From Chloroflexota bacterium (GTDB taxonomy: Bacteria; Chloroflexota; Limnocylindria; Limnocylindrales; CSP1-4), in the NCBI GenBank assembly GCA_021802825.1, contig JAJZRG010000009.1, positions 10,010 to 74,009 of the forward strand: 64,000 nucleotides of DNA. The letters are read 5' to 3'. The position numbers and the translations under genes are program-made. Shown piece by piece: positions 1 to 64,000 of the stretch; within the stretch, counting starts at the first letter, position 1, and each line of letters starts with the position of its first letter. Below the pieces are notes generated by a model, which was not told where the DNA came from, made no database searches, and was given only the letters and a program-made list of their open reading frames with translations.

Positions 1-253
1 GGTGGGCCGCGACGTCGGGCAGGCCGTTCTGGAGCACGTAGAGCAGGCGCCCGCCGGCGAGCGCCGAGGCGCCGACCCAGATCGCGGCGTCCTCGACGAG
101 GCCCGTGGCGAGGTGCGCCCGGCGGGCCCCCGCGAGCGCGATCGCGACCGCGACGGCGATGGCGAGGGCGACGAACAGGCCGTACCAGCGGATCTCGACC
201 CCGCCGAGGGAGAAGGCGACGGGGTCGAGCCCGATGGGGAGGAGGAGGGGCAT
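1..253 (-). CDS. lgt: Prolipoprotein diacylglyceryl transferase (Lgt), N-terminal part only; gene runs off the left edge
   Basis: Not in ORF track (no stop in window). Reverse translation from ATG 253..251 gives MPLLLPIGLDPVAFSLGGVEIRWYGLFVALAIAV...GGRLLYVLQNGLPDVAAH. This is colinear with the complete Lgt at 60100..60915 (IDPVAFRVAGLDIRWYGL...GGRLLYMIQNGLPDLAADPAH). ATGA overlap with the upstream HMA gene stop. Confidence 0.8.
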   Translation of the reverse strand, partial: MPLLLPIGLDPVAFSLGGVEIRWYGLFVALAIAVAVAIALAGARRAHLATGLVEDAAIWVGASALAGGRLLYVLQNGLPDVAAH

Positions 254-549
254 CAGGGGCGGCCGAGGAGGCGGTCGACGAGGCCGCGGTCCGACCCCGG
301 CGGGAGCACCTCGGCCGCGTCGAGGTCCGCCTCGTAGCCGGCTGCGGCGACCGCCGCCGCGAGCGCCGCGTCGGGGACGACCGACGGCTCGCGGCGGACG
401 GTCGCGGTCTCGTGCCGCAGGTCCACGGACACCTTCGCGACCCCGGGCACCTTGCCGACCGCGCGCACGATCCGGTTGACGCAGGAGCCGCACGTCATCC
501 CGCGGACCGGGAAGCGGACGACCTCGAGCCCGCCGGGCTGCGCGGTCAC
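253..549 (-). CDS. Heavy-metal-associated (HMA) copper chaperone, CopZ-like
   Basis: C-terminal part of ORF 253..1194. GTG at 549 overlaps the CcdA-like stop (GTGA). Sequence VTAQPGGLEVVRFPVRGMTCGSCVNRIVRAVGKVPGVAKVSVDL carries the canonical GMTCxxC motif and HMA fold pattern. Confidence 0.85.
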   Translation of the reverse strand: MTAQPGGLEVVRFPVRGMTCGSCVNRIVRAVGKVPGVAKVSVDLRHETATVRREPSVVPDAALAAAVAAAGYEADLDAAEVLPPGSDRGLVDRLLGRP

Positions 550-1400
550 ATCGACACCATCAGGCCGAAGCTCATGGCGATGATCGCGAGCGCGATGCCG
601 GCCTTGACCCACGGCGAGTTCGCGCGGTTCCACCGACCGATCTGGCCCAGGACCCGCCGGTTGCTGACAGCGAGGAGCATCGCGACCAGCGGCACGATGA
701 ACGCGATGTTGTAGAGCGCGAGCAGGGCGTAGCCGGTGGCGCCGCCGCCCGATGCGTGGAGCACCGCGGTGATCTGGAGGTACATCGCACCGGAGCACGG
801 GACGGTGCAGATCCCGACCAGGACGCCCGCGATGAGCATCCCGGCGAGCCCGCCACGCTCCATCGCCTTGCGCATCCTCCCGTGCGTGCCCGACGGCGCC
901 ATCATCGAAGGGCCCACGCCCGGCAGGAACACGTCCTTGAGCATCCAGAGGGCCATGCCGAGGGCGATGACCGACGCGACGCGGGCGACGAGGTGGTCTC
1001 GGCCCATCCAGCCCAGGAAGGTCAGCAGGCCGAGGCCGATGATGAAGTACGTCACGAACACCGCGCCCACATACAGCGAGCCCGCGCCGAGCAGGCGCCG
1101 CCGGGCCTCGGCCGTCGGCGAGCCGCTCGCGGTCACCGCGTTGACGAGCGTGAGCGTGAAGGTCGCGAACAGGACGAGGAGCGCGAAGGCGCACGGGTTG
1201 AAGCCGTCGAGGAACCCGGCGGCGAGGACCGCCGGGATCGTCAGGCCGCCGAACGCGCCGGCCTCGAAGGGGACCGCGAGTACGTAGGCCGACGCCGTGA
1301 CGCCGACGACCGCGAGCATGGCGGCGAGGACGACCGCCGGCAGGGGCCAGCCCGCCACGAGGCGGTGCGAAGGGAGGGGCGCGGCGGGCTGGGCGGTCAT
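546..1400 (-). CDS. CcdA/DsbD-family transmembrane thiol-disulfide protein (copy 1)
   Basis: ORF 546..1643, internal ATG at 1400 (MTAQPAAPL), ATGA overlap with the upstream cupredoxin stop. Polytopic membrane protein with FLDGFNPCAF and GICTVPCSG motifs typical of the DsbD_2/CcdA transmembrane family. Paralog of 5374..6225. Confidence 0.8.
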   Translation of the reverse strand: MTAQPAAPLPSHRLVAGWPLPAVVLAAMLAVVGVTASAYVLAVPFEAGAFGGLTIPAVLAAGFLDGFNPCAFALLVLFATFTLTLVNAVTASGSPTAEARRRLLGAGSLYVGAVFVTYFIIGLGLLTFLGWMGRDHLVARVASVIALGMALWMLKDVFLPGVGPSMMAPSGTHGRMRKAMERGGLAGMLIAGVLVGICTVPCSGAMYLQITAVLHASGGGATGYALLALYNIAFIVPLVAMLLAVSNRRVLGQIGRWNRANSPWVKAGIALAIIAMSFGLMVSM

Positions 1401-1969
1401 CCGACTGCCGCTCCGACCGACGCGGAGGCCGGCTTGACGACGATCTTGCCGTGCATCTGGGGGGCGTCCTTGCCGCCGCAGCAGCTCTCGCACCACACGT
1501 CGTACGTTCCCGGCTTGTTCGGAACGGTCCAGGTGACCATCTTGGTGCTCTCGGCCGGCAGTTGCTCGTGAAGCCCGAGGTCGGGCGAGACCATCGTGTG
1601 CACGCCGCCCGTGAGGTGCGGTGCCGCGTCCTGGGTCCACCACTTGAAGGTGACGGTCTGGCCGGCGGTCACGTCGATCTCCGACGGCGTGAACCCGGCC
1701 ATGGAGCTCTGGACGTCGATGATGCCGCTTGCTGCGGCGTCCGACGGCCGCCGTAGGAAGTCGCCGAACGCCAAGTACGTCCCAACCGCCAGCACCGCGA
1801 CCACGATGCCGCCGAAGGCGAGCTTGCGCAGCATGTCCATTCGGGCGGCGTGCTGACGTTCGGCGACCCGCTGGCCGCGGCGCTCGACGACCGCCTGGTG
1901 CAGAGCTTCGCGCTCCTGCTCCCGCCGTTCGCGGCGGGGGGCCGGCTGCTGGTTGACGTGGTCAGTCAT
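1397..1969 (-). CDS. Membrane-anchored CuA-like cupredoxin with C-x2-CC-GG-x5-M motif (copy 1)
   Basis: ORF 1397..2173, ATG at 1969 (MTDHVNQQ). One N-terminal TM helix, then a COX2-like beta-sandwich pattern: HTMVSPDLGLHEQLPAESTKMVTWTVPNKPGTYDVWCESCCGGKDAPQMHGKIVV. Paralog of 6222..6707. Confidence 0.7.
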   Translation of the reverse strand: MTDHVNQQPAPRRERREQEREALHQAVVERRGQRVAERQHAARMDMLRKLAFGGIVVAVLAVGTYLAFGDFLRRPSDAAASGIIDVQSSMAGFTPSEIDVTAGQTVTFKWWTQDAAPHLTGGVHTMVSPDLGLHEQLPAESTKMVTWTVPNKPGTYDVWCESCCGGKDAPQMHGKIVVKPASASVGAAVG

Positions 1970-2243
1970 GGCGGGCCTCCTGGCCGTGGTGGGCATGGTG
2001 CGTGGCGCGGTGGCGCGCCGATGCGTGAGGAATGGGCGGGTCGTCGTCCAGCGCGGCCAAAGCGCGCCGGAGCTCCTCCTCGCTGATCTCGCCGCGGGCG
2101 AACCGATCGCGCACGATCTCGGCGGGATCGACGTGCGGGGCGTGTCGTGGCTCGCGGACGAGCAGCCAGACAACGAGGGTCATGACCAGCGCCCACGCGC
2201 CGATCCAAACCCAGGCGTCCGTACCCATTTGCCAGCCCGTCAT
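1962..2243 (-). CDS. SHOCT-domain small membrane protein with His-rich C-terminus
   Basis: ORF 1962..2330, ATG at 2243 (MTGWQMGTDAWVWIGAWALVMTLVVWLLV). One TM helix followed by IVRDRFARGEISEEELRRALAAL (SHOCT-like). Tail is HRATHHAHHGQEARHD. Confidence 0.65.
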   Translation of the reverse strand: MTGWQMGTDAWVWIGAWALVMTLVVWLLVREPRHAPHVDPAEIVRDRFARGEISEEELRRALAALDDDPPIPHASARHRATHHAHHGQEARHD

Positions 2244-2373
2244 GCCGAGCCTCCGTATCTCCGGTCGGTGGACCGCTGTGATCCCGAGCATTGGGCCACC
2301 GAAGCGGAAAAGCCATGGAGGGACGGGCAAGCGTTGGTCAAGAGTCGGTCAACGCGAGGCCCAGGGCAGCACT

Positions 2374-2400
2374 CTCACCCCTGTTTCACCTTGCGCTCAG
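2374..2400 (+). promoter_or_regulatory. Phased YTCA-N7 array (x3) upstream of LysM-M23 peptidase
   Basis: CTCA 2374, TTCA 2385, CTCA 2396: exact 11-bp spacing, sense to the gene starting at 2486. Confidence 0.5.
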
Positions 2401-2485
2401 GAGTCGGCACGAGGATCGACACGCCCGAGCCGCAGCGTCCGTTGACTGTGTCCGGCGGTGGGCGTCGAACACAGCGAGGTCGTAG

Positions 2486-3493
2486 ATGCGACAGGCACAC
2501 CCCGTGCGCGCCCGCGCGCGCCGACGACAACTGGCCGCGGCCGCGCTCCTCGGGGCTGTCGGGGCGATCTGGTCGCTGAGCGCGGTGGCCGGACGGGCGC
2601 CGTCATCGAGTAGCGCGCTCCCCCCGGAGGCGTTCCGACAGGTCGTCGCGGCGCCACGGATGGACGTGGAGGCAACGCCGTCGGGCCAGGATGCGCCGAC
2701 GTCGGCGGCTCCCTCGTTGGCCCTTGGTGTTCTGGGCATCCCGACCGTCCCGACAGTCGACGCCGTCCCCGTCGTCCCCACGGTCGGCTCAGCAGGCGCG
2801 ACCTCCGACCCCACTGCCATTCCGTCCGCCGCGCCGGCGCTTGGGCAGCCGACGGCGACGCCAACGCCCGTGGCCCCAGCCGACGCGCCGCCCCCGGGAC
2901 CCACGCACGTCGTACGCCCGGGCGACAGCCTGTGGACAATCGCGGTCATGCACGGCGTGCCCCTCGCCACCGTGGTCCGGTGGAACCCCGCGGTGGATCC
3001 GGCCAGCGTGAGGATCGGATCGAAGGTCCTCGTGCCGGGCGGCCGCACCGCCAAGGCCGCAACCGCCAGGCCCAAGGCAGCCCCCAAGCCCGCGCCCAAG
3101 CGGGTCCCGAAGCCAGTCGTGGTTCCGAGGGCGTCGGGCCACCAGTGGCCGCTCGCTGTCCGGGGCGAGGTCACCACGACCTTCTCGAGCCGCCATCCCG
3201 GCATCGACATCGCCTCTCCGGCCGGCACCCCCATCCGCGCGGTCGCGGCCGGCGTCGTCATCTGGGCCGGCTGGAAGGACAACGGGGGCGGCTTCGTCGT
3301 CGTCCTGCGCCACCCGAACGGCATGATCTCGACCTACAACCACAGCCGCAGGGTGCTCGTGTCCGTCGGCCAGCGCGTCGGCGGCGGCCAGGAGATCGCC
3401 GAGGTCGGCACGACCGGCAATTCGACGGGGCCGCACCTGGACGTGCGGATCGAGATGGGCGGCCGGTTCGTCAACCCCCTCCTGCTCTTCTGA
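2486..3493 (+). CDS. Secreted LysM-domain M23 family metallopeptidase
   Basis: Signal/TM segment, LysM (HVVRPGDSLWTIAVMHGVPLATVVRWNP...IGSKVLVPG). M23 motifs HPGIDIASPAGTPIRAVAAGVV and GNSTGPHLDVRI. AGGT SD upstream of ATG 2486. Confidence 0.9.
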   Translation: MRQAHPVRARARRRQLAAAALLGAVGAIWSLSAVAGRAPSSSSALPPEAFRQVVAAPRMDVEATPSGQDAPTSAAPSLALGVLGIPTVPTVDAVPVVPTVGSAGATSDPTAIPSAAPALGQPTATPTPVAPADAPPPGPTHVVRPGDSLWTIAVMHGVPLATVVRWNPAVDPASVRIGSKVLVPGGRTAKAATARPKAAPKPAPKRVPKPVVVPRASGHQWPLAVRGEVTTTFSSRHPGIDIASPAGTPIRAVAAGVVIWAGWKDNGGGFVVVLRHPNGMISTYNHSRRVLVSVGQRVGGGQEIAEVGTTGNSTGPHLDVRIEMGGRFVNPLLLF

Positions 3494-3538
3494 TCGTTAG
3501 GCCCGGTAGCTCTGCGTCCAAACCGTGGAGGGATCCCG

Positions 3539-4015
3539 ATGTCACTGGCGTCGTGGCTGCTCTGGGGGCACCTGCTAGCGACGGTCGTGCTGGTCGGCTA
3601 CTACGTGCTGCTCGCGGCCGTCGTGATCCCGGCCGTCACGCGCGCGGCCGGCGATCGCCGGGCTGTCGTCCTCCCGGTCGGCCAGCTGCTGGCGGCCATC
3701 GAGCGACGCGCGCTGCCGCTCCTGCTCGCGTCGGTCGGCGTCTTCCTCGCCACCGGCATCGGCCTCCAGACATCGGACCCGCAGTACCAGGGGCTGGGCC
3801 AGGTGCGGGGCGCCTGGGCGGGTCTGCTCCTGGTCAAGCACCTCGTGGTGGTCGGGATGCTCGCCGTCGGCTCGGTGCTCGACGGCTTCCTGGTCCGGGC
3901 GGGGCGAGAGGATTCCCCGTCAGCGCCGGGCGCAAGCCTCGTCTGGACCGTCCGCGTTCAGGCTGGGCTCGGGGTGCTCGTGCTCCTCATCACGGCGGCG
4001 GCGCAGGGCGCGTGA
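3539..4015 (+). CDS. CopD-like integral membrane protein
   Basis: 158 aa, 4 TM helices, GGAGGG SD. Pattern resembles the C-terminal copper-resistance-D (CopD) domain. Assignment by topology and context only. Confidence 0.5.
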   Translation: MSLASWLLWGHLLATVVLVGYYVLLAAVVIPAVTRAAGDRRAVVLPVGQLLAAIERRALPLLLASVGVFLATGIGLQTSDPQYQGLGQVRGAWAGLLLVKHLVVVGMLAVGSVLDGFLVRAGREDSPSAPGASLVWTVRVQAGLGVLVLLITAAAQGA

Positions 4016-5345
4016 CGCCTGGATCCGCGCGGACGAGCGGCGCCTTGCCGGCGGCCGTGCGCGGGATCGCGGGGACCTCGCTCAATGTCACGGGGGGCGC
4101 AACTGCCCCGACTGCCTCGATGGCCGAACGGATCTCCGTCACCACGGCCGCGCCGTCGAAGCCCGCGCCCGGTCCCGCCACCAGCAGCCGCAGCACGTCA
4201 CCCTCCTGGACGACCTGCCACTCACCGGCGGGCACGCGGTCGAGGGCGTCGTGGAAGACGAGCGGGTGGACGGCGACCAGCCCCCCGTTGCGCCCGGGCA
4301 GCTGAAGGATGTCCTCCTGGCGGCCCTGGATCGCGTCGAGCAGCGCATAGGGGCGGCCGCACGGGCATCGGCGGGACGCCAGCCGGACGCTGTCGCTCAT
4401 CTCATAGCGGATCAGCGGTTGGGTTCGGCTGAACAGCACCGTGACCAGGATCTTGGCCCCGAAGGTGCCGACGGAGACCGGGCGGTTCGCCTCGTCGACG
4501 ACCTCGGTGATCACGAGGTCCTCGAACAGGTGGAGGCCGTCGTGCTGCTCGCATTCGGACGCGATGCCCGCGGGCTCGGTGGCCGCGTACACGTTGAACG
4601 GCTGCCGGCCCCAGGCCTGCGCGACGATGCGGCGCGTGTCATCCGTGAGCACCTCGGACGCGGACAGCGCCGCGGTCGGCGAGATGCGCAGCCGGCCCGC
4701 CAGCTGCTCCTCGGCGAGCAGGCGGTGCATTGAGGCGTAGCCGATCAGCGACTGGGGCTGGAAGGCGTTGAGCCGCGCCACAATGTCCGCGACCGGGTCG
4801 GTGGCGTTGACCCGGAGCGTGCGCACGAGCGGGTTCGCGACGCTCGCACCGACGCGCGCCGACTGGTGCCAGGCCGTCGTCGTGCTCACGACCGCGAGCC
4901 GCATCCGGTGCGTCGGCGAGGCCGCGACGCCGGCCCACTCCTGCGCGCGGTTGTACGAGCCGACCACCGCCGCCCACTCGGCGGCGTCAGAGAGGAAGAC
5001 GCCCCGCACCCCGGTCGTGCCCGACGTCGACACGACGCGGTAGCGGCCGCGGAACCGGGCATCGTCGGCCATGGAGCGCAGATGGGCCTCCACGTCGGCA
5101 AGCCGGACCCCGCGGTCGGTGACGACCTCGTCGAAGCTGGCCGCGAGCTCGGCCTTGGTCACCGTGGGCAGCGCCTCGAGCGGCGCCTCCTCGAGCCCGG
5201 CGTGGAGCCGGCGGTAGAACGGCGACCGCGCGACGGCGAACCGGCGGAGCTCGCGCAGGGCCCGCTCGCGGTGCGCGTCCAGCTCCGTCCGGTCCCACTG
5301 GTCCCGCCGCCGCAACCCGCCGCGCGTGGCGAGGACGCGACCCAT
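3990..5345 (-). CDS. Adenylate-forming enzyme, phenylacetate-CoA ligase / F390 synthetase-like
   Basis: ORF 3990..5417, ATG 5345 (MGRVLATRGG). Has the STSGTTG P-loop-like AMP-binding motif (VVSTSGTTGVRGVF). Overall layout matches the PaaK family. Confidence 0.65.
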   Translation of the reverse strand: MGRVLATRGGLRRRDQWDRTELDAHRERALRELRRFAVARSPFYRRLHAGLEEAPLEALPTVTKAELAASFDEVVTDRGVRLADVEAHLRSMADDARFRGRYRVVSTSGTTGVRGVFLSDAAEWAAVVGSYNRAQEWAGVAASPTHRMRLAVVSTTTAWHQSARVGASVANPLVRTLRVNATDPVADIVARLNAFQPQSLIGYASMHRLLAEEQLAGRLRISPTAALSASEVLTDDTRRIVAQAWGRQPFNVYAATEPAGIASECEQHDGLHLFEDLVITEVVDEANRPVSVGTFGAKILVTVLFSRTQPLIRYEMSDSVRLASRRCPCGRPYALLDAIQGRQEDILQLPGRNGGLVAVHPLVFHDALDRVPAGEWQVVQEGDVLRLLVAGPGAGFDGAAVVTEIRSAIEAVGAVAPPVTLSEVPAIPRTAAGKAPLVRADPGVTRPAPPP

Positions 5346-5373
5346 GAGCGCCAAGTCCACGACGACCTCCGGA

Positions 5374-6225
5374 TCAGACTGTGAGGAGGATCGCAAACCC
5401 CATGACGAGGACGACACCCGCCAGCATGAGCTTCGTGCCGCCGGCGTGCGCGAGGTGCCAGCGGTTGATCGTGCGGATGACCCCCGGGCGGCTGGCCAGC
5501 ACCAGGAGCAGGACCAGCGGCGTGATGTAGGCGACGTTGTAGAGGATCAGCCCGCCGAGCCCGGCCGCCACGCTGCCGCCTGCCCCGAGGAGCGCCACGA
5601 CGCCGAGGTACACCGCGCCGCTGCACGGGACCGTGCACAGGCCGATGAGCACGCCTCCACCGAGCAGGGCGAGGGGGGAACTCGTGCGCACCCAAGAGCG
5701 CATCCTGCTGTGGAGGGCGTCCGGCGCGGCGAGCTGCAGCCGGGCGTCAGGCAGCAGGGCGTCGCGCAGCATCCAGATGCCCATCCCGATGGCGATCAGG
5801 GCGGCGATGCGGCTCGGCAGGTGGCTCGACCCGAAGTTGGTCGCCGTGACGATGGCCGAGAGCATGCCCAGACCGAGGAGGAAGTAGGTGACCAGGACGC
5901 CAGCCACGAACAGCGACCCCAGGCCGAGCACGCGCCTTGACGCCGCCGCTGTCGCCTGCCCGTTGCCCGACGCGACGGACTCGCGTGCCGCCAGGCCGAG
6001 CGCGAAGGTGGCGAACAGGATCAGGACGCCGAAGGCGCAGGGGTTGAAGCCGTCGAGGAATCCCGCGCCGAGGATGACCGGGACAGTCAAGCCCGGCAGG
6101 CCGTCATGGGCGGCCATCGAGGTCGCCGGCTGGGCCAGCGCAACCGCCGCCGCCGCCACCGCCAGCAGGACGCCAACCCCCGCGACTGCGGCGCCCCGCC
6201 GCGGGATTGCCGCGGCACGCGTCAT
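5374..6225 (-). CDS. CcdA/DsbD-family transmembrane thiol-disulfide protein (copy 2)
   Basis: ORF 5374..6993, internal ATG 6225 (MTRAAAIP), ATGA overlap with the cupredoxin stop at 6222. Same FLDGFNPCAF and GLCTVPCSG motifs and colinear with 546..1400. Confidence 0.8.
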   Translation of the reverse strand: MTRAAAIPRRGAAVAGVGVLLAVAAAAVALAQPATSMAAHDGLPGLTVPVILGAGFLDGFNPCAFGVLILFATFALGLAARESVASGNGQATAAASRRVLGLGSLFVAGVLVTYFLLGLGMLSAIVTATNFGSSHLPSRIAALIAIGMGIWMLRDALLPDARLQLAAPDALHSRMRSWVRTSSPLALLGGGVLIGLCTVPCSGAVYLGVVALLGAGGSVAAGLGGLILYNVAYITPLVLLLVLASRPGVIRTINRWHLAHAGGTKLMLAGVVLVMGFAILLTV

Positions 6226-6707
6226 GCCGTCACCGTGAGCTTGCCCTGCATCGACGGGTTCGCCCGGCCGCCGCAGCAGATGCCGCAGAACCAGGTGTAG
6301 GTGCCCGGCGTCGACGGAGCGGTGAACTCGAACTCCTTGCTGCTCTCGGGCCCGACCTTCCAGTCGATCCCGAGCTCGTCGATCGCCATCTCGTGCCAGC
6401 CGCCGCCGTCGCTGTGGAAGGACGAGTCCGTCGAGGTCAGCTCGACCGAGACTGCCGAGCCTGCCTTCACGCTCATCGCGGCCGGCTGGAACCCGCCCAT
6501 GCTGGCCTGGATCTGGACGACGCCGGCCGCTGCGGGCGCGGGGGGCGCGAGGCGCGTCGCCACCAAGGCGAGTGCGGCGAGCGAGATCACGAGCGCGACA
6601 GCACCGAAGACAACCGTGCGGAGGCCGCGGTGCTTGGGAGCCTGGCGATTTCGTGCCTTCATGGGCGGGCGGGGGCGGTCGGCGGTCGGGCGGTTGGGCT
6701 TGGTCAT
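6222..6707 (-). CDS. Membrane-anchored CuA-like cupredoxin with C-x2-CC-GG-x5-M motif (copy 2)
   Basis: 161 aa. N-terminal TM helix, then HEMAIDELGIDWKVGPESSKEFEFTAPSTPGTYTWFCGICCGGRANPSMQGKLTV. Colinear with 1397..1969. Confidence 0.7.
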   Translation of the reverse strand: MTKPNRPTADRPRPPMKARNRQAPKHRGLRTVVFGAVALVISLAALALVATRLAPPAPAAAGVVQIQASMGGFQPAAMSVKAGSAVSVELTSTDSSFHSDGGGWHEMAIDELGIDWKVGPESSKEFEFTAPSTPGTYTWFCGICCGGRANPSMQGKLTVTA

Positions 6708-7069
6708 CTTGGGGCTTCCTCGGACTGGGCGAAATGGGATGGTGTCGTGGGGTTGCGGGGCGCACGGGTCCGGTGCGAGGGACTTCGGCTCCTGCGGAGG
6801 ACCGGCCCCAGCAGCTGCCGCACATCCGGGTGGATGTTCTCCGCCAGGACCTGGCGGTCGACCTCCTGCTGGACGAGGCGGACGAGCAGGGCGTCGAGCG
6901 AACCCTGTGCCGCGAGCAGCTGCTGGACGATGGCGCTGAGCGGCTGGCCTGTGCGGACCATCTCGGCCACGCCAGCGGCCTGGCCGGCGGCACGGCTCGC
7001 GTGCGCCAGCGCCGACGACGCCGCCTCGTAGCGCCGGGGCTTGCGGGAAGGCGCGGCCGGGACGTTCAT
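6704..7069 (-). CDS. CsoR/RcnR (DUF156)-like protein lacking the canonical Cys/His metal ligands
   Basis: ORF 6704..7120, ATG 7069 (MNVPAAP); ATGA overlaps at both ends. ALAHASRAAGQAAGVAEMVRTGQPLSAIVQQLLAAQGSLDALLVRLVQQEV aligns by eye to the CsoR helix pattern (ALNRLKTVRGHLDGIVRML..YCVDVMKQISAVQSSLE). No Cys or His sits at the ligand positions. Confidence 0.5.
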   Translation of the reverse strand: MNVPAAPSRKPRRYEAASSALAHASRAAGQAAGVAEMVRTGQPLSAIVQQLLAAQGSLDALLVRLVQQEVDRQVLAENIHPDVRQLLGPVLRRSRSPSHRTRAPRNPTTPSHFAQSEEAPR

Positions 7070-8190
7070 GCGGCCGTGCCGTGCGCCTGGCGCGTCGCGA
7101 GGGCGTCGGCGTCCGCCCACGCCCGCATCTGCGCGATCACATCGTCCGCCTCCACCGCGCCGTACCTTGGGTCGCCGCGGACCAGCACGATCCCGGCGAT
7201 CTCGAGGTCGCCGGCGATGTCCGCGGCGCCGTCAGCGGCCTGAGCGATGCGAAGCGTTCTGACCGGCACCATCGCGTCACTGCACCGCGCGGCCGGCCGA
7301 GCTGCCGCCGCCCGCATCTGGCGCGGGCCAATGGCGCCGACGAAGAGTCCGGCACCATCGACGACGAGGGACGCGGCTGCCCGGGCTTCCCCGGTCAAGT
7401 CTGCGATCTGCTCGTCGGCGCGCCTCACGGCATTCACGGGGTGGGCGAGCTGTGACGCCGTGTGGCTCGCGAAGAACCGCTCGACGATGTCGATGCGTCG
7501 GACCGCCTCCGCCTGTGCCCAGACGGTCGCAGCGGCCAGGATCCCCAGTGCGGCGAGCATCGGGTCGCCGATCAGAGCCGCGCCCAGGGCGAGCAGGACG
7601 GCAAGGGCGACGGCCACCGCCTTCGCCGCCCGCGCCACGTGCGCCGCGTGGTGGTCACGGTTCGAGCACCTGGCCTCGGTGATTGCCTCGACAGCCTCCC
7701 ATCCCGCGAGTCCGGGCATTGGGACCATGGTGGCGAGCAGGAGTCCGAGGTTCGCGAGCACCGCCAGCGAGCCAATCGCGTGCTGGTAGCTCCGGATGTC
7801 GGTGCCGGAGGTCGCTGCCGCGGCCGCTGCCGCGAGCGCCCCGGATACGACGGCTCCGGACGCGACGGCAACCAGTCTCCGAGCGGGCGAGGCTCCCGAC
7901 GCCAGGAGGCCCGGCCGCAGGAACGGCGCGTCGGCGGCGACGCGCCGGCCCCCGAGGATCAGGACGCGCGTAACGCGGGGCAGGATGACCGCCATTCCCA
8001 CCACGTACAGGCCCGCGATCGCGCCGAGAAGGGCCTGTCCCGCTGACCCGCTGGGGTGGGTTGGCATATAGACGGTCGCGATCAGGACGAAGGCGATCGC
8101 TCCGGGAACCAGCAGCGAGCGCGCCTGTCCTGTTGTGGCGGCCGACGGATGTCCGGGGCCGGGGCCCGTCCCGCCGCGCACGCCATTCAC
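7066..8190 (-). CDS. M50 (site-2 protease)-like membrane protein with C-terminal CBS pair; catalytic motifs absent
   Basis: ORF extends to 8253, but GTG 8190 gives a GTGA overlap with the upstream stop, as elsewhere in this operon. Multi-TM core with ANLGLLLATMVPMPGLAGW in place of the NxxPxxPLDGG motif. No HExxH. C-terminal CBS-like repeats. Confidence 0.55.
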   Translation of the reverse strand: MNGVRGGTGPGPGHPSAATTGQARSLLVPGAIAFVLIATVYMPTHPSGSAGQALLGAIAGLYVVGMAVILPRVTRVLILGGRRVAADAPFLRPGLLASGASPARRLVAVASGAVVSGALAAAAAAATSGTDIRSYQHAIGSLAVLANLGLLLATMVPMPGLAGWEAVEAITEARCSNRDHHAAHVARAAKAVAVALAVLLALGAALIGDPMLAALGILAAATVWAQAEAVRRIDIVERFFASHTASQLAHPVNAVRRADEQIADLTGEARAAASLVVDGAGLFVGAIGPRQMRAAAARPAARCSDAMVPVRTLRIAQAADGAADIAGDLEIAGIVLVRGDPRYGAVEADDVIAQMRAWADADALATRQAHGTAA

Positions 8191-8726
8191 CTCAATGTCT
8201 CGCGGAGCGTCCGGGAGGCCTGGATCGTCCTGTTGAGCCGCTCGGCCTTCCACGCCACGAGGCCGCCCGCGACGGCCAGCGCGAGGATCGTCCCGAGGAA
8301 GGTGGCCGACTCGAGCCCGGAAGTCGAGCGTCCGACGGCGGCCTGGGCGGCGCTCGTCGCCCCGCCATCCCCCGCGGCGGTGCCTGCGATCTGCAGCGGG
8401 ACGGTCAGCGTCTCATCACCGACGGCGCGGAGTTCAAAGGTCCCGTTCGGGACATGGCCGGGGATGTGGAGCCCTTTGCTGAACGTCCCGGTGGCGTCGG
8501 TCTTGACGACCCCGAAGTCGATCACCATGCCGTCCCCGGCGAGCACGAGGTCGCGGTCGCTGTCGGGCGGCAGACCGGTGCCGGCGAAGACGACGGTTGC
8601 GCCGGCGTTGATTGACGCGGGTTCGGCCTGGACAGATGCCTGGCCGCTCCCGGTGTACCCGGTGACGATGCCGAGGGGGATCACGAGGGCGGCCAGCGCG
8701 CCCGCGACAATTACGGCGCGGTGCAT
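8187..8726 (-). CDS. Secreted, C-terminally anchored Ig-like beta-sandwich protein (copy 1)
   Basis: ORF extends to 8810, but third-position GC drops upstream of ATG 8726 (MHRAVIVAGALAAL), which has a GGAG SD 8 nt upstream. Signal peptide, beta-rich domain (TDATGTFSKGLHIPGHVPNGTFELRAVGDETLT), C-terminal TM helix. Paralog of 35054..35563. Confidence 0.6.
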   Translation of the reverse strand: MHRAVIVAGALAALVIPLGIVTGYTGSGQASVQAEPASINAGATVVFAGTGLPPDSDRDLVLAGDGMVIDFGVVKTDATGTFSKGLHIPGHVPNGTFELRAVGDETLTVPLQIAGTAAGDGGATSAAQAAVGRSTSGLESATFLGTILALAVAGGLVAWKAERLNRTIQASRTLRETLR

Positions 8727-8886
8727 CAGCGCTGCTCCACTCCGCGAGGATCGCCCGCGAGAGACCGCACGAACCCCCGGCGCGTTGCCTGCGGCTACGG
8801 GGCTGGCCATATCTGCCGTCTCCTGTTGCGATGCCCGGCCCTCATTGGCCCATGCCGGAGTTCACCGCTCGGGGCTGAATCCCTGA

Positions 8887-8912
8887 TGAGCGCGGTCTGA
8901 GCGATCCATGAG
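8887..8912 (-). promoter_or_regulatory. Phased YTCA-N7 array (x3) upstream of the Ig-like/M50-like/CsoR-like/cupredoxin operon
   Basis: Top-strand TGAG at 8887, 8898 and 8909 (CTCA on the coding strand of the minus-strand operon). Confidence 0.5.
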
Positions 8913-8959
8913 GAAGTGGCGGCCCGGTCGCCAAGGGCGTCGCGGGCGGGGAATAGTCA

Positions 8960-8995
8960 GCGGGCGGGATCCACACCGAGGCGGATCCCGCCCGC
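8960..8995 (-). terminator. Strong GC hairpin (13-bp perfect stem), candidate terminator or structured RNA
   Basis: GCGGGCGGGATCC-(10 nt)-GGATCCCGCCCGC, in the 470-nt gap between the Lit-like gene and the next operon. Confidence 0.35.
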
Positions 8996-9147
8996 TTGGC
9001 GGCCCATCGCAGGAGCCGCGTGGACGGCGGCCCGGGGGGAGGCCGGGCACGTCCGGGTCTACAGGCCCCGGCCGCCCAACGTGACGACTGCTCAGCGGAC
9101 CTGACGCCCTGGGGGGGAAGGGCTGTCGTGAGCGTCGGCGCGCACGC

Positions 9148-9173
9148 TGAGCGCAGCATGAGTCCATGCTGAG
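9148..9173 (-). promoter_or_regulatory. Phased YTCA-N7 array (x3) with no obvious downstream ORF
   Basis: Top-strand TGAG at 9148, 9159 and 9170. About 150 nt downstream (minus sense) lies the 13-bp-stem hairpin 8960..8995. Confidence 0.4.
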
Positions 9174-9195
9174 ACTTGCGGCCCTCGACGCTCCC

Positions 9196-9879
9196 TCAGT
9201 CGGGATGGCCCTCGATTCTCGAAGCGATGTACCGGGCGCCGGTCCACACTGCGAGCGACATCGAGACGCCCACGATGAAGACCGTCGTGGCCGCGTCCAT
9301 CCAGAACGCGGTCGGGAAGAGCTGGGTCAGGCGCTCCGACCGCGAGTCGAACAGGTAGTTGCCCCCGGGGAAGAAGATCTCGTGGAAGGCGAGCCACGCC
9401 GCGTCGAAGAAGGCAGCGAAGAGGATGCCGACACTCGTGCCGACGACCGCCATCGCGAGCGCCGCCCGCCCGACAGCTCGCCACCAGGAGCCCTCGCCCC
9501 GGCACCGGATACCCAGCGTGACGAGGGCGAGGGCTGCGAGCGCGACGATCAGATCGAACGCCCGCAGCACCCCGAACACGTCGCGCATGTGCCCGCGCTC
9601 GGCGTCATCGAGGACCGGCCTGCCTTGATCGGTGACGGCGAAGTCGGGCGGCCCGAGCGTCACGTCGCCGATCAGGGACCCGGTGATCCGGGCGACGTCG
9701 GCGTCCGAGTAGCCGGTCAGGGCCGCCACGCCCGCCCGCTGCTGGGCCGGGAAGACCCACCACGGGTTGAACAGCAGCGCGAGGCTGGCGCCCGCGATCA
9801 CGATCGGCGTGGCCACTGCCGCCAGCCGGGCGGACCGGTGGGTCGCGACCTGGCGCGACTTCGCATCGAGGTTCCTCAT
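9196..9879 (-). CDS. DUF1461 / TIGR01906 integral membrane protein (Lit, lipoprotein intramolecular transacylase-like)
   Basis: 227 aa, 4-5 TM helices. Signature FHEIFFPGGNYLFDSRSERLTQLFPTAFW matches my recollection of the DUF1461 core (FHxxFFxxxxWxF...LFP..FW). Confidence 0.65.
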   Translation of the reverse strand: MRNLDAKSRQVATHRSARLAAVATPIVIAGASLALLFNPWWVFPAQQRAGVAALTGYSDADVARITGSLIGDVTLGPPDFAVTDQGRPVLDDAERGHMRDVFGVLRAFDLIVALAALALVTLGIRCRGEGSWWRAVGRAALAMAVVGTSVGILFAAFFDAAWLAFHEIFFPGGNYLFDSRSERLTQLFPTAFWMDAATTVFIVGVSMSLAVWTGARYIASRIEGHPD

Positions 9880-9900
9880 CGCCGCCTCATGGCTGCCTAA
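9875..9900 (+). promoter_or_regulatory. Phased array (CTCA, CTCA, CTAA) upstream of the TRASH-like small protein
   Basis: CTCA 9875, CTCA 9886, CTAA 9897. Overlaps the start codon of the divergent Lit-like gene. Confidence 0.45.
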
Positions 9901-9962
9901 GCCTGCGGGACGACCCTCGAACCCCGGGGCGATGCCCCGTGCGACGCAATCGAGAGGTTCCC

Positions 9963-10235
9963 ATGCAACTGAGCGAGCTCGCCGTCATCGACTCCGACGA
10001 CCAGCCCGCGGCGGCCTGTGCCACCTGCGGCTCACCTGTGGAGGCCGGGTCGGGCGTCACGGCGCTGTTCCACGGCCGAACCCTGCGGTTCCGCTGCGCG
10101 GGGTGCTTCTCGCGCTTCGTGCTCGACCACGACCACGCCCCCGACGGGCTGACGGCGTCGTGCTGCGCGGGCGAGGCAAGCCACGAGCCGGCACCGGCGT
10201 CGAGCTCGACGCCGTACACCGAGTGGTGCCTCTGA
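9963..10235 (+). CDS. Small Cys-rich TRASH/YHS-like metal-binding protein
   Basis: ORF starts at GTG 9939, but ATG 9963 has a GAGAGG SD 6 nt upstream. C-x2-C-x22-C-x2-C (CATCGSPVEAGSGVTALFHGRTLRFRCAGC), followed by DHDH and SCCAGEASHE. Confidence 0.55.
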   Translation: MQLSELAVIDSDDQPAAACATCGSPVEAGSGVTALFHGRTLRFRCAGCFSRFVLDHDHAPDGLTASCCAGEASHEPAPASSSTPYTEWCL

Positions 10236-10256
10236 ACCGAGGTTCTCAGGACCGGG

Positions 10257-11450
10257 TCACGCGGCGGCCGGCCCGCGATCCGCACGCCGCCACGAGAACC
10301 GTCGCGACTCGGCGCGGAGCCTGAGCAGCCCCTGGCGTACGACGGCGTAGAGGACCACTGAGCCGACGAAGACCAGGCCGGTGCCCTGGGCGACCCGCCC
10401 CAGCACGAGGGCCGAGGTGAGGATGGACAGCGTCACCCCGACGGCCGACTCGATGAGTTGGGCGGGGATTCGCCGCGCGCCGACCCGCCGATCGGATGAC
10501 CAGATGCCAGGGCCTGTCGTGATGCGGCCGGCACAGCATCCGGTAAGGAAGCAGCCAACCCGCCCGACGGCGACCGCTAGGAAGATCGTCGGCGCGATCG
10601 CGTCGAGGTACCCGCCAGTCGGGACGCCGAGGAGCAGGCCCGTGACGACGGCCACGACCGGGGCGGACACGAGGAACCCGTCGACCGACCAGCCCTCGCG
10701 CAGCGTCGCGCGGCTCGGGCCCTTCAGGACCATGTACCAGGTCTTCGCGCCCGCGACGCCGATGATCATCGCCAGCACTGAGGCGAGGATGGCCGGGCCG
10801 ACGGACACGCCGTGGTGCGTGAGGAACAGCGGCTGCGCGGCGACGGCCCCCAGCAGCGCGATGGTTGCGGCGGCGAGGAAACTGCCGGTCATGACCCCGG
10901 GCGCGGCAGCCAGCGGGGCCGTGAGCGCCCAGCGCGTCTTGGCGGGGCCAGCCACCCCGACCATCGCCCAGCGGCGCCAAGACCATCCGACCGCCGACAG
11001 CGCAGTCGGATTGGCGGCGCGCGCCCGCTCGGGGCCGATGACCTCGGCGGTGACATCCCATTCGCCGGATGCGATGCCGTAGACCCACGTCGTCGTCGAC
11101 ATCGGGTCGCTGCCCGGCACGACTCCCACCACCGTTTCGGTGGTGGAGAACGCGTCTTCGGGGGTTGGCGCGCCGACGACGCCGCGTCGGCGGCCTGTGA
11201 GCCGGATCGTGGCCGTGTACGGCGGCGCGCCCCCGGGACCGGGGTCGAACCTGTGGGACACGACGAGCGCCTGCGGCTCGGCCTCGGCGGCAATGGGCAC
11301 GGCGCTGGGGCTGGTGGGCGCGGCGTCAGGGGCCGGGGACGCCGGAGCCAATTCCGGGCTCGCGACGCGAGGCCGCGCGGAATTGGCAGTCGCGACGGAC
11401 CGCGCCGGCGTTGCGTGTGAGCCCCGCTGCGGACGCCGCTTGGAGCTCAC
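10257..11450 (-). CDS. Lgt-family membrane protein with about 170-aa N-terminal extension (copy 1)
   Basis: 397 aa. The C-terminal half carries GRVGCFLTGCCAGRITTGPGIWSSDRRVGARRIPAQLIES, resembling the actinobacterial Lgt core (GRIGCF..GC..G....P.QL.E). The N-terminal soluble domain is unique. Close paralog of 58528..59703. Confidence 0.7.
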   Translation of the reverse strand: MSSKRRPQRGSHATPARSVATANSARPRVASPELAPASPAPDAAPTSPSAVPIAAEAEPQALVVSHRFDPGPGGAPPYTATIRLTGRRRGVVGAPTPEDAFSTTETVVGVVPGSDPMSTTTWVYGIASGEWDVTAEVIGPERARAANPTALSAVGWSWRRWAMVGVAGPAKTRWALTAPLAAAPGVMTGSFLAAATIALLGAVAAQPLFLTHHGVSVGPAILASVLAMIIGVAGAKTWYMVLKGPSRATLREGWSVDGFLVSAPVVAVVTGLLLGVPTGGYLDAIAPTIFLAVAVGRVGCFLTGCCAGRITTGPGIWSSDRRVGARRIPAQLIESAVGVTLSILTSALVLGRVAQGTGLVFVGSVVLYAVVRQGLLRLRAESRRFSWRRADRGPAAA

Positions 11451-11483
11451 CTCGGTACGCCTCCCGGCCGTGCCGAAGCGCTG

Positions 11484-11714
11484 CTACCCATGGTGGGCGT
11501 GGCCGGCGCGGTCGTGGTCGGCGTGGTCGTGGGTGAGCGGTTCCGACGTGGCCCAGCGATCCGGGTCCTGGCGGAAGGTCGCCGCACAGGCGGGCTCGCA
11601 GAACCAGTACGTGGTTCCTCCGTGAACGACGGATGCGGATCCTCCCCGCGCAACCTTCATCCCGCAGACGGGGTCGGTTGCGAGGTGGTCCTGGCGATGG
11701 TCGTGTGCGTGCAT
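11484..11714 (-). CDS. YHS-domain metal-binding protein with His-rich termini
   Basis: MHAHDHRQDHLATDPVCGMKVARGGSASVVHGGTTYWFCEPACAATF...HDHADHDRAGHAHHG. Canonical DPVCGM...Y.FC..C..F YHS pattern. Confidence 0.85.
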   Translation of the reverse strand: MHAHDHRQDHLATDPVCGMKVARGGSASVVHGGTTYWFCEPACAATFRQDPDRWATSEPLTHDHADHDRAGHAHHG

Positions 11715-11736
11715 GTGCTCGCTCCCAATGCTGCGC

Positions 11737-12024
11737 TCAAGCGTCGACCGGTCGGCCGGCGTGATAGCCGGCCCGGTGGATCACCCGCATCAGCGTCCAC
11801 GCGTCCACGACGCCCGCATCGCCCCGCACATACGCGGTCTCGGTGGCAGGGTTCACGTACACGCTGCGGACGCCGGGTACGGCTGCCAGCGCGCGCTCGA
11901 GCGTCGTCGCGCCGGCCCCGCCGCATCCGAGGCCGAAAACCGGGATCCTCAACTGAAGCGAACCGTCCATGGACCCGATGGTCGCCCGCCAGGCTGAGAG
12001 CCAGGTGAGCCTCTCGTGAGACAT
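11737..12024 (-). CDS. Degenerate HMA-like domain protein (GLGCGGAG in place of GMTCxxC)
   Basis: LQLRIPVFGLGCGGAGATTLERALAAVPGVRSVYVNPATETAYVRGD follows the HMA beta-alpha-beta-beta-alpha-beta pattern with only one Cys. Alternative start ATG 11970 (MDGSLQL). Confidence 0.5.
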   Translation of the reverse strand: MSHERLTWLSAWRATIGSMDGSLQLRIPVFGLGCGGAGATTLERALAAVPGVRSVYVNPATETAYVRGDAGVVDAWTLMRVIHRAGYHAGRPVDA

Positions 12025-12062
12025 TCGGCGGCGCTGTGGGCCAACTCGCCCGCGCGTCCGGC

Positions 12063-13469
12063 TCAGCTCGTTCGCGCGGGCAGGACGATCTCCGCGCGGG
12101 TGCCCCCGGCCGGTCGCGGCGACAGCGAGATCGTCGCGCCGTGGGCGTCGGCGATCCAGCGCGCGATCGCGAGGCCGAGGCCCGTCCCGGACGGGCGGAT
12201 CTGCCGAGCGCGGCGCCCGCGGTACAGGCGCTCGAACAGATGGTCAGCGTCCTCCGCGTCCACGCCGATCCCGGTGTCGTCGACGGTGACCACCGCCGCC
12301 CCGTCGCGCATCGTGAGGCGCGCCGTCACGCTGCCGCCCGGCGGGGTGTACCGGGCCGCGTTGTCCAGCACGATGCCGAACAGCTCGCGCAGGCGGTCGG
12401 CATCGCCCTCGACGACCACGGGCTCCACGGCGGCAACCGACATCCGGACGTGGGGCGCCGCCTGCCGATGCCGGCGGACGGAGTCCACGAGCAGCGCGTC
12501 GAGCTCGACGGGCTGGAAGCTGAGGCGGGCCCCGGACTCCGCCCGGGCCAACGAGAGGAGGTCGGCGATCAGGCGACCCATCCGCTCGGCCTCGTCGCGG
12601 GCGTCGTCGAGGATGGCCGACCGCTCGGCCTCGTCGAAGTCGGGCCGCGTCGCGAGGTCGAGGTTGGCGCGGATCACCGTGAGCGGGGTGCGGAGCTGGT
12701 GCGAGGCGTCGCCGAGGAACCGCTGGAGGGCCAGGTGGCTCGATTCGAGGGCGGCCAGCATCTCGTTGAAGGCCGCCGCGAGCTCGCCAACCTCGTCGGG
12801 CGTCCCAGGGCCCTCGACGCGCGCCCCGAAGTCGCCGGACAGGGCGATCGCGCGAGCCGTGTCGGTCACGTCCGCGACAGGCGCGAGGGCCCGGCGGGCC
12901 AGGAAGAGCCCCCCGATCAGGGCTAGCACCGTCACGGCCAGGCCCCCGAGCAGGAGCGCCAGGCGGACCGTGTCGAGGAGCGAGCGGAGCGGGCGCGTGC
13001 TGTCGGCCCACACGACGTATCCGAGGGTGCTCCCGTCGGGCCCGCGAACCGTCTGGACGGTGATCCGCAGCACGTCCCCGGGGACCGGATGCTCGTGGAT
13101 GGAGTGGCCGTTGTGGTCAGCCGCAGCAATGTCATCGGGGGTCACGGGCAGGGCCGGCTCCGCGGGGGGCGCCGAGTCGGCGATCTCGCGGCCCGAGGGG
13201 TCGAGCACGAGGATCCGGCCCCCGGTCGACGCGAGCTGCGAGACGAGCCTCGGCGACGGCGTCAGGCCCCCGGCAGCGTTGAGGTCCTGCGCGATCGCCC
13301 CGGCGGCGTGCTCCGCGTTCGCGACGAGGGAGGCGTCGAAGGAGGACTCGAGCTCCCGGCTCAGGACCACGTACATGCCGCCCCCGAAGGCGGCCAGCGC
13401 GGCGGCCAGCAGGCCCGTGTAGAGCAGCGCGAGCCGGACGCGGATCGTGAGCGGCGGGAGGCGGGTCAC
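12063..13469 (-). CDS. Sensor histidine kinase (HAMP-HisKA-HATPase) with His-rich extracytoplasmic loop
   Basis: GTG 13469 overlaps the RR stop (GTGA). Two TM helices flank a loop containing [17 protein letters not shown]. HisKA H-box [14 protein letters not shown]. HATPase N/G boxes ([23 protein letters not shown]). Confidence 0.9.
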
Positions 13470-14149
13470 CCGTCCTTGAGCACGTAGCCAGCGCCCCGGA
13501 CCGTGTGCAGGAGCCTAGGCTCACCGGCGGCCTCGAGCTTGCCGCGCAGGTAGCGGATGTAGACCTCGAGCACGTTGGACTCGCCCTCGAAGTCATACGA
13601 CCAGACGTGGTCCATGATCACATCGCGGGTCAGCACCTTGCGCGGGTGGCGCATGAACAGGAGCAGCAGGTTGTACTCGGTCGTGGTCAGCTCGATCCGG
13701 CGGTCGCCGCGGCGGGCCTCCCGGGCGTCCACGTCGAACTCCAGGTCGGCGAAGCGCAGGAGCTCGCCGGCCGGCGCCGACCGGCGGCGGAGCAGCGCGT
13801 GGACCCGCGCGAGCAGCTCCTCGAAGTTGAACGGCTTGACCAGGTAGTCGTCGGCGCCGGTCTCCAGGCCCTCGACGCGGTCCTTGACCTCGTCGCGGGC
13901 GGTCAGCATGAGGATGGCGACCTCGTCGCCCCCGGCGCGGAGGCGCCGCGTCACCTCGAGACCGTCGATGCCCGGCATCATGACGTCGAGGATGACCAGC
14001 TGGGGCAGATGCTCCCGGGCCTTGTCGAGGCCCTCCTCGCCCGATGCAGCCTCCACCACCCGGTACCCCTCGTAGGCGAGGCCCCGCCGGACGACGGTCC
14101 TGATCTTCGGGTCGTCGTCGACGACGAGGATGCGCGTGGGTTCGGCCAT
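13466..14149 (-). CDS. OmpR/PhoB-family response regulator
   Basis: ORF 13466..14221, ATG 14149 ([13 protein letters not shown]). Receiver domain (DVMMPGIDG, phospho-Asp context) plus winged-helix output ([30 protein letters not shown]...[11 protein letters not shown]). Confidence 0.9.
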
Positions 14150-14294
14150 GGCGTCGGGACGGCCTCCTGTGGTTCGTGCGCTTGGGCCCCGGTCCGCGCG
14201 GCGCGTCGCTGGTGCGGCCATCGTACGTTGCCGCCGCCACTGGCGACCTGCGGCCGGGCGGGTGCCGGCGCATGGGCACTGTGCCGCCCGAACC

Positions 14295-14320
14295 TTAGGA
14301 CGACATGAGAGCGGAATGAG
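14295..14320 (-). promoter_or_regulatory. Phased array upstream of the response regulator / kinase operon (possible autoregulation)
   Basis: Top-strand TTAG 14295, TGAG 14306, TGAG 14317. Lies 146-171 nt upstream of the RR start at 14149. Confidence 0.45.
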
Positions 14321-14493
14321 ACGGTCGCTGATCTCGCCGGGGGCGTCCGACGCGCCCTCGCCGGATCAGCGAAGCGACCCCCGCAGGCGTCGGCGTACGC
14401 CTGGGGGGGTCGCCCTGGCGCCAGTCGGCTCGTCCTCGCGAGCCTGGCGCCGTGGGTGCAGGTGGAAGAGCCTCCTCGGCCGGGTGGCCGTCG

Positions 14494-15132
14494 TCAGTGG
14501 GTGTGCGCCCCGGCGATCGGGCCGCCCTGGACGGACCGGCTGGGTGCGGCGCCCCCGGACGCGAGCTCGCCGACGCGGCGGGATGCCGCGCGGACCTCGC
14601 GGAGGAACCGCAGGGCGACCAGAGAGATGCCGAGCTGGATCACAGGCATGACGCTGTCGAGGTCGACGCCTTCGTCGAACGGGTCGCCGGAAATCAGCCA
14701 GGGGTGGCTGCCGTTGTTGGCGAGGTGGAAGTTGACGTTCAGGAAGATCGCGAGGAGGCCCGCGCCGATGACGATCGCCAGCAGCAGCGACTGGCGGTTG
14801 GCGCCGAGGCGATCCCAGCGTGCCCACCACAGCACGGCGACGGCGACGAGGAGCGCGCCGATGACGAGCTCGCCGACCATCACCAGTACCGCGAACAGCT
14901 GTGCGTTCGGGATGACCAGGCCGGTGAGGAAAGAGTCGTAGGGGCCGCTCAGGCCTTTCGCCGTGTCCGTGAGATTGTCGCCGAGGCCGCTCACCCAGTC
15001 AGGGCTCAGCAGCTTGGACAACCCGGACATGAACCACTCATAGCCGAGGAACGCCTGAATGGCGAGCAGGCCGGCCAGCAGGGGACGGGCCGCCCCCTGG
15101 AAGGTGACCCTTTGGGTGTCCTTGTCAGTCAT
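14494..15132 (-). CDS. DoxX-family membrane protein (copy 1)
   Basis: 212 aa, 4 TM helices. LLAIQAFLGYEWFMSGLSKL and VGELVIGALLV are typical DoxX-like patterns. Confidence 0.6.
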   Translation of the reverse strand: MTDKDTQRVTFQGAARPLLAGLLAIQAFLGYEWFMSGLSKLLSPDWVSGLGDNLTDTAKGLSGPYDSFLTGLVIPNAQLFAVLVMVGELVIGALLVAVAVLWWARWDRLGANRQSLLLAIVIGAGLLAIFLNVNFHLANNGSHPWLISGDPFDEGVDLDSVMPVIQLGISLVALRFLREVRAASRRVGELASGGAAPSRSVQGGPIAGAHTH

Positions 15133-15222
15133 CGTTATCTCCTGTCGGCTCCTCGGAGCCCGGGCAACCAGTTCGCGTTCCCGCTTGGCTCCGGCCGACA
15201 GGGTCAGTCTCGAGATCAGAGG

Positions 15223-15248
15223 TGAGGGCGGGATGAGCCCCGGCTGAG
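15223..15248 (-). promoter_or_regulatory. Phased YTCA-N7 array (x3) upstream of DoxX copy 1
   Basis: Top-strand TGAG at 15223, 15234 and 15245. Confidence 0.5.
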
Positions 15249-15588
15249 ACCTGCTGCGAGCAGTACCGACAATGCCGACCGCGGCGGTCCGCGAGCGCGG
15301 AGCCCGGCGCCGCTCGCCGCAGAGGTCCTCGTCGGTCGGGGCGCGGCTTGGTCGTCAGGCCGGCCGGGATGGGCGCCCCTGGCCGGGCACGAGGATCGTG
15401 CCCGCTGCATCGGGTCTCGCCGGGCCGCCACCTCGCACCGGGGATGAGCCTTCGCCACCCACCGCTGGCTGCGGCTTCGGCCCCTGCGGTTGGTCCGGAT
15501 CCATCGCCCCGCGCGCGGCGGCGTGCAGGTCGGCCAGGCGAATGGCGTCGCGGACGGCGTCGCGGCCCGAGTCGGGTGTCACGGGTTC

Positions 15589-17016
15589 TCAGCGCCCTGG
15601 CGTCGCCGCGGCGAACGCAGCGACGAGCGGCTGCGCAATCACGCCGGTCACGACGAGAACCGCCGCCGAGGCCGCCGTCGCGAACGCCGCCGCAGCTCCG
15701 AGCGTCCGCATCCGTCCCGCTGCCGCCGCGAAGTACACGGGCGCGAGCACCCGCACGTAATAGAAGATGGATATGACCGTGTTGGCGGCAGCGATCACCG
15801 CGAGCCAGGCGAGCCCGGCCTGGATCGCCACGACGAACAGCAGGAGCTTCGCCACGAACCCGGACAGTGGCGGGACCCCGATGAAGGACAGGAAGCTCAG
15901 TGCCAGCGATGCGGCCGCGGTCCGATGCTCGTTCGCCAGCCCCGGGTAGTCGGCGAGGGCAGTGCGCCCTCGCAGCGTCACGACGACGCCGAAGGCCGCT
16001 AGGTTCGCCGGAACATAGGCGGCGAGGAAGTAGAGGAGCGCCGCCATGGCGAGGTCGCTACGGCCGAGGGCGGCCACTGCCATCAGCCCGTAGCCCGTCT
16101 GCGAGACGGCCGACCAGCCGAGCAGCCGCCGGACGTCGTCCTGCCAGAGGCAGGCCAGGTTGCCCAGGGTCATGGTGGCAGCAGCACCGACAGCGACCAT
16201 CATCTCCCAACCGACCGTCGAGGGCGGCAGCACGAGGACGAGGCGGGCGAGGAACACGAACGCACCGACCTTCGGCACCGCCGTCAGGAAGCCTGCGATC
16301 GGGGCCGGCGCGCCTTGCGCGACGTCCGGCACCCAGACGTGGACCGGCACGGCGCCGAGCTTGAACATGAGACCGGCCATCACCAGGGCGACGGCCACGG
16401 ATGCCGCCGGCGAAGCGCTGTCCGGCAGGCCGGCGGCCAGGCGGTCGAGGGTGGTGGCCCCGGCAAGGCCATAGAGGGTGGCGACGCCCATCAGCATCGC
16501 CGCGTTGGCCAATGCCCCGACCAGGTAGTACTTGATCGCGGCCTCGGCCGCGGCCGACGACTTGCGGTGATAGGCGGCGAGGACGAACCCCGTGGCCGAG
16601 GACATCAGCATGGCCACGACGAGCTCCGTCAGCGCGGCTGCCCCCGCGAGCAGCATCGCGCCGAGCGCGCCGTACAGCAGCAGGGTGTAGTACTCGCCAT
16701 GCCGCGGGTCGCGCCGGAACCACGGGACGGAGAAGGCCACCGTCACACCCGTCGCGAGGAGGACGATGACCCGCGCGACCGCGGCGGCGGCGTCGTGGGC
16801 GTAGGTCCCGGCGAACGTCAGGCGCCCGGGCTCGCCGAGCGCGGGGATGGTGAGCGCGAGCGCCACACCCGTCGTGGCCAGCGCGAGCCAGGCAGCCCCG
16901 ACCTGGCGCCGGGGCCCGGCGGCCAGCGCATAGAGCAGCACCACGATGCCGCCGACCACCATGGCGAGCTCGGCGAGCACGTCGCCCGCCCAGCCCACCA
17001 TCGTGCCGATCGGCAT
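15589..17016 (-). CDS. nuoN: Complex-I-like antiporter subunit, NuoN homolog
   Basis: ORF 15589..17817, ATG 17016 (MPIGTMVGW) overlaps the nuoM stop by 1 nt (TGATG). 14-TM Mrp/Nuo antiporter-like pattern (KLGAVPVHVWVPDVAQGAPAPIAGFL, GWSAVSQTGY). Confidence 0.85.
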   Translation of the reverse strand: MPIGTMVGWAGDVLAELAMVVGGIVVLLYALAAGPRRQVGAAWLALATTGVALALTIPALGEPGRLTFAGTYAHDAAAAVARVIVLLATGVTVAFSVPWFRRDPRHGEYYTLLLYGALGAMLLAGAAALTELVVAMLMSSATGFVLAAYHRKSSAAAEAAIKYYLVGALANAAMLMGVATLYGLAGATTLDRLAAGLPDSASPAASVAVALVMAGLMFKLGAVPVHVWVPDVAQGAPAPIAGFLTAVPKVGAFVFLARLVLVLPPSTVGWEMMVAVGAAATMTLGNLACLWQDDVRRLLGWSAVSQTGYGLMAVAALGRSDLAMAALLYFLAAYVPANLAAFGVVVTLRGRTALADYPGLANEHRTAAASLALSFLSFIGVPPLSGFVAKLLLFVVAIQAGLAWLAVIAAANTVISIFYYVRVLAPVYFAAAAGRMRTLGAAAAFATAASAAVLVVTGVIAQPLVAAFAAATPGR

Positions 17017-18512
17017 CACCGTCGGCCCACGAACGGCCCGGCGAAGGCGTCGATGGTGCCGAGCAGCCACCCGGGCACCACGCCGATCAGGAGCACGAAG
17101 GCGCCGAGGACTCCCAGCAGCCCGGCCTCGCGCCGGCCGAGGTCGGGGAACTCGCGCCAGCGCTCGGGCAGCGCCCCCAGGAACAACCTGCCCAGCATCC
17201 GCAGGAAGAGCCCTGCGGTGATCACGATTCCCAGCAGGGCCACGGCGGCGAGCGCCGGGTAGACCGCGAGTGCCCCGACGAAGATCTGCACCTCCGCGAC
17301 GAACCCCGCGAGTCCGGGCAGGCCCAAGCTCGCGAAGGCGAGCAGGGCGGTGATCCAGGTCAGCGACCTCGCCCGCCCGAGCAGCCCCCCGTACGAGTCG
17401 AGGTCGTACGTGCCGCCGCGGGCGAGGACCGATCCGCTGACGAGGAACAGTCCCCCCGTGATCAGGCCGTGGGCGACCATCTCGACCGTCGCCCCGGTGA
17501 GGGCAAGCGCGCGGGCCGCCTCCTGGCCGGGGGCGGCGGCGCCGGCCACCGCGAGCCCGAGGATCACGTACCCCATGTGGTTGACGCTGGTGTAGGCGAT
17601 CAGCCGCTTGAGGTTGGTCTGTGCGAGCGCGACGAGCGCCCCGTACACGATCGAGATGACCGCCAGCACGGCGAGCGGCAATGACAGCTGCGCCCAGACG
17701 CCCGGGACCATGCTCATCAGGATGCGCACGAACCCGTAGGTGCCCATCTTGAGGAGGACGCCCGCGAGGATGGCAGAAGCCGGTCCTGGCGCGTCCACGT
17801 GGGCGGGCGGCAGCCATGTGTGGAACGGGACGATCGGGGTCTTGATGGCGAACCCGGCGAAGAACCCGGCGAAGACCAGTGCCGCGTAGACCCCGCCTCC
17901 GGCGAGCGGCTGCTGGCGGATGATCTCGGCCATGTCGAACGTGTGGGGGTCCGTGGCGAGATAGACGCCGAGGATGGCGAGGAGCAGGGGCAGCGAGCCT
18001 GCGAAGGTGTAGAGGAAGAACTTGAGGGCCGACCGCTGGGCGTCACCGTGGCCCCACGCGCCGATCAGGAAGTACATCGCCACCAGCGAGACGTCCCAGA
18101 AGACGAAGAACAGGAACAGGTCCAGCGCGAGGAACACCCCGACAGAGGCGCCCTCGAGGAACAGGATCAGCGCGTAGTAGGGGACCGGCCGGCCCCGCAA
18201 GTCGACGGGGTAGGCCACAGCGACTGTGAACACGAGCGCGGTCATCGCGGCGAGCGGCAGCGAGAGCCCGTCCACCCCGACTCGGTACGAGATGCCGAGC
18301 GTCGGGATCCACGGAACGGTCTCCACCTGCTGGAAGCCCGACGCGCCATCGAAGCGGAGCCAGGCCGCCGCCACCAGGACCAGCGGGACGACCGCCACGA
18401 TGGTCGCCGCAACAGCGAGCGCACGCGGACTCGCGCCGAGACCACGGCTTCTCGGGAGCAGCGCGAGCAGGGCCGCGGCAAGGATCGGGATGAAGATGGC
18501 GGCGGTGAGCAC
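17016..18512 (-). CDS. nuoM: Complex-I-like antiporter subunit, NuoM homolog
   Basis: C-terminal 498 aa of shadow-extended ORF 17016..20267. GTG 18512 (VLTAAIFIPIL) has an AGGAG SD. Motifs FFVFWDVSLVAMYFLIGAWG, KTPIVPFHTWLPPAHVDAP, YTSVNHMGY. Confidence 0.9.
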   Translation of the reverse strand: MLTAAIFIPILAAALLALLPRSRGLGASPRALAVAATIVAVVPLVLVAAAWLRFDGASGFQQVETVPWIPTLGISYRVGVDGLSLPLAAMTALVFTVAVAYPVDLRGRPVPYYALILFLEGASVGVFLALDLFLFFVFWDVSLVAMYFLIGAWGHGDAQRSALKFFLYTFAGSLPLLLAILGVYLATDPHTFDMAEIIRQQPLAGGGVYAALVFAGFFAGFAIKTPIVPFHTWLPPAHVDAPGPASAILAGVLLKMGTYGFVRILMSMVPGVWAQLSLPLAVLAVISIVYGALVALAQTNLKRLIAYTSVNHMGYVILGLAVAGAAAPGQEAARALALTGATVEMVAHGLITGGLFLVSGSVLARGGTYDLDSYGGLLGRARSLTWITALLAFASLGLPGLAGFVAEVQIFVGALAVYPALAAVALLGIVITAGLFLRMLGRLFLGALPERWREFPDLGRREAGLLGVLGAFVLLIGVVPGWLLGTIDAFAGPFVGRR

Positions 18513-18532
18513 GGGCTGGACTCCTGGGCGGT

Positions 18533-20431
18533 TTAGCGGGCCACGGCGAGGATGGCCGCGATCGCAGCCACGCCGACGGCGCCGATGACGTAGTAGTGGT
18601 GAGTGAGGCCGGTCTGGAGCCGACGGCTCTGGTGGCCGGCCATGCCGACCGCGCGCCCCGTGCCCTCGACCGAGCCGTCGACAACGGCCTCGTCCGCGCG
18701 CCGGGAGAGGCGGCCCGCCAGCATGCCGCCCGCGGCGGTCGCCATGACGAGGCGGTCGACGGACACGTCCACGCGAAGGGCCGTGACCGCGGAGGCGGCC
18801 CGCGCGATCCGCACGGCAGCCCGGACGCCCGCGTCGATGACGCGATCGTCGGCACGCGCCAAGGCGCAAGACAGGGCGAGCGTCGGCCGAACGACGAGCC
18901 GGGTCGCGAGCACCGGCAGGCCGAGCCAGTCCTCGACCATCGGCCTCGCGCGGAATGCCGCGAGCAGGCCTCGGCGCTCGAGCGCAGCAACGGTCGCCGC
19001 CCCGAGGATGAGCATCATCACCGCGGCCGCGACGCCCCACAGGGCGCCGTCGATCAGGACGCCTCCGGTCGCGGCCTCCACGATCGGCCTTGCGGGCGGC
19101 ACCCAGAGGGCGGCGAGGGCGACGCTCGCCCCCGCGAGGGCGCCGACACCGGCAAGCTCGACGCGCCCCGGCCGCCGCGCCAACTCGCCCTGGTGGCCAG
19201 GCCCATAGGCGAGGAGCAGGAAGCGGCCGGCATAGACGGCGGTGAGAAGGGCCGAGCCGAGGGCGAGCACCTCGAGTAGGGGACCGGCTGCGGCGACGAC
19301 CGAGAGGATCTCCTCCTTGCTCCACGCGGCGCCGAGCGGGGGCACGCCTGCGAGGGCGAGCGCGCCGACGGCCGCAGCGAGCGCGGGGCCCGGCAGTGCC
19401 CGGCCGAGGCGCCACCGCCGGATCTCGGACGTCCCCGCGGCGTGGATCGCGATCCCGGCGAGAAGGAAGAGCAGCGCCTTGAACGCGGCGTGGGTGACGA
19501 GCTGGGCGCCGGCCGCTGCCGTCGACCCGGCGCCGATCGCCATGAACATGAGCCCGTACTGGGCCGAGGTCGATGCGGCGAGGACGCGCTTGCCGTGCTG
19601 GTGGACCGCGGCGACGACCCCGCCGCCCAGCGCCGTCGTCAGGCCGATCGCCAGGATCGCCGGCAGGAACCAGGGCACGCCGACGAGCGACGGCGCGAGC
19701 CGGATGAGCAGGTACGCGCCGGCGGACACGAGCGTCGCGCTGTGGAGCAGGGCCGACACCGGCGTCGGGCCCGCCATGGCGGCGAACAGCCACGGGCTGA
19801 ACGGGACCTGCGCCGACTTGGCGGCAGCGGCGAGGAGCACGCCGGCCGCGATCATCTCCCTCCACGGCGACGCGGCGGCCGCCACGCCGTCGAATGCGAA
19901 CGCACCGGTCGCCGCGAAGGTCGCGCCCGCCGCGACATACAGCCCGAGGTCTCCGAGGCGCGTGGTGAGGAACGCCTGCGTGGCGCTGTCCACGTTCGTG
20001 CGGTCGCGCCAGCCGTGCCCGATCAGCGCCCAGGACGTGGCCCCGACGAGCTCCCAGCCGATGAGCAGCGAGATGAAGTCCCCGGCTGACACCAGGAGCA
20101 GCATCGCGGCGACGAACGCCACGAGCAGCGAGAGCAGCCGCGTCGGCTCGTCTTCCCCGGATGCGGCGGCGTACGCGATCACGGGCGCGGCGATGGCCGG
20201 CACGAGCACGACCATCACGCGCCCGAAACCCGCGACCGCGAGCGTGAGCCCGAAGGCCGGTCCCCACGCGATGCGCAATGTCGGCTCCGCCAGCGCCGAA
20301 GCGACGCCGAGGAGTGCGACGAGGATCAGGCCGACGACGGCCACCGGCCCGAGCGCGCGGGGACGCGAGCCGAGGCGAGCCAGCACCGCGGCGAGGAGCA
20401 GCGCGACGAGCGGCTGGGCGAGCGCGGTCAT
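18533..20431 (-). CDS. nuoL: Complex-I-like antiporter subunit, NuoL homolog with C-terminal lateral helix
   Basis: ORF 18533..20590, ATG 20431 (MTALAQPLV), ATGA overlap with the nuoK stop. Motifs IGWELVGATSWALIG and KSAQVPFSPWL. C-terminal amphipathic segment plus final TM helix (RRLQTGLTHHYYVIGAVGV). Confidence 0.9.
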   Translation of the reverse strand: MTALAQPLVALLLAAVLARLGSRPRALGPVAVVGLILVALLGVASALAEPTLRIAWGPAFGLTLAVAGFGRVMVVLVPAIAAPVIAYAAASGEDEPTRLLSLLVAFVAAMLLLVSAGDFISLLIGWELVGATSWALIGHGWRDRTNVDSATQAFLTTRLGDLGLYVAAGATFAATGAFAFDGVAAAASPWREMIAAGVLLAAAAKSAQVPFSPWLFAAMAGPTPVSALLHSATLVSAGAYLLIRLAPSLVGVPWFLPAILAIGLTTALGGGVVAAVHQHGKRVLAASTSAQYGLMFMAIGAGSTAAAGAQLVTHAAFKALLFLLAGIAIHAAGTSEIRRWRLGRALPGPALAAAVGALALAGVPPLGAAWSKEEILSVVAAAGPLLEVLALGSALLTAVYAGRFLLLAYGPGHQGELARRPGRVELAGVGALAGASVALAALWVPPARPIVEAATGGVLIDGALWGVAAAVMMLILGAATVAALERRGLLAAFRARPMVEDWLGLPVLATRLVVRPTLALSCALARADDRVIDAGVRAAVRIARAASAVTALRVDVSVDRLVMATAAGGMLAGRLSRRADEAVVDGSVEGTGRAVGMAGHQSRRLQTGLTHHYYVIGAVGVAAIAAILAVAR

Positions 20432-20733
20432 CCCTTCAGCTTCCGCAGCTTCTCGGTGATGTCCGCGCGCCTGACCCGGTAGACACCGGTGATGAGGGCG
20501 AAGCCGAGGGACATCTCGACCGCCATCACGGTCATGAACACGATGGCCAGCATCTGCCCGTCGGGGCTCCCGCCCGCAGCCCGCGCCCACATGGCGACGA
20601 GGACGAGCAGGGACCCGTTGATCATCAGCTCGATGCCCATCATCAGCATCACGAAGGACTGCTGGCTCAGCGCCCCGAAGACGCCGATGCCGAACAGCGC
20701 GGCTCCGACGACGAGGACGGCCTCAGTGGTCAC
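20428..20733 (-). CDS. nuoK: Complex-I-like subunit NuoK homolog
   Basis: GTG 20733 (VTTEAVLVVGAALFGIGVFGAL), GTGA overlap with the nuoJ stop. 101 aa, 3 TM helices. Conserved acidic residues in MGIELMING and AVEMSLG. Confidence 0.85.
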   Translation of the reverse strand: MTTEAVLVVGAALFGIGVFGALSQQSFVMLMMGIELMINGSLLVLVAMWARAAGGSPDGQMLAIVFMTVMAVEMSLGFALITGVYRVRRADITEKLRKLKG

Positions 20734-21296
20734 GCTGACGCCTCTTCGTCCGGCTGAAGCCCGGGCTCCTCGGAGCCCTCCGCGGCGTCGCCGTGCCGGC
20801 CGCGGGGCGCCGCAATCGCGATCGCCCCGACCATCGTGGCCAGGAGCGTGACGCCCGCCGTCTGGAACACCAGCATCGAGTTGCCGAGGAGCTCGCGCCC
20901 CAGCTCTGCGGTGGCCGCGGCAGGATCGGGCGCGGGTCGCGATGGCACTTCGCCCGAAAGCCCGACGCCGGCGATGGCGAGGAAGGCGATGACCCCGGCG
21001 ACGACGGCCGTGCGCGGCTGGTGGACCATCACCATCGGGTTGAGCCCGGCCGGGTTCATCATGTACATGACCATCACGATGGCCATCACGAGCATCTCGC
21101 CGGCCATCATCAGGATGAGCACCATGCCCAGGAACTCTGCCCCGAGGAGCACCATGATCCCGCCCGTGGCCGCGAAGGACGCCAGCAGGTAGAAGGCGGC
21201 GCGGACCATCGAGTCCGTCCGGAACACCCTGACGCCCGCCACGATCGCGACGAGCGAGAAGGCGGCGAAGCTGAGGTCGATCAGCGCTCCGGTCAC
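20730..21296 (-). CDS. nuoJ: Complex-I-like subunit NuoJ homolog
   Basis: GTG 21296 (VTGALIDLSF), GTGA overlap with the nuoH stop. AAFYLLASFAATGGIMVLLGAEFLGMVLILMMAGEMLVMAIVMVMYM fits the NuoJ TM pattern. Confidence 0.8.
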   Translation of the reverse strand: MTGALIDLSFAAFSLVAIVAGVRVFRTDSMVRAAFYLLASFAATGGIMVLLGAEFLGMVLILMMAGEMLVMAIVMVMYMMNPAGLNPMVMVHQPRTAVVAGVIAFLAIAGVGLSGEVPSRPAPDPAAATAELGRELLGNSMLVFQTAGVTLLATMVGAIAIAAPRGRHGDAAEGSEEPGLQPDEEASA

Positions 21297-22225
21297 AGGA
21301 GAAACGCCCCCGACACGAACACGTTGAGCAGGGCGAGGGGGACCAGCAGCACCCACGCGACGCCGACGAACCGCTCGATCCGCACCCGGGCCAGCAGGTG
21401 CTGGGCGCCGGCCATGACGGCCAGCAGCAACCCCGTCTTGAGCGCGACCCATAGCGGGCCGGGGAGGATCGGCCCAAAGTAGCCGCCGAGGAAGGCTGCG
21501 GCGCCGAGGGCGGCGACCGCCACCAGCATCGAGAGCCGCGCGACCTGCCAGAGCCATCGAGCCCAGCCCGCATCCTCCGCGGAGGTGCCTCCGGCAAGGT
21601 CATCACCGTCGGGGAGGTTGAGCGGGCCCCAGAACCCCACCGCGAGCCCCACCACGAGGTAGATCGGCAGGCCGAGCGGCTCGCGGACCACGTTCCACAG
21701 GCCGGCCTGCGCCTCGACGATTCGGACGATGGACAGCGACTGGGCCGGGAGGGCCGTCGCGAGCATCGCGAGGAGGAATGGGATCTGGAACGACAGCGCC
21801 ACGGCCCCGAACCGGTAGGCCCCGTGGAGCGGCAGGGTCGAGTTGGGCGACCAGCCGTGGAGGAACACCGCGATCATCACGAACGCCACCGCCGCCGAGT
21901 ACACGACGAAGCCGGTGTCCGGATCGGCCAGGGCGACGCCTGGACCGAGCGGCAGCAGCACCATCGCGAGCGCGGCCAGGCCCGCGAGAAGTGCGGGCGC
22001 CACGGCCCGCCCAGCCCCATCCGGGCGCTCGGTCGTAGTCGAGCCGGTGCGCGCCGCGAGCATCGCCCGGGCGACCGGCGCGGTGAGGAGCGGGAGTACC
22101 CGGATCGGGCGTCCGGCAACTACCGCCCCCGCGACACCGTCGCCGATCGCGAGCGCGAGTGCACCAACCGCGAGCAGACCGGCCACCGCGGCCGCGGCCG
22201 CGATCACCTCGAGCAGCGGGCTCAC
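21293..22225 (-). CDS. nuoH: Complex-I-like subunit NuoH homolog
   Basis: GTG 22225 (VSPLLEVIAAA), GTGA overlap with the upstream stop. 310 aa, 8 TM helices. Assigned as NuoH-like from its position between the Q-module remnant and nuoJ and from TM topology. Sequence is divergent. Confidence 0.65.
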   Translation of the reverse strand: MSPLLEVIAAAAAVAGLLAVGALALAIGDGVAGAVVAGRPIRVLPLLTAPVARAMLAARTGSTTTERPDGAGRAVAPALLAGLAALAMVLLPLGPGVALADPDTGFVVYSAAVAFVMIAVFLHGWSPNSTLPLHGAYRFGAVALSFQIPFLLAMLATALPAQSLSIVRIVEAQAGLWNVVREPLGLPIYLVVGLAVGFWGPLNLPDGDDLAGGTSAEDAGWARWLWQVARLSMLVAVAALGAAAFLGGYFGPILPGPLWVALKTGLLLAVMAGAQHLLARVRIERFVGVAWVLLVPLALLNVFVSGAFLL

Positions 22226-23508
22226 GCCGCTGTCACGCCGGCTAGCGCCGCCATCTCGTCGAGGTCGAGGTCGAGCGCCGCGATCGTCGCAAGCGCGTCC
22301 CCCCACTCGAGGCCCTCCACGAGGGCCGGGACGAACTCGAGCGCGCGCGCCGTCGGCGCGTCGCCCAAGGCGATCCGCCCTCGGGGGCTCTCGGTCGTCC
22401 CTGTGACCGTCGTCACAGCGCTGCCCGCGCGAGATGCTAGGTCGACGCTCTGCGACGCTTCGCCGAATCGCGCTCGCCAGACCGCGGCGACGCCATCTCC
22501 CACATCCGTGATCGGCGCGAAGCCGAGCGCGATATACGCGGGGTCGGCGAGCCGCTCGTCGTCGACACCGCCGCAGGCGCGCGACACCGGGCCCAGCCGG
22601 GCGTCCGCCAGCAGGGAGCGGCGGCGATCGTCGACGTTCGGCAGGGACCAGCGATAGACGCCGGTCCTCTGGACCGCGGTCGCAAAGCGGCCGACCGCCG
22701 CCGAGTCGCCGGGGGCGATCGTCCGGGCGAGCTCGAGGGCACGAAGGGAGATTGCTCGCAGGCCCTGAAGGCGGAGTGCCTCGGCGGCCCACCGGAGGTG
22801 CGCCCGGGCGCGCGCCATCTCAAGGTCCGCGATCGATTGCGGCTGCGTCAGCGCTCGCACGAACGCCGACCCCCCGGCGGCCTCTGAGGTACCCACCTCG
22901 GACCCCGTGACCCTCGCCTCAACAACGACGTCGCCGGAAACCCGCAGGTCAAGCTCGAGCCCAGCGGGGAGCGGCGCGAAGAATGGCCCGAGGCGGGTCG
23001 GCAGCACGTCGAGCCGCAGGCCGTCGCGGTCGGGCCCCAGCTCCGCCATCGGCCGCCCGTACGGGGTGCCCCCGGTCATGCCGCTGCCGCCCTGTCCGTA
23101 CGGCCCGACGCCGCGCCAGGTGGCTGGGTCCACGTCCGGCAGCAGGGCCGGCTCGGATGGCCTCCCGCCCAGAACGAGGTCGCGGAAGACAGCGCGCGTC
23201 GCGGCGACTGGGTCGGCGTCGGGGCCGATCCGCTCCGCGCCGGCCCCGGCCAGACCGTCGGGCGCCGATGCCCAGAGGACGGTCGCCCTCGGGTGGGGCA
23301 GCGCGTCGTGGACCCGAGCCGCCGCCTCGCCCAGACGCGGGCCGAGCTCACCGGCGACCAGGAGGATAGACGCCGCCCGGGGCGAGTCGACGAGCGTGAT
23401 GCCGTCGGCGAGGAGCAGGTCCTGCACCGCCCAGCGCATCCCTGCCCCCGCCAGCGCGAAGACGGGGGCATCGGCCGCTGCCGCCATCCGATGGAACACC
23501 GAGGTCAT
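22222..23508 (-). CDS. Fused NuoB-like / NuoD-like protein lacking Fe-S (N2) cysteines and quinone-site histidine
   Basis: ORF 22222..23790, ATG 23508 (MTSVFHRM), ATGA overlap with the nuoA stop. N-terminus: VFALAGAGMRW...SPRAASILLVAGE...LPHPRATVLWAS, versus NuoB FGLACCAIEM...SPRQADVMIVAG...MPEPKWVISMG. C-terminus: GPFFAPLPAGLELDLRVSGDVVVEARV, ARARAHLRWAAEAL, GPVSRACGGVDDER..DPAY, GDGVAAVWRARFGEASQS and ESPRGRI, matching NuoD blocks. Confidence 0.7.
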   Translation of the reverse strand: MTSVFHRMAAAADAPVFALAGAGMRWAVQDLLLADGITLVDSPRAASILLVAGELGPRLGEAAARVHDALPHPRATVLWASAPDGLAGAGAERIGPDADPVAATRAVFRDLVLGGRPSEPALLPDVDPATWRGVGPYGQGGSGMTGGTPYGRPMAELGPDRDGLRLDVLPTRLGPFFAPLPAGLELDLRVSGDVVVEARVTGSEVGTSEAAGGSAFVRALTQPQSIADLEMARARAHLRWAAEALRLQGLRAISLRALELARTIAPGDSAAVGRFATAVQRTGVYRWSLPNVDDRRRSLLADARLGPVSRACGGVDDERLADPAYIALGFAPITDVGDGVAAVWRARFGEASQSVDLASRAGSAVTTVTGTTESPRGRIALGDAPTARALEFVPALVEGLEWGDALATIAALDLDLDEMAALAGVTAA

Positions 23509-23861
23509 GTCCAGTCGAAGGCGCGCTCGCGCCACGCGTAGAGGACGCCCAGGAGCAGGATGGCGATGAACATGCCCATCTCGACCATCGCCACGATGCC
23601 CTCGCTGACGAACACGACGGCCCACGGGTACATGAAGACCATCTCCATGTCGAAGGCGAGGAAGAGGAGCGCCATCGGGTAGTAGCGGGCGTGGTAACGG
23701 CTCCACGCGTGGGCCGAGGGCGGGCGGCCGCCGGTGAACGGGACCCGCTCCGGCGCCGTCGCGCGAGCGTTGCGCGCCGTGCGCAGCCACGAGGCGAGCA
23801 CGGCGAGCAGGGCGGCCACCATCACCGAGAAGGCGACCGCGAGCGGGCCCAGATCCGTCAT
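23505..23861 (-). CDS. nuoA: Complex-I-like subunit NuoA homolog
   Basis: 118 aa, 3 TM helices. RYHARYYPMALLFLAFDMEMVFMYPWA matches the NuoA core (F..FD.E..F.YPWA). Confidence 0.85.
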   Translation of the reverse strand: MTDLGPLAVAFSVMVAALLAVLASWLRTARNARATAPERVPFTGGRPPSAHAWSRYHARYYPMALLFLAFDMEMVFMYPWAVVFVSEGIVAMVEMGMFIAILLLGVLYAWRERAFDWT

Positions 23862-23864
23862 GGC

Positions 23865-24023
23865 CTAGACGTAGTCGTCCGGCGACTCGCGGAAGCTGTC
23901 GGCGCAGTCCTGGCTGCAGAAGTAGTACGTGGTGCCGTTGTGCTCGATGGATGTGACCGCCTCCGACGGGCGGATCTTCATCCCGCAGACGGGGTCGGTC
24001 ACGGGCTGGTCGTTCTCAGGCAT
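23865..24023 (-). CDS. YHS-domain protein (52 aa), first gene of the complex-I-like operon
   Basis: ORF 23865..24116, ATG 24023 (MPENDQPVTDPVCGMKIRPSEAVTSIEHNGTTYYFCSQDCADSF). The stop lies 3 nt before the nuoA start. Confidence 0.8.
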   Translation of the reverse strand: MPENDQPVTDPVCGMKIRPSEAVTSIEHNGTTYYFCSQDCADSFRESPDDYV

Positions 24024-24039
24024 CGCTGTCTCCGGTGGC

Positions 24040-24059
24040 GCCCGGGCACGCGCCCGGGC
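24040..24059 (-). promoter_or_regulatory. GC hairpin in the 5' leader of the YHS/complex-I-like operon
   Basis: GCCCGGGC-ACGC-GCCCGGGC (8-bp stem, 4-nt loop), 17 nt upstream of the YHS ATG. A second small palindrome, AGGCACCGTGCCT, lies at 24073..24085. Confidence 0.3.
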
Positions 24060-24084
24060 TGGAGTCGACGTTAGGCACCGTGCC

Positions 24085-24110
24085 TGAACGCCACCTGAGC
24101 GTACGATGAG
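24085..24110 (-). promoter_or_regulatory. Phased YTCA-N7 array (x3) upstream of the YHS / complex-I-like operon
   Basis: Top-strand TGAA 24085, TGAG 24096, TGAG 24107. Lies 62-87 nt upstream of the YHS start at 24023. Confidence 0.5.
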
Positions 24111-24187
24111 CGGCAAGCCCGCGTCATCTGGCTACTCAGGCCACCTCTAGGCGACGACCGGCCGTGTGAGCTCGCCCGGCAGAAACC

Positions 24188-24928
24188 TCAGAACAGCGGT
24201 CCCGCGTGGCATGCGACGACGAACAGAAGGAATGCGGCAGCGGGCAGCCACTCATAGGGCAGGGCTGGGCGCCAGGCGTCCGCCCCCGACCGGTCGCGGC
24301 CGACCAGCCACGTGATCCGCTGATCCGCGACGCTGGCGAAAGAGGTCCCTCCGACACCGAGGCGATCCGCCTTGAGAAGGGCACGCGCGAGCGTCGACGC
24401 GCTTGACCCGGCGGCGAGGGCCGCGCGGTCTGCCTCGATCTCCAGCGCCGCGAGCCGATCCGCCACCGCGTTGCGGCCGGGCCCAACCGGCCCGAGGAGC
24501 ACGCCCCAAGCCTGCAGGGCGGCTGCCCGCAGGGGCGCCCGCGTCCTCCGATGGTGGTCCTCATGGCGTATGACTGCCCAGACCTCGTCGCCGTCGAGAT
24601 GCGTGAGGAGGGCATCGCCCACGTAGATGCGCGGCCGGAGCGCGCCAAGGACGAACGCGTGGCTCCCCCCGGCAGGCAGGACGCGTACCTGCACGCCACC
24701 AAGGTCGCTTGAGATCGCGCGTCTATCGAGTGCCCGGCCAGCCCGAGCATCGCTCAGGAGAATCCCTGTGGCTACGAAAGCCCAGACACCAAGCAGCAGC
24801 CCGCCGCCAACCTCGAGCGCCCGGACGGGGGCGCCAGAAGCATCGGGGAGGACGAACGCGCACATGGCCCACACCGCCGCGCCCAGAACCGGCAGCAGGG
24901 CGACGATATTGTGCGGACGAGGCCTCAC
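24188..24928 (-). CDS. BlaR1-like M56 membrane metalloprotease without extracellular sensor domain
   Basis: GTG 24928 overlaps the blaI-like stop (GTGA). TM helices plus IRHEDHHRR (HExxH). 246 aa, so no penicillin-binding-type sensor domain. Confidence 0.7.
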   Translation of the reverse strand: MRPRPHNIVALLPVLGAAVWAMCAFVLPDASGAPVRALEVGGGLLLGVWAFVATGILLSDARAGRALDRRAISSDLGGVQVRVLPAGGSHAFVLGALRPRIYVGDALLTHLDGDEVWAVIRHEDHHRRTRAPLRAAALQAWGVLLGPVGPGRNAVADRLAALEIEADRAALAAGSSASTLARALLKADRLGVGGTSFASVADQRITWLVGRDRSGADAWRPALPYEWLPAAAFLLFVVACHAGPLF

Positions 24929-25359
24929 GAGTCCTCGCCCTGCGCGAGACGCAGGAGTTCGGCGCGGAGCTCGGGATCGAGCGTGCTCAGCCGTTCGCCG
25001 AACTGGCGCAGGGCTGCGGCACCGTAGCGCGTGAGCACGGCGTCCACTGCCCGCCCCGCAAGGGCGTCAACCGACGAAGCCTCGTCCGCGACCGGCCAGT
25101 ATCGAAAGCCCCGCCCGGTCCGGCTGCGCTTGAGCAAGCCCCGTTCGTGGAGGCGCGACAGAATCGTCATCACCGTGGTGTAGGCAAGCTGGTGCGACTG
25201 CTGACGGTTCAGGGCGCCGGCCACCTCGGCGACGGTGGACGGACCCTGCGCCCACAGGACTCGCATGACCGCAGTTCCCAGTGGTCCGAGCATGGCCTCG
25301 ACGCCGGGCTGGCCGAGGTGCTCCTCATCCTGCTGCATCGCGCGACCATAGCACGGCAT
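24925..25359 (-). CDS. BlaI/MecI/CopY-family winged-helix repressor
   Basis: LGPLGTAVMRVLWAQGPSTVAEVAGALNRQQSHQLAYTTVMTILSRLHERGLLKR matches the BlaI N-terminal wHTH pattern. No C-terminal CxCxxxxCxC (CopY) motif. True start may be an internal ATG (25338 or 25293). Confidence 0.8.
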   Translation of the reverse strand: MPCYGRAMQQDEEHLGQPGVEAMLGPLGTAVMRVLWAQGPSTVAEVAGALNRQQSHQLAYTTVMTILSRLHERGLLKRSRTGRGFRYWPVADEASSVDALAGRAVDAVLTRYGAAALRQFGERLSTLDPELRAELLRLAQGEDS

Positions 25360-25422
25360 CTTGCCCTTGCCCGCGGTCGAGGCGGACCTCCGCCGGGACG
25401 CGGCCGCGCCATCGAGCCCATA

Positions 25423-25440
25423 TACTACTGGGGTGTCGTA
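25423..25440. promoter_or_regulatory. Candidate BlaI-type operator TACTAC-N6-GTCGTA in the blaI / ccmA divergent region
   Basis: TACTACTGGGGTGTCGTA: inverted half-sites matching 5 of 6 positions (TACTAC vs reverse complement TACGAC). It sits in an AT-richer patch 21 nt before the ccmA ATG and 64 nt before the longest blaI-like start. Confidence 0.4.
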
Positions 25441-25460
25441 ATTCGCCAGTCAAGGTCCCA

Positions 25461-26150
25461 ATGGTCACGTCCCCAGACCCATCGTGTCCTGGACAGCCGC
25501 TCGTCGGCTTGTCGGGCGCGACCAAGTTGTACGGCCCTACGGTTGCCATCTGGCGTGTGGACCTTTGGGTCTTCCGCGGCGATGCCGTAGGGATCGTCGG
25601 GGGCAACGGCTCCGGGAAGACGACGCTGCTCCGGGTGGTCGCCGGCGTCCTCGACCTCGACGCTGGCCTGCGGAGGGTGGCCGACGAGTCAGCGCTGGCC
25701 CGCCCGAGGATCGCCCTCCTCGGGCACCGGACAGGGTTGTACGGGGATCTCAGCCTTCGCGAGAACCTGCGGCTGGTCGCCCTCGCCTCCCACTCCAGGG
25801 CGGGCTGGCGAGATGAGGTGCTCGCCCGCCTGGACCTCCACGAGGTTGCGGACCTCCGCGTCTCTACGCTATCCGCCGGGACACGTCGGCGCGCAGGCCT
25901 GGCCCGGGCCCTCGTCTCGGATCCCGATCTGCTGATCGCTGACGAGCCGTTCAGTTCGGTCGACGCGCGCCATGCCGAAGCGATGGCCGACGCCATGCGC
26001 TCTTGGCATGCGTCAGGCGGATCGCTCCTCGTTGCCGGCCATGACGCGGCGACGCTGCTCCCTGTGTGCGTCCGGCTGCATCGGCTGTCCGGTGGCCGGC
26101 TCGTGTCGGCAGTAGACAGCGCCGCGCACACCGGTCGGTGCAGCGCATGA
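25461..26150 (+). CDS. ccmA: Heme exporter ATP-binding protein CcmA
   Basis: ORF 25281..26150, ATG 25461. Walker A GGNGSGKTT, signature LSAGTRRR, Walker B LLIADEP. First gene of the ccm operon. Confidence 0.85.
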   Translation: MVTSPDPSCPGQPLVGLSGATKLYGPTVAIWRVDLWVFRGDAVGIVGGNGSGKTTLLRVVAGVLDLDAGLRRVADESALARPRIALLGHRTGLYGDLSLRENLRLVALASHSRAGWRDEVLARLDLHEVADLRVSTLSAGTRRRAGLARALVSDPDLLIADEPFSSVDARHAEAMADAMRSWHASGGSLLVAGHDAATLLPVCVRLHRLSGGRLVSAVDSAAHTGRCSA

Positions 26151-26821
26151 GCATCTTTCGGGAGGCTCTTGAGCTGGCGCGCAAGGACATCGTCACCGAG
26201 ATCCGCGCACGAGATGCGCTCCCGAGCGCGATTGCGCTCGGGGCGACGGCCCTGTTGGTGGTGGCGCTCGCCATCGGACCGGACGTCGAGCGCCTCCGCT
26301 CGCTTGCCCCGGCGCTCGTCGGCGTGGTCCTCGCCTTCGCCACGATCACACTCGCCGATCGGCTCGACGCCGTCGATCGGGCCGATGACGCGTTCGTCGC
26401 CCTGTGGCTCGTTCTGGAGGACCCGCGGGCAATCCTCATCGGGCGGGTGATCAGCCTGACAGCAAGCCTCTTCGTCCTCGAGCTCGGGCTGTGGGTCTCG
26501 GCGTCGCTGCTCCTGGACGTCGAGCTCACCGCGGCGACTGTGGTTCTGGTGCCGGTCGCCCTCTTGTCGAGTCTCTCGGCGGCCTCGGTCGCAGCGCTTG
26601 TGATGACGCTCGTTGGCACGACGCCACAGCGCACGGTGCTCGCGCCGACGCTGCTGCTGCCACTTCTTGTGCCGACCCTGCTGTCGGGCGTGCAGGCGGC
26701 GAGCGCTGTGCTCGCGGGCAGCGGTCCGCTTGTCCTGTGGGCCGGCGTCAGCGGTGCGGAAGCGCTCCTGTTCGTGGGTGTTGGGTTGCTCACCTACCGC
26801 GAGGCTGCGAAGCCGGCATGA
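26147..26821 (+). CDS. ccmB: Heme exporter membrane protein CcmB
   Basis: ATG 26147 (MSIFREALELARKDIVTEIR), ATGA overlap with ccmA. 6-TM protein in the canonical position. Confidence 0.8.
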   Translation: MSIFREALELARKDIVTEIRARDALPSAIALGATALLVVALAIGPDVERLRSLAPALVGVVLAFATITLADRLDAVDRADDAFVALWLVLEDPRAILIGRVISLTASLFVLELGLWVSASLLLDVELTAATVVLVPVALLSSLSAASVAALVMTLVGTTPQRTVLAPTLLLPLLVPTLLSGVQAASAVLAGSGPLVLWAGVSGAEALLFVGVGLLTYREAAKPA

Positions 26822-27486
26822 TCCGAGGTGGTTGGATTCGTGCGCACTCCGGCATGATGGTCGCGGGGGCTGTCGCTGTTGTGCTGGTCACGGGCCTGAT
26901 GCTCGTGCCCGCGGACGCGAGCCAGGGCGACGTACAGCGGCTGATGTACGTGCACGTCCCGGCGGCATGGGTGGGCTACCTCGCGTTCCTCGTGGTCTTC
27001 CTCGCGAGCGTCGGCTACTTGTGGCGGCGCACCGCCCGCCTCGATCACCTGGCGGCGGCCTGCGCTGAGGTTGGGGTGCTGTTCACCGCAGTCGCGATCG
27101 CGTCGGGCTCGATCTGGGGCAAGGCCACCTGGGGCAAGTGGTGGGATTGGGACCCGAGGCTCACCACCACGGCGATCATGCTGCTCGCGTACGCCGCATA
27201 CCTGCTGCTGCGGCAGTCGATCGCGGACCGCCGGCGACGCGCCCGGCTGGCCGCGGTGTTCGGCGTGCTGGCGTTCGTCAACGTGCCGGTGGTGCACTTC
27301 TCGGTGTTGTGGTGGCGGAGCCTCCACCAGCCACCGACCATCCTCCGGCCAGGCGACCCCACAATCGACCACCTGCTGCTAGCCCAGCTGATCGCCAGCG
27401 TGGCCGTGTTCAGTCTCGCGTTTGTCTGGCTCGTGCGCGAGCGTGTGCGCCTCGAGCGAATTCGCGAAGCGGTTGCCGATGTCTGA
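26818..27486 (+). CDS. ccmC: Heme exporter protein CcmC
   Basis: ATG 26818, ATGA overlap. WWD motif WGKATWGKWWDWDPRL. Confidence 0.9.
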   Translation: MIRGGWIRAHSGMMVAGAVAVVLVTGLMLVPADASQGDVQRLMYVHVPAAWVGYLAFLVVFLASVGYLWRRTARLDHLAAACAEVGVLFTAVAIASGSIWGKATWGKWWDWDPRLTTTAIMLLAYAAYLLLRQSIADRRRRARLAAVFGVLAFVNVPVVHFSVLWWRSLHQPPTILRPGDPTIDHLLLAQLIASVAVFSLAFVWLVRERVRLERIREAVADV

Positions 27487-27658
27487 CCTCCAGTTCGTCC
27501 TGGCCGGGTATCTCGTCGTTGTGGGGGGCGTTGCAGCTTATGCCGTCATGCTCCGGCGCCGGCTCGCCGCGGCGCGCATCCGGAGGGCAGCCATGCGTGC
27601 GTTCTCCGAGTCCACCAGCGACGACGCGGCACCCGTGCATGACGCCAGCCCCAAGTGA
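27479..27658 (+). CDS. ccmD: CcmD-like small membrane protein
   Basis: ATG 27479 (MSDLQFVLAGYLVVVGGVAAYAVMLRRRL). Single TM helix, located between ccmC and ccmE. Confidence 0.6.
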   Translation: MSDLQFVLAGYLVVVGGVAAYAVMLRRRLAAARIRRAAMRAFSESTSDDAAPVHDASPK

Positions 27659-28086
27659 GCAGACGGGTCTCGGCGCTCGGGTTGTTGCTGGTCGGTGCGG
27701 CGCTTGTCGTGCTGGTCGGCGTCGGGCTCTCGAGCGCCGTCGTCTACTACAGAACGCCTTCGGAGCTCCTTGCAAGCCGGGACAGCGCGCCCACTCGCCT
27801 GTATGGCCTGGTCGTCCCAGGATCGGTACACGTCGACGCCGCGACGCACCGCCTTTCGTTCAGGATCACGGATGGCACTACATCGATCGGCGTCGTGTCC
27901 ACGGCGCTGCCGACGGCGCTGTTTCGTGATGGGGTCGGGGTCGTTCTGGCCGGCAGCATGGGTCCAGGGGACGTCTTCGCCGCGGACGAAGTGCTCGTGA
28001 AGCACTCCGAAGTCTATGAGGCGATCCAGCCTGGGCAGACGGTTCCGCCGGCGGTCGTGACCTCGCTGGGCGGTGGCACACCGTGA
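27655..28086 (+). CDS. ccmE: Heme chaperone CcmE
   Basis: GTG 27655 (GTGA overlap). N-terminal anchor, OB-fold pattern LYGLVVPGSV...FRITDG...V, heme-binding VLVKHSEVYEA. Confidence 0.85.
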   Translation: MSRRVSALGLLLVGAALVVLVGVGLSSAVVYYRTPSELLASRDSAPTRLYGLVVPGSVHVDAATHRLSFRITDGTTSIGVVSTALPTALFRDGVGVVLAGSMGPGDVFAADEVLVKHSEVYEAIQPGQTVPPAVVTSLGGGTP

Positions 28087-29999
28087 TCGCTGCGGGAGGG
28101 TACGCCTTCACATTCCTCGGGACCGGCAGCGCGGTGCTCGGCCTTATCGCCGCGATCCAGGCGCTGCGAGGACGCTGGCCGTCCGGGATCGCCGTCATGT
28201 GCGCCGCAGCCTCCGCCGTCGGGTTTGCGGGAGCGTCGGTGCTCATGATCGTCGCGCTCCTTGCGAGGGACTTCAGCGTTTCGTACGTCGCGCAGGTCGG
28301 CAGCCGGTCCACGCCTGCGCTCTTCACGGTGTCGTCGCTGTGGGCGGCGCTCGAGGGCTCCATCCTCCTCTGGGCGTCGCTCCTCGCAGTGGTCACCGTC
28401 GCCGCGGCGCGCTGGGTGACCAGCCGACCTCCTGACCGGAGGCCTGGGGTCCTCGCCGTCCTCCACGCGCTGCTCGCGTTCTTCGGCATCCTGCTGCTCG
28501 GCCCCGGCAACCCGTGGCGACCGGTGTTCCCGGTGCCGGCCGACGGGCCGGGCCCGAACCCTCTGCTGGCGCAGCACCCGCTCATGGTTATTCACCCGCC
28601 GCTGCTCTACTTGGGGTTCGTCGGGCTAGCAGTGCCGTTCGCCCTGACCGTCGACGCCCTGTGGCACCGGCGGCTCGATGACCGATGGATTGCGGATGCG
28701 TCGCGTTCTACGGTCGTGGCGTGGATACCGCTCACGCTCGGTCTGACCGCTGGGGCGTGGTGGTCGTACGCGGTCCTCGGGTGGGGCGGCTACTGGGCGT
28801 GGGACCCCGTGGAGAACGTCGCCCTCCTGCCGTGGCTCACGGCGACTGCCTTCCTCCACTCGGCGATGGTCGGCCGCCGCACCGGCGCGCTCCTCGGCTG
28901 GAACGTGGCGCTCGTGAGCGCGTCTTTTCTGCTGACGCTGTTCGCGACGCTGGTCACGCGGAGCGGCGTCCTACAGTCGGTGCACGCGTTCACACTGTCC
29001 GCTATCGGGCCCCTGCTGGCAGGCCTCGTGGCGGCGTCGCTGATCGGCACGGTCGGCCTCGCGGCCCTGCGGACCCCTGCTGGGCGGACAGGCTCGATCG
29101 GCGGCATCCGCGGTGCGGCGATCATGGCAAACAACCTCCTTCTGGTGGCGGTCGCCGCGACGGTGATGGCCGGAACGGTGTTCCCCCTGGTTGTCGAGGC
29201 CGTCGACGGCAGTCGGGTCAGTGTTGGCGCTCCGTATTTCGAGAGGATCGTGGGGCCCATTGGGGCGGTCCTCCTGGGTCTGATGGCCGCTGGCCCGCTC
29301 CTGCCCTGGGGGCGCTGGACCGACCGAATCGCCTGGCGGCTTGTCACGCCGCTGTTCGGCGCTGTCGTAGGGGCCGTGGCCGCGGCGGCCGCGGGACTCG
29401 GCGCGGCCGGTGTCCTCGGCACGGCGGGCGCCAGTTTCTCCCTGTTCGCGACGCTGTTATCGGTGGCGCGACGTTCCCGCCTGCGCCCGCTCTCGGTCCG
29501 CCGGCAGGGCGGATTGGTCGCGCACGCAGGCCTCGCTGTGATGGCGCTCGCGATCGTTCTCGCTGCATCCGGCCGCGCAGACGCCGAGGCGCAGTTGCGT
29601 CCCGGGCAGGTCGTTTCGGTGGCGGGCCACCGGGTCGAGTTTCTCTCGACCGCCGCCGGATCGTCGAGCACGGGCATGACCGTGGAGGCCAGCCTGGTCC
29701 TCGACGGAACCGCCTTCGAGCCGGGGCCGCGCCTGACGGTGTCGTCGCTATCGAACCAGGCCTTCGCGACGCCCGCCGTCAGGCCGGGAGTCTTGGGGGA
29801 CGTGTACGTGGCGCTCCTTGACGCCGATCCGGCGTCCGGGACGGTGACCGTGCGGGTGTCCACCTACCCATTCATCAGCTGGCTCTGGGTAGGCGGGGTC
29901 GTGCTCGCCCTGGGCGCGGCGCTCACGCTGGCCCAGAGGGGGCGCGGTTCCGAGGCAGTGATTGCGGCGGAGGCTGCCGCGGTGCGCGCTGGTGGCTGA
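28083..29999 (+). CDS. ccmF: Cytochrome c-type biogenesis protein CcmF (heme lyase)
   Basis: GTG 28083 (GTGA overlap). 638 aa polytopic protein. WWD motif WWSYAVLGWGGYWAWDPVENVALLPWL. Confidence 0.9.
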   Translation: MIAAGGYAFTFLGTGSAVLGLIAAIQALRGRWPSGIAVMCAAASAVGFAGASVLMIVALLARDFSVSYVAQVGSRSTPALFTVSSLWAALEGSILLWASLLAVVTVAAARWVTSRPPDRRPGVLAVLHALLAFFGILLLGPGNPWRPVFPVPADGPGPNPLLAQHPLMVIHPPLLYLGFVGLAVPFALTVDALWHRRLDDRWIADASRSTVVAWIPLTLGLTAGAWWSYAVLGWGGYWAWDPVENVALLPWLTATAFLHSAMVGRRTGALLGWNVALVSASFLLTLFATLVTRSGVLQSVHAFTLSAIGPLLAGLVAASLIGTVGLAALRTPAGRTGSIGGIRGAAIMANNLLLVAVAATVMAGTVFPLVVEAVDGSRVSVGAPYFERIVGPIGAVLLGLMAAGPLLPWGRWTDRIAWRLVTPLFGAVVGAVAAAAAGLGAAGVLGTAGASFSLFATLLSVARRSRLRPLSVRRQGGLVAHAGLAVMALAIVLAASGRADAEAQLRPGQVVSVAGHRVEFLSTAAGSSSTGMTVEASLVLDGTAFEPGPRLTVSSLSNQAFATPAVRPGVLGDVYVALLDADPASGTVTVRVSTYPFISWLWVGGVVLALGAALTLAQRGRGSEAVIAAEAAAVRAGG

Positions 30000-30591
30000 G
30001 CAGGCGGCCTCGACTGGTCCGGCCGATCCCGAGGCGTGGGACCCGGCACCGCCGTCTCGGCCACGTACCCGGCGCCGACTTGTCTGGATCCTCGGCGCCA
30101 TTGCCGTCGCGATCCTCGTTGAAGTGACCGTCACCTTCCGGGTCACCCCGCCATCGGGAATGGACCGGGGTCCGGGCGTCGATCGCCCGGCCGCCTCCTT
30201 CGATCTCCAGACTCTCGACGGCCGCCGCCTCGGCCTCGGGAACTATGCAGGGCGCCCCGTGATCGTGAACTTCTGGGCTTCCTGGTGCCCTCCGTGCCGC
30301 GAGGAGGCGCCGTTGCTGGTGCAGCTGGCGCGCAGGGCGCCCCAGGGTTTGGCCGTGGTCGGCATCCTGTATCAGGACACTGCAGAGAACGCTCAGAGGT
30401 TCGTGGACGAGTTCGGCGTGCCTTACGCCACCCTGCTCGACCCGCAGGGGACCGCCGCGATCGACTATGGCCTCACCGGCATCCCCGAGACCTTCTTCAT
30501 AGACCGCACGGGGATGATCCGGGCCCACCAGGTCGGGGTGCTCTCGCAGGCCGACATCGACGCCAAGCTCCGCACGATCGCCGGGCCATGA
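29992..30591 (+). CDS. ccmG: Thiol:disulfide oxidoreductase CcmG/DsbE (thioredoxin fold)
   Basis: Track ORF starts at TTG 29962; GTG 29992 overlaps the ccmF end. TM anchor, [13 protein letters not shown] active site, [12 protein letters not shown]. Confidence 0.85.
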
Positions 30592-31613
30592 GTCGTTCTC
30601 GCATGAGAGCAGCGATCCTCCTTGCCCTGGCAGGCAGCGCGCTGGTCATCGCTGCTGCCGTGCTGCTGGCATCGTCGCGGCCTCGAGATCTCTCGGCGCG
30701 AGCACGGGCGATTGAGTCGACGCTCCGCTGCCCCACCTGCCAGGCGACGTCGGTTGCCGATTCCCCTGCCCAGGCTGCGAGACAGATCCGACAGGTTGTG
30801 GAGCAGCAGGTCCGGGACGGCCGCACGGATGAGCAGATCAGGGGCTTCTTCGCCGACAGATACGGAACTTGGATCCTCCTCGACCCCCCGACGACCGGCC
30901 CGGACATCGTGGTCTGGATTCTCCCAGCCGTCGTCGTGGTCGGTGGAGTGATCGTCCTGGTGCGCCATGCCCGCCATGCCCGACAGGCCAACCACGACTC
31001 TGGTACGGCCGATCTGGCAACGCGGCAAGGCGGCCCACGGCTGGCCGAGAGCGCGGTGTTCGGAGCGATGGTGTTGGCGCTCCTCGCGCCGATCCCAGCA
31101 GCGCTCGGCCTCCGGCCCGCAGGCGCGCCGGCGAGTGGCGGCGCGCCCTCGACGACCCCGACGATCGCGCAGCTAGAGGCGTGGGTTGCCGCCGATCCGT
31201 CTGACGCCAGGATTCTGACCCAACTCGGCGACGCTCTTCTGGGTGCCGGAGACCTGCCCGAGGCGGCCTCGCGCTATCGTGCTGCCCTGACGGTCGACCC
31301 AGCGGCCGACGCCCCGAAGCTCGGCTTGGCTGCGATCCTGATCGAATCGGGACGCCCTGACGTCGCTGTCACGCTGCTCGACGGCATTCTGGGCACGAAC
31401 GGCGCGAGTGCGGACGCCCTGTTCATGCGAATGGTGGCCAACCAGCAACTGTTCGGCCGGGCCGACGCCCGCGTGCGGGCCGACGCCGCCCGCTTCCTGG
31501 AAGTCGCGGCGGGCGACGACGTGCGCCGCACGACGGTCGAGTCGCTGCTCGCCGCGAGTGACGCGAATCAGTCGTCCGCCGCCAGCGCCAGCCCGGGATC
31601 GCCCGCTCCCTGA
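30588..31613 (+). CDS. ccmH: CcmH (CxxC) fused to CcmI-like TPR region
   Basis: ATG 30588 (ATGA overlap). LRCPTCQATSVADSPAQAARQIRQVV is the CcmH motif. TM helix, then a TPR-like Ala/Leu-rich C-terminal half. Confidence 0.8.
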   Translation: MSRSRMRAAILLALAGSALVIAAAVLLASSRPRDLSARARAIESTLRCPTCQATSVADSPAQAARQIRQVVEQQVRDGRTDEQIRGFFADRYGTWILLDPPTTGPDIVVWILPAVVVVGGVIVLVRHARHARQANHDSGTADLATRQGGPRLAESAVFGAMVLALLAPIPAALGLRPAGAPASGGAPSTTPTIAQLEAWVAADPSDARILTQLGDALLGAGDLPEAASRYRAALTVDPAADAPKLGLAAILIESGRPDVAVTLLDGILGTNGASADALFMRMVANQQLFGRADARVRADAARFLEVAAGDDVRRTTVESLLAASDANQSSAASASPGSPAP

Positions 31614-31628
31614 TCGAACGCCCATCCC

Positions 31629-31701
31629 GCGCGGTGATTGCCGCGCCCCCGAGCCGACGGGCCGATCAGGTGGGGGCGTGGCGCCGGCTCGCGAAGCGAG
31701 C
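31629..31701. terminator. Two short hairpins between convergent ccmH and the multicopper oxidase gene
   Basis: GCGCGG-tgattg-CCGCGC (31629..31646) and GCTCGC-gaa-GCGAGC (31687..31701). No U-tract, which is common in high-GC genomes. Confidence 0.3.
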
Positions 31702-31711
31702 GAGGCCAGCC

Positions 31712-32896
31712 CTACATCCCCGGCATGGCGGTCATGCCCGGCACCGCCGTGTGCTCGGGGGTCGTCGACGCAGGCGCCGTCGGATCCGAAGAAAGGCTGG
31801 GCGACGCTGAGGGCGCGGCACTCGACGCAGCCGGGATCGCCGATGCGGACGGCGATGGCGAAGGCCCGTCGGACGCCGTCACGACGATGGGCACGATCAG
31901 CCCGCCGGGCTCCACGCCGTTGTTGGTCACGTGGTGGAGGTCGTGGCAGTGGAACAGCCACGTGCCGGGGGCCGAGGCGAGGATGACCACGTCGTACGTG
32001 TCGCCTGGGGCGACGTCGAGCGTGTTGAGTCGCTGGGGCTGCGGTAGGGCCTCGCCGTCCTTGGCCACAACGGCCATGTCCAACCCGTGGAGGTGCATCG
32101 GGTGGAGGGTCTGGCTGGGGTTGACGATCCGCAGCCGCACCAGCTGTCCCTGGCGCACCGCGATCGGGGTCGTCGCCGGGTACGACTTGCCGTTCATGGT
32201 GAAGTAGTTGTAGTCCATGCTCATGGCGCCCATCGTCGCCATGTCGCTGCCGACCATCCAGTTGCCGATCGCGAGCACCTGCTCCACATCTGCGGCGATC
32301 TGGTCCGGCCCGGCTGGGTCGATGATTAGGGGCGCATAGAGCCCGCGGTCAATCTGCTCACGGCTCTTCGGGCCGTGAGCGTGGTACATGAAGGTGCCGG
32401 CGTGCGATGCCGTGAAGCGGTAGGTGTAGGAGCCGCCCGCCGGGATCGGATCCTGCGTCACGCCGGAGACGCCATCCTGGTCGTTGGGGACGTGGACGCC
32501 GTGCCAGTGGATCGAAGTCGGCTCCGTGAGTTGGTTGCGCACGTTGACCACGACCGCGTCGCCCTCCGTCACGCGGATGGTCGGGCCAGGCACCGTGCGG
32601 TTTACGGCGACAGCCTGCGTCGTGACGCCGGGCACAAGCTCCCAGGTGGTCTCGCCGATCGCGAGGTCGAACGTCTTCGTCCTGCCAGTCGGCGTGATGG
32701 GCTTGGTGGCGAGCAGCTGCTCGAGCGACGTGCGGCTGGCGAGGGCCAGGCCTGCATCGGTGCCGGTCGCGACGCCGGCGCTGCCCGCCCTGGCCCCCGC
32801 CAGGGCGTAGCCGCCGATCGCACTCGCCACAATCGCCGCGACGACCGCGGCCACGCTGACAACTCCAGGGACGCGCAACGACATGCGGGGCTCCAA
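31712..32896 (-). CDS. Two-domain multicopper oxidase with Met-rich C-terminus
   Basis: Copper ligand motifs HWHG, HAHG, HPMHLHG, HCHDLHH. Only 394 aa, so a 2-domain MCO. Tail is TPEHTAVPGMTAMPGM. Confidence 0.9.
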   Translation of the reverse strand: MEPRMSLRVPGVVSVAAVVAAIVASAIGGYALAGARAGSAGVATGTDAGLALASRTSLEQLLATKPITPTGRTKTFDLAIGETTWELVPGVTTQAVAVNRTVPGPTIRVTEGDAVVVNVRNQLTEPTSIHWHGVHVPNDQDGVSGVTQDPIPAGGSYTYRFTASHAGTFMYHAHGPKSREQIDRGLYAPLIIDPAGPDQIAADVEQVLAIGNWMVGSDMATMGAMSMDYNYFTMNGKSYPATTPIAVRQGQLVRLRIVNPSQTLHPMHLHGLDMAVVAKDGEALPQPQRLNTLDVAPGDTYDVVILASAPGTWLFHCHDLHHVTNNGVEPGGLIVPIVVTASDGPSPSPSASAIPAASSAAPSASPSLSSDPTAPASTTPEHTAVPGMTAMPGM

Positions 32897-32947
32897 CTGC
32901 AGGCGGCAGCGCTTGCTGCCGCTCGCGGGAAGGGTGGCCCGTGCGGA

Positions 32948-32973
32948 TGAGCCCGGGCTGAACGTGTGCTGAG
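32948..32973 (-). promoter_or_regulatory. Phased YTCA-N7 array (x3) upstream of the multicopper oxidase
   Basis: Top-strand TGAG 32948, TGAA 32959, TGAG 32970. Lies 52-77 nt upstream of ATG 32896. Confidence 0.5.
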
Positions 32974-33070
32974 AGGAGTGCCGGAGGGCATGGGTTCGCG
33001 GAGTCGCCCCCGCGCCGTTAGTTGTCTGGCTGCGGCCGACGCGCGGCCGCTGCCAGACTCCCCCTTCCCG

Positions 33071-33589
33071 TCAGGCGGGTACGGCCGCCTCCAGGGCGAT
33101 GGCCACCGGGGTCTCGCTGCGCAGCAGGTCGAGCACCGGGCAGTGGGCATCCACGTGGGCTTTCAGCCGCTCGAGCTCGGACCTCGGTGCCGGGCTGTCG
33201 AGGCGGACAGAGCCGCGGATCTCGCGGAAGCCGGGGCGTACTGCGCTGTCCACGGCGAAGAACCCGCGCAGGTCGACGTCGCCCTCGAGCGACACCGCCA
33301 CCCCGTCGAGCGGGATGCCCAGGTGGTCGGCGTGAAGCCGGTACGTGATCTCCTGGCAGGCGGCGAGGGCCAGCAGGGCGTACTCGACGGGGTTGGGCGC
33401 CGTGTCGCTGCCGCCGAGCAGCGGCGGCTCGTCCACCGCGAGCTCGAACGAGCGGATGCGCGCGTCGCTGCGGAGGCCGGACGTCTGCCGACTAGCGACG
33501 CGGAATGTGTGGACGGCGGCGCCGTGGGGGGCGGCCGCTAGGGCCTCGCGAGTGGCGGACACGAGCGGGGCGAAGGCGAACTCGGTCAT
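33071..33589 (-). CDS. OsmC/Ohr-family peroxiredoxin-like protein
   Basis: APNPVEYALLALAACQEITY and AHCPVLDLL provide the two conserved Cys contexts of the OsmC family. Confidence 0.8.
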   Translation of the reverse strand: MTEFAFAPLVSATREALAAAPHGAAVHTFRVASRQTSGLRSDARIRSFELAVDEPPLLGGSDTAPNPVEYALLALAACQEITYRLHADHLGIPLDGVAVSLEGDVDLRGFFAVDSAVRPGFREIRGSVRLDSPAPRSELERLKAHVDAHCPVLDLLRSETPVAIALEAAVPA

Positions 33590-33955
33590 GACATGATCTC
33601 CCAGGGGGTGCGTCGTGAATGGCGTACGAGTGGGAGGTCCCGGCCGGGGCGTGGTTCCGGCGGCTGGCCGTCGCGTTCGTCCTGAGGAGCGATGGGCCGC
33701 AGCGTGGGCTGCGTTCCCGGGACCTCGGCCCGAGGTCCCGTCCGGCGTCAGCCGGTCGCGGCACCCAGAGCCCCGTCCTCAGCGCGGCGGGGCCGCCGGC
33801 GCATACACATCATCCCCATGGGTCGGACGGGCGAGGTCATGGACGAACGGTATCGGCGCGCTCGGTTGCGGGGCAAGGGACGGCCCAGTGCCGATCTGGT
33901 GTCACAGCGACGCCGGCCCACCACGGCACGCCCCGCTCCGATCCCAGCGGCGGAG

Positions 33956-34603
33956 TCACGACGCGGTGCTGCGCTTGGATCGCCGCGGGACGAATCCCGG
34001 GGTAGTGGCAGCGTAGGCGTCGTACTTCGCCCCGAACTGGGCGCGCATCTCGCGCTCCTCGGTGCGTGCCAGCCGACGGTACGCGACGGCGAGGACCGGG
34101 AACATCACCAGCGTGACGAGCGTGGGCCACTGGACGAGCAGCCCCACCATCAGCAGGAGGAAGGCGACGTACTGCGGGTGGCGGACATGGGCGTAGGGTC
34201 CCGTCACCGCCAGCTCTCCTGCACGTTGCGCACGCCAGAGCACCGGCCAGGATCGGGCGAGGAGGAAGAACGCGGCGCCCATGAGGATGTAGCTCACGAG
34301 GTGGAATGGGCTCACGTGCGGGTCGCCGGTCCAGCCGATCAGGTCGTTGAGCAGGTGGCCTCCCGCGTGCGTGGCGGCGAGCTGCGGGAAGGCAGCACCC
34401 AGCAGTCCGGAGAGGACGTAGATGGTCAACGGGAACCCATACATCTCCGCAAAGAGCGCCACGACAAACGCGGAGAACGAGCCCATCACCCGCCAGTCGC
34501 GGCGTGTCTGGGGACGAAACAGCGTTGCGGCAAAGCCGATGAGAAGCGCGGAGTCCAGGACGACGATCACCCAGAGCCCGCCACCGAAGTCGGACACGGT
34601 CAC
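33956..34603 (-). CDS. Membrane methyltransferase, ICMT/PEMT (isoprenylcysteine carboxyl methyltransferase-like) family
   Basis: ORF 33956..34858, GTG 34603 (VTVSDFGGGLW) at the start of the hydrophobic region. LAVTGPYAHVRHPQYVAFLL plus EEREMRAQFGAKYDAY are typical ICMT/PEMT C-terminal motifs. Confidence 0.7.
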   Translation of the reverse strand: MTVSDFGGGLWVIVVLDSALLIGFAATLFRPQTRRDWRVMGSFSAFVVALFAEMYGFPLTIYVLSGLLGAAFPQLAATHAGGHLLNDLIGWTGDPHVSPFHLVSYILMGAAFFLLARSWPVLWRAQRAGELAVTGPYAHVRHPQYVAFLLLMVGLLVQWPTLVTLVMFPVLAVAYRRLARTEEREMRAQFGAKYDAYAATTPGFVPRRSKRSTAS

Positions 34604-34668
34604 CTTTCGAGCGCCCGCGGCCGATCCCGGCCGCCACACAAGCGCAGCCGAAGGATCCAGACGGCGGC

Positions 34669-34694
34669 TGAGATCCGAATGAGTCGCGGCTGAG
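34669..34694 (-). promoter_or_regulatory. Phased YTCA-N7 array (x3) upstream of the ICMT-like methyltransferase
   Basis: Top-strand TGAG at 34669, 34680 and 34691. Confidence 0.5.
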
Positions 34695-35053
34695 ATGTCC
34701 GCCAGGGGATACTGGGTTGCCTCGCATACCGCGCGCTTGCGAAGCGGGCGGCGGCGCCTACGCCCGTCATGCTGGATCGTGGCGGGGTCGCGCCGCGGTC
34801 CCACGAGGTCCTCGGCCGGGTCGAACCGGCCCGCGCGGCCCTGGCTGCGGTTCGCCACGCCCCGCGCAGTCTCAGCATCGAGTCAGGGCCGACGCTACCA
34901 GCCTTCCGTCCCGCGCAAGCGCTCCGAGACGTTGCGGCCCACAAGTGCCTCGGACCCGCCGCAGGTGCCGGACCCGATGTCGGTCTCGGCCGGGGGACAC
35001 TGGACGAGGCAGAGGGCACAGACTCATCGGGCCACTCTGCCCTCGGCCTCGGC

Positions 35054-35563
35054 TCAGGCCTCGCCGGCGCCGCCGAACCGTTCGGGACCGAGGATCAGCG
35101 CGAGCCCAGCCAGCAGGGCGATGCCGGCGGCCATCACGATCAGGACCGTTTCGATCGTCGACCGAGTGCGTGCGTCGGGCACCGCCTGCGCTGGCGCAGC
35201 CTGGGCGGCGATACCGCCCGCCGCGGCCATCACGTCAACCTCGCCGGTGAGCGTCTCGTCACCGATCGCCTCGAACCGGTAGGTTCCTCCGGGGAGCCGT
35301 GACGGGATCGTGACCTCGCTCGTGAAGGACCCAGACGCGTCCGTTTGGACGGTGGGGAACTGGACGACGATGCCCTGCCCGATGAGCACGATGGCGCGCT
35401 GCGAGTTGGGCTCGACGCCGCTCACGCTCAGCGTGACCTTGTCGCCGGCCGCGACCGGGTTCGGCGTGATCGTCACGGTCGTGATGTTGTGGGCCCAGGC
35501 CGACGGAGCCAACGCCAGCGCCAAAAGCGCAGCCACCGGAAAGCCGACGAGTCGTCTAGTCAT
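35054..35563 (-). CDS. Secreted, C-terminally anchored Ig-like beta-sandwich protein (copy 2), mature N-terminus predicted His
   Basis: ATG 35563 (MTRRLVGFPVAALLALALAPSAWA/HNITTV) with a GGTGG SD. TDASGSFTSEVTIPSRLPGGTYRFEAIGDETLT parallels 8187..8726. C-terminal TM helix. Confidence 0.65.
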   Translation of the reverse strand: MTRRLVGFPVAALLALALAPSAWAHNITTVTITPNPVAAGDKVTLSVSGVEPNSQRAIVLIGQGIVVQFPTVQTDASGSFTSEVTIPSRLPGGTYRFEAIGDETLTGEVDVMAAAGGIAAQAAPAQAVPDARTRSTIETVLIVMAAGIALLAGLALILGPERFGGAGEA

Positions 35564-35795
35564 GATCGGGTCCACCTATCGGAGCGTCAGTAATCGGAGC
35601 GTCAGTCGGGGAGTGCTGGGCCGAAAGCAGCGGCCCAATCATCGCGGCAGTGCCAGCCACGACGAGCAGCGAACCGATGAGGAGCTCCAGCGCAGAGACC
35701 GGCTCCAGCCCTTGGCCGAGCATGTTGGTCAGCCCGATCTCAAGAATCCCCAAGCCCAGCGTGAGGAGGCCAAGACGGACCAGCAGGGGCACCAC
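35556..35795 (-). CDS. Small 2-TM hypothetical membrane protein
   Basis: GTG 35795 lies 1 nt after the cytochrome b stop. VVPLLVRLGLLTLGLGILEIGLTNML...LLIGSLLVVAGTAAMIGPLL. Called on position and hydrophobicity only. Confidence 0.35.
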   Translation of the reverse strand: MVPLLVRLGLLTLGLGILEIGLTNMLGQGLEPVSALELLIGSLLVVAGTAAMIGPLLSAQHSPTDAPITDAPIGGPDHD

Positions 35796-35796
35796 G

Positions 35797-36900
35797 TCAC
35801 ATCGCTCCGACGTGGCTCTTGACGGGCTCGACCAGGGCGTACCCAACCAAGGCCACCAGGACGATGACCACGATCGCGCCGATGATGATGAGGGCGCGGC
35901 GTCGGCTGGGCGAGCGATACGGGTTTCGATCAATGAACGGCACGAGGGCCAGAGCGGCGATCAGGAGACCTGGCGCCCAGATGAGCGCCGGCAATCCGAA
36001 CCAGTCCTCGAACGGGTAGAAGGGCAGGAACATCCACCAAGGCTTGGAAACTTCGATGCTCGGGTCGGGCGGCCCACCGAGTGGTGTCCGGATGACGAGC
36101 GACAGGACCGTGGCGACCGCCAGGATGACAAGCCCGAAGCCGACCATCCTGACCAGGTGTGCGGCGAACGTCGAGCCGCCCTTCGAGGCCGCCGGGCCTC
36201 CGTCGACCGCCGCATCGAAATCGGAGGGCCGCGACGAGATCCCGTGACGCTTGACGAGCAGGAAGTGGGCGATGAGGAGGAACGTGCCGAGCGCGGGCAG
36301 GATGACCACGTGGGCGATGTACAGCCGTCCGACGATCGGCAGGCTGGTCGTGAACGTTGGCGAGAACCAGAACCCGAAGGCTCCGATCAGCTCGCCGATC
36401 TCGACGTTGTGACCGAGGGCCTCGAAGCCTTCCTGATCCCACTTCAGGACGGTACCCGTGAAGATCAGGCCAATGGTGATCGACAGGAGACCGAGGCCGA
36501 TCAGCCAGTTCACCTCGCGCGGGCGCTTGTAGGAGCCCGTCACAAACACGCGGCCCATGTGCAGCAGGATGGTCGCCATGACCAGGTTGGCAGTCCAGAA
36601 ATGGATGCCCCGGGCGACGTCGCCGAGCGGGGCGACGTTCATGATGTACGCGACGCTCTCGCGGGCCCCTTCCGGCGTCGAGTGATAGAACTGCGCCAGC
36701 CACACGCCGGTGGCGGCGAGCACCAGGAAGCCAAAGAACGAGATGCCGCCAAGGATGTACGGGATGCCATTCGCGTGTTTCGGCACGGGATACGCGAGGC
36801 CGCTCAGGCCGAGTCGCTCGTCGACGGCCGCCCAGATCCGCCAGAGCCGTCCGCTGGCGCGACCGTCGTGCACGTCCTCAATAGCCGTGCCTGAACTCAT
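35797..36900 (-). CDS. Cytochrome b (bc-complex/b6-type N-terminal domain with extra C-terminal TM helices), orphan
   Basis: ATG 36900 (MSSGTAIEDV) with a GGGAGA SD 6 nt upstream. GGISFFGFLVLAATGVWLAQFY, RGIHFWTANLVMATILLHMGRVF, WLIGLGLL...FTGTVLKWDQ and LYIAHVVILPAL give the four-His bis-heme pattern of cytochrome b. Confidence 0.8.
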   Translation of the reverse strand: MSSGTAIEDVHDGRASGRLWRIWAAVDERLGLSGLAYPVPKHANGIPYILGGISFFGFLVLAATGVWLAQFYHSTPEGARESVAYIMNVAPLGDVARGIHFWTANLVMATILLHMGRVFVTGSYKRPREVNWLIGLGLLSITIGLIFTGTVLKWDQEGFEALGHNVEIGELIGAFGFWFSPTFTTSLPIVGRLYIAHVVILPALGTFLLIAHFLLVKRHGISSRPSDFDAAVDGGPAASKGGSTFAAHLVRMVGFGLVILAVATVLSLVIRTPLGGPPDPSIEVSKPWWMFLPFYPFEDWFGLPALIWAPGLLIAALALVPFIDRNPYRSPSRRRALIIIGAIVVIVLVALVGYALVEPVKSHVGAM

Positions 36901-36975
36901 GTCCATTCTCCCGTTCACAGCGGAGCGGCCGACCCGGATCGATCCCGGAGGTCCGCCAGTTTCGCGCTTGCGAAA

Positions 36976-37023
36976 TGAGTGCGAGGTGAGAGCCGAATGG
37001 GAGCCCGCTGAAGATTACCTGTG
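36976..37023 (-). promoter_or_regulatory. Phased array (x5) upstream of the orphan cytochrome b operon
   Basis: Top-strand TGAG 36976, TGAG 36987, TGGG 36998, TGAA 37009, TGTG 37020. Includes TGAAGATTA. Confidence 0.5.
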
Positions 37024-37075
37024 AGCCCAAGCGACGATCACCTCGGACAGCCGTCGACGCGAGGAGGAACTGTGC

Positions 37076-37432
37076 GTGGACAACATCCACTACCTGTTGG
37101 CGTATCTCGTCGCTGTCGCGGTCGCGGTCGGCCTCGCTTGGTCAGCCGCGCCGCTCCTCACGCGACGATTCGCGGGGTTGGCGACTGAGCGACTCCACGC
37201 CGCGGTCGTGGCGATCATCGTGCTGGCCTCGGTGAGCGGCATCACGATGCTCGCGGCCGGATCATCGCCGCGCGATGGGATGCACTTCTTCTACGCTGCG
37301 GTCGCTGTTCTCGTTCTTCCCCTTGCGCGTTCATTCGGCGGCCAGGCTCCCGGCCGACGGCGTGATCTGTTGTTGTTCGCCGGCTTCGCGACTCTTGCCG
37401 CCGTTGTCTATCGCCTCTTCGCCACCGGTTGA
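37076..37432 (+). CDS. Hypothetical 4-TM membrane protein
   Basis: GTG 37076, 118 aa, hydrophobic throughout. No recognisable motif. Confidence 0.45.
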   Translation: MDNIHYLLAYLVAVAVAVGLAWSAAPLLTRRFAGLATERLHAAVVAIIVLASVSGITMLAAGSSPRDGMHFFYAAVAVLVLPLARSFGGQAPGRRRDLLLFAGFATLAAVVYRLFATG

Positions 37433-37520
37433 ACGCTTGAGCTTGTGGTCCGTCTGCCGCCGGTCACCGGTGTTCGCCCAGGGATGCACGTGGAGGAGGC
37501 TCACCCCTTCCGGGGTCGCC

Positions 37521-37697
37521 TCACCGAGTTCCCAGGAACCCGAAAAGGAGTAACAGAACGAGCACAACCATCGGCGCGCAGCAGGCGACCATCCACCAGA
37601 TGGAGTGGTCGCTCCCCGTGTGAGCTCCGTTGGCCCTTCCGGGGGCGGCGCTCGTTTCGAGTGGCGTGCCAGGTGTGCGGTCGTGGTCGTGGGCCAT
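37521..37697 (-). CDS. Unannotated small ORF (58 aa): His-rich N-terminus plus Cys-containing TM helix (DUF2933-like?)
   Basis: Below the ORF-track size cutoff. GGAGG SD 6 nt before ATG 37697. MAHDHDRTPGTPLETSAAPGRANGAHTGSDHSIWWMVACCAPMVVLVLLLLFGFLGTR, stop at 37521. Confidence 0.45.
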   Translation of the reverse strand: MAHDHDRTPGTPLETSAAPGRANGAHTGSDHSIWWMVACCAPMVVLVLLLLFGFLGTR

Positions 37698-37747
37698 TCG
37701 GAACCTCCTGTCACCGTCGAGTTGCCGTTCAACATGAGGACGACTTG

Positions 37748-37784
37748 TTAGGGGCAGTCGAGGATCCGGTGAGTCGCGGCTGAG
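37748..37784 (-). promoter_or_regulatory. Phased array (x4, two degenerate) upstream of the 58-aa small ORF
   Basis: Top-strand TTAG 37748, CGAG 37759, TGAG 37770, TGAG 37781. Confidence 0.45.
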
Positions 37785-37911
37785 AACTCACCCGGGCCGG
37801 AGGGTGTGGTGCTTGTATCTCTCGCGTCGGACCACCGTGGCAATCTGGGCGGCTACAGGGAGACGGGTGGAAGCGATTGCCGCTCGCCCCGTTCAGCCGA
37901 CGTCCGTCAGT

Positions 37912-37948
37912 CTCAGGTGTTGCTCACGCTGGCTTCAGGGTGGGCTCC
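37912..37948 (+). promoter_or_regulatory. Phased array (x4) upstream of the htpX-psp operon
   Basis: CTCA 37912, CTCA 37923, TTCA 37934, CTCC 37945. Lies 45-81 nt upstream of ATG 37993. Confidence 0.5.
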
Positions 37949-37992
37949 AAGGATGCCCACCATGCGCTCCCTTCCTGCAATCCCTCCGCTCC

Positions 37993-38913
37993 ATGTCTGA
38001 CCGGCGACAGCGTCTCGCTTACGGCGTGCTCCCCGGCGACGCCGGCCTCACTGCGAGGATGGCCGTCACCGTGCTCCTCCTCGCAGCCGTGTATGCGCTC
38101 CTCGTGGCCGTCCTCTGGGCGGCAGGCGGGAGCTTCGTGCTGATCGGCATGGTGGTCGCCGGGCTCGCCCTGGCGCAGTACTTCTACTCGGACCGCCTCG
38201 TGCTCGCCGCAATGGGCGCGCGCGTGGTGTCGCGCGCCGAGGCGCCCGACCTCGTCGACCGGGTAAGCCGGCTCGCCGTGCAGTTCGACCTCCCGATCCC
38301 CCGCGTTGCGATCATCGACTCAGACGTCCCCAATGCGCTCGCGACGGGCCGCGACCCCGCCCACTCAGTTGTGGCTGTCACCACAGGCATCCTGCGCCGG
38401 CTCGACGGCCCCGAGCTCGACGCGGTCCTCGCCCACGAGTTCAGCCATGTCCTCCACCGCGATGCGGCGGTTCTGACCATGGCCGCGGTCTTCGCGACCG
38501 TCGCCTCGTTCATCGTCCAGATGGGGTTCTGGCTCGGGCTCGGGCGCGGCGAGGACCGCGAGGGCGAGGGTCGGCCGAGCGTGGTGGTCGTCTACCTCGT
38601 CTCGCTCGGCGTATGGCTTATCAGCTTCGTTCTGATCCGCGCGCTGTCGCGCTACCGCGAGTTGGCCGCCGACCGCGGCTCGGCCGCCGTGACGGGCGCA
38701 CCGTCCCAGTTGGCTTCCGCGCTGGTCAAGATCAGCGGCTCAATGGGGCGGATCCCGGACGCCGACCTGCGTACCGTCGAGCCCGGCTCCGCGCTCCTTA
38801 TCGTGCCTGCGTTCAGCCGTCAGTCGCTCGTGGGCCTGCTGGCCACGCACCCGTCGCTGGAGACCCGCCTCGAGCAGCTCCGGCGCCTCGAGGCTGCGGA
38901 GCTCTCGCGATGA
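37993..38913 (+). CDS. htpX: M48 family membrane protease HtpX
   Basis: ORF 37804..38913, ATG 37993 (MSDRRQRLAYG). HEFSHVLHRD (HExxH), NALATGRDP, ELAADRGSA, THPSLETRLEQL. Confidence 0.9.
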   Translation: MSDRRQRLAYGVLPGDAGLTARMAVTVLLLAAVYALLVAVLWAAGGSFVLIGMVVAGLALAQYFYSDRLVLAAMGARVVSRAEAPDLVDRVSRLAVQFDLPIPRVAIIDSDVPNALATGRDPAHSVVAVTTGILRRLDGPELDAVLAHEFSHVLHRDAAVLTMAAVFATVASFIVQMGFWLGLGRGEDREGEGRPSVVVVYLVSLGVWLISFVLIRALSRYRELAADRGSAAVTGAPSQLASALVKISGSMGRIPDADLRTVEPGSALLIVPAFSRQSLVGLLATHPSLETRLEQLRRLEAAELSR

Positions 38914-39641
38914 GCCTTCTCGATGCCCTCCTTGGCCGCACGCGCCCCGCCCGGTCGCGCGACGAGCAGCTGATTGCGCTCTCTTCGGCTGCGGTCACCC
39001 TAAACGCCGAACTCGGACTGCAGGCGAGCGGGCAGGCCGCGATCGTGATCCGGCCCCTCGACTCGCAGGCGTACCGCGACGCCGACGCCGACCTGTCTCG
39101 GCTTCTCGAGTTGGCGGGCCGCGAGACGGGCGCGACCGTCACGAGGCAAGCTGACCCCTACGGGTATGCATGGGTCGTGATCGCCGACCCAGATCTCGCC
39201 GACCTCGTCGCCAATGCCTACCAGGTGAGCATTGAACTGCGCGACGCGGGCTTCGGCGACGCGGTGCTCGCCGCGGCATTCGGCTTCCGCGACGCGGCCG
39301 GGCGGCCGGCCTTCCTGCTCTACAGCTTCAAGCGTGCTGCGTTCTACCCGTTCGTCCCCGGCTCGGGCGACGGCGTGCGGGACAACGCCCGCGAGCTCCA
39401 GCTTGCCGCGGCTGCCGGCCGCGAGATCCCCGTCGAGCCGGACCAGGCACGTTGGTACCCGATGTGGGCTATGCCGCTCGACGGCGCCCCCGGAGCCTCA
39501 ATGCCCGCGGTCCGCCCGCACGGCGAGCCTCAGGGGAACGACGCGCCATCCACTTCGTCGGGCCACCAACGGCAGGCAGACGACCCGCCGGCCGACGGCC
39601 ATGAACACGCCGAGCAGCGCCGCAACGGCGGCTGTTGCTGA
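38910..39641 (+). CDS. PspA-associated protein (PspAB-like)
   Basis: ATG 38910 (ATGA overlap with htpX). MSLLDALLGRTRP...YGYAWVVI...FLLYSFKRAAFYPFVP. The position between htpX and pspA matches my recollection of the actinobacterial PspAB family. Confidence 0.55.
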   Translation: MSLLDALLGRTRPARSRDEQLIALSSAAVTLNAELGLQASGQAAIVIRPLDSQAYRDADADLSRLLELAGRETGATVTRQADPYGYAWVVIADPDLADLVANAYQVSIELRDAGFGDAVLAAAFGFRDAAGRPAFLLYSFKRAAFYPFVPGSGDGVRDNARELQLAAAAGREIPVEPDQARWYPMWAMPLDGAPGASMPAVRPHGEPQGNDAPSTSSGHQRQADDPPADGHEHAEQRRNGGCC

Positions 39642-39661
39642 CCGCAGACGAAAGGAAAGCA

Positions 39662-40384
39662 ATGGGACTCTTCAACCGTACCAAGACCATCGTGGAGGCC
39701 AAGCTGAACGCCATCGTCGGCGCCGCGGAAGACCCCCGCGAGACGCTCGACCTCTCCTACGAGAAGCAGCGAGACATGCTGCGCCAGGTGCAGCGTGGCC
39801 TGATCGAGGTGACGACAGCCAAGCGGCGTCTCCAGCTGCAGCTTGCCCAGCTCGAGGCGAGCATCAAGACCGCGGACGACCAGGCCCGCCAGTCGGTGCT
39901 AGCTGGCCGCGATGACCTTGCCCGAGCCGCGTTGGAGCGCAAGCAGCTCCTCGCCGGCCAGGAGGCAGCCCTCGAGCAACAGGTGGCGGACGTCCAGGCA
40001 CAGCAGGAGAAGCTGACGACAGCCGAGGCGCGCCTGTCGGCAAAGATCGAGGCGTTCCGCAACCAGAAGGAGGTCATCAAGGCCCAGTACTCCGCTTCGG
40101 AAGCCGAGGTCAAGATCGGCGAGGCGTTCACGGGCGTCTCCGAGGAGATGGCCGACGTCGGCCTGGCTGTCGACCGCGCCACGGCGAAGACCCAGGAGAT
40201 GCAGGCGAGGGCAGGCGCCATCGACGAGCTGGTCGCCTCGGGCGCCCTCGACGACGTCTCGGCAGCGGCCGATCCGATCCAGGGTGAGCTTGAGCGTGCG
40301 ACGAGGAATGCCTCGGTCGAGGCGGAGCTCGCCGCCCTCAAGGGCGGCGCCGTCCTGGCGCCGGTGGTGGGGACCGGACGATGA
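39662..40384 (+). CDS. pspA: PspA/IM30 family protein
   Basis: ATG 39662 (MGLFNRTKTIVEAKLNAIV) with a GAAAGGAAAG SD. Long coiled coil (LDLSYEKQRDMLRQVQRGLIEV...), typical PspA/Vipp1. Confidence 0.9.
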   Translation: MGLFNRTKTIVEAKLNAIVGAAEDPRETLDLSYEKQRDMLRQVQRGLIEVTTAKRRLQLQLAQLEASIKTADDQARQSVLAGRDDLARAALERKQLLAGQEAALEQQVADVQAQQEKLTTAEARLSAKIEAFRNQKEVIKAQYSASEAEVKIGEAFTGVSEEMADVGLAVDRATAKTQEMQARAGAIDELVASGALDDVSAAADPIQGELERATRNASVEAELAALKGGAVLAPVVGTGR

Positions 40385-40662
40385 TCGTGCGCATCCTCAA
40401 CGACGGCCAGTACCAGGTCGACGATCAGCACGTGGCTCATCTCAACACGATCGACGAGCGGCTCGGCGAGGCCATCGACCGCGGCGATGGTGCGGGCTTC
40501 GCAGAAGATCTCGCGACGCTGGTCCGCCTGGTTCGCGTCCACGGCACGAAGCTCGCGCCCGAGGAACTCCGACGCTCCGATGCCGTCTTGCCGCCCGCCG
40601 ATGCTTCGATGGAGGAGGTCCGTACCTTGCTCGGGGCCGAGGGCCTCGTACCGGGAACGTGA
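40381..40662 (+). CDS. PspA-associated small protein (PspAA-like)
   Basis: ATGA overlap with pspA. MIVRILNDGQYQVDDQHVAHLNTIDERL...LPPADASMEEVRTLLGAEGLVPG matches the family I recall following actinobacterial pspA. Confidence 0.6.
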   Translation: MIVRILNDGQYQVDDQHVAHLNTIDERLGEAIDRGDGAGFAEDLATLVRLVRVHGTKLAPEELRRSDAVLPPADASMEEVRTLLGAEGLVPGT

Positions 40663-41000
40663 TGTTGCCGCGACGCTCCGGCGTGCTGATCGCCGGCGGT
40701 CTTGTGCTAGGGCTGGCCGCGGCAGGGATCGTGTGGAGTGCCATCGTGAGCGTCGCCGCCCTGCTGATCGCCCTGCTGGCGTCGGGCGTGGCCGGCCAGC
40801 TGCTGCTGGGCGGTCGAGTGGACCCTCGGCGGATCCTTGTCGCAGGGGCCGTCGGCGCCATCCTTGGGACGGCTGTGTCGCGGTTCGTTGGTTGGCCGGC
40901 CCTGGTGAGCATTGGCGGCATTCCGTTGATCTGGGCCGTCGCCGGTGCCGTGGTCATCCTCGGCGCACTCCGGTTGGGGCCGGGGGCGCAGAGCCGGTGA
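40662..41000 (+). CDS. GlsB/YeaQ/YmgE-like small membrane protein
   Basis: ATG 40662 overlaps the preceding stop by 1 nt. 112 aa, 3-4 Gly/Ala-rich TM helices. Confidence 0.45.
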   Translation: MLPRRSGVLIAGGLVLGLAAAGIVWSAIVSVAALLIALLASGVAGQLLLGGRVDPRRILVAGAVGAILGTAVSRFVGWPALVSIGGIPLIWAVAGAVVILGALRLGPGAQSR

Positions 41001-41132
41001 CGCGCACGGGTTGACCCCTTCCTCCGCGGTTCGCCCTGAGCCTCGGTCATCCCGCTCGGGGCCCTCCTGGCATCATCCGCGCCCTCCAGCCCGCGCTGCG
41101 TCATGCTGGTGCGGGCGAATTACTACAGTAGA

Positions 41133-41138
41133 TATAGT
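41133..41138 (+). promoter_or_regulatory. Candidate -10 hexamer TATAGT placed for a leaderless APC permease transcript
   Basis: TATAGT ends 7 nt before ATG 41146. No SD-like sequence lies between them. Local AT-rich patch aattactacagtagatatagttggttag. Confidence 0.35.
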
Positions 41139-41145
41139 TGGTTAG

Positions 41146-43128
41146 ATGAGCACGGAGGACCCAAGCAGGGCACGCCGGAGGCGGGCTGACAGGCGCGTGC
41201 GCGTGGAGCGGCCGATGGCCGAGTACTTCCGCTACACGGCGCCCGGTGTGGTGCGCGCCCGGCCGAAAGCCAGCGAGCCGACAAGCCGCCGCGGTCGACT
41301 ATGGGCCTCCGTGCGCAGGATTCTCATCGGTCAGCCACTCACCAGCGAGCAGGAGATCGGCGAGCGCCTGTCGAAGAAGAAGGCGCTTGCGATCTTCAGC
41401 TCCGACGCCATCAGCTCCAGCGCCTATGCCACCGAGGAGATCCTCCGTGTCCTGGTGGTCGCTGGTTCGGCTGCCCTCTCGGCCAGCATCTGGGTCTCTC
41501 TCGCGATCGCCGGACTTCTCGCCGCGGTCGCCACGAGCTATCGCCAGATCGGGTACGCCTTTCCTTCGGGCGGTGGCGCCTACGCCGTAGCTCGAGCGAA
41601 CTTCGGGCTCGTCGCCTCGGTCGTCGCGGCGGCGGCGCTCCTGGTCGACTACGTCCTCACTGTCGCCGTGTCAACGTCCTCTGCCGTTGAGCAGATCGCG
41701 TCGGCGGCCCCGGCGCTCGCTCCGGAGAGGGTCCTGATCGGGGTCGCGGCCATTGCGCTCATCACGCTCGCGAATCTCCGCGGCGTCCGCGAGTCGGGCA
41801 ACATCTTCGCCATCCCCACGTACCTCTTCATCGGCGGCGCCCTGCTCATGATCGGCCTCGGCGCGGCCCGCGTCCTGGCCTTCGGCGGCGTGGCGGCCAC
41901 CACTGGCACGCCATCTCCCAGACCCCTCGAAACCCTCGGCATCGTGCTGCTCGTTCGCGCGTTCGCGGCCGGCTCGGTGGCGCTCACGGGCACCGAGGCC
42001 ATCGCAAACGGCGTTCAGACCTTCCAGCCGCCTGAGCCCAGAAACGCTGCCCGGACCCTTACGGCCATGGCGATCCTGCTCGGCATCCTCTTCGTGGGGA
42101 TCACGTTCCTGGCCAACCGCTACGGGATTGGGCCGGCCGACGGGCCCCAGGGCCAGACCGTGATCGCACAGCTCGCCGCGGCCGTGTTCGGGCCCGACTC
42201 GGCAGGCTTCTACGCCTTCCAGGTTGTCGCGGCGCTGATCCTGTTCCTGGCCGCGAACACGAGTTTCAACGCGTTTCCGCGCCTCGCCGCCATCCTGGCC
42301 CAGGACGGCCTGATGCCGAGGCACTTCTCGTTCCGGGGCGATCGCCTCGCGTACACCGTGGGCATTGTCCTGCTCGGGCTCGTCGCGTCGATGCTGGTGA
42401 TCGTGTTCGGCGGGAGCACGACCGCGCTGATCCCCCTGTACTCCGTCGGGGTGTTCATTGCGTTCACCATCAGCCAGGCAGGCATGGTGCGTCATTGGCT
42501 GGCGGAGCGTGGGCCGGGCTGGGTCTCGAGGCTCGCCGTCAACGGGCTTGGCGCCGCGCTGACCGGCGTCGTCGCCGTCGTGGTGGCCGCTGCGAAAGCG
42601 CCGGCGTCACTCCTGATCCTCGTCATGGTGCCCGCCCTCGCCGGGGTCATGCTCCTGATCCGTCGGGAGTACGCCGTCCAGCTGACGGAACTCGCGGTTC
42701 GACCGGATGCCGTCATCGGACCGCCACGCCGCGGTGAGCGCGTGATTGTCCCGGTGCCGCAGATGAACCGGGCCGTGGTCCAAGCGGTGAACTTCGGGAG
42801 GTCGATCTCCGACAACGTCGTGGCCGTCCACGTGACGGACGACATCGCGGCCGGCGAGTCCCTGCGTGCCGCATTCAGCCGCCAACTGCCGGGTGTGCCG
42901 CTCGTCATCGTGGAGTCGCCCTACCGAGCGCTGGTCGAGCCCCTCGTCGCCTATCTCGACCATACGTGGCAGGAGCCGGACCTGATCACGATTGTGGTCC
43001 TGCCCGAGTACGTGGCTCGCCACTGGTGGGACCAACTCCTCTTCAACCAGACGGCGAACAGGCTCAAGCGGGCGCTCATCGGGCATCCGAACACCGTGGT
43101 GAGCATCGTCCCGTATCGACGTGAGTGA
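41146..43128 (+). CDS. APC-superfamily permease with C-terminal cytoplasmic domain
   Basis: 660 aa. LSKKKALAIFSSDAISSSAYATEEIL and GGGAYAVARANFG are typical of actinobacterial APC family permeases. 12 TM helices plus a roughly 150-aa tail. Confidence 0.75.
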   Translation: MSTEDPSRARRRRADRRVRVERPMAEYFRYTAPGVVRARPKASEPTSRRGRLWASVRRILIGQPLTSEQEIGERLSKKKALAIFSSDAISSSAYATEEILRVLVVAGSAALSASIWVSLAIAGLLAAVATSYRQIGYAFPSGGGAYAVARANFGLVASVVAAAALLVDYVLTVAVSTSSAVEQIASAAPALAPERVLIGVAAIALITLANLRGVRESGNIFAIPTYLFIGGALLMIGLGAARVLAFGGVAATTGTPSPRPLETLGIVLLVRAFAAGSVALTGTEAIANGVQTFQPPEPRNAARTLTAMAILLGILFVGITFLANRYGIGPADGPQGQTVIAQLAAAVFGPDSAGFYAFQVVAALILFLAANTSFNAFPRLAAILAQDGLMPRHFSFRGDRLAYTVGIVLLGLVASMLVIVFGGSTTALIPLYSVGVFIAFTISQAGMVRHWLAERGPGWVSRLAVNGLGAALTGVVAVVVAAAKAPASLLILVMVPALAGVMLLIRREYAVQLTELAVRPDAVIGPPRRGERVIVPVPQMNRAVVQAVNFGRSISDNVVAVHVTDDIAAGESLRAAFSRQLPGVPLVIVESPYRALVEPLVAYLDHTWQEPDLITIVVLPEYVARHWWDQLLFNQTANRLKRALIGHPNTVVSIVPYRRE

Positions 43129-43152
43129 GGCACAGCACAGGAGCACGTCCAC

Positions 43153-43935
43153 GTGATTGACTCGAAGGCGGGCGGGCTTGACCGATCCATCTCGATCCGG
43201 GCCCGCTGGGACGACTGCGACCGGTTCGGGCACCTCAACAACGCCGCGTACGTGGCATTGGCCAGGGAGGCGCACGACGCGCTGGCCGTTCCCGGCGCGC
43301 GCCTCGTCGAGTTCGAGATCTCGCATCGAGCGCCCGTGATGCACGGCGGATCGGTGGAGGTGCGCATCTCTGCATGGTCCGGCAATCACGGCCTGATCGC
43401 CACCTACCTGGAGTTCACGGACAGCGGCCGCTCCGCGGCGACCGCTCGTGCCCTATGGACCGACCAGTCTGACCTGCCACCCCGACCCTTGTCGTGCCCT
43501 GAGCCCGATGCAGGCGGCCGGTGGTTCGACTTTGAGGAGCCCGTCCGGACCTATCACCTAGGCCCGGACGGTCGGCTCCGGCCACAGGTGGCGCTTCAGT
43601 CCTTCGAGCACGCCGTCTTCAGGGCCGCCGCGGTGGCGGGATGGCCGCTCCGGCGGATGGACGAGGCCGGCTTCGTCAGCTTGGTGGTCAGTCACCATCT
43701 CGTCCTCGGTTGGGCGGTCGAACAGGGTGAAGCACTCCACGTCGCGAGCAGGCTTGTCGAAGTCCGTCGGGTCTCCGGAACGTGGCTGCATGAGTTGCGC
43801 CGGGGGGACGGTGCCCTCGTGGCCGCCGATCTCGCACGCGGCGCATTCCTGGATCGCGCTGGCCGGATTCGCCCCGCGCCTATGGGCCTGATCGACGACC
43901 TTCTGCTCGGCGAGCCTCAGCCGTCCGACGGCTAG
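43153..43935 (+). CDS. Tandem hotdog-fold acyl thioesterase
   Basis: RARWDDCDRFGHLNNAAYVALAREAH (4HBT-like motif), repeated weakly in the second half. Confidence 0.55.
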   Translation: MIDSKAGGLDRSISIRARWDDCDRFGHLNNAAYVALAREAHDALAVPGARLVEFEISHRAPVMHGGSVEVRISAWSGNHGLIATYLEFTDSGRSAATARALWTDQSDLPPRPLSCPEPDAGGRWFDFEEPVRTYHLGPDGRLRPQVALQSFEHAVFRAAAVAGWPLRRMDEAGFVSLVVSHHLVLGWAVEQGEALHVASRLVEVRRVSGTWLHELRRGDGALVAADLARGAFLDRAGRIRPAPMGLIDDLLLGEPQPSDG

Positions 43936-43982
43936 GGATGAAGGCTGTCGGGATTCAGCCTGACGAGGATTCACACCGCTGA

Positions 43983-43997
43983 CTCACCTCCTCCTCA
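43983..43997 (+). promoter_or_regulatory. Two phased CTCAC repeats upstream of the geranylgeranyl reductase gene (weak)
   Basis: CTCA at 43983 and 43994. Only two repeats, about 175 nt from the start. Confidence 0.25.
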
Positions 43998-44168
43998 CGG
44001 CACGATCCGAGGATGGGCCCGTGGGTGACGCTGGGGTCCACGCCTGGACGTCATCCACGCCAGTCCGGGAGAGCAGTGACCGATGCCTTCTCGCCAGCGA
44101 ACGCAGCTGTCGTCGGGCGCTCTGCCGCTCCGCAATCGCCGTGCCAGGCGCGAAGGGTAGCGTCTCCG

Positions 44169-45380
44169 ATGACGCGTCCTCGAGTCGCTGTTGTGGGCGC
44201 TGGTCCCGCGGGGAGCACTGCCGCTCGGCTCCTCGCGTCCAGAGGGGCGTCCGTGGTGCTGTTCGAAGGGCGGCCATTGCCCCGACCGAAGCTGTGCGGC
44301 GGAGGCCTTACCCCGAAAGCCCAGCGGCTCGTGCCGCGAGAAGCGCTTGACGTCGTCGAACGCCGCGTCGATCGGGTCGAGATCCGCACGCCTCATCTCG
44401 GGTCCTTCAGGATCGAGGTCCCTGGTGCCACGATCGCGATGGTCGAGCGGAGGCGGTTCGACCACGCCCTCGTGGCAGCGGCAGCACGCGCTGGGGCAGA
44501 CGTTCGCGACGCCACCCCAGTGACCGACATCGTCGAACGCCCCGACGGCGTGACAGTCAGGACCGCAACAGGACGTTACGAGGCCGACTGCGTCGTGATT
44601 GCGGACGGCGAGCCGAGCAGGCTCTCACGGGCAGTTGGACTGGGCAGCCCGGCGAACCGCCTGGCGCTGGCCCTCGAGATCGATGTGCCGCCGTCGCCAC
44701 TGGCCGCCCCGGACACCTCGGTCCTCTCGTTTGGGCTTCGAGGCGGGTACGGCTGGTACTTCCCGAAGAACGATCACGCCAGCTTGGGCGTGGGCTCCTA
44801 CCGCCATTCCCAGCACCGGCGGCTGCGGAACGACCTCGTCCACCTCGGTCGCGATCTCGGTCTGGAGGTGGACGCGAGGCGTGTGCGCGGCCACTGGATC
44901 CCGATGGGGCTCCGGGTGGGCTCTGTCGCCTCAGAGCGCATCGTATCGGCGGGTGACGCCGCTGCGACGGCCGACGCTCTGTTCGGAGAGGGGATCGCGT
45001 ACGCCCTGCTGTCCGGTGTCGTTGCTGCCCAGGCCATCAGCGACTGGTCCGTGGGTGCCATGCCCTCGCTCCGGGGCTATGACGGCCGACTTCGGCGCGC
45101 GCTGGGCCCGCCTCTCGGCCGACTGGGCCTCATCGCGGCGGCCACCGAGGTGTCGACGAGCGCGGCACTTCTCGCCGTGCGCCTGAGCGGCGCGGTGCGG
45201 GAGCGCGCTGTCGACGCGATCGGCGGGTGGTCGGCGCCATTCGACATTGACCGCCACTGCGAGGTGGCGTGCGCCTGCGACTTGCACGAGGACGAGCCGG
45301 CATCGGCATCCATAGCCAATGCGCACCAGAGGGCGGACAGACGCCACTGCGCAGGTTGCACGATGGCCTGCGCCGCCTGA
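44169..45380 (+). CDS. Geranylgeranyl reductase-family FAD-dependent oxidoreductase with Cys-rich C-terminal tail
   Basis: ORF 44013..45380, ATG 44169. VAVVGAGPAGSTAARLLA (GxGxxG), KLCGGGL, GDAAATADALFGEGI. Tail is DRHCEVACACDLHEDE...HCAGCTMACAA. Confidence 0.8.
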   Translation: MTRPRVAVVGAGPAGSTAARLLASRGASVVLFEGRPLPRPKLCGGGLTPKAQRLVPREALDVVERRVDRVEIRTPHLGSFRIEVPGATIAMVERRRFDHALVAAAARAGADVRDATPVTDIVERPDGVTVRTATGRYEADCVVIADGEPSRLSRAVGLGSPANRLALALEIDVPPSPLAAPDTSVLSFGLRGGYGWYFPKNDHASLGVGSYRHSQHRRLRNDLVHLGRDLGLEVDARRVRGHWIPMGLRVGSVASERIVSAGDAAATADALFGEGIAYALLSGVVAAQAISDWSVGAMPSLRGYDGRLRRALGPPLGRLGLIAAATEVSTSAALLAVRLSGAVRERAVDAIGGWSAPFDIDRHCEVACACDLHEDEPASASIANAHQRADRRHCAGCTMACAA

Positions 45381-45472
45381 ATCGCCCCTCGACTCAGGCA
45401 GCACGGTGGTCATCTTCCGCCCGCGCCGGGAAGTGCCGTGGCCACGTTTCAGGCGGGCTGCCAGATGAATAT

Positions 45473-45498
45473 CTCAGGTAACTCCCAGCAGCCGTTCA
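45473..45498 (+). promoter_or_regulatory. Phased array (CTCA, CCCA, TTCA) upstream of the LuxR-type regulator
   Basis: Repeats at 45473, 45484 and 45495. Lies 58-83 nt upstream of ATG 45556. Confidence 0.4.
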
Positions 45499-45555
45499 TT
45501 ATCGAGCGGGATGGTGGACCGTGCGGCGAGCCTACGCTGGCACGGAGTTCATCGG

Positions 45556-46290
45556 ATGTTTGACCTGAAGCCCGGGCCTAACGATTGCGCGGCCAACCGC
45601 CGCGAGCCGATCGTCGTCGCGGTCGAGGCGATCCCGCTGGTCAAGTCCGCCTTCGAGTCGCTCGTGGCGACGCTGCCCGGTGTTCGGCTGGCGGACCGTG
45701 CGGCAGGTGGTCCGATCGCGCCATCGGTGGTGCTGGAGGTCGACCTCGGGGATAGCCGAGGATCCGGCCGCCCAGCCATGCTTGCCATTTCGCGCTCGAG
45801 CAACGTCCTGCGGCTTGCGCCGACCTGGGAACCGGGCGACGCGAAGGGAGCGCTCCTCGACGGCGTCCTCGGTTGCCTGTCAACGAGCGCTTCGCTTGCC
45901 GAACTTGCGGCAGCGATTCGACAGGTCGCGCTCGGCGAGGTGACGCTGCCCCACGATGTGGCTCGCGCCCTGATCATGGGGAACGCAGGCGGCGCGCCCC
46001 CCGAGCGTCGCATGGACTCGGTCCTCAGCCCGCGCGAGAGAGAGGTTCTGCGATTGGTGTGCGATGGCCTGGGCAACAAGGAGATCGCCCAGCGGCTCTA
46101 CCTCAGCCTGCGCACGGTGGAGAACCACCTGGCTGCCGTCTACGCGAAGCTCGGGGTTGCGTCGCGCACGGAAGCGGCGGTGCTCGCCGTCCGGCGCGGC
46201 TGGTTCGCCGACATGCCAGACTCCATGTCGACCGGCCCAGAACAGGCAAAGGCTCAAGTCCCCGGAGACGCGGCGGTGGCCGGCCGCTAG
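45556..46290 (+). CDS. LuxR/NarL-type regulator with degenerate receiver domain
   Basis: ORF from 45511; ATG 45556 has a GGAG SD 8 nt upstream. C-terminal HTH LSPREREVLRLVCDGLGNKEIAQRLYLSLRTVENHLAAVYAKLGV. The N-terminal receiver-like fold lacks the acidic pocket (IVVAVEA). Confidence 0.75.
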   Translation: MFDLKPGPNDCAANRREPIVVAVEAIPLVKSAFESLVATLPGVRLADRAAGGPIAPSVVLEVDLGDSRGSGRPAMLAISRSSNVLRLAPTWEPGDAKGALLDGVLGCLSTSASLAELAAAIRQVALGEVTLPHDVARALIMGNAGGAPPERRMDSVLSPREREVLRLVCDGLGNKEIAQRLYLSLRTVENHLAAVYAKLGVASRTEAAVLAVRRGWFADMPDSMSTGPEQAKAQVPGDAAVAGR

Positions 46291-46537
46291 CCTCGTGAGG
46301 GGGAGTGAGCGGTCACCTCTCGCCTGGCGCGTCTCGCCCTGCCTGACCGCAGCAACGGCCGCTGCCGATGCCCCTCCGCTCGCTGGTTCCACCCCGGAAG
46401 GCGTTACCCCGGTCGAGGAGAGGACTTCGCGACCCACCCGCCGAGCCCATCGATTCTCGGACTGCCGCTCGTGAAGCGGGAAGGTGCCGAGAGGCGAGCG
46501 CCGGCGCGGAGTCCGACGCTCGCCCGTCTGTTGGCGC

Positions 46538-48211
46538 TCAGCGGAACATGGTCCGCGTCGCCCGAGCCATCACACGCGGGTCCTTCTCGTAGTGGTGAAG
46601 CGGGGTGAGCCGCTCCTCCGGGATCCCCAGGAAATGGTAGACGGCGATCTGCGCCGCGCGCACCGAGTACTGCTCGGTGAAGACCATGTCGAACGGCATC
46701 TCGCACCACTGGCTGATGAAGGCCAGGTTCTTCGAGTTCGCGGGCACGACCGCCGGCCGGTCGCCCACCGCGCGGCGGTTGAACATGGCGCTCGCGTAGG
46801 GCATGTGGCAGGGGATCACGTTGACGATCGAGGCGAGGATCTCGTCGGTCTTGCCGGCGATCCCGGTGGCGCTCTTGTCCGCCGTCGCCAGGTGGCCCAG
46901 CAGTTCGGTCAGGATCTCCCGGCCGGTCATCTCGATGGCCGGCTTCTTGACGAAGTCGCCTGAGCGCCGCGGGTAGAGGAAGTAGCCCCAGAGGACCCCC
47001 TCGTTGGGCTTCTGCGCCCGGTAGTGCGGCTGGTGGTGGACCACGATCGAGAGGCAAGCCGTCGAGTCGACGAACGTGTTGAGCGCGTTGCCCGGCAGCT
47101 GCTTGGTGATCCGCGAGATCTCGTTGATGAGCAGATGGCTGTCGGTGGTGATCGTGAAGCTGAGCCACTCGCTCTGCGAGCGGTCGCCGAAGAACTTCTC
47201 GGGATGGCCGAGGCCGTAGAAGTGCTCGGTCGCCTGCTGCCACAGCTCGGCGCTCGGTCCGAACCGGTGGTCCTCGGTGATGGCGGTGTCGAAGTCGCCG
47301 ATCGCCGCGCTGTCGGTGATCGAGCCGTTGGTGTCGAAGACGAAGTCGTCCTCGTCGACCGCGATGACACCGGTCTCGCACGTGGCCGTGTCCTCGTAGC
47401 GAAGTCCGGTCACGACGATCTCGTCCCGGAGTGGCGTGTCCCGAAACTCGAAGGCCGTGACCTTGCGGTTGTTCACGAACTTCACGCCCTTGCCTGCGAG
47501 CCAGGCGCGCATCGGCAGGATGACCGACTCGTACTGGTTGTACGGCGTGCGGGTCACGCCCTCTAGGGTGTTGATCCGGCTGAACTCGAGGATCATCCGG
47601 TTCATGTAGCGGCGCAGCTCCATGACGGAGTCCACCTCGAGGAACGCGAAGGTCGTCTTCCACATGAACCAGAAGTTGGTCGTGAAGAAATGCGGGCTGC
47701 TCGCGAACCACTCGGTGATGCTGACGTCGTCGAGCTCGCGCTCGCGGGACTCGGGCATCAGCATGAGCTTGCTCAGCAGGAAGCGGTCTCGCTGGGTGAA
47801 CTGCATGTGCTTGTAGTCGTTGGGCCCGTGGTCGCGGACGCCGATGGTGGCGTCGATCAGCCGGCCGACGTCGTGCGTCGGGTGGGCGTGGTCGAACTCG
47901 AAGATCTCCTCGGTCACCGACAGGCCCGGGCGCTCGAGCGACGGGATGCTGCCGAGGATGTCCCACAGGTTCTCGTAGGTCTCCTCGTTGAGCATCCGGC
48001 CGCCGCGGTTGAGGAAGCCGCGGCTGTTGCCCAGCCGGCCGTACCCGTACTCGGTCTCGAACTCGCTGGCCGCCTGCCCGTCGTTCGCGCCGTGGGAGTC
48101 AATCCCCATCAGCGTGATGTCCGAGCCGGACCACTTGCCGTCCCGGATGAGGTAGACGGCCGCGCTCAGGTTGCCGAGGCCGGCGCCGATCATGTAGGCC
48201 TTGTGCGTCAC
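46538..48211 (-). CDS. Oleate hydratase (MCRA family, FAD-dependent)
   Basis: ORF 46538..48538. GTG 48211 has a GGAG SD, and third-position GC collapses upstream of it. KAYMIGAGLGNLSAAVYLIRDG (FAD fold), NRGGRMLNEETYENLWDILGSIPS, FTTNFWFMWKTTFAF. Confidence 0.85.
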   Translation of the reverse strand: MTHKAYMIGAGLGNLSAAVYLIRDGKWSGSDITLMGIDSHGANDGQAASEFETEYGYGRLGNSRGFLNRGGRMLNEETYENLWDILGSIPSLERPGLSVTEEIFEFDHAHPTHDVGRLIDATIGVRDHGPNDYKHMQFTQRDRFLLSKLMLMPESRERELDDVSITEWFASSPHFFTTNFWFMWKTTFAFLEVDSVMELRRYMNRMILEFSRINTLEGVTRTPYNQYESVILPMRAWLAGKGVKFVNNRKVTAFEFRDTPLRDEIVVTGLRYEDTATCETGVIAVDEDDFVFDTNGSITDSAAIGDFDTAITEDHRFGPSAELWQQATEHFYGLGHPEKFFGDRSQSEWLSFTITTDSHLLINEISRITKQLPGNALNTFVDSTACLSIVVHHQPHYRAQKPNEGVLWGYFLYPRRSGDFVKKPAIEMTGREILTELLGHLATADKSATGIAGKTDEILASIVNVIPCHMPYASAMFNRRAVGDRPAVVPANSKNLAFISQWCEMPFDMVFTEQYSVRAAQIAVYHFLGIPEERLTPLHHYEKDPRVMARATRTMFR

Positions 48212-48385
48212 GTCTTGCTCCGCTTGTCGAGGTTTGGTGTGCTCTTGTGAGAGCAGAAGGTTGGGTGGGCGCGGTCGCCCGGCTACGCTGACCGGGAGGA
48301 CCATCTGCCCGCTCTGGCCGCGGATCGGCCCCGGATATCGCCCGGGTGGATCCCAGCGGATAGGTCGAAGTCTGCCGACCTGGGC

Positions 48386-48411
48386 TGAGTGGCGGCTGAG
48401 CCGAACCTGAG
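48386..48411 (-). promoter_or_regulatory. Phased YTCA-N7 array (x3) upstream of oleate hydratase
   Basis: Top-strand TGAG at 48386, 48397 and 48408. Confidence 0.5.
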
Positions 48412-48647
48412 GAGTGGAGATCGGGCTCGCCCGGCGGATTTCCTTGCAGTCGATCGTCAATCCGACGCGCTCAGGGGAGGAAGGCGCGCGAAGGCAGGAC
48501 CCCAGTCCCGATTTTGGGTTCTTCGAACCATCGCCCACGACCTTGTATGAGGAAATGCGACAGTCGGACGGGGGCCGCGCTCCTCGCGGGTGGCCACGGG
48601 ACTCGCGACACCACTCGAGTAGGGGTAATCACTCACCAGGGTCCTGA

Positions 48648-49400
48648 GTGATCACCCGCTTCCGGACCGCCGGCGATCCGGCTGTACTTGGAGGCATGGC
48701 ACCGCTATCGCCGTCATCCCAACAACGCCCTCCCTGCAGCCGCGTCGCGCTCCTGGGCACCATCGGCCACCTGCACGCCGAGGCTGTCAGGTATGACCTC
48801 GAGCGCCTGCGCAGGCTCGTCGAGACCCTCGAGCCCGATCTCCTCGCGGTCGAGGTCGAGCCCGACGCCTGGGAATCGGGCGACCCCGACCAACTGCCGC
48901 TCGAGGTCCGCGAGGCGCTGGCGCCGGCCAGCCGGCTGACCGACACCGTCGTCGTTCCCCTCGGAGCCCAGGCGCGCCTTGAGCCGGCGACCGATGACGG
49001 CGGGCTGCTTCGCCTTCGGACGGCCCTCATTCGGGGGGCCGACGACCTGCTGAACGCCATCGCCCGGGCCGTCGACAGTCCGGCCGTGGTGAGCCGGGGT
49101 GCCTACGCCCATTTCTGCGGTCAGGTGTGCAGCTTGGAGGCCGCCGCGGCCGGCAACACGAGCCGCGCCGCCTGGGCGCGCGCCAACGATCGGATCATCG
49201 AGCGGCTGCGCGAGGTCGTGTCCGCGAACCCCGGAAGCCGAGTGCTCCTCGCGGTCAACTGCCGACGGGTCCACCTGCTGACGCGCAGGTTGCAGGGCCT
49301 GGCCGACGAGATCGAGCTCGTCCGCTTCGAAGATCTCAACCCCCTCAACCCGATGCCGTCTCTGCGTTCCGCGCGAGCGGAGGAAGGAGCGACTCGATGA
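48648..49400 (+). CDS. Hypothetical protein (possible TraB/GumN-like fold)
   Basis: GTG 48648 or ATG 48696. VALLGTIGHLHAE resembles the LGT.H motif of the TraB/GumN family. Otherwise unassigned. Confidence 0.4.
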   Translation: MITRFRTAGDPAVLGGMAPLSPSSQQRPPCSRVALLGTIGHLHAEAVRYDLERLRRLVETLEPDLLAVEVEPDAWESGDPDQLPLEVREALAPASRLTDTVVVPLGAQARLEPATDDGGLLRLRTALIRGADDLLNAIARAVDSPAVVSRGAYAHFCGQVCSLEAAAAGNTSRAAWARANDRIIERLREVVSANPGSRVLLAVNCRRVHLLTRRLQGLADEIELVRFEDLNPLNPMPSLRSARAEEGATR

Positions 49401-50998
49401 CAGTGAACCGAATCCCTGACGTGGTGCCCAACGCAGGCGTCACGGCCGCGACGCTCCGGCGCCGGTGGTGGGCACTCGGCGCCCTTTCGCTCGCCATGCT
49501 CGTGCTGACCCTGGACGTGACGGTGCTCACGGTCGCGCTGCCCACCCTGGCTGGTGCGCTCGACGCATCCGAGTCGGACATGCAGTGGTTCTTCACGGCC
49601 TACCTTGTGGCCCTCGTGGCTGCGGTACTGCCGATAGGTCTCGTTGGCGATCGCTTCGGGCGCAAGCCGCTGCTCGTCGCGGGCCTCATCGCGTTCGGGG
49701 CGGGCTCGGCGGCCCTGGCCTACGCCCCGAGCGCGGCGGCGTTCATCGGCCTGCGCGTCGGGCTGGGGCTCGCCGCCGCGGCGATCATCGTCATGACGAT
49801 CTCGTTCATCACTGTGCTCTTCGACGAGGCCGAGCGGCCCCGGGCGATCGGGATCTGGGGGGCCGCCAACTTCCTGGGCCTGCCCCTCGGCCCCATCCTC
49901 GGCGGCTGGATCCTGTCCAACGCCTGGTGGGGCTGGATCTTCCTCATCAACGTCCCGATCGCGCTCGTCGCGCTTGCGGCGGTCCTGTCGTTCATGCCCG
50001 GGTCGCGGGCGGATCGTGCACCCGGCCTCGACATCGGCGGGGTCCTCCTCTCGGCAGGAGGTCTGGCAGCCCTGATGTACGGCATCATCGAGGCGGGCGA
50101 CAACGGCTGGGGCGACCCGACCGCGATCGGGTTCATGGCGGGCGGCCTGGTCGTGCTGGTCCTGTTCGCGCTGTGGGAGGCGTGGCTCACCGCCCGCTCT
50201 GGCGCCTCGGCGCTCGTCGACCTGTCGCTGTTCCGGTCGCCCAGCTTCACCTGGGGGACGCTCCTCACTGCGTTCGGACTCTTCGGCCTCTACGGCGTCC
50301 TCTTCGTGCTGCCCCAGTACACCCAGGCGATCATGGGGCTCGACCCCCAGGGCTCCGGCCTCCGGCTGCTGCCGGCCATCGGCGGGCTGGTCGTGGGCGC
50401 CGTGACGGCCCACCGCGTGGCTGCCCGGATCGGCGCCAAGCTCAGCGTCGCTGCCGGCTTCGCCGTACTCGCCGCTGGCCTGGCGCTGGGCGCGACGATG
50501 ACGGCCTCGAGCGGCGACGGGCCCATGGCGGCCTGGTCGTTCGTCGCTGGACTTGGCGGCGGCTTGGGTTTCGCCACCGCCGCGTCGGCCGCCCTGGTCG
50601 AGCTGTCGGCCGAGCGCAGCGGCGTCGGCTCGGCCGTCCTCCAGGCGATCAACAAGCTCGCCCCCGCGCTTGGGGCGGCCATCCTGGGTAGCGTCCTCAA
50701 TGCCACCTATCAGGCTCAGGTGCACGTGGCTGGGCTGCCGGCGCAGGCGGTTGACGCCACCCAGAGCAGCGTGTTCGGCGGGCTGTCGGTCGCCCAGCGG
50801 CTGGGCTCTGCCACCCACCTCGCGTCGGTCCAGGCGGCGTTCGTGGCCGGGCTCGACGACGCCCTCCGCGTTGGTGCGCTCGTGGTCCTGATTGGCGTCC
50901 TGGTGGCACTGGCGCTCCTTCCGGCAGGCGAGTCTGAGCGCCGGAGAGTCGCGCAGCCGGGTCGGAACGAAGCCGCATCAGCGAACCCGCCCGGATGA
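49397..50998 (+). CDS. MFS transporter, DHA2 (EmrB/QacA, 14-TM) type
   Basis: ATG 49397 (ATGA overlap). LPIGLVGDRFGRKPLL (motif A), GWIFLINVPIALVALAAV, 14 predicted TM helices. Confidence 0.85.
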   Translation: MTVNRIPDVVPNAGVTAATLRRRWWALGALSLAMLVLTLDVTVLTVALPTLAGALDASESDMQWFFTAYLVALVAAVLPIGLVGDRFGRKPLLVAGLIAFGAGSAALAYAPSAAAFIGLRVGLGLAAAAIIVMTISFITVLFDEAERPRAIGIWGAANFLGLPLGPILGGWILSNAWWGWIFLINVPIALVALAAVLSFMPGSRADRAPGLDIGGVLLSAGGLAALMYGIIEAGDNGWGDPTAIGFMAGGLVVLVLFALWEAWLTARSGASALVDLSLFRSPSFTWGTLLTAFGLFGLYGVLFVLPQYTQAIMGLDPQGSGLRLLPAIGGLVVGAVTAHRVAARIGAKLSVAAGFAVLAAGLALGATMTASSGDGPMAAWSFVAGLGGGLGFATAASAALVELSAERSGVGSAVLQAINKLAPALGAAILGSVLNATYQAQVHVAGLPAQAVDATQSSVFGGLSVAQRLGSATHLASVQAAFVAGLDDALRVGALVVLIGVLVALALLPAGESERRRVAQPGRNEAASANPPG

Positions 50999-51238
50999 GC
51001 GCCCCAGGGCCGTGTCGCGTTGAAGGCCTTGCGACGGCCGGAACGGCCGGCTCGCCGACCGCGTTTTCCTGGATTGAGCGGGCCCACCACCGCTACTACC
51101 GCGCCCTCGCGCACCGACCCCCGAGCTCGTCGGCTCCCGTTTGCGCTAGCCGGGTCGACGAGGATCACTGGGGCACATGCCCTGTCGCAGCGATGCCGCG
51201 CGCCTCGGGCTCGCCGTGACGTAGGAACCGGCTCGAGT

Positions 51239-51253
51239 CTCATCTGCGGCTCA
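51239..51253 (+). promoter_or_regulatory. Two phased CTCAT repeats upstream of the P1B-ATPase
   Basis: CTCAT at 51239 and 51250. About 105 nt upstream of GTG 51358. Confidence 0.35.
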
Positions 51254-51357
51254 TCGCGCGGCCAGCTGAGCGCGCCATGATCTCCCCGACCGCCCCGATT
51301 CGTAACACCTGTTCAAGGGACGGACAATCTCCCCACAGAGAGCCAGTGGAGCACGCC

Positions 51358-53892
51358 GTGACCAGCCGTGTGTTTGAGGCCGGAGGCCTCCTGCGAGCGA
51401 GCAGCAGCGGAGGGCTCGAGGCATACCTGAAGCGCCAGAGCGGCATTGCGGAGGCGGAGGCGAACCCCGTCTCGCAGACGGTGACCGTCCGCTACGACGA
51501 ATCGATCCTGGAGGCCGACGATGTCCGGGCGCTGATCGAACGCTTCGGATGCTCGTGCGGTGGCGAGGTCGTCCCGTGCCACATCTGCCGCAATGAGCAG
51601 CCCGCGGTCATCGGAAGCGCCGTGCCTCGCGGCGCGACGCAGGTGCCGGCGGCGGGGCACGCGGGCCACGTGATGCCGACGTCGGTCGCTCCAGCACCGC
51701 CGCTCGATCGAGCAGTTGGGCACGACGGTCACGACATGATGGTCGCGCCCGCCGTCGAGCAGGCGGCTCACGCGATGGCGGTCCCGGCCGCCACCGAGCA
51801 CGCCGGTCACGCGATGCAGGTGCCAGGAGCCGCCGCACCGGCCCGGGGCGAGATGGCGCAGATGGCCCACGCGATGGGTCACGGCGGCGGGATGTCAATG
51901 GACGACATGGTGCGCGACATGCGGAAGCGGTTCCTCGTCGCGCTCGTCCTCGCGATCCCCATCTTCCTCTACTCGCCACTGGCGACCGAGGTCTTCGGCA
52001 TCCGACTCGCGACGCCATTCGGCATCGATCCGAACGTTCTGATGTTCCTCCTCGCGACGCCCGCCGTCGCCTGGAGCGGCCAGATCTTCTTCGTGGGGGC
52101 CTGGCGGGCGCTGCGCAACCGGACGCTCGACATGTCCGTCCTCGTCGCCCTCTCGGTCGGCAGCGGCTACCTGTTCAGCGTGGCCGCCACGTTCCTGTTC
52201 GCAGGCGAGGTGTTCTACGAGGCCTCGGTCGTGCTGCTGGCCTTCGTCCTGTTCGGCCACTGGCTCGAGATGCGGGCGCGGGCCGGCGCGTCCGATGCGA
52301 TCCGGGCCCTGCTCGACCTCGCGCCGCCCAAGGCGACCGTCATCCGGAACGGCGAGCCAGTCGAGGTCCCAACCGCCGAAGTCGTCCTCGACGACACAGT
52401 GTTGATCCGCCCCGGCGACAAGGTTCCCGTCGATGGCATCGTCCTCGAGGGTGCCTCGGCCGTCGACGAGTCGATGATCACCGGCGAGAGCGTCCCAGTC
52501 GAGAAGACGGTCGGCTCCAATGTGATCGGGGCGACGATCAACAAGACCGGCACCTTCCGGTTCCGGGCGACCAAGGTCGGCTCCGACACGGCCCTCGCCC
52601 AGATCGTCAAGCTCGTCCAGCTGGCCCAGAACTCCAAGGCACCTGCCCAGCGCCTGGCCGATCGGGCCGCGCAATGGCTCGTGGCCGCGGCTGTCGCCTT
52701 CGGCCTTCTGACCTTCGCCGGCTGGTACTGGCTCGGCGGCGCGACGTTCGTCTTCGCCCTGACCCTCGCGATCACGGTCGTCATCATCGCCTGCCCGGAT
52801 GCGCTGGGCCTGGCGACCCCGACCGCGATCATGGTCGGGACCGGCCTCGGCGCCCTCAACGGGATCCTGTTCAAGAACGCGACCGCGCTTGAGCAGGCGT
52901 CGAAGGTCGGCGCGGTGATCTTCGACAAGACGGGCACGCTCACGGTTGGCCAGCCAAGGGTTGTCGACGTCGTGGCCAGCTCCAGCCGGGTCATCGAGGA
53001 AGAGCTTCTCCGGCTCGCCGCGTCCGCCGAGGCGTCCAGCGAGCATCCGCTCGCGTCGGCCGTCGTCGACGCCGCGAAGGAGCGCGGGCTCGCCGTCGTC
53101 GATGCGCGCGACTTCAACGCCGTCCCTGGCCATGGGCTCGAGGCGAAGGTCGACGGCCGAGTCGTGGTTGTCGGGAACACCAAGCTGATGCGCGACCGCG
53201 CGATCGACTTCGGAGAACTCGGGGCCCGGGCGGATGAACTCGAGGGCGCCGGGCGCACGGTGGTCCGGGTCGCCGTCGACGGTGTGGCCGCCGGACTCGT
53301 CGCGATCGCCGACTCGCTGCGGCCCACCGCGAAGGAGACGATCGAGCGTCTCCACAACCTCGGCATTCAGGTCGCGATGCTGACCGGCGACAACCGGGCC
53401 ACCGCCGATCGGATCGCCGCGGAGCTCGGGCTCGACACGGTCTTCGCCGAGGTCCTGCCCGGCCAGAAGGCCGACAAGGTCAAGGAGCTGCAGAGGGCTG
53501 GGAAGCTCGTGGCGATGGTCGGCGACGGCATCAACGACGCGCCTGCGCTCGCCCAGGCGGACGTCGGCATCGCGATCGGCGCCGGGACCGACGTCGCCGT
53601 CGAGACCGCCGACGTCGTGCTCATGAAGAGCGACCCGGTCGACGTCCTGGGTGCGATCGCGCTGTCCCGCGCGACGGTCCGGAAGATGCGCCAGAACCTG
53701 TGGTGGGCCGTCGGCTACAACACGATCGCCTTTCCCATCGCTGCCGGGCTCTTCTATCCGTCGCTCGGCCTGCTCCTGCGGCCCGAGATCGCGGCGATCA
53801 GCATGGCCGGCAGCTCGTTCCTCGTCGCGGTCAACGCGCTGCTCCTCAAGCGCACGAGGCTCGAAGGGATCCGCCGCTATGGCAAGCAGTGA
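51358..53892 (+). CDS. P1B-type heavy-metal ATPase with Cys-less HMA, His/Met-rich linker and CPD transmembrane motif
   Basis: ORF from 51277, but third-position GC is low until GTG 51346/51358 (GGAG SD before 51358). [25 protein letters not shown]....P and MAGSS motifs. TM4 reads IIACPDALG (codons tgc ccg gat). N-terminal [22 protein letters not shown] is HMA-like without CxxC. Confidence 0.9.
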
Positions 53893-55210
53893 CACGATCG
53901 AACCCGCCCCGGTTCCGGTCCGCCGCCGGAAAGCCAGGCTCGCGGCTGCCCGCGCGGTCGTCGCCATCCTCGGTCAAGCGCTCCCTTCCGACGGGCAGCT
54001 CGAGCTGGTCCTGGCGGAGGACGCGCCGGTGCTGCGGACCGCGCTCGTGCGCGTCGTCGTCAACGGCCCCGATGCACTCGCCCGCCTCGTCTGGCCGCCT
54101 TCACCGGACGCCTTCGGCGAGGCGTATCTGCGGGGCGACATCGACATCGAGGGCGACATCTGGACGGCGATCGCGGCCGGGCGCTCGCTCGACCTGCGGC
54201 GTCTCACGCGCTCGCTCCCCCGTCTCGCCCGCCTGACCCTCCAGCTCCGAAGCGGAGCGGGTCCGGCGCCCACCCTCCGACGCCGAGCGCGTCTCGACGG
54301 ACGCCGGCATTCTCGGGCGCGGGACATGGCCGCCGTCCGCTTCCACTACGACGTCGGCAACGAGTTCTACGCCCTGTGGCTCGACGAGCGGCTCGCATAC
54401 TCGTGCGCCTACTTCGAGACGCCTGAGACCACGCTCGACGCCGCGCAGGAGGCGAAGCTCGACCTCATCTGTCGCAAGCTGCGACTGCAGCCGGGCATGC
54501 GCCTGCTCGACATCGGCTGCGGGTGGGGCTCGCTCGTCGCGTTCGCGGCGGAGCGGTACGGCGTCGACGCGTCCGGGGTGACCCTGAGCCAGGCCCAGGC
54601 GAACTGGGCCGGCGAGGACCTCCGGCGGCGCGGGCTGGACGGACGGGCGCGCATCCTCGTCCGCGATTACCGCGACCTCGACGGCCTCGGGCCGTTCGAC
54701 GCCGTCGCCTCGGTCGGGATGTTCGAGCATGTCGGCCGCGAGCACTTGGCCGACTACTTCGGCGCCGCCCTCCGGTCGCTCCGGCCGGGCGGCCTGTTCG
54801 TCAACCACGGCATCGCCACGACCGAGACCGGCGGGGCCCTTCGGCCTCGCTGGCTGCGCTTCGGCGATGGCGGCTTCGTCGGCCGCTACGTCTTCCCCGA
54901 CGGCGAGCTCGTGACGGTCGAAGAGGCGATCGCCGTCGCCCGCCGGGCCGGGTTCGAGCTCCTGGGCGTGCAGCGCCTGCGGCCCCACTACGCGCTGACG
55001 CTCAAGGCCTGGGTCGGTCGGCTCGAGGCAAACGCCGACCGGGCCCGCGAACTGGTGGGCGAGGAGGTCTTCCGGACCTGGCGACTCTACATGGCCGCGG
55101 CCCGGACGGGCTTCGAGGACGGCTCGCTCGACGTCGCCCAGCTCCTCCTTGCCCGGCCTGACCATCGCGGCCCGGCTCAGCTTCCCCTGAGACCGTGGTG
55201 GCCGGGCTGA
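53879..55210 (+). CDS. Cyclopropane-fatty-acyl-phospholipid synthase-family SAM methyltransferase
   Basis: ATG 53879 (MASSDTIEP) overlaps the ATPase end by 14 nt. [43 protein letters not shown]. Confidence 0.85.
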
Positions 55211-55926
55211 CACCCAGGGACAGGCCTGGCTTCACGCCGACGGCCGTCGCTGTCGTCGCGTTCGGCGTCGCCTTCGGCTACGTCGAGGCGGCCGTGGTCG
55301 TCTACCTCCGCGCCGCCCTCGAGCTCGCTCCCGGGGCGGTCATGGCACAGAGTGTCGGCAGCTTCGGGACGTTCGAGGCCGTCGAGATCGCGCGCGAGCT
55401 GGCGACGCTGGCCATGATCGCGGCCGTCGGCACGCTCGCCGGGCGGACCCGGCTCGAGCGCCTCGCCTGGGCGGCGGTCGTCTTCGGCGCATGGGACATC
55501 GTCTACTACGTCGGCCTGCGCCTGGCCATCGGCTGGCCGCTGACCTTGGACTCGTGGGACGTCCTGTTCCTGGTCCCGACCCGCTGGGTCGGTCCCGTGT
55601 GGGCGCCGCTCGTCGTCACCGCGGCGCTCGTCGGGGCCGGGCTCGCGGCAGCCCGGCGCCTGCGGGCCGGGAGCCAGATTGCCGTGGGGCCTGTCCGGGC
55701 GACCGGCGCCCTCGCGGGCGGCCTCCTCGTCATCCTGAGCTTCCTGCTTCCCAACCAGGGCGGCTCGGGGCAATGGACCGCCTGGCCGGTCTTCTGGGTG
55801 GGCATGGCGCTCGCGGTTGTCGCAACGACGAGCGCGCTCACCGCTCGGCCGGGTGTTCCTTCGGATGGGGGCATGCCCTCCCAGCACGGATCCGGGCGCC
55901 GGCCGCTGGCCGGCTCCCCGGACTGA
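55195..55926 (+). CDS. Hypothetical polytopic membrane protein
   Basis: GTG 55195 overlaps the cfa-like end. 243 aa, 6-7 TM helices. No recognised motif. Confidence 0.45.
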   Translation: MVAGLTPRDRPGFTPTAVAVVAFGVAFGYVEAAVVVYLRAALELAPGAVMAQSVGSFGTFEAVEIARELATLAMIAAVGTLAGRTRLERLAWAAVVFGAWDIVYYVGLRLAIGWPLTLDSWDVLFLVPTRWVGPVWAPLVVTAALVGAGLAAARRLRAGSQIAVGPVRATGALAGGLLVILSFLLPNQGGSGQWTAWPVFWVGMALAVVATTSALTARPGVPSDGGMPSQHGSGRRPLAGSPD

Positions 55927-56089
55927 TCTCAATCCACCCGGCAAGGAGGTTGTCGACACGGCCTGGCGTCGGAGCGCCCGCATCCGTCCGATCGCGATCG
56001 CGATGACCGGGGTCATAACCGCGGTCGCGGTGGGCGTCATCACAGGGCGACAGGCGGCCCGGCTGTCCGCCTACGCCACGGTACGCCAG

Positions 56090-57025
56090 TCAGCCTCGGC
56101 CCGTGAACTCGACCGCGGGGCTCGCCTCGCGGCGAAGTGAGAGGAGCCCGATCCCGGCAAGCATGGCCGCGATCCCGGCATATTCGATTGGCTGCGGACG
56201 GTCGCCGGTCAGGATCCCGGACACGACGCCGACCACGGGAACCAGAAAGAGCGCGGCCCCCAGGCCTACCAGCGAGACCTGCTTCAGCAGCCAGAACCAG
56301 ACAACATAGGCGACACCCGTTCCGAGGACACCGAGGACGAGCAGCCCGAGAAGGGTCGCTGGCGACCAGTCCAGACTCGCCCATGGTTCGAGCAGCGCAC
56401 TGACCCCGAGGAGGATCGCGCCACCGAGCAGGAACTGGACGCTCGTCGTCAGGAGCAGGTCGACGCTCGACCCGAGCCGGCGCATGAGGAGCGTTCCGCC
56501 GGCTGGCGCTGCCGTCGCGAGCAGGGCCAGGGCTACGCCGTCCGGACTCGTGGCGCCTGAGCTCGTCGTTGCGACCATGACGACGCCCGCCATCGCGATG
56601 GCCAGGCCCGTCGCCGAGCGCCCCGAGATTCGTTCCCCGAAGAAGGCCCAGCCCGCTGCCGCGAGGACGACCGGTTGGCCTCCGGCCAGGATCGACGCGA
56701 CCGCTGCCTCCGCCCGCCCGGCCGCAAGGTACATCGCGCCGAACGCCACGGTGGCGTTCGCCAGGGCCAGGGGGATCACCAGACGCGTTGAAGGCAGACC
56801 CGATCTCCAGGGCCTCCAACCGAACGACCCTATCCCCGATCGTCTGGCTCGCTCGGGCCGCCGGGTGAGGAGGGCCCAGGAAGCGAGAACCGCGCCACCG
56901 ATCAGTGCCCGCAGCCCCGCCAGCAACAGAGGAGCCGGGGCCGGCAGTGACGCCTGGATGATCACGAAGCACAGCCCCCAGATGGCCGCCACGAACGCGG
57001 CCAGTCCTGCCGATCGAGCGGTCAT
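56090..57025 (-). CDS. EamA/DMT-family transporter
   Basis: ORF 56090..57115, ATG 57025 (MTARSAGLAAF), ATGA overlap with the YHS-EAL stop. 10 TM helices, duplicated EamA-like halves. Confidence 0.75.
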   Translation of the reverse strand: MTARSAGLAAFVAAIWGLCFVIIQASLPAPAPLLLAGLRALIGGAVLASWALLTRRPERARRSGIGSFGWRPWRSGLPSTRLVIPLALANATVAFGAMYLAAGRAEAAVASILAGGQPVVLAAAGWAFFGERISGRSATGLAIAMAGVVMVATTSSGATSPDGVALALLATAAPAGGTLLMRRLGSSVDLLLTTSVQFLLGGAILLGVSALLEPWASLDWSPATLLGLLVLGVLGTGVAYVVWFWLLKQVSLVGLGAALFLVPVVGVVSGILTGDRPQPIEYAGIAAMLAGIGLLSLRREASPAVEFTGRG

Positions 57026-58014
57026 TCCCTCGGGGCTCGCGGGGGCCGCTCTCCATTGAGGCCGAATGACCGGGCGCGGACGCGGTCGATGCCAGGGGCG
57101 GTGGCCAATGGCCATGGTCGACCGGGACGACCGACGGCATGCCCCTGGACGAGCATGTCCCGGCCGGCCCGAATCAGCAGATCCAGGTCGTCGAGGCGTT
57201 CGACGCCCTCGGCCACGAGCTGGGCACCGATCTCACCGACGAACGTCGCCATCGCCCGGACGAGCGCCTGGCGGGCATTGTCCCCGGTGAGGCCGCGGAT
57301 GATGCGCGCGTCGAGCTTGACGAAGTCCGGCGCAAGCTCCGTGATGTGGCGCATTGACGCGTACCCAGCGCCAGCGTCGTCGATCGCGATCCGGAAGCCT
57401 CGCGTTCGGTAAGGCTCGACCGCGGCGCGCAGGGCCTCGTAGTCAGCGACCTCGTCGCGTTCCGTCAGCTCCAGAACGAGCCGACGTGGCGTCACCGGAG
57501 TGGCAGCGAGCACAGCGGCGATCCTGGGATCCGCAAGCAGCAGCGGGCTCACGTTGAGCGACATGAAAGCGTCCGCCTCCGGAAGCCGACGCCCCGCGAC
57601 CTCGAGCTCCGTCGCGAGCGCGAGCGCCTCGAGCTCCGGCGCCAGGCCCGCCCGGGCTGCGAGCTGGAACCAGGCCTCCGGAGATTGGAGCGGGATGGGC
57701 GCGAACCTCGCCAGCGCCTCGTACCCGACGACCGCGCGGGTCTCGAGTGACACGATCGGCTGAAACGCGGGTCGGAGCAAATCCGGTCCGTCGAGCACGC
57801 GGCGGACGAGCTCCTCCGCCCGAGCCTCCTCATGCTGGGGGCCGCCGCCGAGGAACTCGTCGCGGTAGCCGCGCGAACAGAAGAAACGGAGCCGACCCTC
57901 GTCCTCAAGCGTGACCGAGCGCTCTCGATCGACTGCCATCCCGCAGACGGGATCGATGGCGATTGCTTCACCCTTGAAGGGCGATGGCTCGGTGGCTGGA
58001 GGAGGAGTCTTCAT
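57022..58014 (-). CDS. YHS-domain / EAL-domain fusion protein (putative metal-responsive c-di-GMP phosphodiesterase)
   Basis: ORF 57022..58260, ATG 58014 (MKTPPPATEP). N-terminus IDPVCGMAVDRERSVTLEDEGRLRFFCSRGY (YHS). EAL motifs then follow: GYEALARF, SLNVSP, LELTE, IDDAGAGYAS, VKLD, AEGVE, VQGHAVGRP. Confidence 0.8.
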   Translation of the reverse strand: MKTPPPATEPSPFKGEAIAIDPVCGMAVDRERSVTLEDEGRLRFFCSRGYRDEFLGGGPQHEEARAEELVRRVLDGPDLLRPAFQPIVSLETRAVVGYEALARFAPIPLQSPEAWFQLAARAGLAPELEALALATELEVAGRRLPEADAFMSLNVSPLLLADPRIAAVLAATPVTPRRLVLELTERDEVADYEALRAAVEPYRTRGFRIAIDDAGAGYASMRHITELAPDFVKLDARIIRGLTGDNARQALVRAMATFVGEIGAQLVAEGVERLDDLDLLIRAGRDMLVQGHAVGRPGRPWPLATAPGIDRVRARSFGLNGERPPRAPRE

Positions 58015-58064
58015 CGAGGCGCCTGAGGAGAACGGGTGACTGGATCCACGATCGGCCGACCGCC

Positions 58065-58090
58065 TGAGATGCACCTGAACGCCCCATGAG
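58065..58090 (-). promoter_or_regulatory. Phased YTCA-N7 array (x3) upstream of the YHS-EAL / EamA operon
   Basis: Top-strand TGAG 58065, TGAA 58076, TGAG 58087. Lies 51-76 nt upstream of ATG 58014. Confidence 0.5.
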
Positions 58091-58265
58091 GACGGGCCAA
58101 CGCCCAGGCCGGTGGTTGGCGGCGCCGTCCCGGTCGGCGCGGGACCGGCCCATGCCGATGAACGACAGGCTGTGTAGTATAGGCACGCACGGCCCGTCGC
58201 TCTTGTTCTCGGCGGGCCGCCGAATTCTGAAGCCCGCCCACCAGCCCCGGATGGAGGCACTTACC

Positions 58266-58472
58266 ATGATCCGATTTCTTCGGTTGAGCTCCGTCGTACT
58301 GACTATTGTCGTTTCGCTCGTCGTTCCGGCAGCCGTCGCAGCATCGGATTCCGGGGCCTCGTACGGCGCCTGCGTGTCGATGCATGCGACGACGATGGGC
58401 GGCTTCAGCGGCGATCACAACCCCGGTATGCACCAGGGCTTCTCAAACTGGCCGGGCTGCACTGGTGCCTAA
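58266..58472 (+). CDS. Small secreted Met/His-rich protein (68 aa)
   Basis: ATG 58266 with a GGAGG SD 8 nt upstream. Signal peptide MIRFLRLSSVVLTIVVSLVVPAAVAA. Mature part SDSGASYGACVSMHATTMGGFSGDHNPGMHQGFSNWPGCTGA. Confidence 0.5.
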   Translation: MIRFLRLSSVVLTIVVSLVVPAAVAASDSGASYGACVSMHATTMGGFSGDHNPGMHQGFSNWPGCTGA

Positions 58473-58527
58473 CGCGATCTTCGGCGCGGCGATCCGCTGA
58501 CCATGCTCGCACCCGAGACGGTCGACG

Positions 58528-59703
58528 GTGTCCTCCCGACAGACTAGAGGCTCCCGGCGGGGTCGTGGTCGAACGGGGAGTCAGGTCGGGACCAAGCCGC
58601 ACGCACCGATCCTGCCCGCGGCCTCGGCCGCGGACGGAGACGGTGCCCCCCAAGCTGGCGTCGACCCGGATCCGGAACCGGCCGCCATCGTCGTCTCGTA
58701 CTGCTTCGAGGCCGGGCCGGCAGACGGCCCTCGGTACGACGCGACAATCCGTATCACGGGTCAGCGCCGAGGCGTCGATCCAAGGCGATCCGGCATCGGC
58801 GACAGTTTCGTTCGGTCTGAGATGGTCACCGGCGTGGCTCCCGGTTCCGGGCGCGTCTCCGTGACCAGTTGGGTCTACGGGATCGCTCCGGGCGACTGGG
58901 ACGTCAGCGCGGAGCTCGTTGGGCCCGAGCGCGCCCGCCAGGCGAACGCCGGCGGGCGACTGCCGCGCGCACGTTGGTCGTGGCGGCGCTGGGCGGTGGA
59001 ACCGGGGCCTGAGACCCCTGTCCCGACGCGGTGGGCGCTCGTCGCACCACTGGCGGCCAGTCCTGGCGTCGTGCCGGGCAGCTTCACCGTCCTCGCGGCG
59101 GTGGCGCTGGCGACGGCGGTTGGGCTGCAGCCAGCGTTCCTGGCGCATCACGGCATTGACGTCGGGCGCGCCCTCCTGGCCTCGCTCGCCGGTGTTGCCC
59201 TGGGGCTGATCGGGGCGAAGGCGTGGTACGTGGCCCTGAAGGGCCTCAGCCGACAGAACTTGCGTGAGGGCTGGTCGGTTGACGGCTTCCTGGTCACGGC
59301 GCCCCTGGCTGCATCGGCCATCGCCCTGTTGATTGGCGAGCCGCTTGGCGCGTTCCTGGACGCCGTGGCACCGGGTCTGTTCGTCGCGGTTGCGATCGGC
59401 AGGATCGGCTGCTTCCTGACCGGCTGCTGCGCTGGGCGAACGACATGTGGCCTGGGCATCTGGTCGTCGGACCGGCGCGTGGGGGCTCGCCGGATCCCGA
59501 CACAACTGATGGAGTCCGTGGTCGGGGCCGGCCTCGCGACCGCTGCTGGGGTAGTCGTGGCTGCTCACGTGGCGTTCGGAATGGGCCTTGTGTTCGTGAC
59601 GACGGTTCTGCTGTACGCCATGGCGCGCCAAGGGCTCCTACGCCTGCGCGCGGAGTCACGGCCGTTCTCTTGGAAACGCGCTGCGTCAGCTGCCCGACCG
59701 TGA
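58528..59703 (+). CDS. Lgt-family membrane protein with about 170-aa N-terminal extension (copy 2)
   Basis: 391 aa, colinear with 10257..11450 over its full length (for example IVVSYCFEAGPADGPRYDATIRITGQRRG vs LVVSHRFDPGPGGAPPYTATIRLTGRRRG). Also GRIGCFLTGCCAGRTTCGLGIWSSDRRVGARRIPTQLMES. Confidence 0.7.
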   Translation: MSSRQTRGSRRGRGRTGSQVGTKPHAPILPAASAADGDGAPQAGVDPDPEPAAIVVSYCFEAGPADGPRYDATIRITGQRRGVDPRRSGIGDSFVRSEMVTGVAPGSGRVSVTSWVYGIAPGDWDVSAELVGPERARQANAGGRLPRARWSWRRWAVEPGPETPVPTRWALVAPLAASPGVVPGSFTVLAAVALATAVGLQPAFLAHHGIDVGRALLASLAGVALGLIGAKAWYVALKGLSRQNLREGWSVDGFLVTAPLAASAIALLIGEPLGAFLDAVAPGLFVAVAIGRIGCFLTGCCAGRTTCGLGIWSSDRRVGARRIPTQLMESVVGAGLATAAGVVVAAHVAFGMGLVFVTTVLLYAMARQGLLRLRAESRPFSWKRAASAARP

Positions 59704-59791
59704 GGAGCGACACGGACGGTGTCACTCCAAGGCCTTGACGCGGATGGAGCCGGCGCGAGGCCGACACGCCGGCCGATCCGGCGACCACGAC

Positions 59792-60103
59792 TCAGTGGCA
59801 GCCCCCGCGATGCCCTGTCGACTGGTCGGTTGCGGGGGTCGCCTGGTCGGCTTCGGCGCCGGTCGCCTGGCTCTCGGACGCCACGTCCTCACCCCCGTGG
59901 GCCTGGTGGCCGCCGTGGCCACCGTGACCGAACAGGTGCATGCCGATCATGCCCCCGAAGAGCCCAATCGACAGCAGTGTCGACGGCGTCACGATGCCGA
60001 GGTACAGGAGGGCGGCTGCGATCGCGGCTACGGCGAGCGCCGGGTACATCCAGCGTGGGCGGTTCGCGGCGCGCTGGCCCGTGTGATCTGCGTGCGTGAT
60101 CAT
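59792..60103 (-). CDS. Small His-rich membrane protein (DUF2933-like)
   Basis: ATG 60103 (MITHADHTGQ), ATGA overlap with the lgt stop. Two TM helices, then GMIGMHLFGHGGHGGHQAHGG and C-terminal HRGGCH. Confidence 0.6.
   Translation of the reverse strand: MITHADHTGQRAANRPRWMYPALAVAAIAAALLYLGIVTPSTLLSIGLFGGMIGMHLFGHGGHGGHQAHGGEDVASESQATGAEADQATPATDQSTGHRGGCH

Positions 60104-64000: not shown

What the first reader, a model, noticed from the sequence alone, without database searches (positions are those of the whole stretch)
546..6707. Duplicated two-gene cassette: CuA-like cupredoxin with a novel C-x2-CC-GG-x5-M motif coupled to a CcdA/DsbD-like membrane protein
Two paralogous pairs (1969->546 and 6707->5374) each encode two proteins joined by an ATGA overlap.

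The first is an N-terminally anchored cupredoxin whose C-terminal half looks like cytochrome oxidase subunit II. Compare H.M...[DE]LG[IL]...PGTY..[WF]C..CCGG....P.M.GK[IL].V with COX2 H.F.VPELG...PG.Y.G.C.E.CG..H..M. It carries three Cys (C-x2-C-C) and lacks the second CuA histidine. The second protein is a DsbD_2/CcdA-type membrane protein (FNPCAF, CTVPCSG).

Copy 1 continues into a canonical CopZ-like HMA chaperone and an lgt gene, and is preceded by a SHOCT protein. Copy 2 is preceded by a ligand-less CsoR-like protein. The conserved pairing suggests a thiol-rich extracytoplasmic copper site kept reduced by, or loaded through, its own dedicated membrane electron or metal conduit.

I do not recognise this metal-site motif from characterised cupredoxins.
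Basis: partly seen in the sequence, partly recalled or inferred. Interest (0 to 1): 0.75.

Follow-up and report, generated by a model that had tools for sequence, protein, structure and literature searches.

The report
Cysteine-rich cupredoxin with membrane partner
Two old copies of an uncharacterised gene pair sit in a copper-handling gene island: an outward-facing copper-type protein with an unusual three-cysteine metal site, always followed by a membrane protein with three buried cysteines, and together they probably pass or protect copper at the cell surface.

Summary
Two paralogous pairs lie at 1969..546 and 6707..5374 on the minus strand. Each encodes a membrane-anchored Cupredoxin_1 protein joined by an ATGA overlap to a 283/284-residue polytopic membrane protein.

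The cupredoxin models as a beta-sandwich close to CuA domains. It keeps the first CuA His, the C-x3-C pair and the Met. It lacks the second CuA His and has an extra Cys (C-x2-CC-GG). In 54 diverse cluster representatives the three Cys and the Met never vary.

The partner gene follows the cupredoxin in 50 of 50 Chloroflexota species loci with enough DNA. It also follows it in every informative divergent locus I looked up, including low-GC bacterial and archaeal-looking contigs. The partner carries invariant D-G-x-N-P-C and C-T-V-P-C-x-G motifs. It is only marginally recognisable as DsbD/CcdA-like.

Context, including CopZ, a Cys-free CsoR-like protein, CopD-like, YHS and extra Lgt and Lit genes, points to copper. 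I found no paper describing the module.

The best reading is a thiolate relay that moves Cu(I) across the membrane to an outside Cys3 site (about 0.45). The main rival is CcdA-like supply of reducing power (about 0.3). I class it as a new variant of known kinds. The function is not demonstrated.

The parts
1..253 (-). Start of an lgt paralog (prolipoprotein diacylglyceryl transferase). It runs off the window.
   Evidence: The sequence MPLLLPIGLDPVAFSLGGVEIRWYG... was read. The orthologous 268-aa gene in L061 carries PF01790 LGT. The junction with the HMA stop codon is TGATG.
253..549 (-). CopZ-like HMA protein, 98 aa, with GMTCGSC and no signal peptide. Predicted cytoplasmic.
   Evidence: Pfam HMA 57 bits against a cutoff of 24.8. 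NCBIfam CopZ families score E 1e-16 but below their cutoffs. The GTGA overlap with the membrane gene is seen.
546..1400 (-). Membrane partner, copy 1, 284 aa. An N-terminal helix is followed by 6 TM helices. Cys lie in GFNPCAF and ICTVPCSGA.
   Evidence: The only family hits are sub-threshold: SfLAP E 1.2e-3 and ArsG E 4.7e-6.
1397..1969 (-). Cupredoxin, copy 1, 190 aa. It has a charged N-terminus, a TM anchor and a domain carrying H118, H124, C160-x2-C163-C164-GG and M172.
   Evidence: Pfam Cupredoxin_1 46.9 bits. Conservation is shown in alignment A3.
1962..2243 (-). Small TM protein, 93 aa, with a SHOCT-like domain and a His-rich tail (HHAHHGQEARHD). It overlaps the cupredoxin start by 8 nt.
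   Evidence: SHOCT E 2.4e-4, below threshold. Orthologs sit upstream of the cupredoxin in L001, L006, L061, L067/68 and L070/71.
2486..3493 (+). LysM-M23 peptidase, a frequent neighbour of the pair.
   Evidence: Pfam Peptidase_M23 E 1e-28 and LysM. It recurs next to the pair in many loci.
3539..4015 (+). CopD-like membrane protein, 158 aa.
   Evidence: Pfam CopD 30.6 bits, just under the cutoff of 32.1. Orthologs are marked CopD.
3990..5360 (-). F390-synthetase/PaaK-like adenylate-forming enzyme, 456 aa. A GGAGG precedes the GTG start by a few bases, and the start lies 13 nt after the stop of partner copy 2.
   Evidence: NCBIfam TIGR02304 E 8e-35, below its cutoff. The start was read and matches the 456-aa genes in L005-L007. 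It is present only in close relatives.
5374..6225 (-). Membrane partner, copy 2, 283 aa. It has invariant C63 (DGFNPCAF) and C197/C201 (CTVPCSGA). K+R counts in the loops alternate 3/0/3/1/5/0/4.
   Evidence: No Pfam or NCBIfam hit. The AlphaFold2 model has pLDDT 68 and is helical throughout.
6222..6707 (-). Cupredoxin, copy 2, 161 aa. It carries M70, H98, H105, C141-x2-C144-C145-GG and M153.
   Evidence: Pfam Cupredoxin_1 49.6 bits. AlphaFold2 pLDDT 87. Foldseek results. Conservation.
6704..7069 (-). CsoR/RcnR-family protein, 121 aa, with no Cys. ATGA overlaps join it to the genes on both sides.
   Evidence: Pfam Trns_repr_metal 33.5 bits against a cutoff of 22.8. The sequence has no Cys. It lies upstream of the cupredoxin in about 24 of 53 species loci.
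7066..8181 (-). Conserved 371-aa membrane protein of unknown family, in the same overlapping gene chain.
   Evidence: No Pfam hit. It recurs upstream in many loci.
8187..8753 (-). Conserved 188-aa protein of unknown family, with a hydrophobic stretch near each end.
   Evidence: No Pfam hit. It recurs near the pair in many loci.

Best explanation
The pair is a two-part device for handling a thiol-loving metal, most likely Cu(I), at the cell envelope.

The cupredoxin is anchored by one helix, and its domain sits outside the membrane. Its CuA-derived site has been rebuilt into a thiolate-rich site: one invariant His, three invariant Cys and one invariant Met, usually with a second His and a second Met. 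Such a site suits tight binding of Cu(I) rather than electron transfer.

The partner is a protein with 6 TM helices, plus one N-terminal helix in most members. It is remotely related to CcdA/DsbD. It places three Cys, one Asp and one Asn in mid-membrane, in D-G-x-N-P-C on TM1 and C-T-V-P-C-x-G on TM4.

I propose that Cu(I) is passed by ligand exchange in three steps: from a cytoplasmic donor, through the intramembrane tri-thiolate site, to the outside cupredoxin. The donor would be the CopZ-like HMA protein encoded next to copy 1. In other lineages it would be an HMA-like domain plus an H-x-CC motif fused to the cytoplasmic end of the cupredoxin itself. The cupredoxin then holds the metal or hands it on.

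What is shown: the anatomy, the conservation, the gene pairing, the predicted topology and the copper-related context. What is inferred: the identity of the metal, the transport function and the outward direction.
For: **Pairing**
- The cupredoxin and partner genes are adjacent and usually overlap in 50 of 50 GTDB species loci that have enough downstream DNA.
- The same holds in all informative divergent loci: L063, L064, L066, L067, L069 and L070/71.

**Metal-type conservation**
- In the cupredoxin, C141, C144, C145 and M153 are present in 54 of 54 diverse representatives, and H105 in 53 of 54.
- In the partner, D58, N61, C63, P200 and C201 are invariant. C197 is replaced only once, by His (GLHNFPCAC in L066). 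A His for Cys swap fits a metal ligand and does not fit a disulfide-exchange Cys.

**Links to metal chaperones**
- CopZ is translationally coupled to partner copy 1, and an HMA gene follows copy-1-type partners in L001, L006, L056 and L061.
- Six cluster representatives fuse a degenerate HMA domain and an H-x-CC motif to the cytoplasmic end of the cupredoxin. One of them (L063) keeps the partner gene.

**Topology**
- The positive-inside rule places the cupredoxin domain outside.
- Loop charges in the partner alternate in a way that puts all three Cys in mid-membrane (sequence, helices).

**Context**
- Neighbours include a CsoR-family gene, CopD-like, YHS, P-type ATPases and two-component systems.

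**Precedents**
- CupA shows that a cupredoxin fold can serve as a Cys/Met Cu(I) chaperone (PMC7558416). CupA matches the model in Foldseek at E 1e-6.
- HMA-DsbD_2 proteins were predicted to belong to the CsoR regulon in gut Firmicutes (PMC4938975).
- L061, a contig that encodes the same copy-1 partner protein as the window, carries an HMA-TM-DsbD_2-2x cupredoxin(C..CAMGMY) fusion next to a CopA-type ATPase.
Against: - No binding or transport data exist.
- The partner's only recognisable relatives are electron transporters (CcdA/DsbD_TM), and the homology is marginal.
- The cupredoxin contains a C-x2-C, which could be a redox-active disulfide.
- The partner model is of low confidence (pLDDT 68) and gave no structural match. 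The tools return no coordinates, so the geometry of neither metal site could be inspected.
- The CsoR-like regulator lacks all Cu(I) ligands.
- Some loci have no obvious copper context: L064 lies next to napAB and L069 next to ArsP/SelD/SelU.
- The cytoplasmic His/Met loop of the partner is not conserved in divergent members.
- The His for Cys replacement was seen in a single lineage.
Confidence: 0.45

Rival explanations
1. Redox maintenance. The partner is a true CcdA-type thiol-disulfide electron transporter. It takes electrons from cytoplasmic thioredoxin and keeps the outside C-x2-CC cysteines of its cognate cupredoxin reduced, so that they can bind copper. This would parallel the way TlpA, fed by CcdA, reduces the CuA cysteines of CoxB before metal insertion (established knowledge of CuA biogenesis in Bradyrhizobium, recalled from memory).
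For: - Orthologs are named CcdA by NCBI and JGI.
- One distant ortholog passes the Pfam DsbD_TM threshold over nearly the whole profile. Other orthologs give weak DsbD_TM or DsbD_2 hits.
- The layout has one Cys after Pro in TM1 and P-C-x-G in TM4, in a 6-TM core. This is the CcdA layout.
- The target carries a C-x2-C motif and lies outside the cell, where thiols oxidise.
Against: - The partner has a third invariant intramembrane Cys that CcdA does not need. In one lineage it is replaced by His.
- TM1 carries an invariant Asp and Asn.
- No thioredoxin-fold protein is found in the conserved neighbourhood.
- The tight coupling to HMA chaperones, and the cytoplasmic HMA/H-x-CC fusions on the cupredoxin, have no role in a pure electron relay.
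- The window copies reach no DsbD family threshold.
Confidence: 0.3
2. Uptake or reductive capture. The outside cupredoxin captures copper, possibly reducing Cu(II) with its thiols as CupA does in vitro. It then feeds Cu(I) inward through the partner to cytoplasmic CopZ/HMA. From there the metal goes to enzymes that need it or to the export ATPases.
For: - The anatomy is the same as in the best explanation, and nothing fixes the direction.
- CupA reduces Cu(II) in vitro (PMC7558416).
- CopD-like genes, which are linked to import in CopCD systems, lie nearby.
- DsbD-family genes are induced under copper limitation in an archaeon (PMC7785015).
Against: - The neighbours are typical of resistance islands: export ATPases, a CsoR-family gene, YHS and two-component systems.
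- Importing Cu(I) under copper stress would be harmful.
- There are no expression data for this family.
Confidence: 0.1
3. A different thiol-loving substrate, such as Hg(II), Ag(I), Cd(II), As(III) or selenium species, rather than copper. Three-thiolate sites are typical for As(III) and Hg(II).
For: - Partner copy 1 gives a weak hit to the arsenical permease family ArsG (E 4.7e-6, below cutoff).
- L069 places the pair next to ArsP, SelD and SelU.
- HMA domains also serve the Mer and Zn/Cd systems.
- A PCYCGC protein lies next to the pair in L064.
Against: - Most contexts are copper-type.
- The cupredoxin keeps the His and Met ligands of copper sites.
- No mer or ars operon genes occur in the window region or in the Chloroflexota loci.
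Confidence: 0.1

Closest known systems
CuA domains of cytochrome oxidase subunit II and nitrous-oxide reductase (for example 2cua, 1fwx, 2iwf)
   Same: The fold is the same (Foldseek E 1e-7). These give the best sequence-profile matches in the PDB (NosZ E 9e-6). The first His, the C-x3-C pair (C141/C145) and the Met align with the CuA ligands. The nearest sequence neighbours outside the family carry the canonical C-x3-C-G-x-G-H-x2-M motif.
   Different: The second CuA His is absent. An extra invariant Cys (C144) sits next to the second bridging Cys. The Met is shifted by one residue. The protein stands alone and is membrane-anchored, rather than being part of an oxidase or reductase. It is always paired with a polytopic membrane protein.
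CupA of Streptococcus pneumoniae (4f2e), a membrane-anchored cupredoxin-fold Cu(I) chaperone
   Same: It has a single N-terminal anchor helix, a cupredoxin fold and a Cys/Met-based Cu(I) site. It has a role in copper resistance operons (PMC7558416). It matches the model in Foldseek at E 1e-6.
   Different: CupA uses C...C-x-M-x-M, faces the cytoplasm and serves CopA. The present family uses H...C-x2-CC...M, is predicted to face outward and partners with a CcdA-like protein. True CupA-like domains (C..CxMGM) occur separately in the same organisms.
CcdA/DsbD membrane electron transporters (Pfam DsbD_TM PF02683) and the DsbD_2 family (PF13386), including HMA-DsbD_2 proteins of COG2836
   Same: The partner has a 6-TM core with a Pro-Cys in TM1 and P-C-x-G in TM4. 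It gives weak to borderline profile hits. HMA-DsbD_2 proteins were predicted to belong to the CsoR regulon (PMC4938975). An HMA-DsbD_2-cupredoxin fusion is encoded on a related contig (L061) that carries the same copy-1 partner protein.
   Different: The window copies pass no family threshold. The partner has three intramembrane Cys rather than two, plus an invariant Asp and Asn. No thioredoxin-like substrate is nearby. Profile comparison with the DsbD_2 domain of the L061 fusion is not significant.
B. anthracis Cupredoxin_1 domain protein (4hcf/4hcg/4hci, uncharacterised)
   Same: It is the best structural match (E 1e-8, TM-score 0.84-0.91 on the target) and belongs to the same Pfam family.
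   Different: Identity is only 22-25%. Its function is unknown. I did not establish that it has the C-x2-CC motif.

Membership tests
Pfam Cupredoxin_1 (PF13473) | Score above the curated gathering threshold | tested here: met
   The two copies score 46.9 and 49.6 bits against a cutoff of 27.
Pfam Cupredoxin_1 (PF13473) | Greek-key beta-sandwich fold | tested here: met
   AlphaFold2 gives pLDDT 87 with nine strands of at least three residues. The top Foldseek hits are cupredoxins.
CuA centre (COX2/NosZ type) | First His ligand on the strand before the ligand loop | tested here: met
   H105 aligns with the NosZ CuA His and is present in 53 of 54 representatives.
CuA centre (COX2/NosZ type) | Bridging Cys pair spaced C-x3-C | tested here: met
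   C141 and C145 align with the NosZ Cys pair and are invariant.
CuA centre (COX2/NosZ type) | Second His ligand, four residues after the second Cys | tested here: not met
   The position is a variable A/E/D/S residue (G-G-K/R-x).
CuA centre (COX2/NosZ type) | Axial Met, seven residues after the second Cys | tested here: inconclusive
   An invariant Met is present but lies eight residues after the second Cys. The geometry could not be inspected.
CupA-type Cu(I) chaperone | N-terminal membrane anchor plus cupredoxin fold | tested here: met
   Helix at residues 27-53 followed by a beta-sandwich. CupA 4f2e matches at E 1e-6.
CupA-type Cu(I) chaperone | C...C-x-M-x-M binuclear Cu(I) motif | tested here: not met
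   The motif here is C-x2-CC-GG-x5-M. CupA-like C..CAMGM domains are separate proteins in related loci.
CupA-type Cu(I) chaperone | Cytoplasmic orientation, delivering copper to the CopA metal-binding domain | tested here: not met
   The positive-inside rule predicts that the domain is outside. Mean K+R is 5.08 on the N flank against 1.13 on the C flank, and the N side is higher in 98.6% of 279 proteins. This is a prediction only.
CcdA/DsbD (Pfam DsbD_TM PF02683) | Score above the curated threshold | tested here: not met
   The window copies give no hit. One of 22 orthologs gives a weak hit. The distant ortholog in L063 passes, with 30.3 bits against a cutoff of 27.1.
CcdA/DsbD (Pfam DsbD_TM PF02683) | Six-TM core with one conserved Cys after Pro in TM1 and one in TM4 | tested here: met
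   NPC occurs in TM1 and VPC-x-G in TM4, and both are invariant. There is an additional third Cys, C197.
CcdA/DsbD (Pfam DsbD_TM PF02683) | Electron transfer from thioredoxin to an outside thioredoxin-fold partner | not testable with these tools
   No thioredoxin-fold gene lies in the conserved neighbourhood. Activity would need experiment.
DsbD_2 (PF13386) | Score above the curated threshold, or significant profile similarity | tested here: not met
   The window copies give no hit. Four of 22 orthologs give weak hits. hhalign against the DsbD_2 domain of the L061 fusion gives probability 0.6%.
CsoR Cu(I) sensor | The x-C-H-C ligand set (Cys36, His61 and Cys65 in M. tuberculosis numbering, from memory) | tested here: not met
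   The protein passes Pfam Trns_repr_metal but has no Cys. An ortholog in L004 keeps only one Cys.
CopZ/HMA chaperone | Ferredoxin-like HMA domain with G-M-T-C-x-x-C | tested here: met
   Pfam HMA scores 57 bits and GMTCGSC is present. NCBIfam CopZ models score below their own cutoffs.

The most novel reading that the evidence does not exclude
A CcdA-fold membrane protein has been converted from an electron carrier into an ATP-independent carrier of Cu(I). The metal rides on three intramembrane thiolates between a cytoplasmic HMA/H-x-CC donor and an extracellular CuA-derived Cys3-His-Met cupredoxin. This would be a third route for copper across the cytoplasmic membrane, beside P-type ATPases and CopD-type proteins. 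It is conserved from Chloroflexota to low-GC bacteria and probably archaea.
Probability: 0.3. Interest if true: 0.8.

Novelty: new variant of a known kind. Interest (0 to 1): 0.62.

Why it matters
Copper traffic across the cytoplasmic membrane is currently explained mainly by P1B ATPases and their chaperones. A 2020 review of bacterial copper homeostasis does not mention CcdA, DsbD or ScsB.

This module is a tightly conserved, widespread two-gene unit. About 70 clusters at 50% identity carry the motif. It joins a rebuilt CuA site to a CcdA-like membrane protein.

If it moves Cu(I), it defines a new transport route and a new type of copper site. If it supplies electrons, it is a dedicated system for keeping an extracellular metal site reduced.

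Either way it gives a testable function to many genes now annotated as 'cytochrome c oxidase subunit II', 'plastocyanin' or 'cytochrome c biogenesis protein CcdA'. One complete genome (CP126311.1) carries the pair and could be a starting point for experiments.

Tried and rejected
- **Structure of the partner.** The AlphaFold2 model had pLDDT 68, and Foldseek against the PDB found nothing at E <= 0.001, the best match being E 1.8. Profile and single-sequence searches of the PDB gave no hit at all. The CcdA fold could therefore not be confirmed or refuted.
- **Link to DsbD_2.** Profile comparison of the partner family with the DsbD_2 domain of the L061 fusion was not significant. I do not file the partner under DsbD_2.
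- **Plasmids.** A protein search of the plasmid collection found only two distant Rhizobium matches at 25-26% identity. There is no evidence that the module is plasmid-borne.
- **Literature.** Searches combining cupredoxin with CcdA or DsbD, and searches for DsbD_2, COG2836, PF13473 and SHOCT plus copper, found no description of the module. The ArsG search returned one paper, which I did not read.
- **Operator sites.** A search for inverted repeats in the two upstream intergenic regions gave only short or imperfect repeats, plus one perfect 14-nt hairpin that I did not pursue.
- **Recent duplication.** Rejected. The copies are 34-45% identical, and both subfamilies coexist in several genomes.
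- **Iron-sulfur site.** A mitoNEET-like 3Cys-1His [2Fe-2S] reading of the site was considered. I set it aside because the domain is predicted to be extracellular, keeps the CuA scaffold and sits in copper contexts. It was not tested.
- **Source contig.** An exact look-up of the window's HMA protein found nothing. The look-up of partner copy 1 did find related contigs.

Full report
**1. The observation**

The window is about 70-73% G+C. Its closest relatives are Chloroflexota (Limnocylindria-type) metagenome-assembled genomes.

- Pair 1: cupredoxin 1969..1397 and membrane protein 1400..546.
- Pair 2: cupredoxin 6707..6222 and membrane protein 6225..5374.
- Each pair is joined by an ATGA overlap.

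Pair 1 lies in a chain of overlapping genes. The chain runs from a small SHOCT-like TM protein with a His-rich tail (2243..1962), through the cupredoxin and the membrane protein, to a CopZ-like HMA protein (549..253) and then lgt.

Pair 2 lies in a second chain:

- a 188-aa protein (8753..8187);
- a 371-aa membrane protein (8181..7066);
- a CsoR-family protein (7069..6704);
- the cupredoxin and the membrane protein;
- after a 13-nt gap containing GGAGG, an F390-synthetase-like ligase (5360..3990).

The paralogs are 34% identical (E 2e-24) and 45% identical (E 9e-61). The duplication is therefore real but ancient. Both subfamilies coexist in several related genomes.

**2. The cupredoxin**

Both copies pass Pfam Cupredoxin_1. 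An AlphaFold2 model of copy 2 has mean pLDDT 87. It shows an N-terminal helix (27-53) and a beta-sandwich.

Foldseek against the PDB returns the following:

- the uncharacterised B. anthracis Cupredoxin_1 protein (E 1e-8, target TM-score 0.84-0.91);
- CuA domains of ba3 oxidase and of nitrous-oxide reductase (E about 1e-7);
- the Cu(I) chaperone CupA (E 1e-6).

A family profile finds NosZ CuA domains as the best PDB sequences (E 9e-6). In that alignment H105, C141, C145 and M153 fall on the first CuA His, the two bridging Cys and the Met. The second CuA His has no counterpart, and C144 is an addition.

All 120 closest homologs carry C-x2-CC-GG. An exhaustive profile search of 1.84 billion representatives found 179 proteins at E <= 1e-10. 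About 70 of the listed clusters carry the motif. The next neighbours have the canonical C-x3-C-G-x-G-H-x2-M motif.

Conservation in 54 diverse representatives is as follows.

| Position (copy 2 numbering) | Present in |
|---|---|
| C141, C144, C145, M153 | 54 of 54 |
| H105 | 53 of 54 |
| M70 | 47 of 54 |
| H98 | 43 of 54 |
| D94 | 41 of 54 |

The site is thus a CuA scaffold rebuilt into a His-Cys3-Met site, often with a second His and a second Met. I could not inspect its geometry because the tools return no coordinates.

The region flanking the anchor helix has a mean of 5.08 K+R on the N side and 1.13 on the C side. The N side is higher in 98.6% of 279 family members. The domain is therefore predicted to be outside the cell.

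**3. The membrane partner**

Neither window copy reaches any Pfam or NCBIfam threshold. The only traces are SfLAP at E 1e-3 and ArsG at E 5e-6 for copy 1.

Of 22 orthologs, 4 weakly hit DsbD_2, 3 hit SfLAP and 1 hits DsbD_TM. A distant ortholog in L063 passes the DsbD_TM threshold over almost the whole profile. Public annotation of the orthologs is 'cytochrome c biogenesis protein CcdA'.

The relationship to CcdA/DsbD is therefore real but remote. The DsbD_2 label is not supported.

The family itself is very well conserved, at about 70-77% identity across Chloroflexota. Across divergent members D58, N61, C63, P200, C201, G203, Y206, Y229 and P236 are invariant. C197 is nearly so.

K+R counts in the loops of copy 2 alternate 3/0/3/1/5/0/4. 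This was counted from the copy 2 sequence using the helix boundaries. It gives an N-in helix followed by six TM helices. C63 (TM1) and C197/C201 (TM4) then lie in mid-membrane, as in CcdA.

The partner differs from CcdA in three ways:

- it has a third Cys one helical turn from the second (C-T-V-P-C);
- it has an Asp and an Asn next to the TM1 Cys;
- in one archaeal-looking locus, C197 is replaced by His (GLHNFPCAC).

**4. Pairing and context**

A scan of one genome per GTDB species found 53 loci, all Chloroflexota. Wherever enough downstream DNA exists, the partner gene follows the cupredoxin. That is 50 of 50 loci. Three loci are truncated, and one partner is partly masked by N.

Divergent members show the same pairing.

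- L063: the cupredoxin is fused to an HMA-like domain.
- L064: 40% G+C, next to napAB.
- L066 and L067: the neighbours belong to archaeal-type gene families.
- L069: a complete 5.0-Mb genome, CP126311.1, at 44.6% G+C.
- L070/71.

Recurrent neighbours fall into two groups.

- Often directly next to the pair: a Cys-free CsoR-family gene upstream (about 24 of 53 loci), small SHOCT TM proteins, and HMA genes after copy-1-type partners.
- Elsewhere in the surrounding island: Lgt paralogs, Lit, LysM-M23, CopD-like, YHS, P-type ATPases and two-component systems.

Two fusions are informative. First, six cluster representatives carry a degenerate HMA domain and an H-x-CC motif on the cytoplasmic side of the cupredoxin's anchor. 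Second, L061, a contig that encodes the same copy-1 partner protein as the window, encodes a 698-aa protein. Its order is HMA, TM helix, DsbD_2, then two CupA-like cupredoxin domains (C..CAMGMY), and it lies next to a CopA-type ATPase.

An earlier computational study placed HMA-DsbD_2 proteins (COG2836) in the CsoR regulon of gut Firmicutes (PMC4938975).

**5. How it most likely works**

I favour a thiolate relay for Cu(I), with confidence about 0.45. The proposed steps are:

1. a cytoplasmic HMA protein or H-x-CC motif holds the metal;
2. the intramembrane Cys3 site of the partner takes it across;
3. the outside His-Cys3-Met site of the cupredoxin receives it.

The direction is probably outward, given the resistance-type islands.

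Several observations support this:

- the coupling to HMA proteins;
- the cytoplasmic metal motifs fused to the cupredoxin;
- the third Cys of the partner and its replacement by His;
- the Asp and Asn in the membrane;
- the precedent of CupA, where a cupredoxin fold serves as a Cys/Met Cu(I) chaperone (PMC7558416).

The main rival, at about 0.3, is that the partner still acts as a CcdA-type electron carrier. It would keep the exposed C-x2-CC thiols reduced, by analogy with the reduction of CuA cysteines before metal insertion. The two readings are not exclusive.

Inward transport and a different thiol-loving substrate remain possible, at about 0.1 each. The shown steps are anatomy, conservation, pairing, predicted topology and context. 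The metal, the transport and the direction are inferred.

**6. Comparison with known systems and novelty**

- The cupredoxin is a member of Pfam Cupredoxin_1.
- It is not a canonical CuA centre, because the second His is missing, a Cys is added and the Met is shifted.
- It is not a CupA, because the motif differs and the predicted orientation is opposite.
- The partner is a remote relative of CcdA/DsbD but fails the family thresholds in this window.

I found no paper on this module. A large 2020 review of bacterial copper homeostasis does not mention CcdA, DsbD or ScsB.

I rate it a new variant of known kinds. It is a conserved, uncharacterised two-gene module with a previously undescribed metal-site motif.

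**7. Verdict**

Interest is 0.62. The finding would rise sharply in importance if Cu(I) transport by a CcdA-fold protein were demonstrated.

Noticed in passing
window 1-253 (-), 10257-11450 (-), 9196-9879 (-): The island holds two lgt paralogs. One starts at 253. The other is a 397-aa form with a long N-terminal extension. A Lit-family gene (PF07314) is also present. Lgt and Lit recur next to the pair in many Chloroflexota loci, which suggests copper-linked remodelling of lipoproteins.
   Followed up: partly
window 11737-12024 (-) and 11484-11714 (-): A 95-aa degenerate HMA protein (GLGCGGAGATT...VYVNPATETAYV) lacks the C-x-x-C motif. It is the same type as the HMA-like domain fused to cupredoxins in other lineages. 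Next to it is a YHS protein with His-rich ends, followed by a two-component system at 12063-14221.
   Followed up: partly
L061 5728-7824: A 698-aa fusion has the order HMA, TM helix, DsbD_2, then two cupredoxin domains with a CupA-like C..CAMGMY motif. It is followed by a CopA-type ATPase and a YHS gene. NicO and Fur genes lie upstream.
   Followed up: partly
window 3990-5360 (-): An F390-synthetase/PaaK-like adenylate-forming enzyme follows partner copy 2 after a 13-nt gap. It is present only in close relatives, and its substrate is unknown.
   Followed up: partly
window 7066-8181 (-) and 8187-8753 (-): Two conserved proteins with no family assignment lie upstream of the CsoR-like gene. One is a 371-aa membrane protein. 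The other is a 188-aa protein with a hydrophobic stretch near each end. They are joined to the CsoR-like gene by ATGA overlaps and recur in many loci.
   Followed up: partly
L001 10877-12687 and L004 9456-11320: A gene set recurs in these loci: a small hydrophobic protein, a cupredoxin with a C..CGMG motif, Lgt, and a small protein with a Gly/His-rich stretch that ends in Cys-His.
   Followed up: no
window 8959-8996: A perfect 14-nt inverted repeat (AGCGGGCGGGATCC / GGATCCCGCCCGCT) with a 10-nt spacer lies between the Lit gene and the 188-aa gene. It could be a terminator or an operator.
   Followed up: no
L069 5001-9723 and L064 307-5274: In a complete 44.6% G+C genome (CP126311.1) the pair lies next to ArsP, SelD and SelU rather than copper genes. 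In L064 it lies between napAB and PCYCGC-motif proteins.
   Followed up: no
P0317 and P0322: Some database entries of 288 and 294 aa join the SHOCT protein and the copy-1-type cupredoxin in one product. They may be true fusions or artefacts of gene calling at the 8-nt overlap.
   Followed up: no

What the first reader, a model, noticed from the sequence alone, without database searches (positions are those of the whole stretch)
15589..24023. YHS-led complex-I-like operon lacking every Fe-S/flavin subunit (nuoA, B-D fusion, H, J, K, L, M, N only)
Nine co-directional genes are joined by 1-4 nt overlaps or a 3-nt gap. They are a 52-aa YHS protein, NuoA, a 428-aa NuoB/NuoD-like fusion, NuoH, J, K, and the three antiporter-like subunits L (with lateral helix), M and N.

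There is no NuoC, E, F, G or I homolog in the operon. The electron-input module and the ferredoxin-like subunit are therefore absent, and the remaining Q-module is vestigial (see the next finding).

The operon is preceded by a phased YTCA array (24085..24110) and a leader hairpin. It sits immediately downstream of a BlaI/BlaR1-like pair, in the middle of copper-handling genes.

The reduced complex I relatives I know of (11-subunit Nuo, Fpo, Mbh/Mbx; Ehr complexes as I remember them) keep at least the NuoB-type cluster. An ion-translocating membrane arm with a cofactor-less peripheral stub, opened by a metal-binding YHS protein and apparently metal-regulated, is not a described system as far as I know. 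It could be a metal-stress-induced ion or proton translocator. It could also be a scaffold coupled to another redox partner encoded nearby, such as the orphan cytochrome b, the cupredoxins or DoxX.
Basis: partly seen in the sequence, partly recalled or inferred. Interest (0 to 1): 0.9.

Follow-up and report, generated by a model that had tools for sequence, protein, structure and literature searches.

The report
Cofactor-free complex I relative with YHS
This operon encodes the complete membrane (ion-pumping) arm of respiratory complex I, capped by one fused NuoB-NuoD protein that has lost its iron-sulfur and quinone sites and led by a small metal-binding protein; it is a widespread, uncharacterised machine that probably moves ions without redox chemistry and is linked to metal stress.

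Summary
Nine co-directional genes (15589-24023, minus strand) encode a YHS protein, NuoA, a 428-aa NuoB-NuoD fusion, and NuoH, J, K, L, M and N. No NuoC, E, F, G or I homolog was detected in the 64-kb window.

The fusion protein has no conserved cysteine. The quinone-ligand His is replaced by Pro and the Tyr loop is deleted. The charged residues that carry protons through the membrane arm are almost all conserved.

The nine-gene order recurs in about 75 metagenome-assembled genomes from Chloroflexota, Actinomycetota, Gemmatimonadota and other phyla.

The cluster is not entirely undescribed. A version without YHS ("nuoA, hypothetical protein, nuoHJKLMN") has been reported in marine actinomycetes since 2012 as a "marine adaptation" gene set. 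Its hypothetical protein is homologous to this fusion (hhalign E=1e-30). In place of this family's invariant Gly-rich loop it carries a His/Met/Asp-rich insert.

Heavy-metal genes (P1B-ATPases, CzcA/CusA, multicopper oxidases, ArsR) flank 26 of 57 loci. Here the operon carries an 11-nt-phased CTCA box that marks a regulon of 13 promoter regions in the window.

Best reading: a redox-independent cation/proton transporter tied to metal homeostasis. The function is untested.

The parts
24085..24110 (-). Three YTCA boxes phased at 11 nt (CTCAtcgtacgCTCAggtggcgTTCA), about 62-87 nt upstream of the YHS start codon. Candidate binding site of an OmpR/PhoB-type response regulator.
   Evidence: 15 matches in the window against 0.01 expected from shuffles; all 15 lie just upstream of genes; the same box lies about 80-210 nt (mostly about 100 nt) upstream of YHS in 12 related loci, mostly Limnocylindria, against an expectation of 0.005 per locus. 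Binding by a regulator is inferred, not shown.
23865..24023 (-). 52-aa cytoplasmic YHS/TRASH metal-binding protein, the first gene of the operon.
   Evidence: PF04945, E=9e-16. The motif DPVCxM...YyFCSxxC is conserved in 58 orthologs. It is the first gene in nearly all loci of this type.
23505..23861 (-). NuoA (ND3) homolog, 118 aa.
   Evidence: PF00507, 1e-27. The E. coli D79 and E81 equivalents are kept in 75/75 family members.
22222..23508 (-). 428-aa NuoB-NuoD fusion without Fe-S or quinone ligands. It consists of a NuoB-like flavodoxin-type domain (about residues 1-120), an invariant Gly-rich loop (residues 123-167, WRGVGPYGQGGSGMTGGTPYGRPMAELGPDRDGLRLD), and a NuoD-like domain (about residues 166-428).
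   Evidence: There is no conserved Cys column (maximum 9/73) and 28/73 members have no Cys at all. NdhH 'GPHHPSMHG' aligns to 'GPFFxxLPxG'. About 37 residues that hold the Tyr87 (Nqo4) loop are absent. The loop has pLDDT <50 in the monomer model.
21293..22225 (-). NuoH (ND1) homolog, 310 aa. The first ~70 residues (the quinone-cavity part) are divergent.
   Evidence: PF00146, 2e-35, matching from residue 74. The best PDB hit is E. coli NuoH at 6e-29, with no MbhM/HycD hit. R148, E228 and R293 are kept and E220 is Asp; E36, R37, D63 and E71 are not kept.
20730..21296 (-). NuoJ (ND6) homolog, 188 aa.
   Evidence: PF00499, 3e-22. E. coli Y59 is replaced by Met in 67/68 members.
20428..20733 (-). 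NuoK (ND4L) homolog, 101 aa.
   Evidence: PF00420, 1e-15. Both membrane glutamates (E36, E72) are kept in 65/65 members.
18533..20431 (-). NuoL (ND5) homolog, 632 aa, including the C-terminal region that in NuoL forms the lateral helix and last TM.
   Evidence: NF005141 NuoL, 6e-91, covering residues 59-630 of the protein and positions 72-611 of the 615-position model. E144, K229, H254, K342 and K399 are kept in 49/49 members.
17016..18512 (-). NuoM (ND4) homolog, 498 aa.
   Evidence: TIGR01972, 468 bits (cutoff 264). The best PDB hits are complex I NuoM at 3e-79, well ahead of Mbh (2e-36) and Mrp (3e-31). K234, K265, H322, H348 and E407 are kept; the TM5 Glu is Asp in 52/52 members.
15589..17016 (-). 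NuoN (ND2) homolog, 475 aa.
   Evidence: TIGR01770, 310 bits (cutoff 333). K217, K247 and K395 are kept; the TM5 Glu133 is replaced by Leu in 44/49 members.
12063..14149 (-). OmpR-family response regulator (13466-14149) and histidine kinase (12063-13469). Candidate regulators acting on the CTCA boxes (context, inferred).
   Evidence: Pfam Response_reg+Trans_reg_C and HAMP/HisKA/HATPase_c. The regulator's second-best NCBIfam hit is the heavy-metal CztR/SilR/CopR model (236 bits, below the cutoff of 279), just behind NblR. A regulator+kinase pair is the most frequent neighbour, in 13 of 82 loci. No direct evidence links it to the boxes.

Best explanation
The operon encodes a derivative of respiratory complex I that has no redox cofactors.

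Composition: it has the whole membrane arm (NuoA, H, J, K, L, M, N). The cytoplasmic side is closed by a single polypeptide in which a NuoB-like and a NuoD-like domain are fused. A 52-aa YHS metal-binding protein accompanies them.

What rules out electron transfer: the cap has lost the four N2 cysteines and the quinone-binding His and Tyr, and no NuoC, I, E, F or G is encoded in the operon. It therefore cannot pass electrons to quinone the way complex I does.

Proposed mechanism: the lysine/glutamate/histidine chain of the antiporter-like subunits and the carboxylates of NuoK, NuoA and NuoH are conserved. The membrane arm therefore most likely still conducts protons. The complex would work as a secondary transporter, like Mrp in principle: proton flow down the proton-motive force through L, M and N is exchanged for movement of another cation at the NuoH/A/J/K-cap junction. 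The cap's invariant Gly/Met loop, together with YHS, binds cytoplasmic metal ions. In actinomycetes a His/Met/Asp-rich insert sits at the same position and would do the same job. The bound metal is either fed into this ion path or gates it.

Regulation: in this genome the operon is switched on as one member of a two-component-controlled regulon marked by an 11-nt-phased CTCA box. The regulon also includes a multicopper oxidase, a cupredoxin, another YHS protein, DoxX proteins and envelope enzymes.

Shown here: gene content; domain homology; loss of the cofactor ligands; conservation of the proton-path residues; conservation of the operon across phyla; homology to the actinomycete 'hypothetical protein'; metal-gene neighbourhoods; the promoter box.

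Inferred: that the proteins form one complex; that it translocates ions without redox input; that metal is the substrate or the trigger.
For: Composition and homology.

The membrane subunits belong to the complex I lineage, not the Mrp or Mbh lineages: NuoM hits complex I at 3e-79 against 2e-36 for Mbh and 3e-31 for Mrp, and NuoH hits only complex I/NDH chains.

Cofactor loss: there is no conserved Cys among 73 fusion proteins and 28 of them have none. The His38 equivalent is Pro and the Tyr87 region is deleted.

Proton-path residues are kept in 49-75 orthologs each.

Purifying selection and spread: the same nine-gene order occurs in about 75 loci from at least 5 phyla. The profile search finds 1512 representatives at 50% identity, 748 of them at E<=1e-10.

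Metal link, five independent lines:
1. YHS is the first gene.
2. The YHS-less actinomycete homologs (hhalign E=1e-30) carry His/Met/Asp-rich inserts exactly at the loop.
3. 26 of 57 loci of 12 kb or more have a P1B-ATPase, CzcA/CusA RND pump, multicopper oxidase, CDF transporter, cupredoxin or DUF305 gene within 10 kb.
4. In cultured Saccharomonospora and Amycolatopsis an ArsR regulator and a P-type ATPase sit next to the operon; in Humibacter a YHS gene and an HMA-domain P-type ATPase sit directly downstream, with ArsR nearby.
5. The CTCA-box regulon.

Precedent: deactive mitochondrial complex I, with its redox domain uncoupled, acts as a Na+/H+ antiporter (PMC3464577, abstract seen).
Against: There is no experimental datum on expression, assembly, transport or metal binding for any member.

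The metal-gene neighbourhood count has no matched control, and cupredoxin/multicopper-oxidase hits may include unrelated cupredoxin-fold proteins.

About half of the loci show no metal gene within 10 kb, and no single flanking gene is conserved.

YHS/TRASH domains can be purely structural zinc ribbons.

His-rich inserts are variable and nearly absent in some actinomycete members, for example P0127 and L081.

The TM5 Glu of NuoN is lost and NuoJ Y59 is changed, so part of the canonical proton path is altered.

A metal ion path through a former quinone cavity has no precedent.
Confidence: 0.5

Rival explanations
1. It is a plain monovalent-cation/proton antiporter (Na+ or K+ against H+) for salt and pH homeostasis, as proposed for the YHS-less operon of marine actinomycetes. 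YHS and the cap serve only as structural or assembly elements, and metals play no role in function.
For: The literature proposes a Na+ or H+ pumping role and reports enrichment in marine isolates (PMC3314556, PMC6002675, PMC6676996). The antiporter-like subunits with conserved Lys/Glu are the same modules as in Mrp. Deactive complex I performs Na+/H+ exchange (PMC3464577). About half of the loci have no metal gene nearby.
Against: The 'marine' correlation is weak. Homologs are common in soil and freshwater taxa (Amycolatopsis, Saccharomonospora, Limnocylindria, Gemmatimonadota). This reading does not explain the near-obligatory YHS gene, the His/Met-rich inserts, the recurrent P1B-ATPase/CzcA/ArsR neighbours, or the co-regulation with copper proteins.
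Confidence: 0.22
2. It is still a redox-driven pump. Either a metal bound by YHS and the cap (for example Cu) replaces cluster N2, or partners encoded elsewhere (NuoC/I/EFG, cytochrome b, cupredoxin, DoxX) dock onto the cap and deliver electrons.
For: Copper is redox active, and YHS plus Met/His motifs bind Cu in other proteins (general knowledge). A cytochrome b, cupredoxins and DoxX genes lie in the window, and some share the CTCA box. Actinomycete genomes that carry the partial operon also have a full nuoA-N operon (PMC3314556, PMC8622039).
Against: No His/Cys/Met ligand set is conserved across both subfamilies of the cap: H67 of this family is Trp in actinomycetes, and the shared invariant residues are Asp, Arg and Gly. 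The quinone ligands are gone. No candidate partner is a conserved neighbour. The NuoD surface that normally binds NuoC/NuoI belongs to a much reduced domain.
Confidence: 0.1
3. It is not a transporter of a second ion. Instead it is a proton-motive-force-driven or force-sensing conformational machine. Proton flow through the arm does work on the cap, for example loading or unloading metal on YHS for delivery to exporters or cuproproteins; or metal binding at the cap opens a regulated proton leak.
For: The invariant, probably mobile loop (pLDDT <50 in the monomer) sits where complex I couples site chemistry to the membrane arm. A small, diffusible-looking YHS protein is encoded with it. Neighbouring exporters (P1B-ATPases, CzcA) could be clients.
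Against: This is purely inferential and has no precedent in the complex I superfamily. It is not distinguishable from the best explanation with sequence data.
Confidence: 0.12
4. It is a decaying or non-functional remnant of a duplicated nuo operon.
For: The cofactor ligands and several subunits are lost. The fusion protein of this window falls below all Pfam and NCBIfam thresholds.
Against: All ORFs are intact and translationally coupled. The same order is found in about 75 loci of several phyla. Alignment A1 of 34 cap homologs has 65% mean column identity, with a 40-residue stretch that is almost entirely invariant. The proton-path residues are invariant. There are 1512 cluster representatives.
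Confidence: 0.02

Closest known systems
'Partial NDH-1 operon 2' / nuoAHJKLMN 'marine adaptation genes' of actinomycetes (Salinispora, Kocuria flava S43, marine Streptomyces; Penn & Jensen 2012, PMC3314556; PMC6002675; PMC6676996)
   Same: The gene order is the same: nuoA, one 'hypothetical protein', then nuoH, J, K, L, M, N. The hypothetical protein of that type (seen here in Nocardiopsis, Saccharomonospora, Amycolatopsis, Humibacter and Streptomyces) is homologous to the window's B-D fusion over 357 columns (hhalign probability 99.85, E=1e-30). It shares the core motif PMA(D/E)xGxDRDGLxLD.
   Different: The window's type adds a YHS gene in front and has an invariant Gly-rich loop where the actinomycete type has a variable His/Met/Asp-rich insert. 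It occurs in Chloroflexota, Acidimicrobiia, Thermoleophilia, Gemmatimonadota and others, so far only in uncultured genomes. The papers treat the extra gene as having no homologs and propose a salt or proton role; they note neither the B-D nature nor the metal context. Homology to the Salinispora and Kocuria proteins themselves was not tested directly; it is inferred from synteny.
Respiratory complex I (NuoA-N; also 11-subunit NDH-1/Nuo11)
   Same: All seven membrane subunits are orthologous in type. The best hits are true NuoH and NuoM, and NuoM passes the TIGR01972 cutoff. The Lys/Glu/His proton-path residues are conserved. The cap is built from NuoB and NuoD folds.
   Different: There is no NuoC, I, E, F or G. 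There are no cluster N2 ligands and no quinone His/Tyr. NuoB and NuoD are fused without NuoC; the known NuoBCD fusions keep NuoC and their cofactors (PMC4758237). A YHS subunit is present. The TM5 Glu of NuoN is lost.
Mrp (Mnh/Pha/Sha) multisubunit cation/proton antiporter
   Same: It is a redox-independent assembly of antiporter-like subunits plus a NuoK-like subunit. This is the model for how a complex I membrane arm can work as a secondary antiporter.
   Different: Mrp has no NuoH, NuoA, or any NuoB/NuoD-like cap, and it has MrpB, E, F and G, which are absent here (Pfam). The window's L, M and N are much closer to Nuo than to Mrp.
Group-4 [NiFe]-hydrogenase relatives (Mbh, Mbx/Mbs, FHL/Hyf, Fpo, Ehr)
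   Same: These are reduced relatives of complex I with a small peripheral module on a NuoH-like anchor. Some have lost the NiFe ligands in the NuoD-like subunit (PMC4758237).
   Different: As far as I recall, these keep a NuoB-type [4Fe-4S] cluster and NuoI/NuoC-like subunits; this was not checked here for Ehr. Their membrane subunits are of the Mbh/Mrp type, whereas this operon's are of the Nuo type.
Cyanobacterial NDH-1MS (CupA/CupS on NdhD3/F3)
   Same: It is an example of the complex I scaffold being given a non-redox, metal-dependent accessory function (PMC6981117, listed).
   Different: NDH-1MS keeps the full redox-active Q-module. Its accessory proteins sit on the distal antiporter subunits and are unrelated to YHS.

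Membership tests
Respiratory complex I (NADH/ferredoxin:quinone oxidoreductase, Nuo/NDH-1) | Seven core membrane subunits NuoA, H, J, K, L, M, N | tested here: met
   Pfam and NCBIfam hits for all seven. PDB best hits are complex I chains.
Respiratory complex I (NADH/ferredoxin:quinone oxidoreductase, Nuo/NDH-1) | Conserved Lys/Glu/His chain in the antiporter-like subunits and carboxylates in NuoK and NuoA | tested here: met
   NuoL E144, K229, H254, K342, K399; NuoM K234, K265, H322, H348, E407; NuoN K217, K247, K395; NuoK E36, E72; NuoA D79, E81 are all conserved. Exceptions: NuoN E133 is Leu and NuoM E144 is Asp.
Respiratory complex I (NADH/ferredoxin:quinone oxidoreductase, Nuo/NDH-1) | NuoB with four Cys ligands of cluster N2 | tested here: not met
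   No conserved Cys column in 73 fusion proteins, and 28 have no Cys at all. E. coli 'FGLACC' aligns to 'FAxAGxG'.
Respiratory complex I (NADH/ferredoxin:quinone oxidoreductase, Nuo/NDH-1) | NuoD quinone ligands (T. thermophilus Nqo4 His38, Tyr87) | tested here: not met
   The HMM alignment to NdhH puts Pro at the His position ('GPHHPSMHG' against 'GPFFxxLPxG'). The roughly 37-residue segment holding the Tyr loop is missing.
Respiratory complex I (NADH/ferredoxin:quinone oxidoreductase, Nuo/NDH-1) | NuoC and NuoI (and NuoE, F, G in the 14-subunit form) present | tested here: not met
   None in the operon (genes abut), none in the 64-kb window, and none within 10 kb in about 80 related loci apart from two stray hits. 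Presence elsewhere in the genome was not testable.
Actinomycete 'partial NDH-1 operon 2' (nuoA-hyp-nuoHJKLMN) | Gene order nuoA, hypothetical protein, nuoH, J, K, L, M, N, with no other nuo genes | tested here: met
   compared. The window adds YHS in front.
Actinomycete 'partial NDH-1 operon 2' (nuoA-hyp-nuoHJKLMN) | The 'hypothetical protein' is homologous | tested here: met
   hhalign A1 against A2: probability 99.85, E=1e-30, 357 aligned columns. The Salinispora and Kocuria proteins themselves were not retrieved.
Mrp-type cation/proton antiporter | MrpB, MrpE, MrpF and MrpG subunits; MrpA with its extra C-terminal domain; no NuoH | tested here: not met
   No Mrp-specific Pfam family hits any of the nine products. 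NuoH and NuoA are present. L, M and N score far higher against Nuo than against Mrp.
Mrp-type cation/proton antiporter | Cation/H+ exchange without redox input (how it works) | not testable with these tools
   Needs transport assays. It is only inferred from the loss of cofactors and the retention of the proton path.
Group-4 [NiFe]-hydrogenase / Ehr-type complexes | NuoD-like large subunit with NiFe Cys ligands or vestiges, NuoB-like small subunit with a [4Fe-4S] cluster, and a NuoI-like ferredoxin subunit | tested here: not met
   No conserved Cys anywhere in the fusion. No NuoI homolog. HycE and MbhL are only distant structural or sequence hits.
YHS/TRASH metal-binding domain proteins | YHS domain with conserved Cys ligands | tested here: met
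   PF04945, 9e-16. C13, C36, C40 and Met15 are conserved in 58 orthologs. Metal binding itself was not tested.

The most novel reading that the evidence does not exclude
The complex is a new class of heavy-metal exporter driven by the proton-motive force. In this reading the former quinone cavity between NuoH and the B-D cap has become the entry path for a cytoplasmic metal cation (Cu+ or Zn2+). The metal is handed over by the YHS protein, or captured by the His/Met-rich loop in actinomycetes. Proton influx through NuoL, M and N drives its extrusion. That would make it a natural experiment in which complex I's long-range coupling runs without any electron transfer.
Probability: 0.2. Interest if true: 0.9.

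Novelty: new variant of a known kind. Interest (0 to 1): 0.72.

Why it matters
How chemistry at the quinone site of complex I drives proton pumps up to about 200 Å away is still debated. Here evolution has kept the entire membrane arm, with its charged-residue chain, and the NuoB/NuoD cap with a strictly invariant loop, while deleting every redox cofactor.

If the complex is active, it shows what the arm and the cap can do without electrons. It would offer a simple, cofactor-free system for structural and transport work.

The family is large (about 1500 clusters at 50% identity). It occurs in cultivable actinomycetes (Saccharomonospora viridis, Amycolatopsis, Nocardiopsis, Streptomyces), so the idea can be tested directly.

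It would also re-interpret the 'marine adaptation' nuoAHJKLMN genes as part of metal homeostasis. It would give a function to thousands of 'hypothetical proteins' and to genes that are mis-annotated as subunits of NADH dehydrogenase in metabolic reconstructions of Chloroflexota, Acidimicrobiia and Gemmatimonadota genomes.

Tried and rejected
1. Leader hairpin upstream of YHS: the MFE is -31.2 kcal/mol against -27.9±3.2 for shuffles, z=-1.03. Not significant in 72% GC DNA.

2. Riboswitch or other known RNA in 13000-27000: no Rfam hit at E<=1.

3. Sigma-70 promoters and terminators: nothing above chance.

4. The 75-aa ORF just after nuoN (15355-15582), called as a gene on the ENA contig: low complexity and not found in any related locus. 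Dropped.

5. A conserved partner gene in the flanks: clustering of 5275 flank ORFs gave no family present in more than 13 of 82 loci. The BlaI/BlaR1-like pair is not among the recurrent neighbours.

6. hhalign of the family profile against single E. coli NuoB and NuoCD sequences gave only weak local matches (E about 1e-3). The domain assignment rests instead.

7. Literature searches for a described B-D fusion, a YHS-complex I link, an Ehr-type description or a Limnocylindria report found nothing relevant. Only the search for 'nuoAHJKLMN' led to the actinomycete papers.

8. Naming the source organism: the identical protein carries no name in the collection. The closest named relatives are Candidatus Limnocylindrales genomes.

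9. CopY-type copper sensing by the BlaI-like repressor: rejected, because its C-terminus lacks the CxC...CxC motif (sequence).

10. The histidine kinase of the window has no Met-rich sensor segment, only a short HNGHSIHEH stretch. Its signal remains unknown.

Full report
**1. What is in the sequence**

The window is 72% G+C. Between 15589 and 24023 the minus strand carries nine tightly packed ORFs. An independent gene call on an identical 72-kb ENA contig gives the same genes. In order they are:

- a 52-aa YHS protein (PF04945, E=9e-16)
- NuoA (PF00507)
- a 428-aa protein with no Pfam or NCBIfam hit of its own
- NuoH (PF00146)
- NuoJ (PF00499)
- NuoK (PF00420)
- three PF00361 proteins that NCBIfam resolves as NuoL (NF005141, matched almost to its C-terminal end, the region of the lateral helix), NuoM (TIGR01972, 468 bits, above cutoff) and NuoN (TIGR01770, 310 bits)

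Probing all six frames of the window with E. coli NuoB, CD, E, F, G and I found nothing.

**2. The 428-aa protein is a NuoB-NuoD fusion without cofactor sites**

It has more than 700 close homologs, all unnamed or 'hypothetical', from Limnocylindria and other Chloroflexota metagenome-assembled genomes.

Domain assignment:
- Of 34 aligned homologs, 32 hit PF00346 (NuoD) and 15 hit PF01058 (NuoB).
- A profile of the alignment matches NuoB/PSST/MbhJ chains over positions 38-85, and NuoD/NdhH/49-kDa chains over positions 213-420, among solved structures.
- The AF2 model is confident (pLDDT 86, pTM 0.86). Foldseek returns only 49-kDa/NuoD/NdhH/HycE chains.

Loss of cofactor sites:
- No Cys column is conserved among 73 family members (maximum occupancy 9/73), and 28 members have no Cys at all. 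Cluster N2 therefore cannot be bound.
- The NdhH segment 'GPHHPSMHG' aligns with 'GPFFxxLPxG', which puts Pro at the position of the quinone-ligand His.
- About 37 residues that would hold the Tyr loop are absent.

Between the two domains lies a 40-residue stretch that is almost entirely invariant: WRGVGPYGQGGSGMTGGTPYGRPMAELGPDRDGLRLD. It is disordered in the monomer model.

**3. The membrane arm looks functional and is of complex I descent**

NuoM is far closer to true NuoM (3e-79) than to Mbh (2e-36) or Mrp (3e-31) subunits. NuoH hits only complex I/NDH chains.

Across 49-75 orthologs per subunit, the following residues are conserved in all or nearly all members (E. coli numbering):
- NuoL: E144, K229, H254, K342, K399
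- NuoM: K234, K265, H322, H348, E407
- NuoN: K217, K247, K395
- NuoK: both glutamates
- NuoA: D79, E81
- NuoH: R148, E228, R293

Family-specific changes:
- NuoM TM5 Glu is Asp in all members.
- NuoN TM5 Glu is Leu in 44/49 members.
- NuoJ Y59 is Met.
- The N-terminal, quinone-cavity part of NuoH is not conserved.

**4. The architecture is conserved and self-contained**

A scan of one genome per GTDB species found 80 loci, all metagenome-assembled genomes for this type. They come from Chloroflexota (Limnocylindria, Tepidiformales, Dehalococcoidia), Actinomycetota (Acidimicrobiia, Thermoleophilia, Gaiellales, Nitriliruptoraceae), Gemmatimonadota, and single Acidobacteriota, 'Cyanobacteriota' and Myxococcales bins.

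Wherever enough DNA is present, the order YHS-A-BD-H-J-K-L-M-N is the same. No NuoC, E, F, G or I lies within 10 kb. The only exceptions are two stray hits: a NuoB-like ORF on the opposite strand at a contig end in L053, and a NuoF-like ORF in L060.

An exhaustive profile search gives 1512 representatives at 50% identity, 748 of them at E<=1e-10. This rules out local decay.

**5. It is related to something already in the literature**

Four weaker loci lack YHS but have A-BD-H-J-K-L-M-N. Among them are the cultured Nocardiopsis sp. NRRL B-16309 and Salinactinospora qingdaonensis.

Their cap protein has more than 1700 homologs in cultured actinomycetes, all annotated 'hypothetical protein'. Examples are Nocardiopsis, Thermobifida, Streptomonospora, Saccharomonospora, Amycolatopsis, Pseudonocardia, Humibacter, Streptomyces and Streptosporangium. 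It aligns with the window's family over 357 columns (hhalign probability 99.85, E=1e-30).

[quoted passage not shown] It was later reported in:
- Kocuria flava S43 (PMC6002675)
- deep-sea Streptomyces, next to a complete nuoA-N operon and a nuoABCHIJKLMN operon (PMC8622039)

None of these papers recognises the cap as NuoB-NuoD, mentions loss of the cofactors, or reports any experiment. I did not retrieve the Salinispora or Kocuria proteins themselves; that link rests on identical synteny.

**6. A metal connection**

Five independent observations point the same way.

1. The YHS/TRASH protein keeps its DPVCxM...YFCSxxC ligand motif in 58 orthologs and is the first gene of the operon in virtually all loci of this type.

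2. In the YHS-less actinomycete type, a variable His/Asp/Gly/Met-rich insert occupies exactly the place of the invariant Gly-rich loop. Examples are HGDMDMDMD, GHEGMDHGSHEGMEHG and HDHEGHDHHMHGGGM. The insert is followed by the shared core GGMxMPGGxPMA(D/E)RGxDRDGLxLD. A metal-binding element is thus supplied either in trans or in cis, on the cytoplasmic face.

3. Of 57 loci of 12 kb or more, 26 have at least one P1B-type ATPase, CusA/CzcA-family RND pump, multicopper oxidase, CDF transporter, cupredoxin or DUF305 gene within 10 kb. I could not run a matched control.

4. In annotated contigs of cultured species, metal-homeostasis genes lie close to the operon:
   - Saccharomonospora viridis: a P-type ATPase, an ArsR-type repressor and two DUF305 proteins upstream.
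   - Amycolatopsis: ArsR and a P-type ATPase directly upstream.
   - Humibacter: a YHS protein and an HMA-domain ATPase directly downstream; ArsR and a CDF transporter upstream.

5. All 15 copies lie in 13 promoter regions. The downstream genes are this operon, a multicopper oxidase, a cupredoxin, a 98-aa YHS protein, two DoxX-like proteins, an ICMT-like methyltransferase, an M48 peptidase, an M23/LysM peptidase, an MCRA-family hydratase, an EAL protein and two unknowns. The same box lies about 80-210 nt (mostly about 100 nt) upstream of YHS in 12 related loci, mostly Limnocylindria, against an expectation of 0.005 per locus. An OmpR-family regulator and kinase pair is the commonest neighbour, in 13 loci; it is also present here at 12063-14149.

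The 11-nt phasing is typical of OmpR/PhoB-type regulators (general knowledge). Binding has not been shown.

**7. Mechanism**

Without Fe-S clusters, quinone ligands or an electron-input module, the complex cannot be a complex-I-type oxidoreductase.

No His/Cys/Met ligand set is shared by the two cap subfamilies: H67 here is Trp in actinomycetes, and the shared invariant residues are Asp, Arg and Gly. A fixed redox metal centre replacing N2 is therefore unlikely.

The intact proton-path residues argue that the arm still conducts protons. The only energy source left is an ion gradient. The most economical model is a secondary cation/proton exchanger, Mrp-like in principle. The finding that deactive mitochondrial complex I behaves as a Na+/H+ antiporter is consistent with this (PMC3464577).

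In this model the cap, with its invariant loop and YHS (or the His/Met insert), forms a cytoplasmic metal-binding entrance or gate at the NuoH/A/J/K junction. Whether the exchanged ion is a metal cation, Na+ or K+, or whether metal merely gates the machine, cannot be decided from sequence.

My confidence in each reading:
- 0.5: redox-independent, metal-linked ion translocator
- 0.22: plain Na+(K+)/H+ antiporter
- about 0.1: hidden redox function
- about 0.1: proton-motive-force-driven chaperone or gated-leak variants
- 0.02: decay

**8. Verdict**

The system is a new (YHS-type) variant of a gene cluster that comparative-genomics papers have noticed but never analysed or tested. The points I could not find in the searchable literature are:
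- recognition of the cap as a cofactor-free NuoB-NuoD fusion
- the YHS / His-Met complementarity
- the metal-homeostasis context
- the breadth of the family

The library lacks most subscription-journal papers, for example Marreiros et al. 2013 on Ehr complexes. A prior description there cannot be excluded.

Noticed in passing
window 2374, 8876, 8887, 9148, 11995, 15223, 24085, 32948, 34669, 37912, 48386, 58065, 62668, 62739, 63470 (start of each 26-nt match): A regulon-like set of 15 copies of YTCA-N7-YTCA-N7-YTCA (11-nt direct-repeat units, mostly (G)CTCA), against 0.01 expected by chance. All lie just upstream of genes: an M23/LysM peptidase, a 179-aa unknown, a 98-aa YHS protein, two DoxX-like proteins, a multicopper oxidase, an ICMT-like methyltransferase, an M48 peptidase, an MCRA hydratase, an EAL protein, a cupredoxin and an unknown at 63520. 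It looks like a copper/envelope-stress regulon of an OmpR-type regulator.
   Followed up: partly
L079, L080, L082; proteins P0121-P0240 (alignment A2, columns ~130-315): The cap proteins of the YHS-less actinomycete operons carry highly variable His/Asp/Gly/Met-rich low-complexity inserts (up to about 150 residues) at the position of the window family's invariant Gly-rich loop. A few members (P0127, L081) have almost none.
   Followed up: partly
window 11487-11780 (-): A second, longer YHS-domain protein (98 aa; PF04945, 4e-10) with its own CTCA box, just downstream of the histidine kinase gene. The ORF spanning 57025-58260 (an EAL-domain gene) gave a further weak YHS-like hit.
   Followed up: partly
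window 15589-17016 (NuoN) and 17016-18512 (NuoM); family alignments: Family-wide changes at canonical proton-path positions: the NuoN TM5 Glu (E. coli E133) is Leu in 44/49 members, the NuoM TM5 Glu is Asp in 52/52, and NuoJ Y59 is Met in 67/68. These might mark an altered ion path or altered stoichiometry.
   Followed up: no
L087 15866-17194; L084 8-2317; L086 4710-7200: In cultured actinomycetes the operon abuts metal-resistance genes. In Humibacter an 88-aa YHS protein and an HMA-domain P-type ATPase lie convergently downstream. In Saccharomonospora and Amycolatopsis an ArsR/SmtB-type repressor and a P-type ATPase lie upstream. DsbA and VKOR genes lie downstream in Saccharomonospora; dsbA was also on the Kocuria 'marine adaptation' gene list in PMC6002675.
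   Followed up: partly
L071, L073, L076 (long-read MFD assemblies): The cap, NuoH, NuoL and NuoN reading frames are split into two or three overlapping ORF pieces in these loci. This is probably due to indel errors of the assemblies rather than real pseudogenes.
   Followed up: no
window 25557-31613 (+): A complete cytochrome c maturation cluster (ccmA, B, C, E, F, a thioredoxin-like gene and ccmH) lies divergently upstream of the BlaI-like gene, between the operon and the multicopper oxidase gene.
   Followed up: no
window 46538-48211 (-) and 53879-55210 (+): Membrane-lipid-modifying enzymes sit in the same island: an MCRA-family fatty-acid hydratase (PF06100, 7e-167; it has a CTCA box) and a cyclopropane-fatty-acid synthase-like methyltransferase right after a CopA-type ATPase. 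This suggests that membrane remodelling is part of the same stress response.
   Followed up: no
window 15355-15582 (-): A 75-aa ORF called as a gene on the ENA contig directly after nuoN. It is low-complexity (Pro/Gly/Ala/Arg-rich) and absent from all related loci, so it is probably not a gene.
   Followed up: yes
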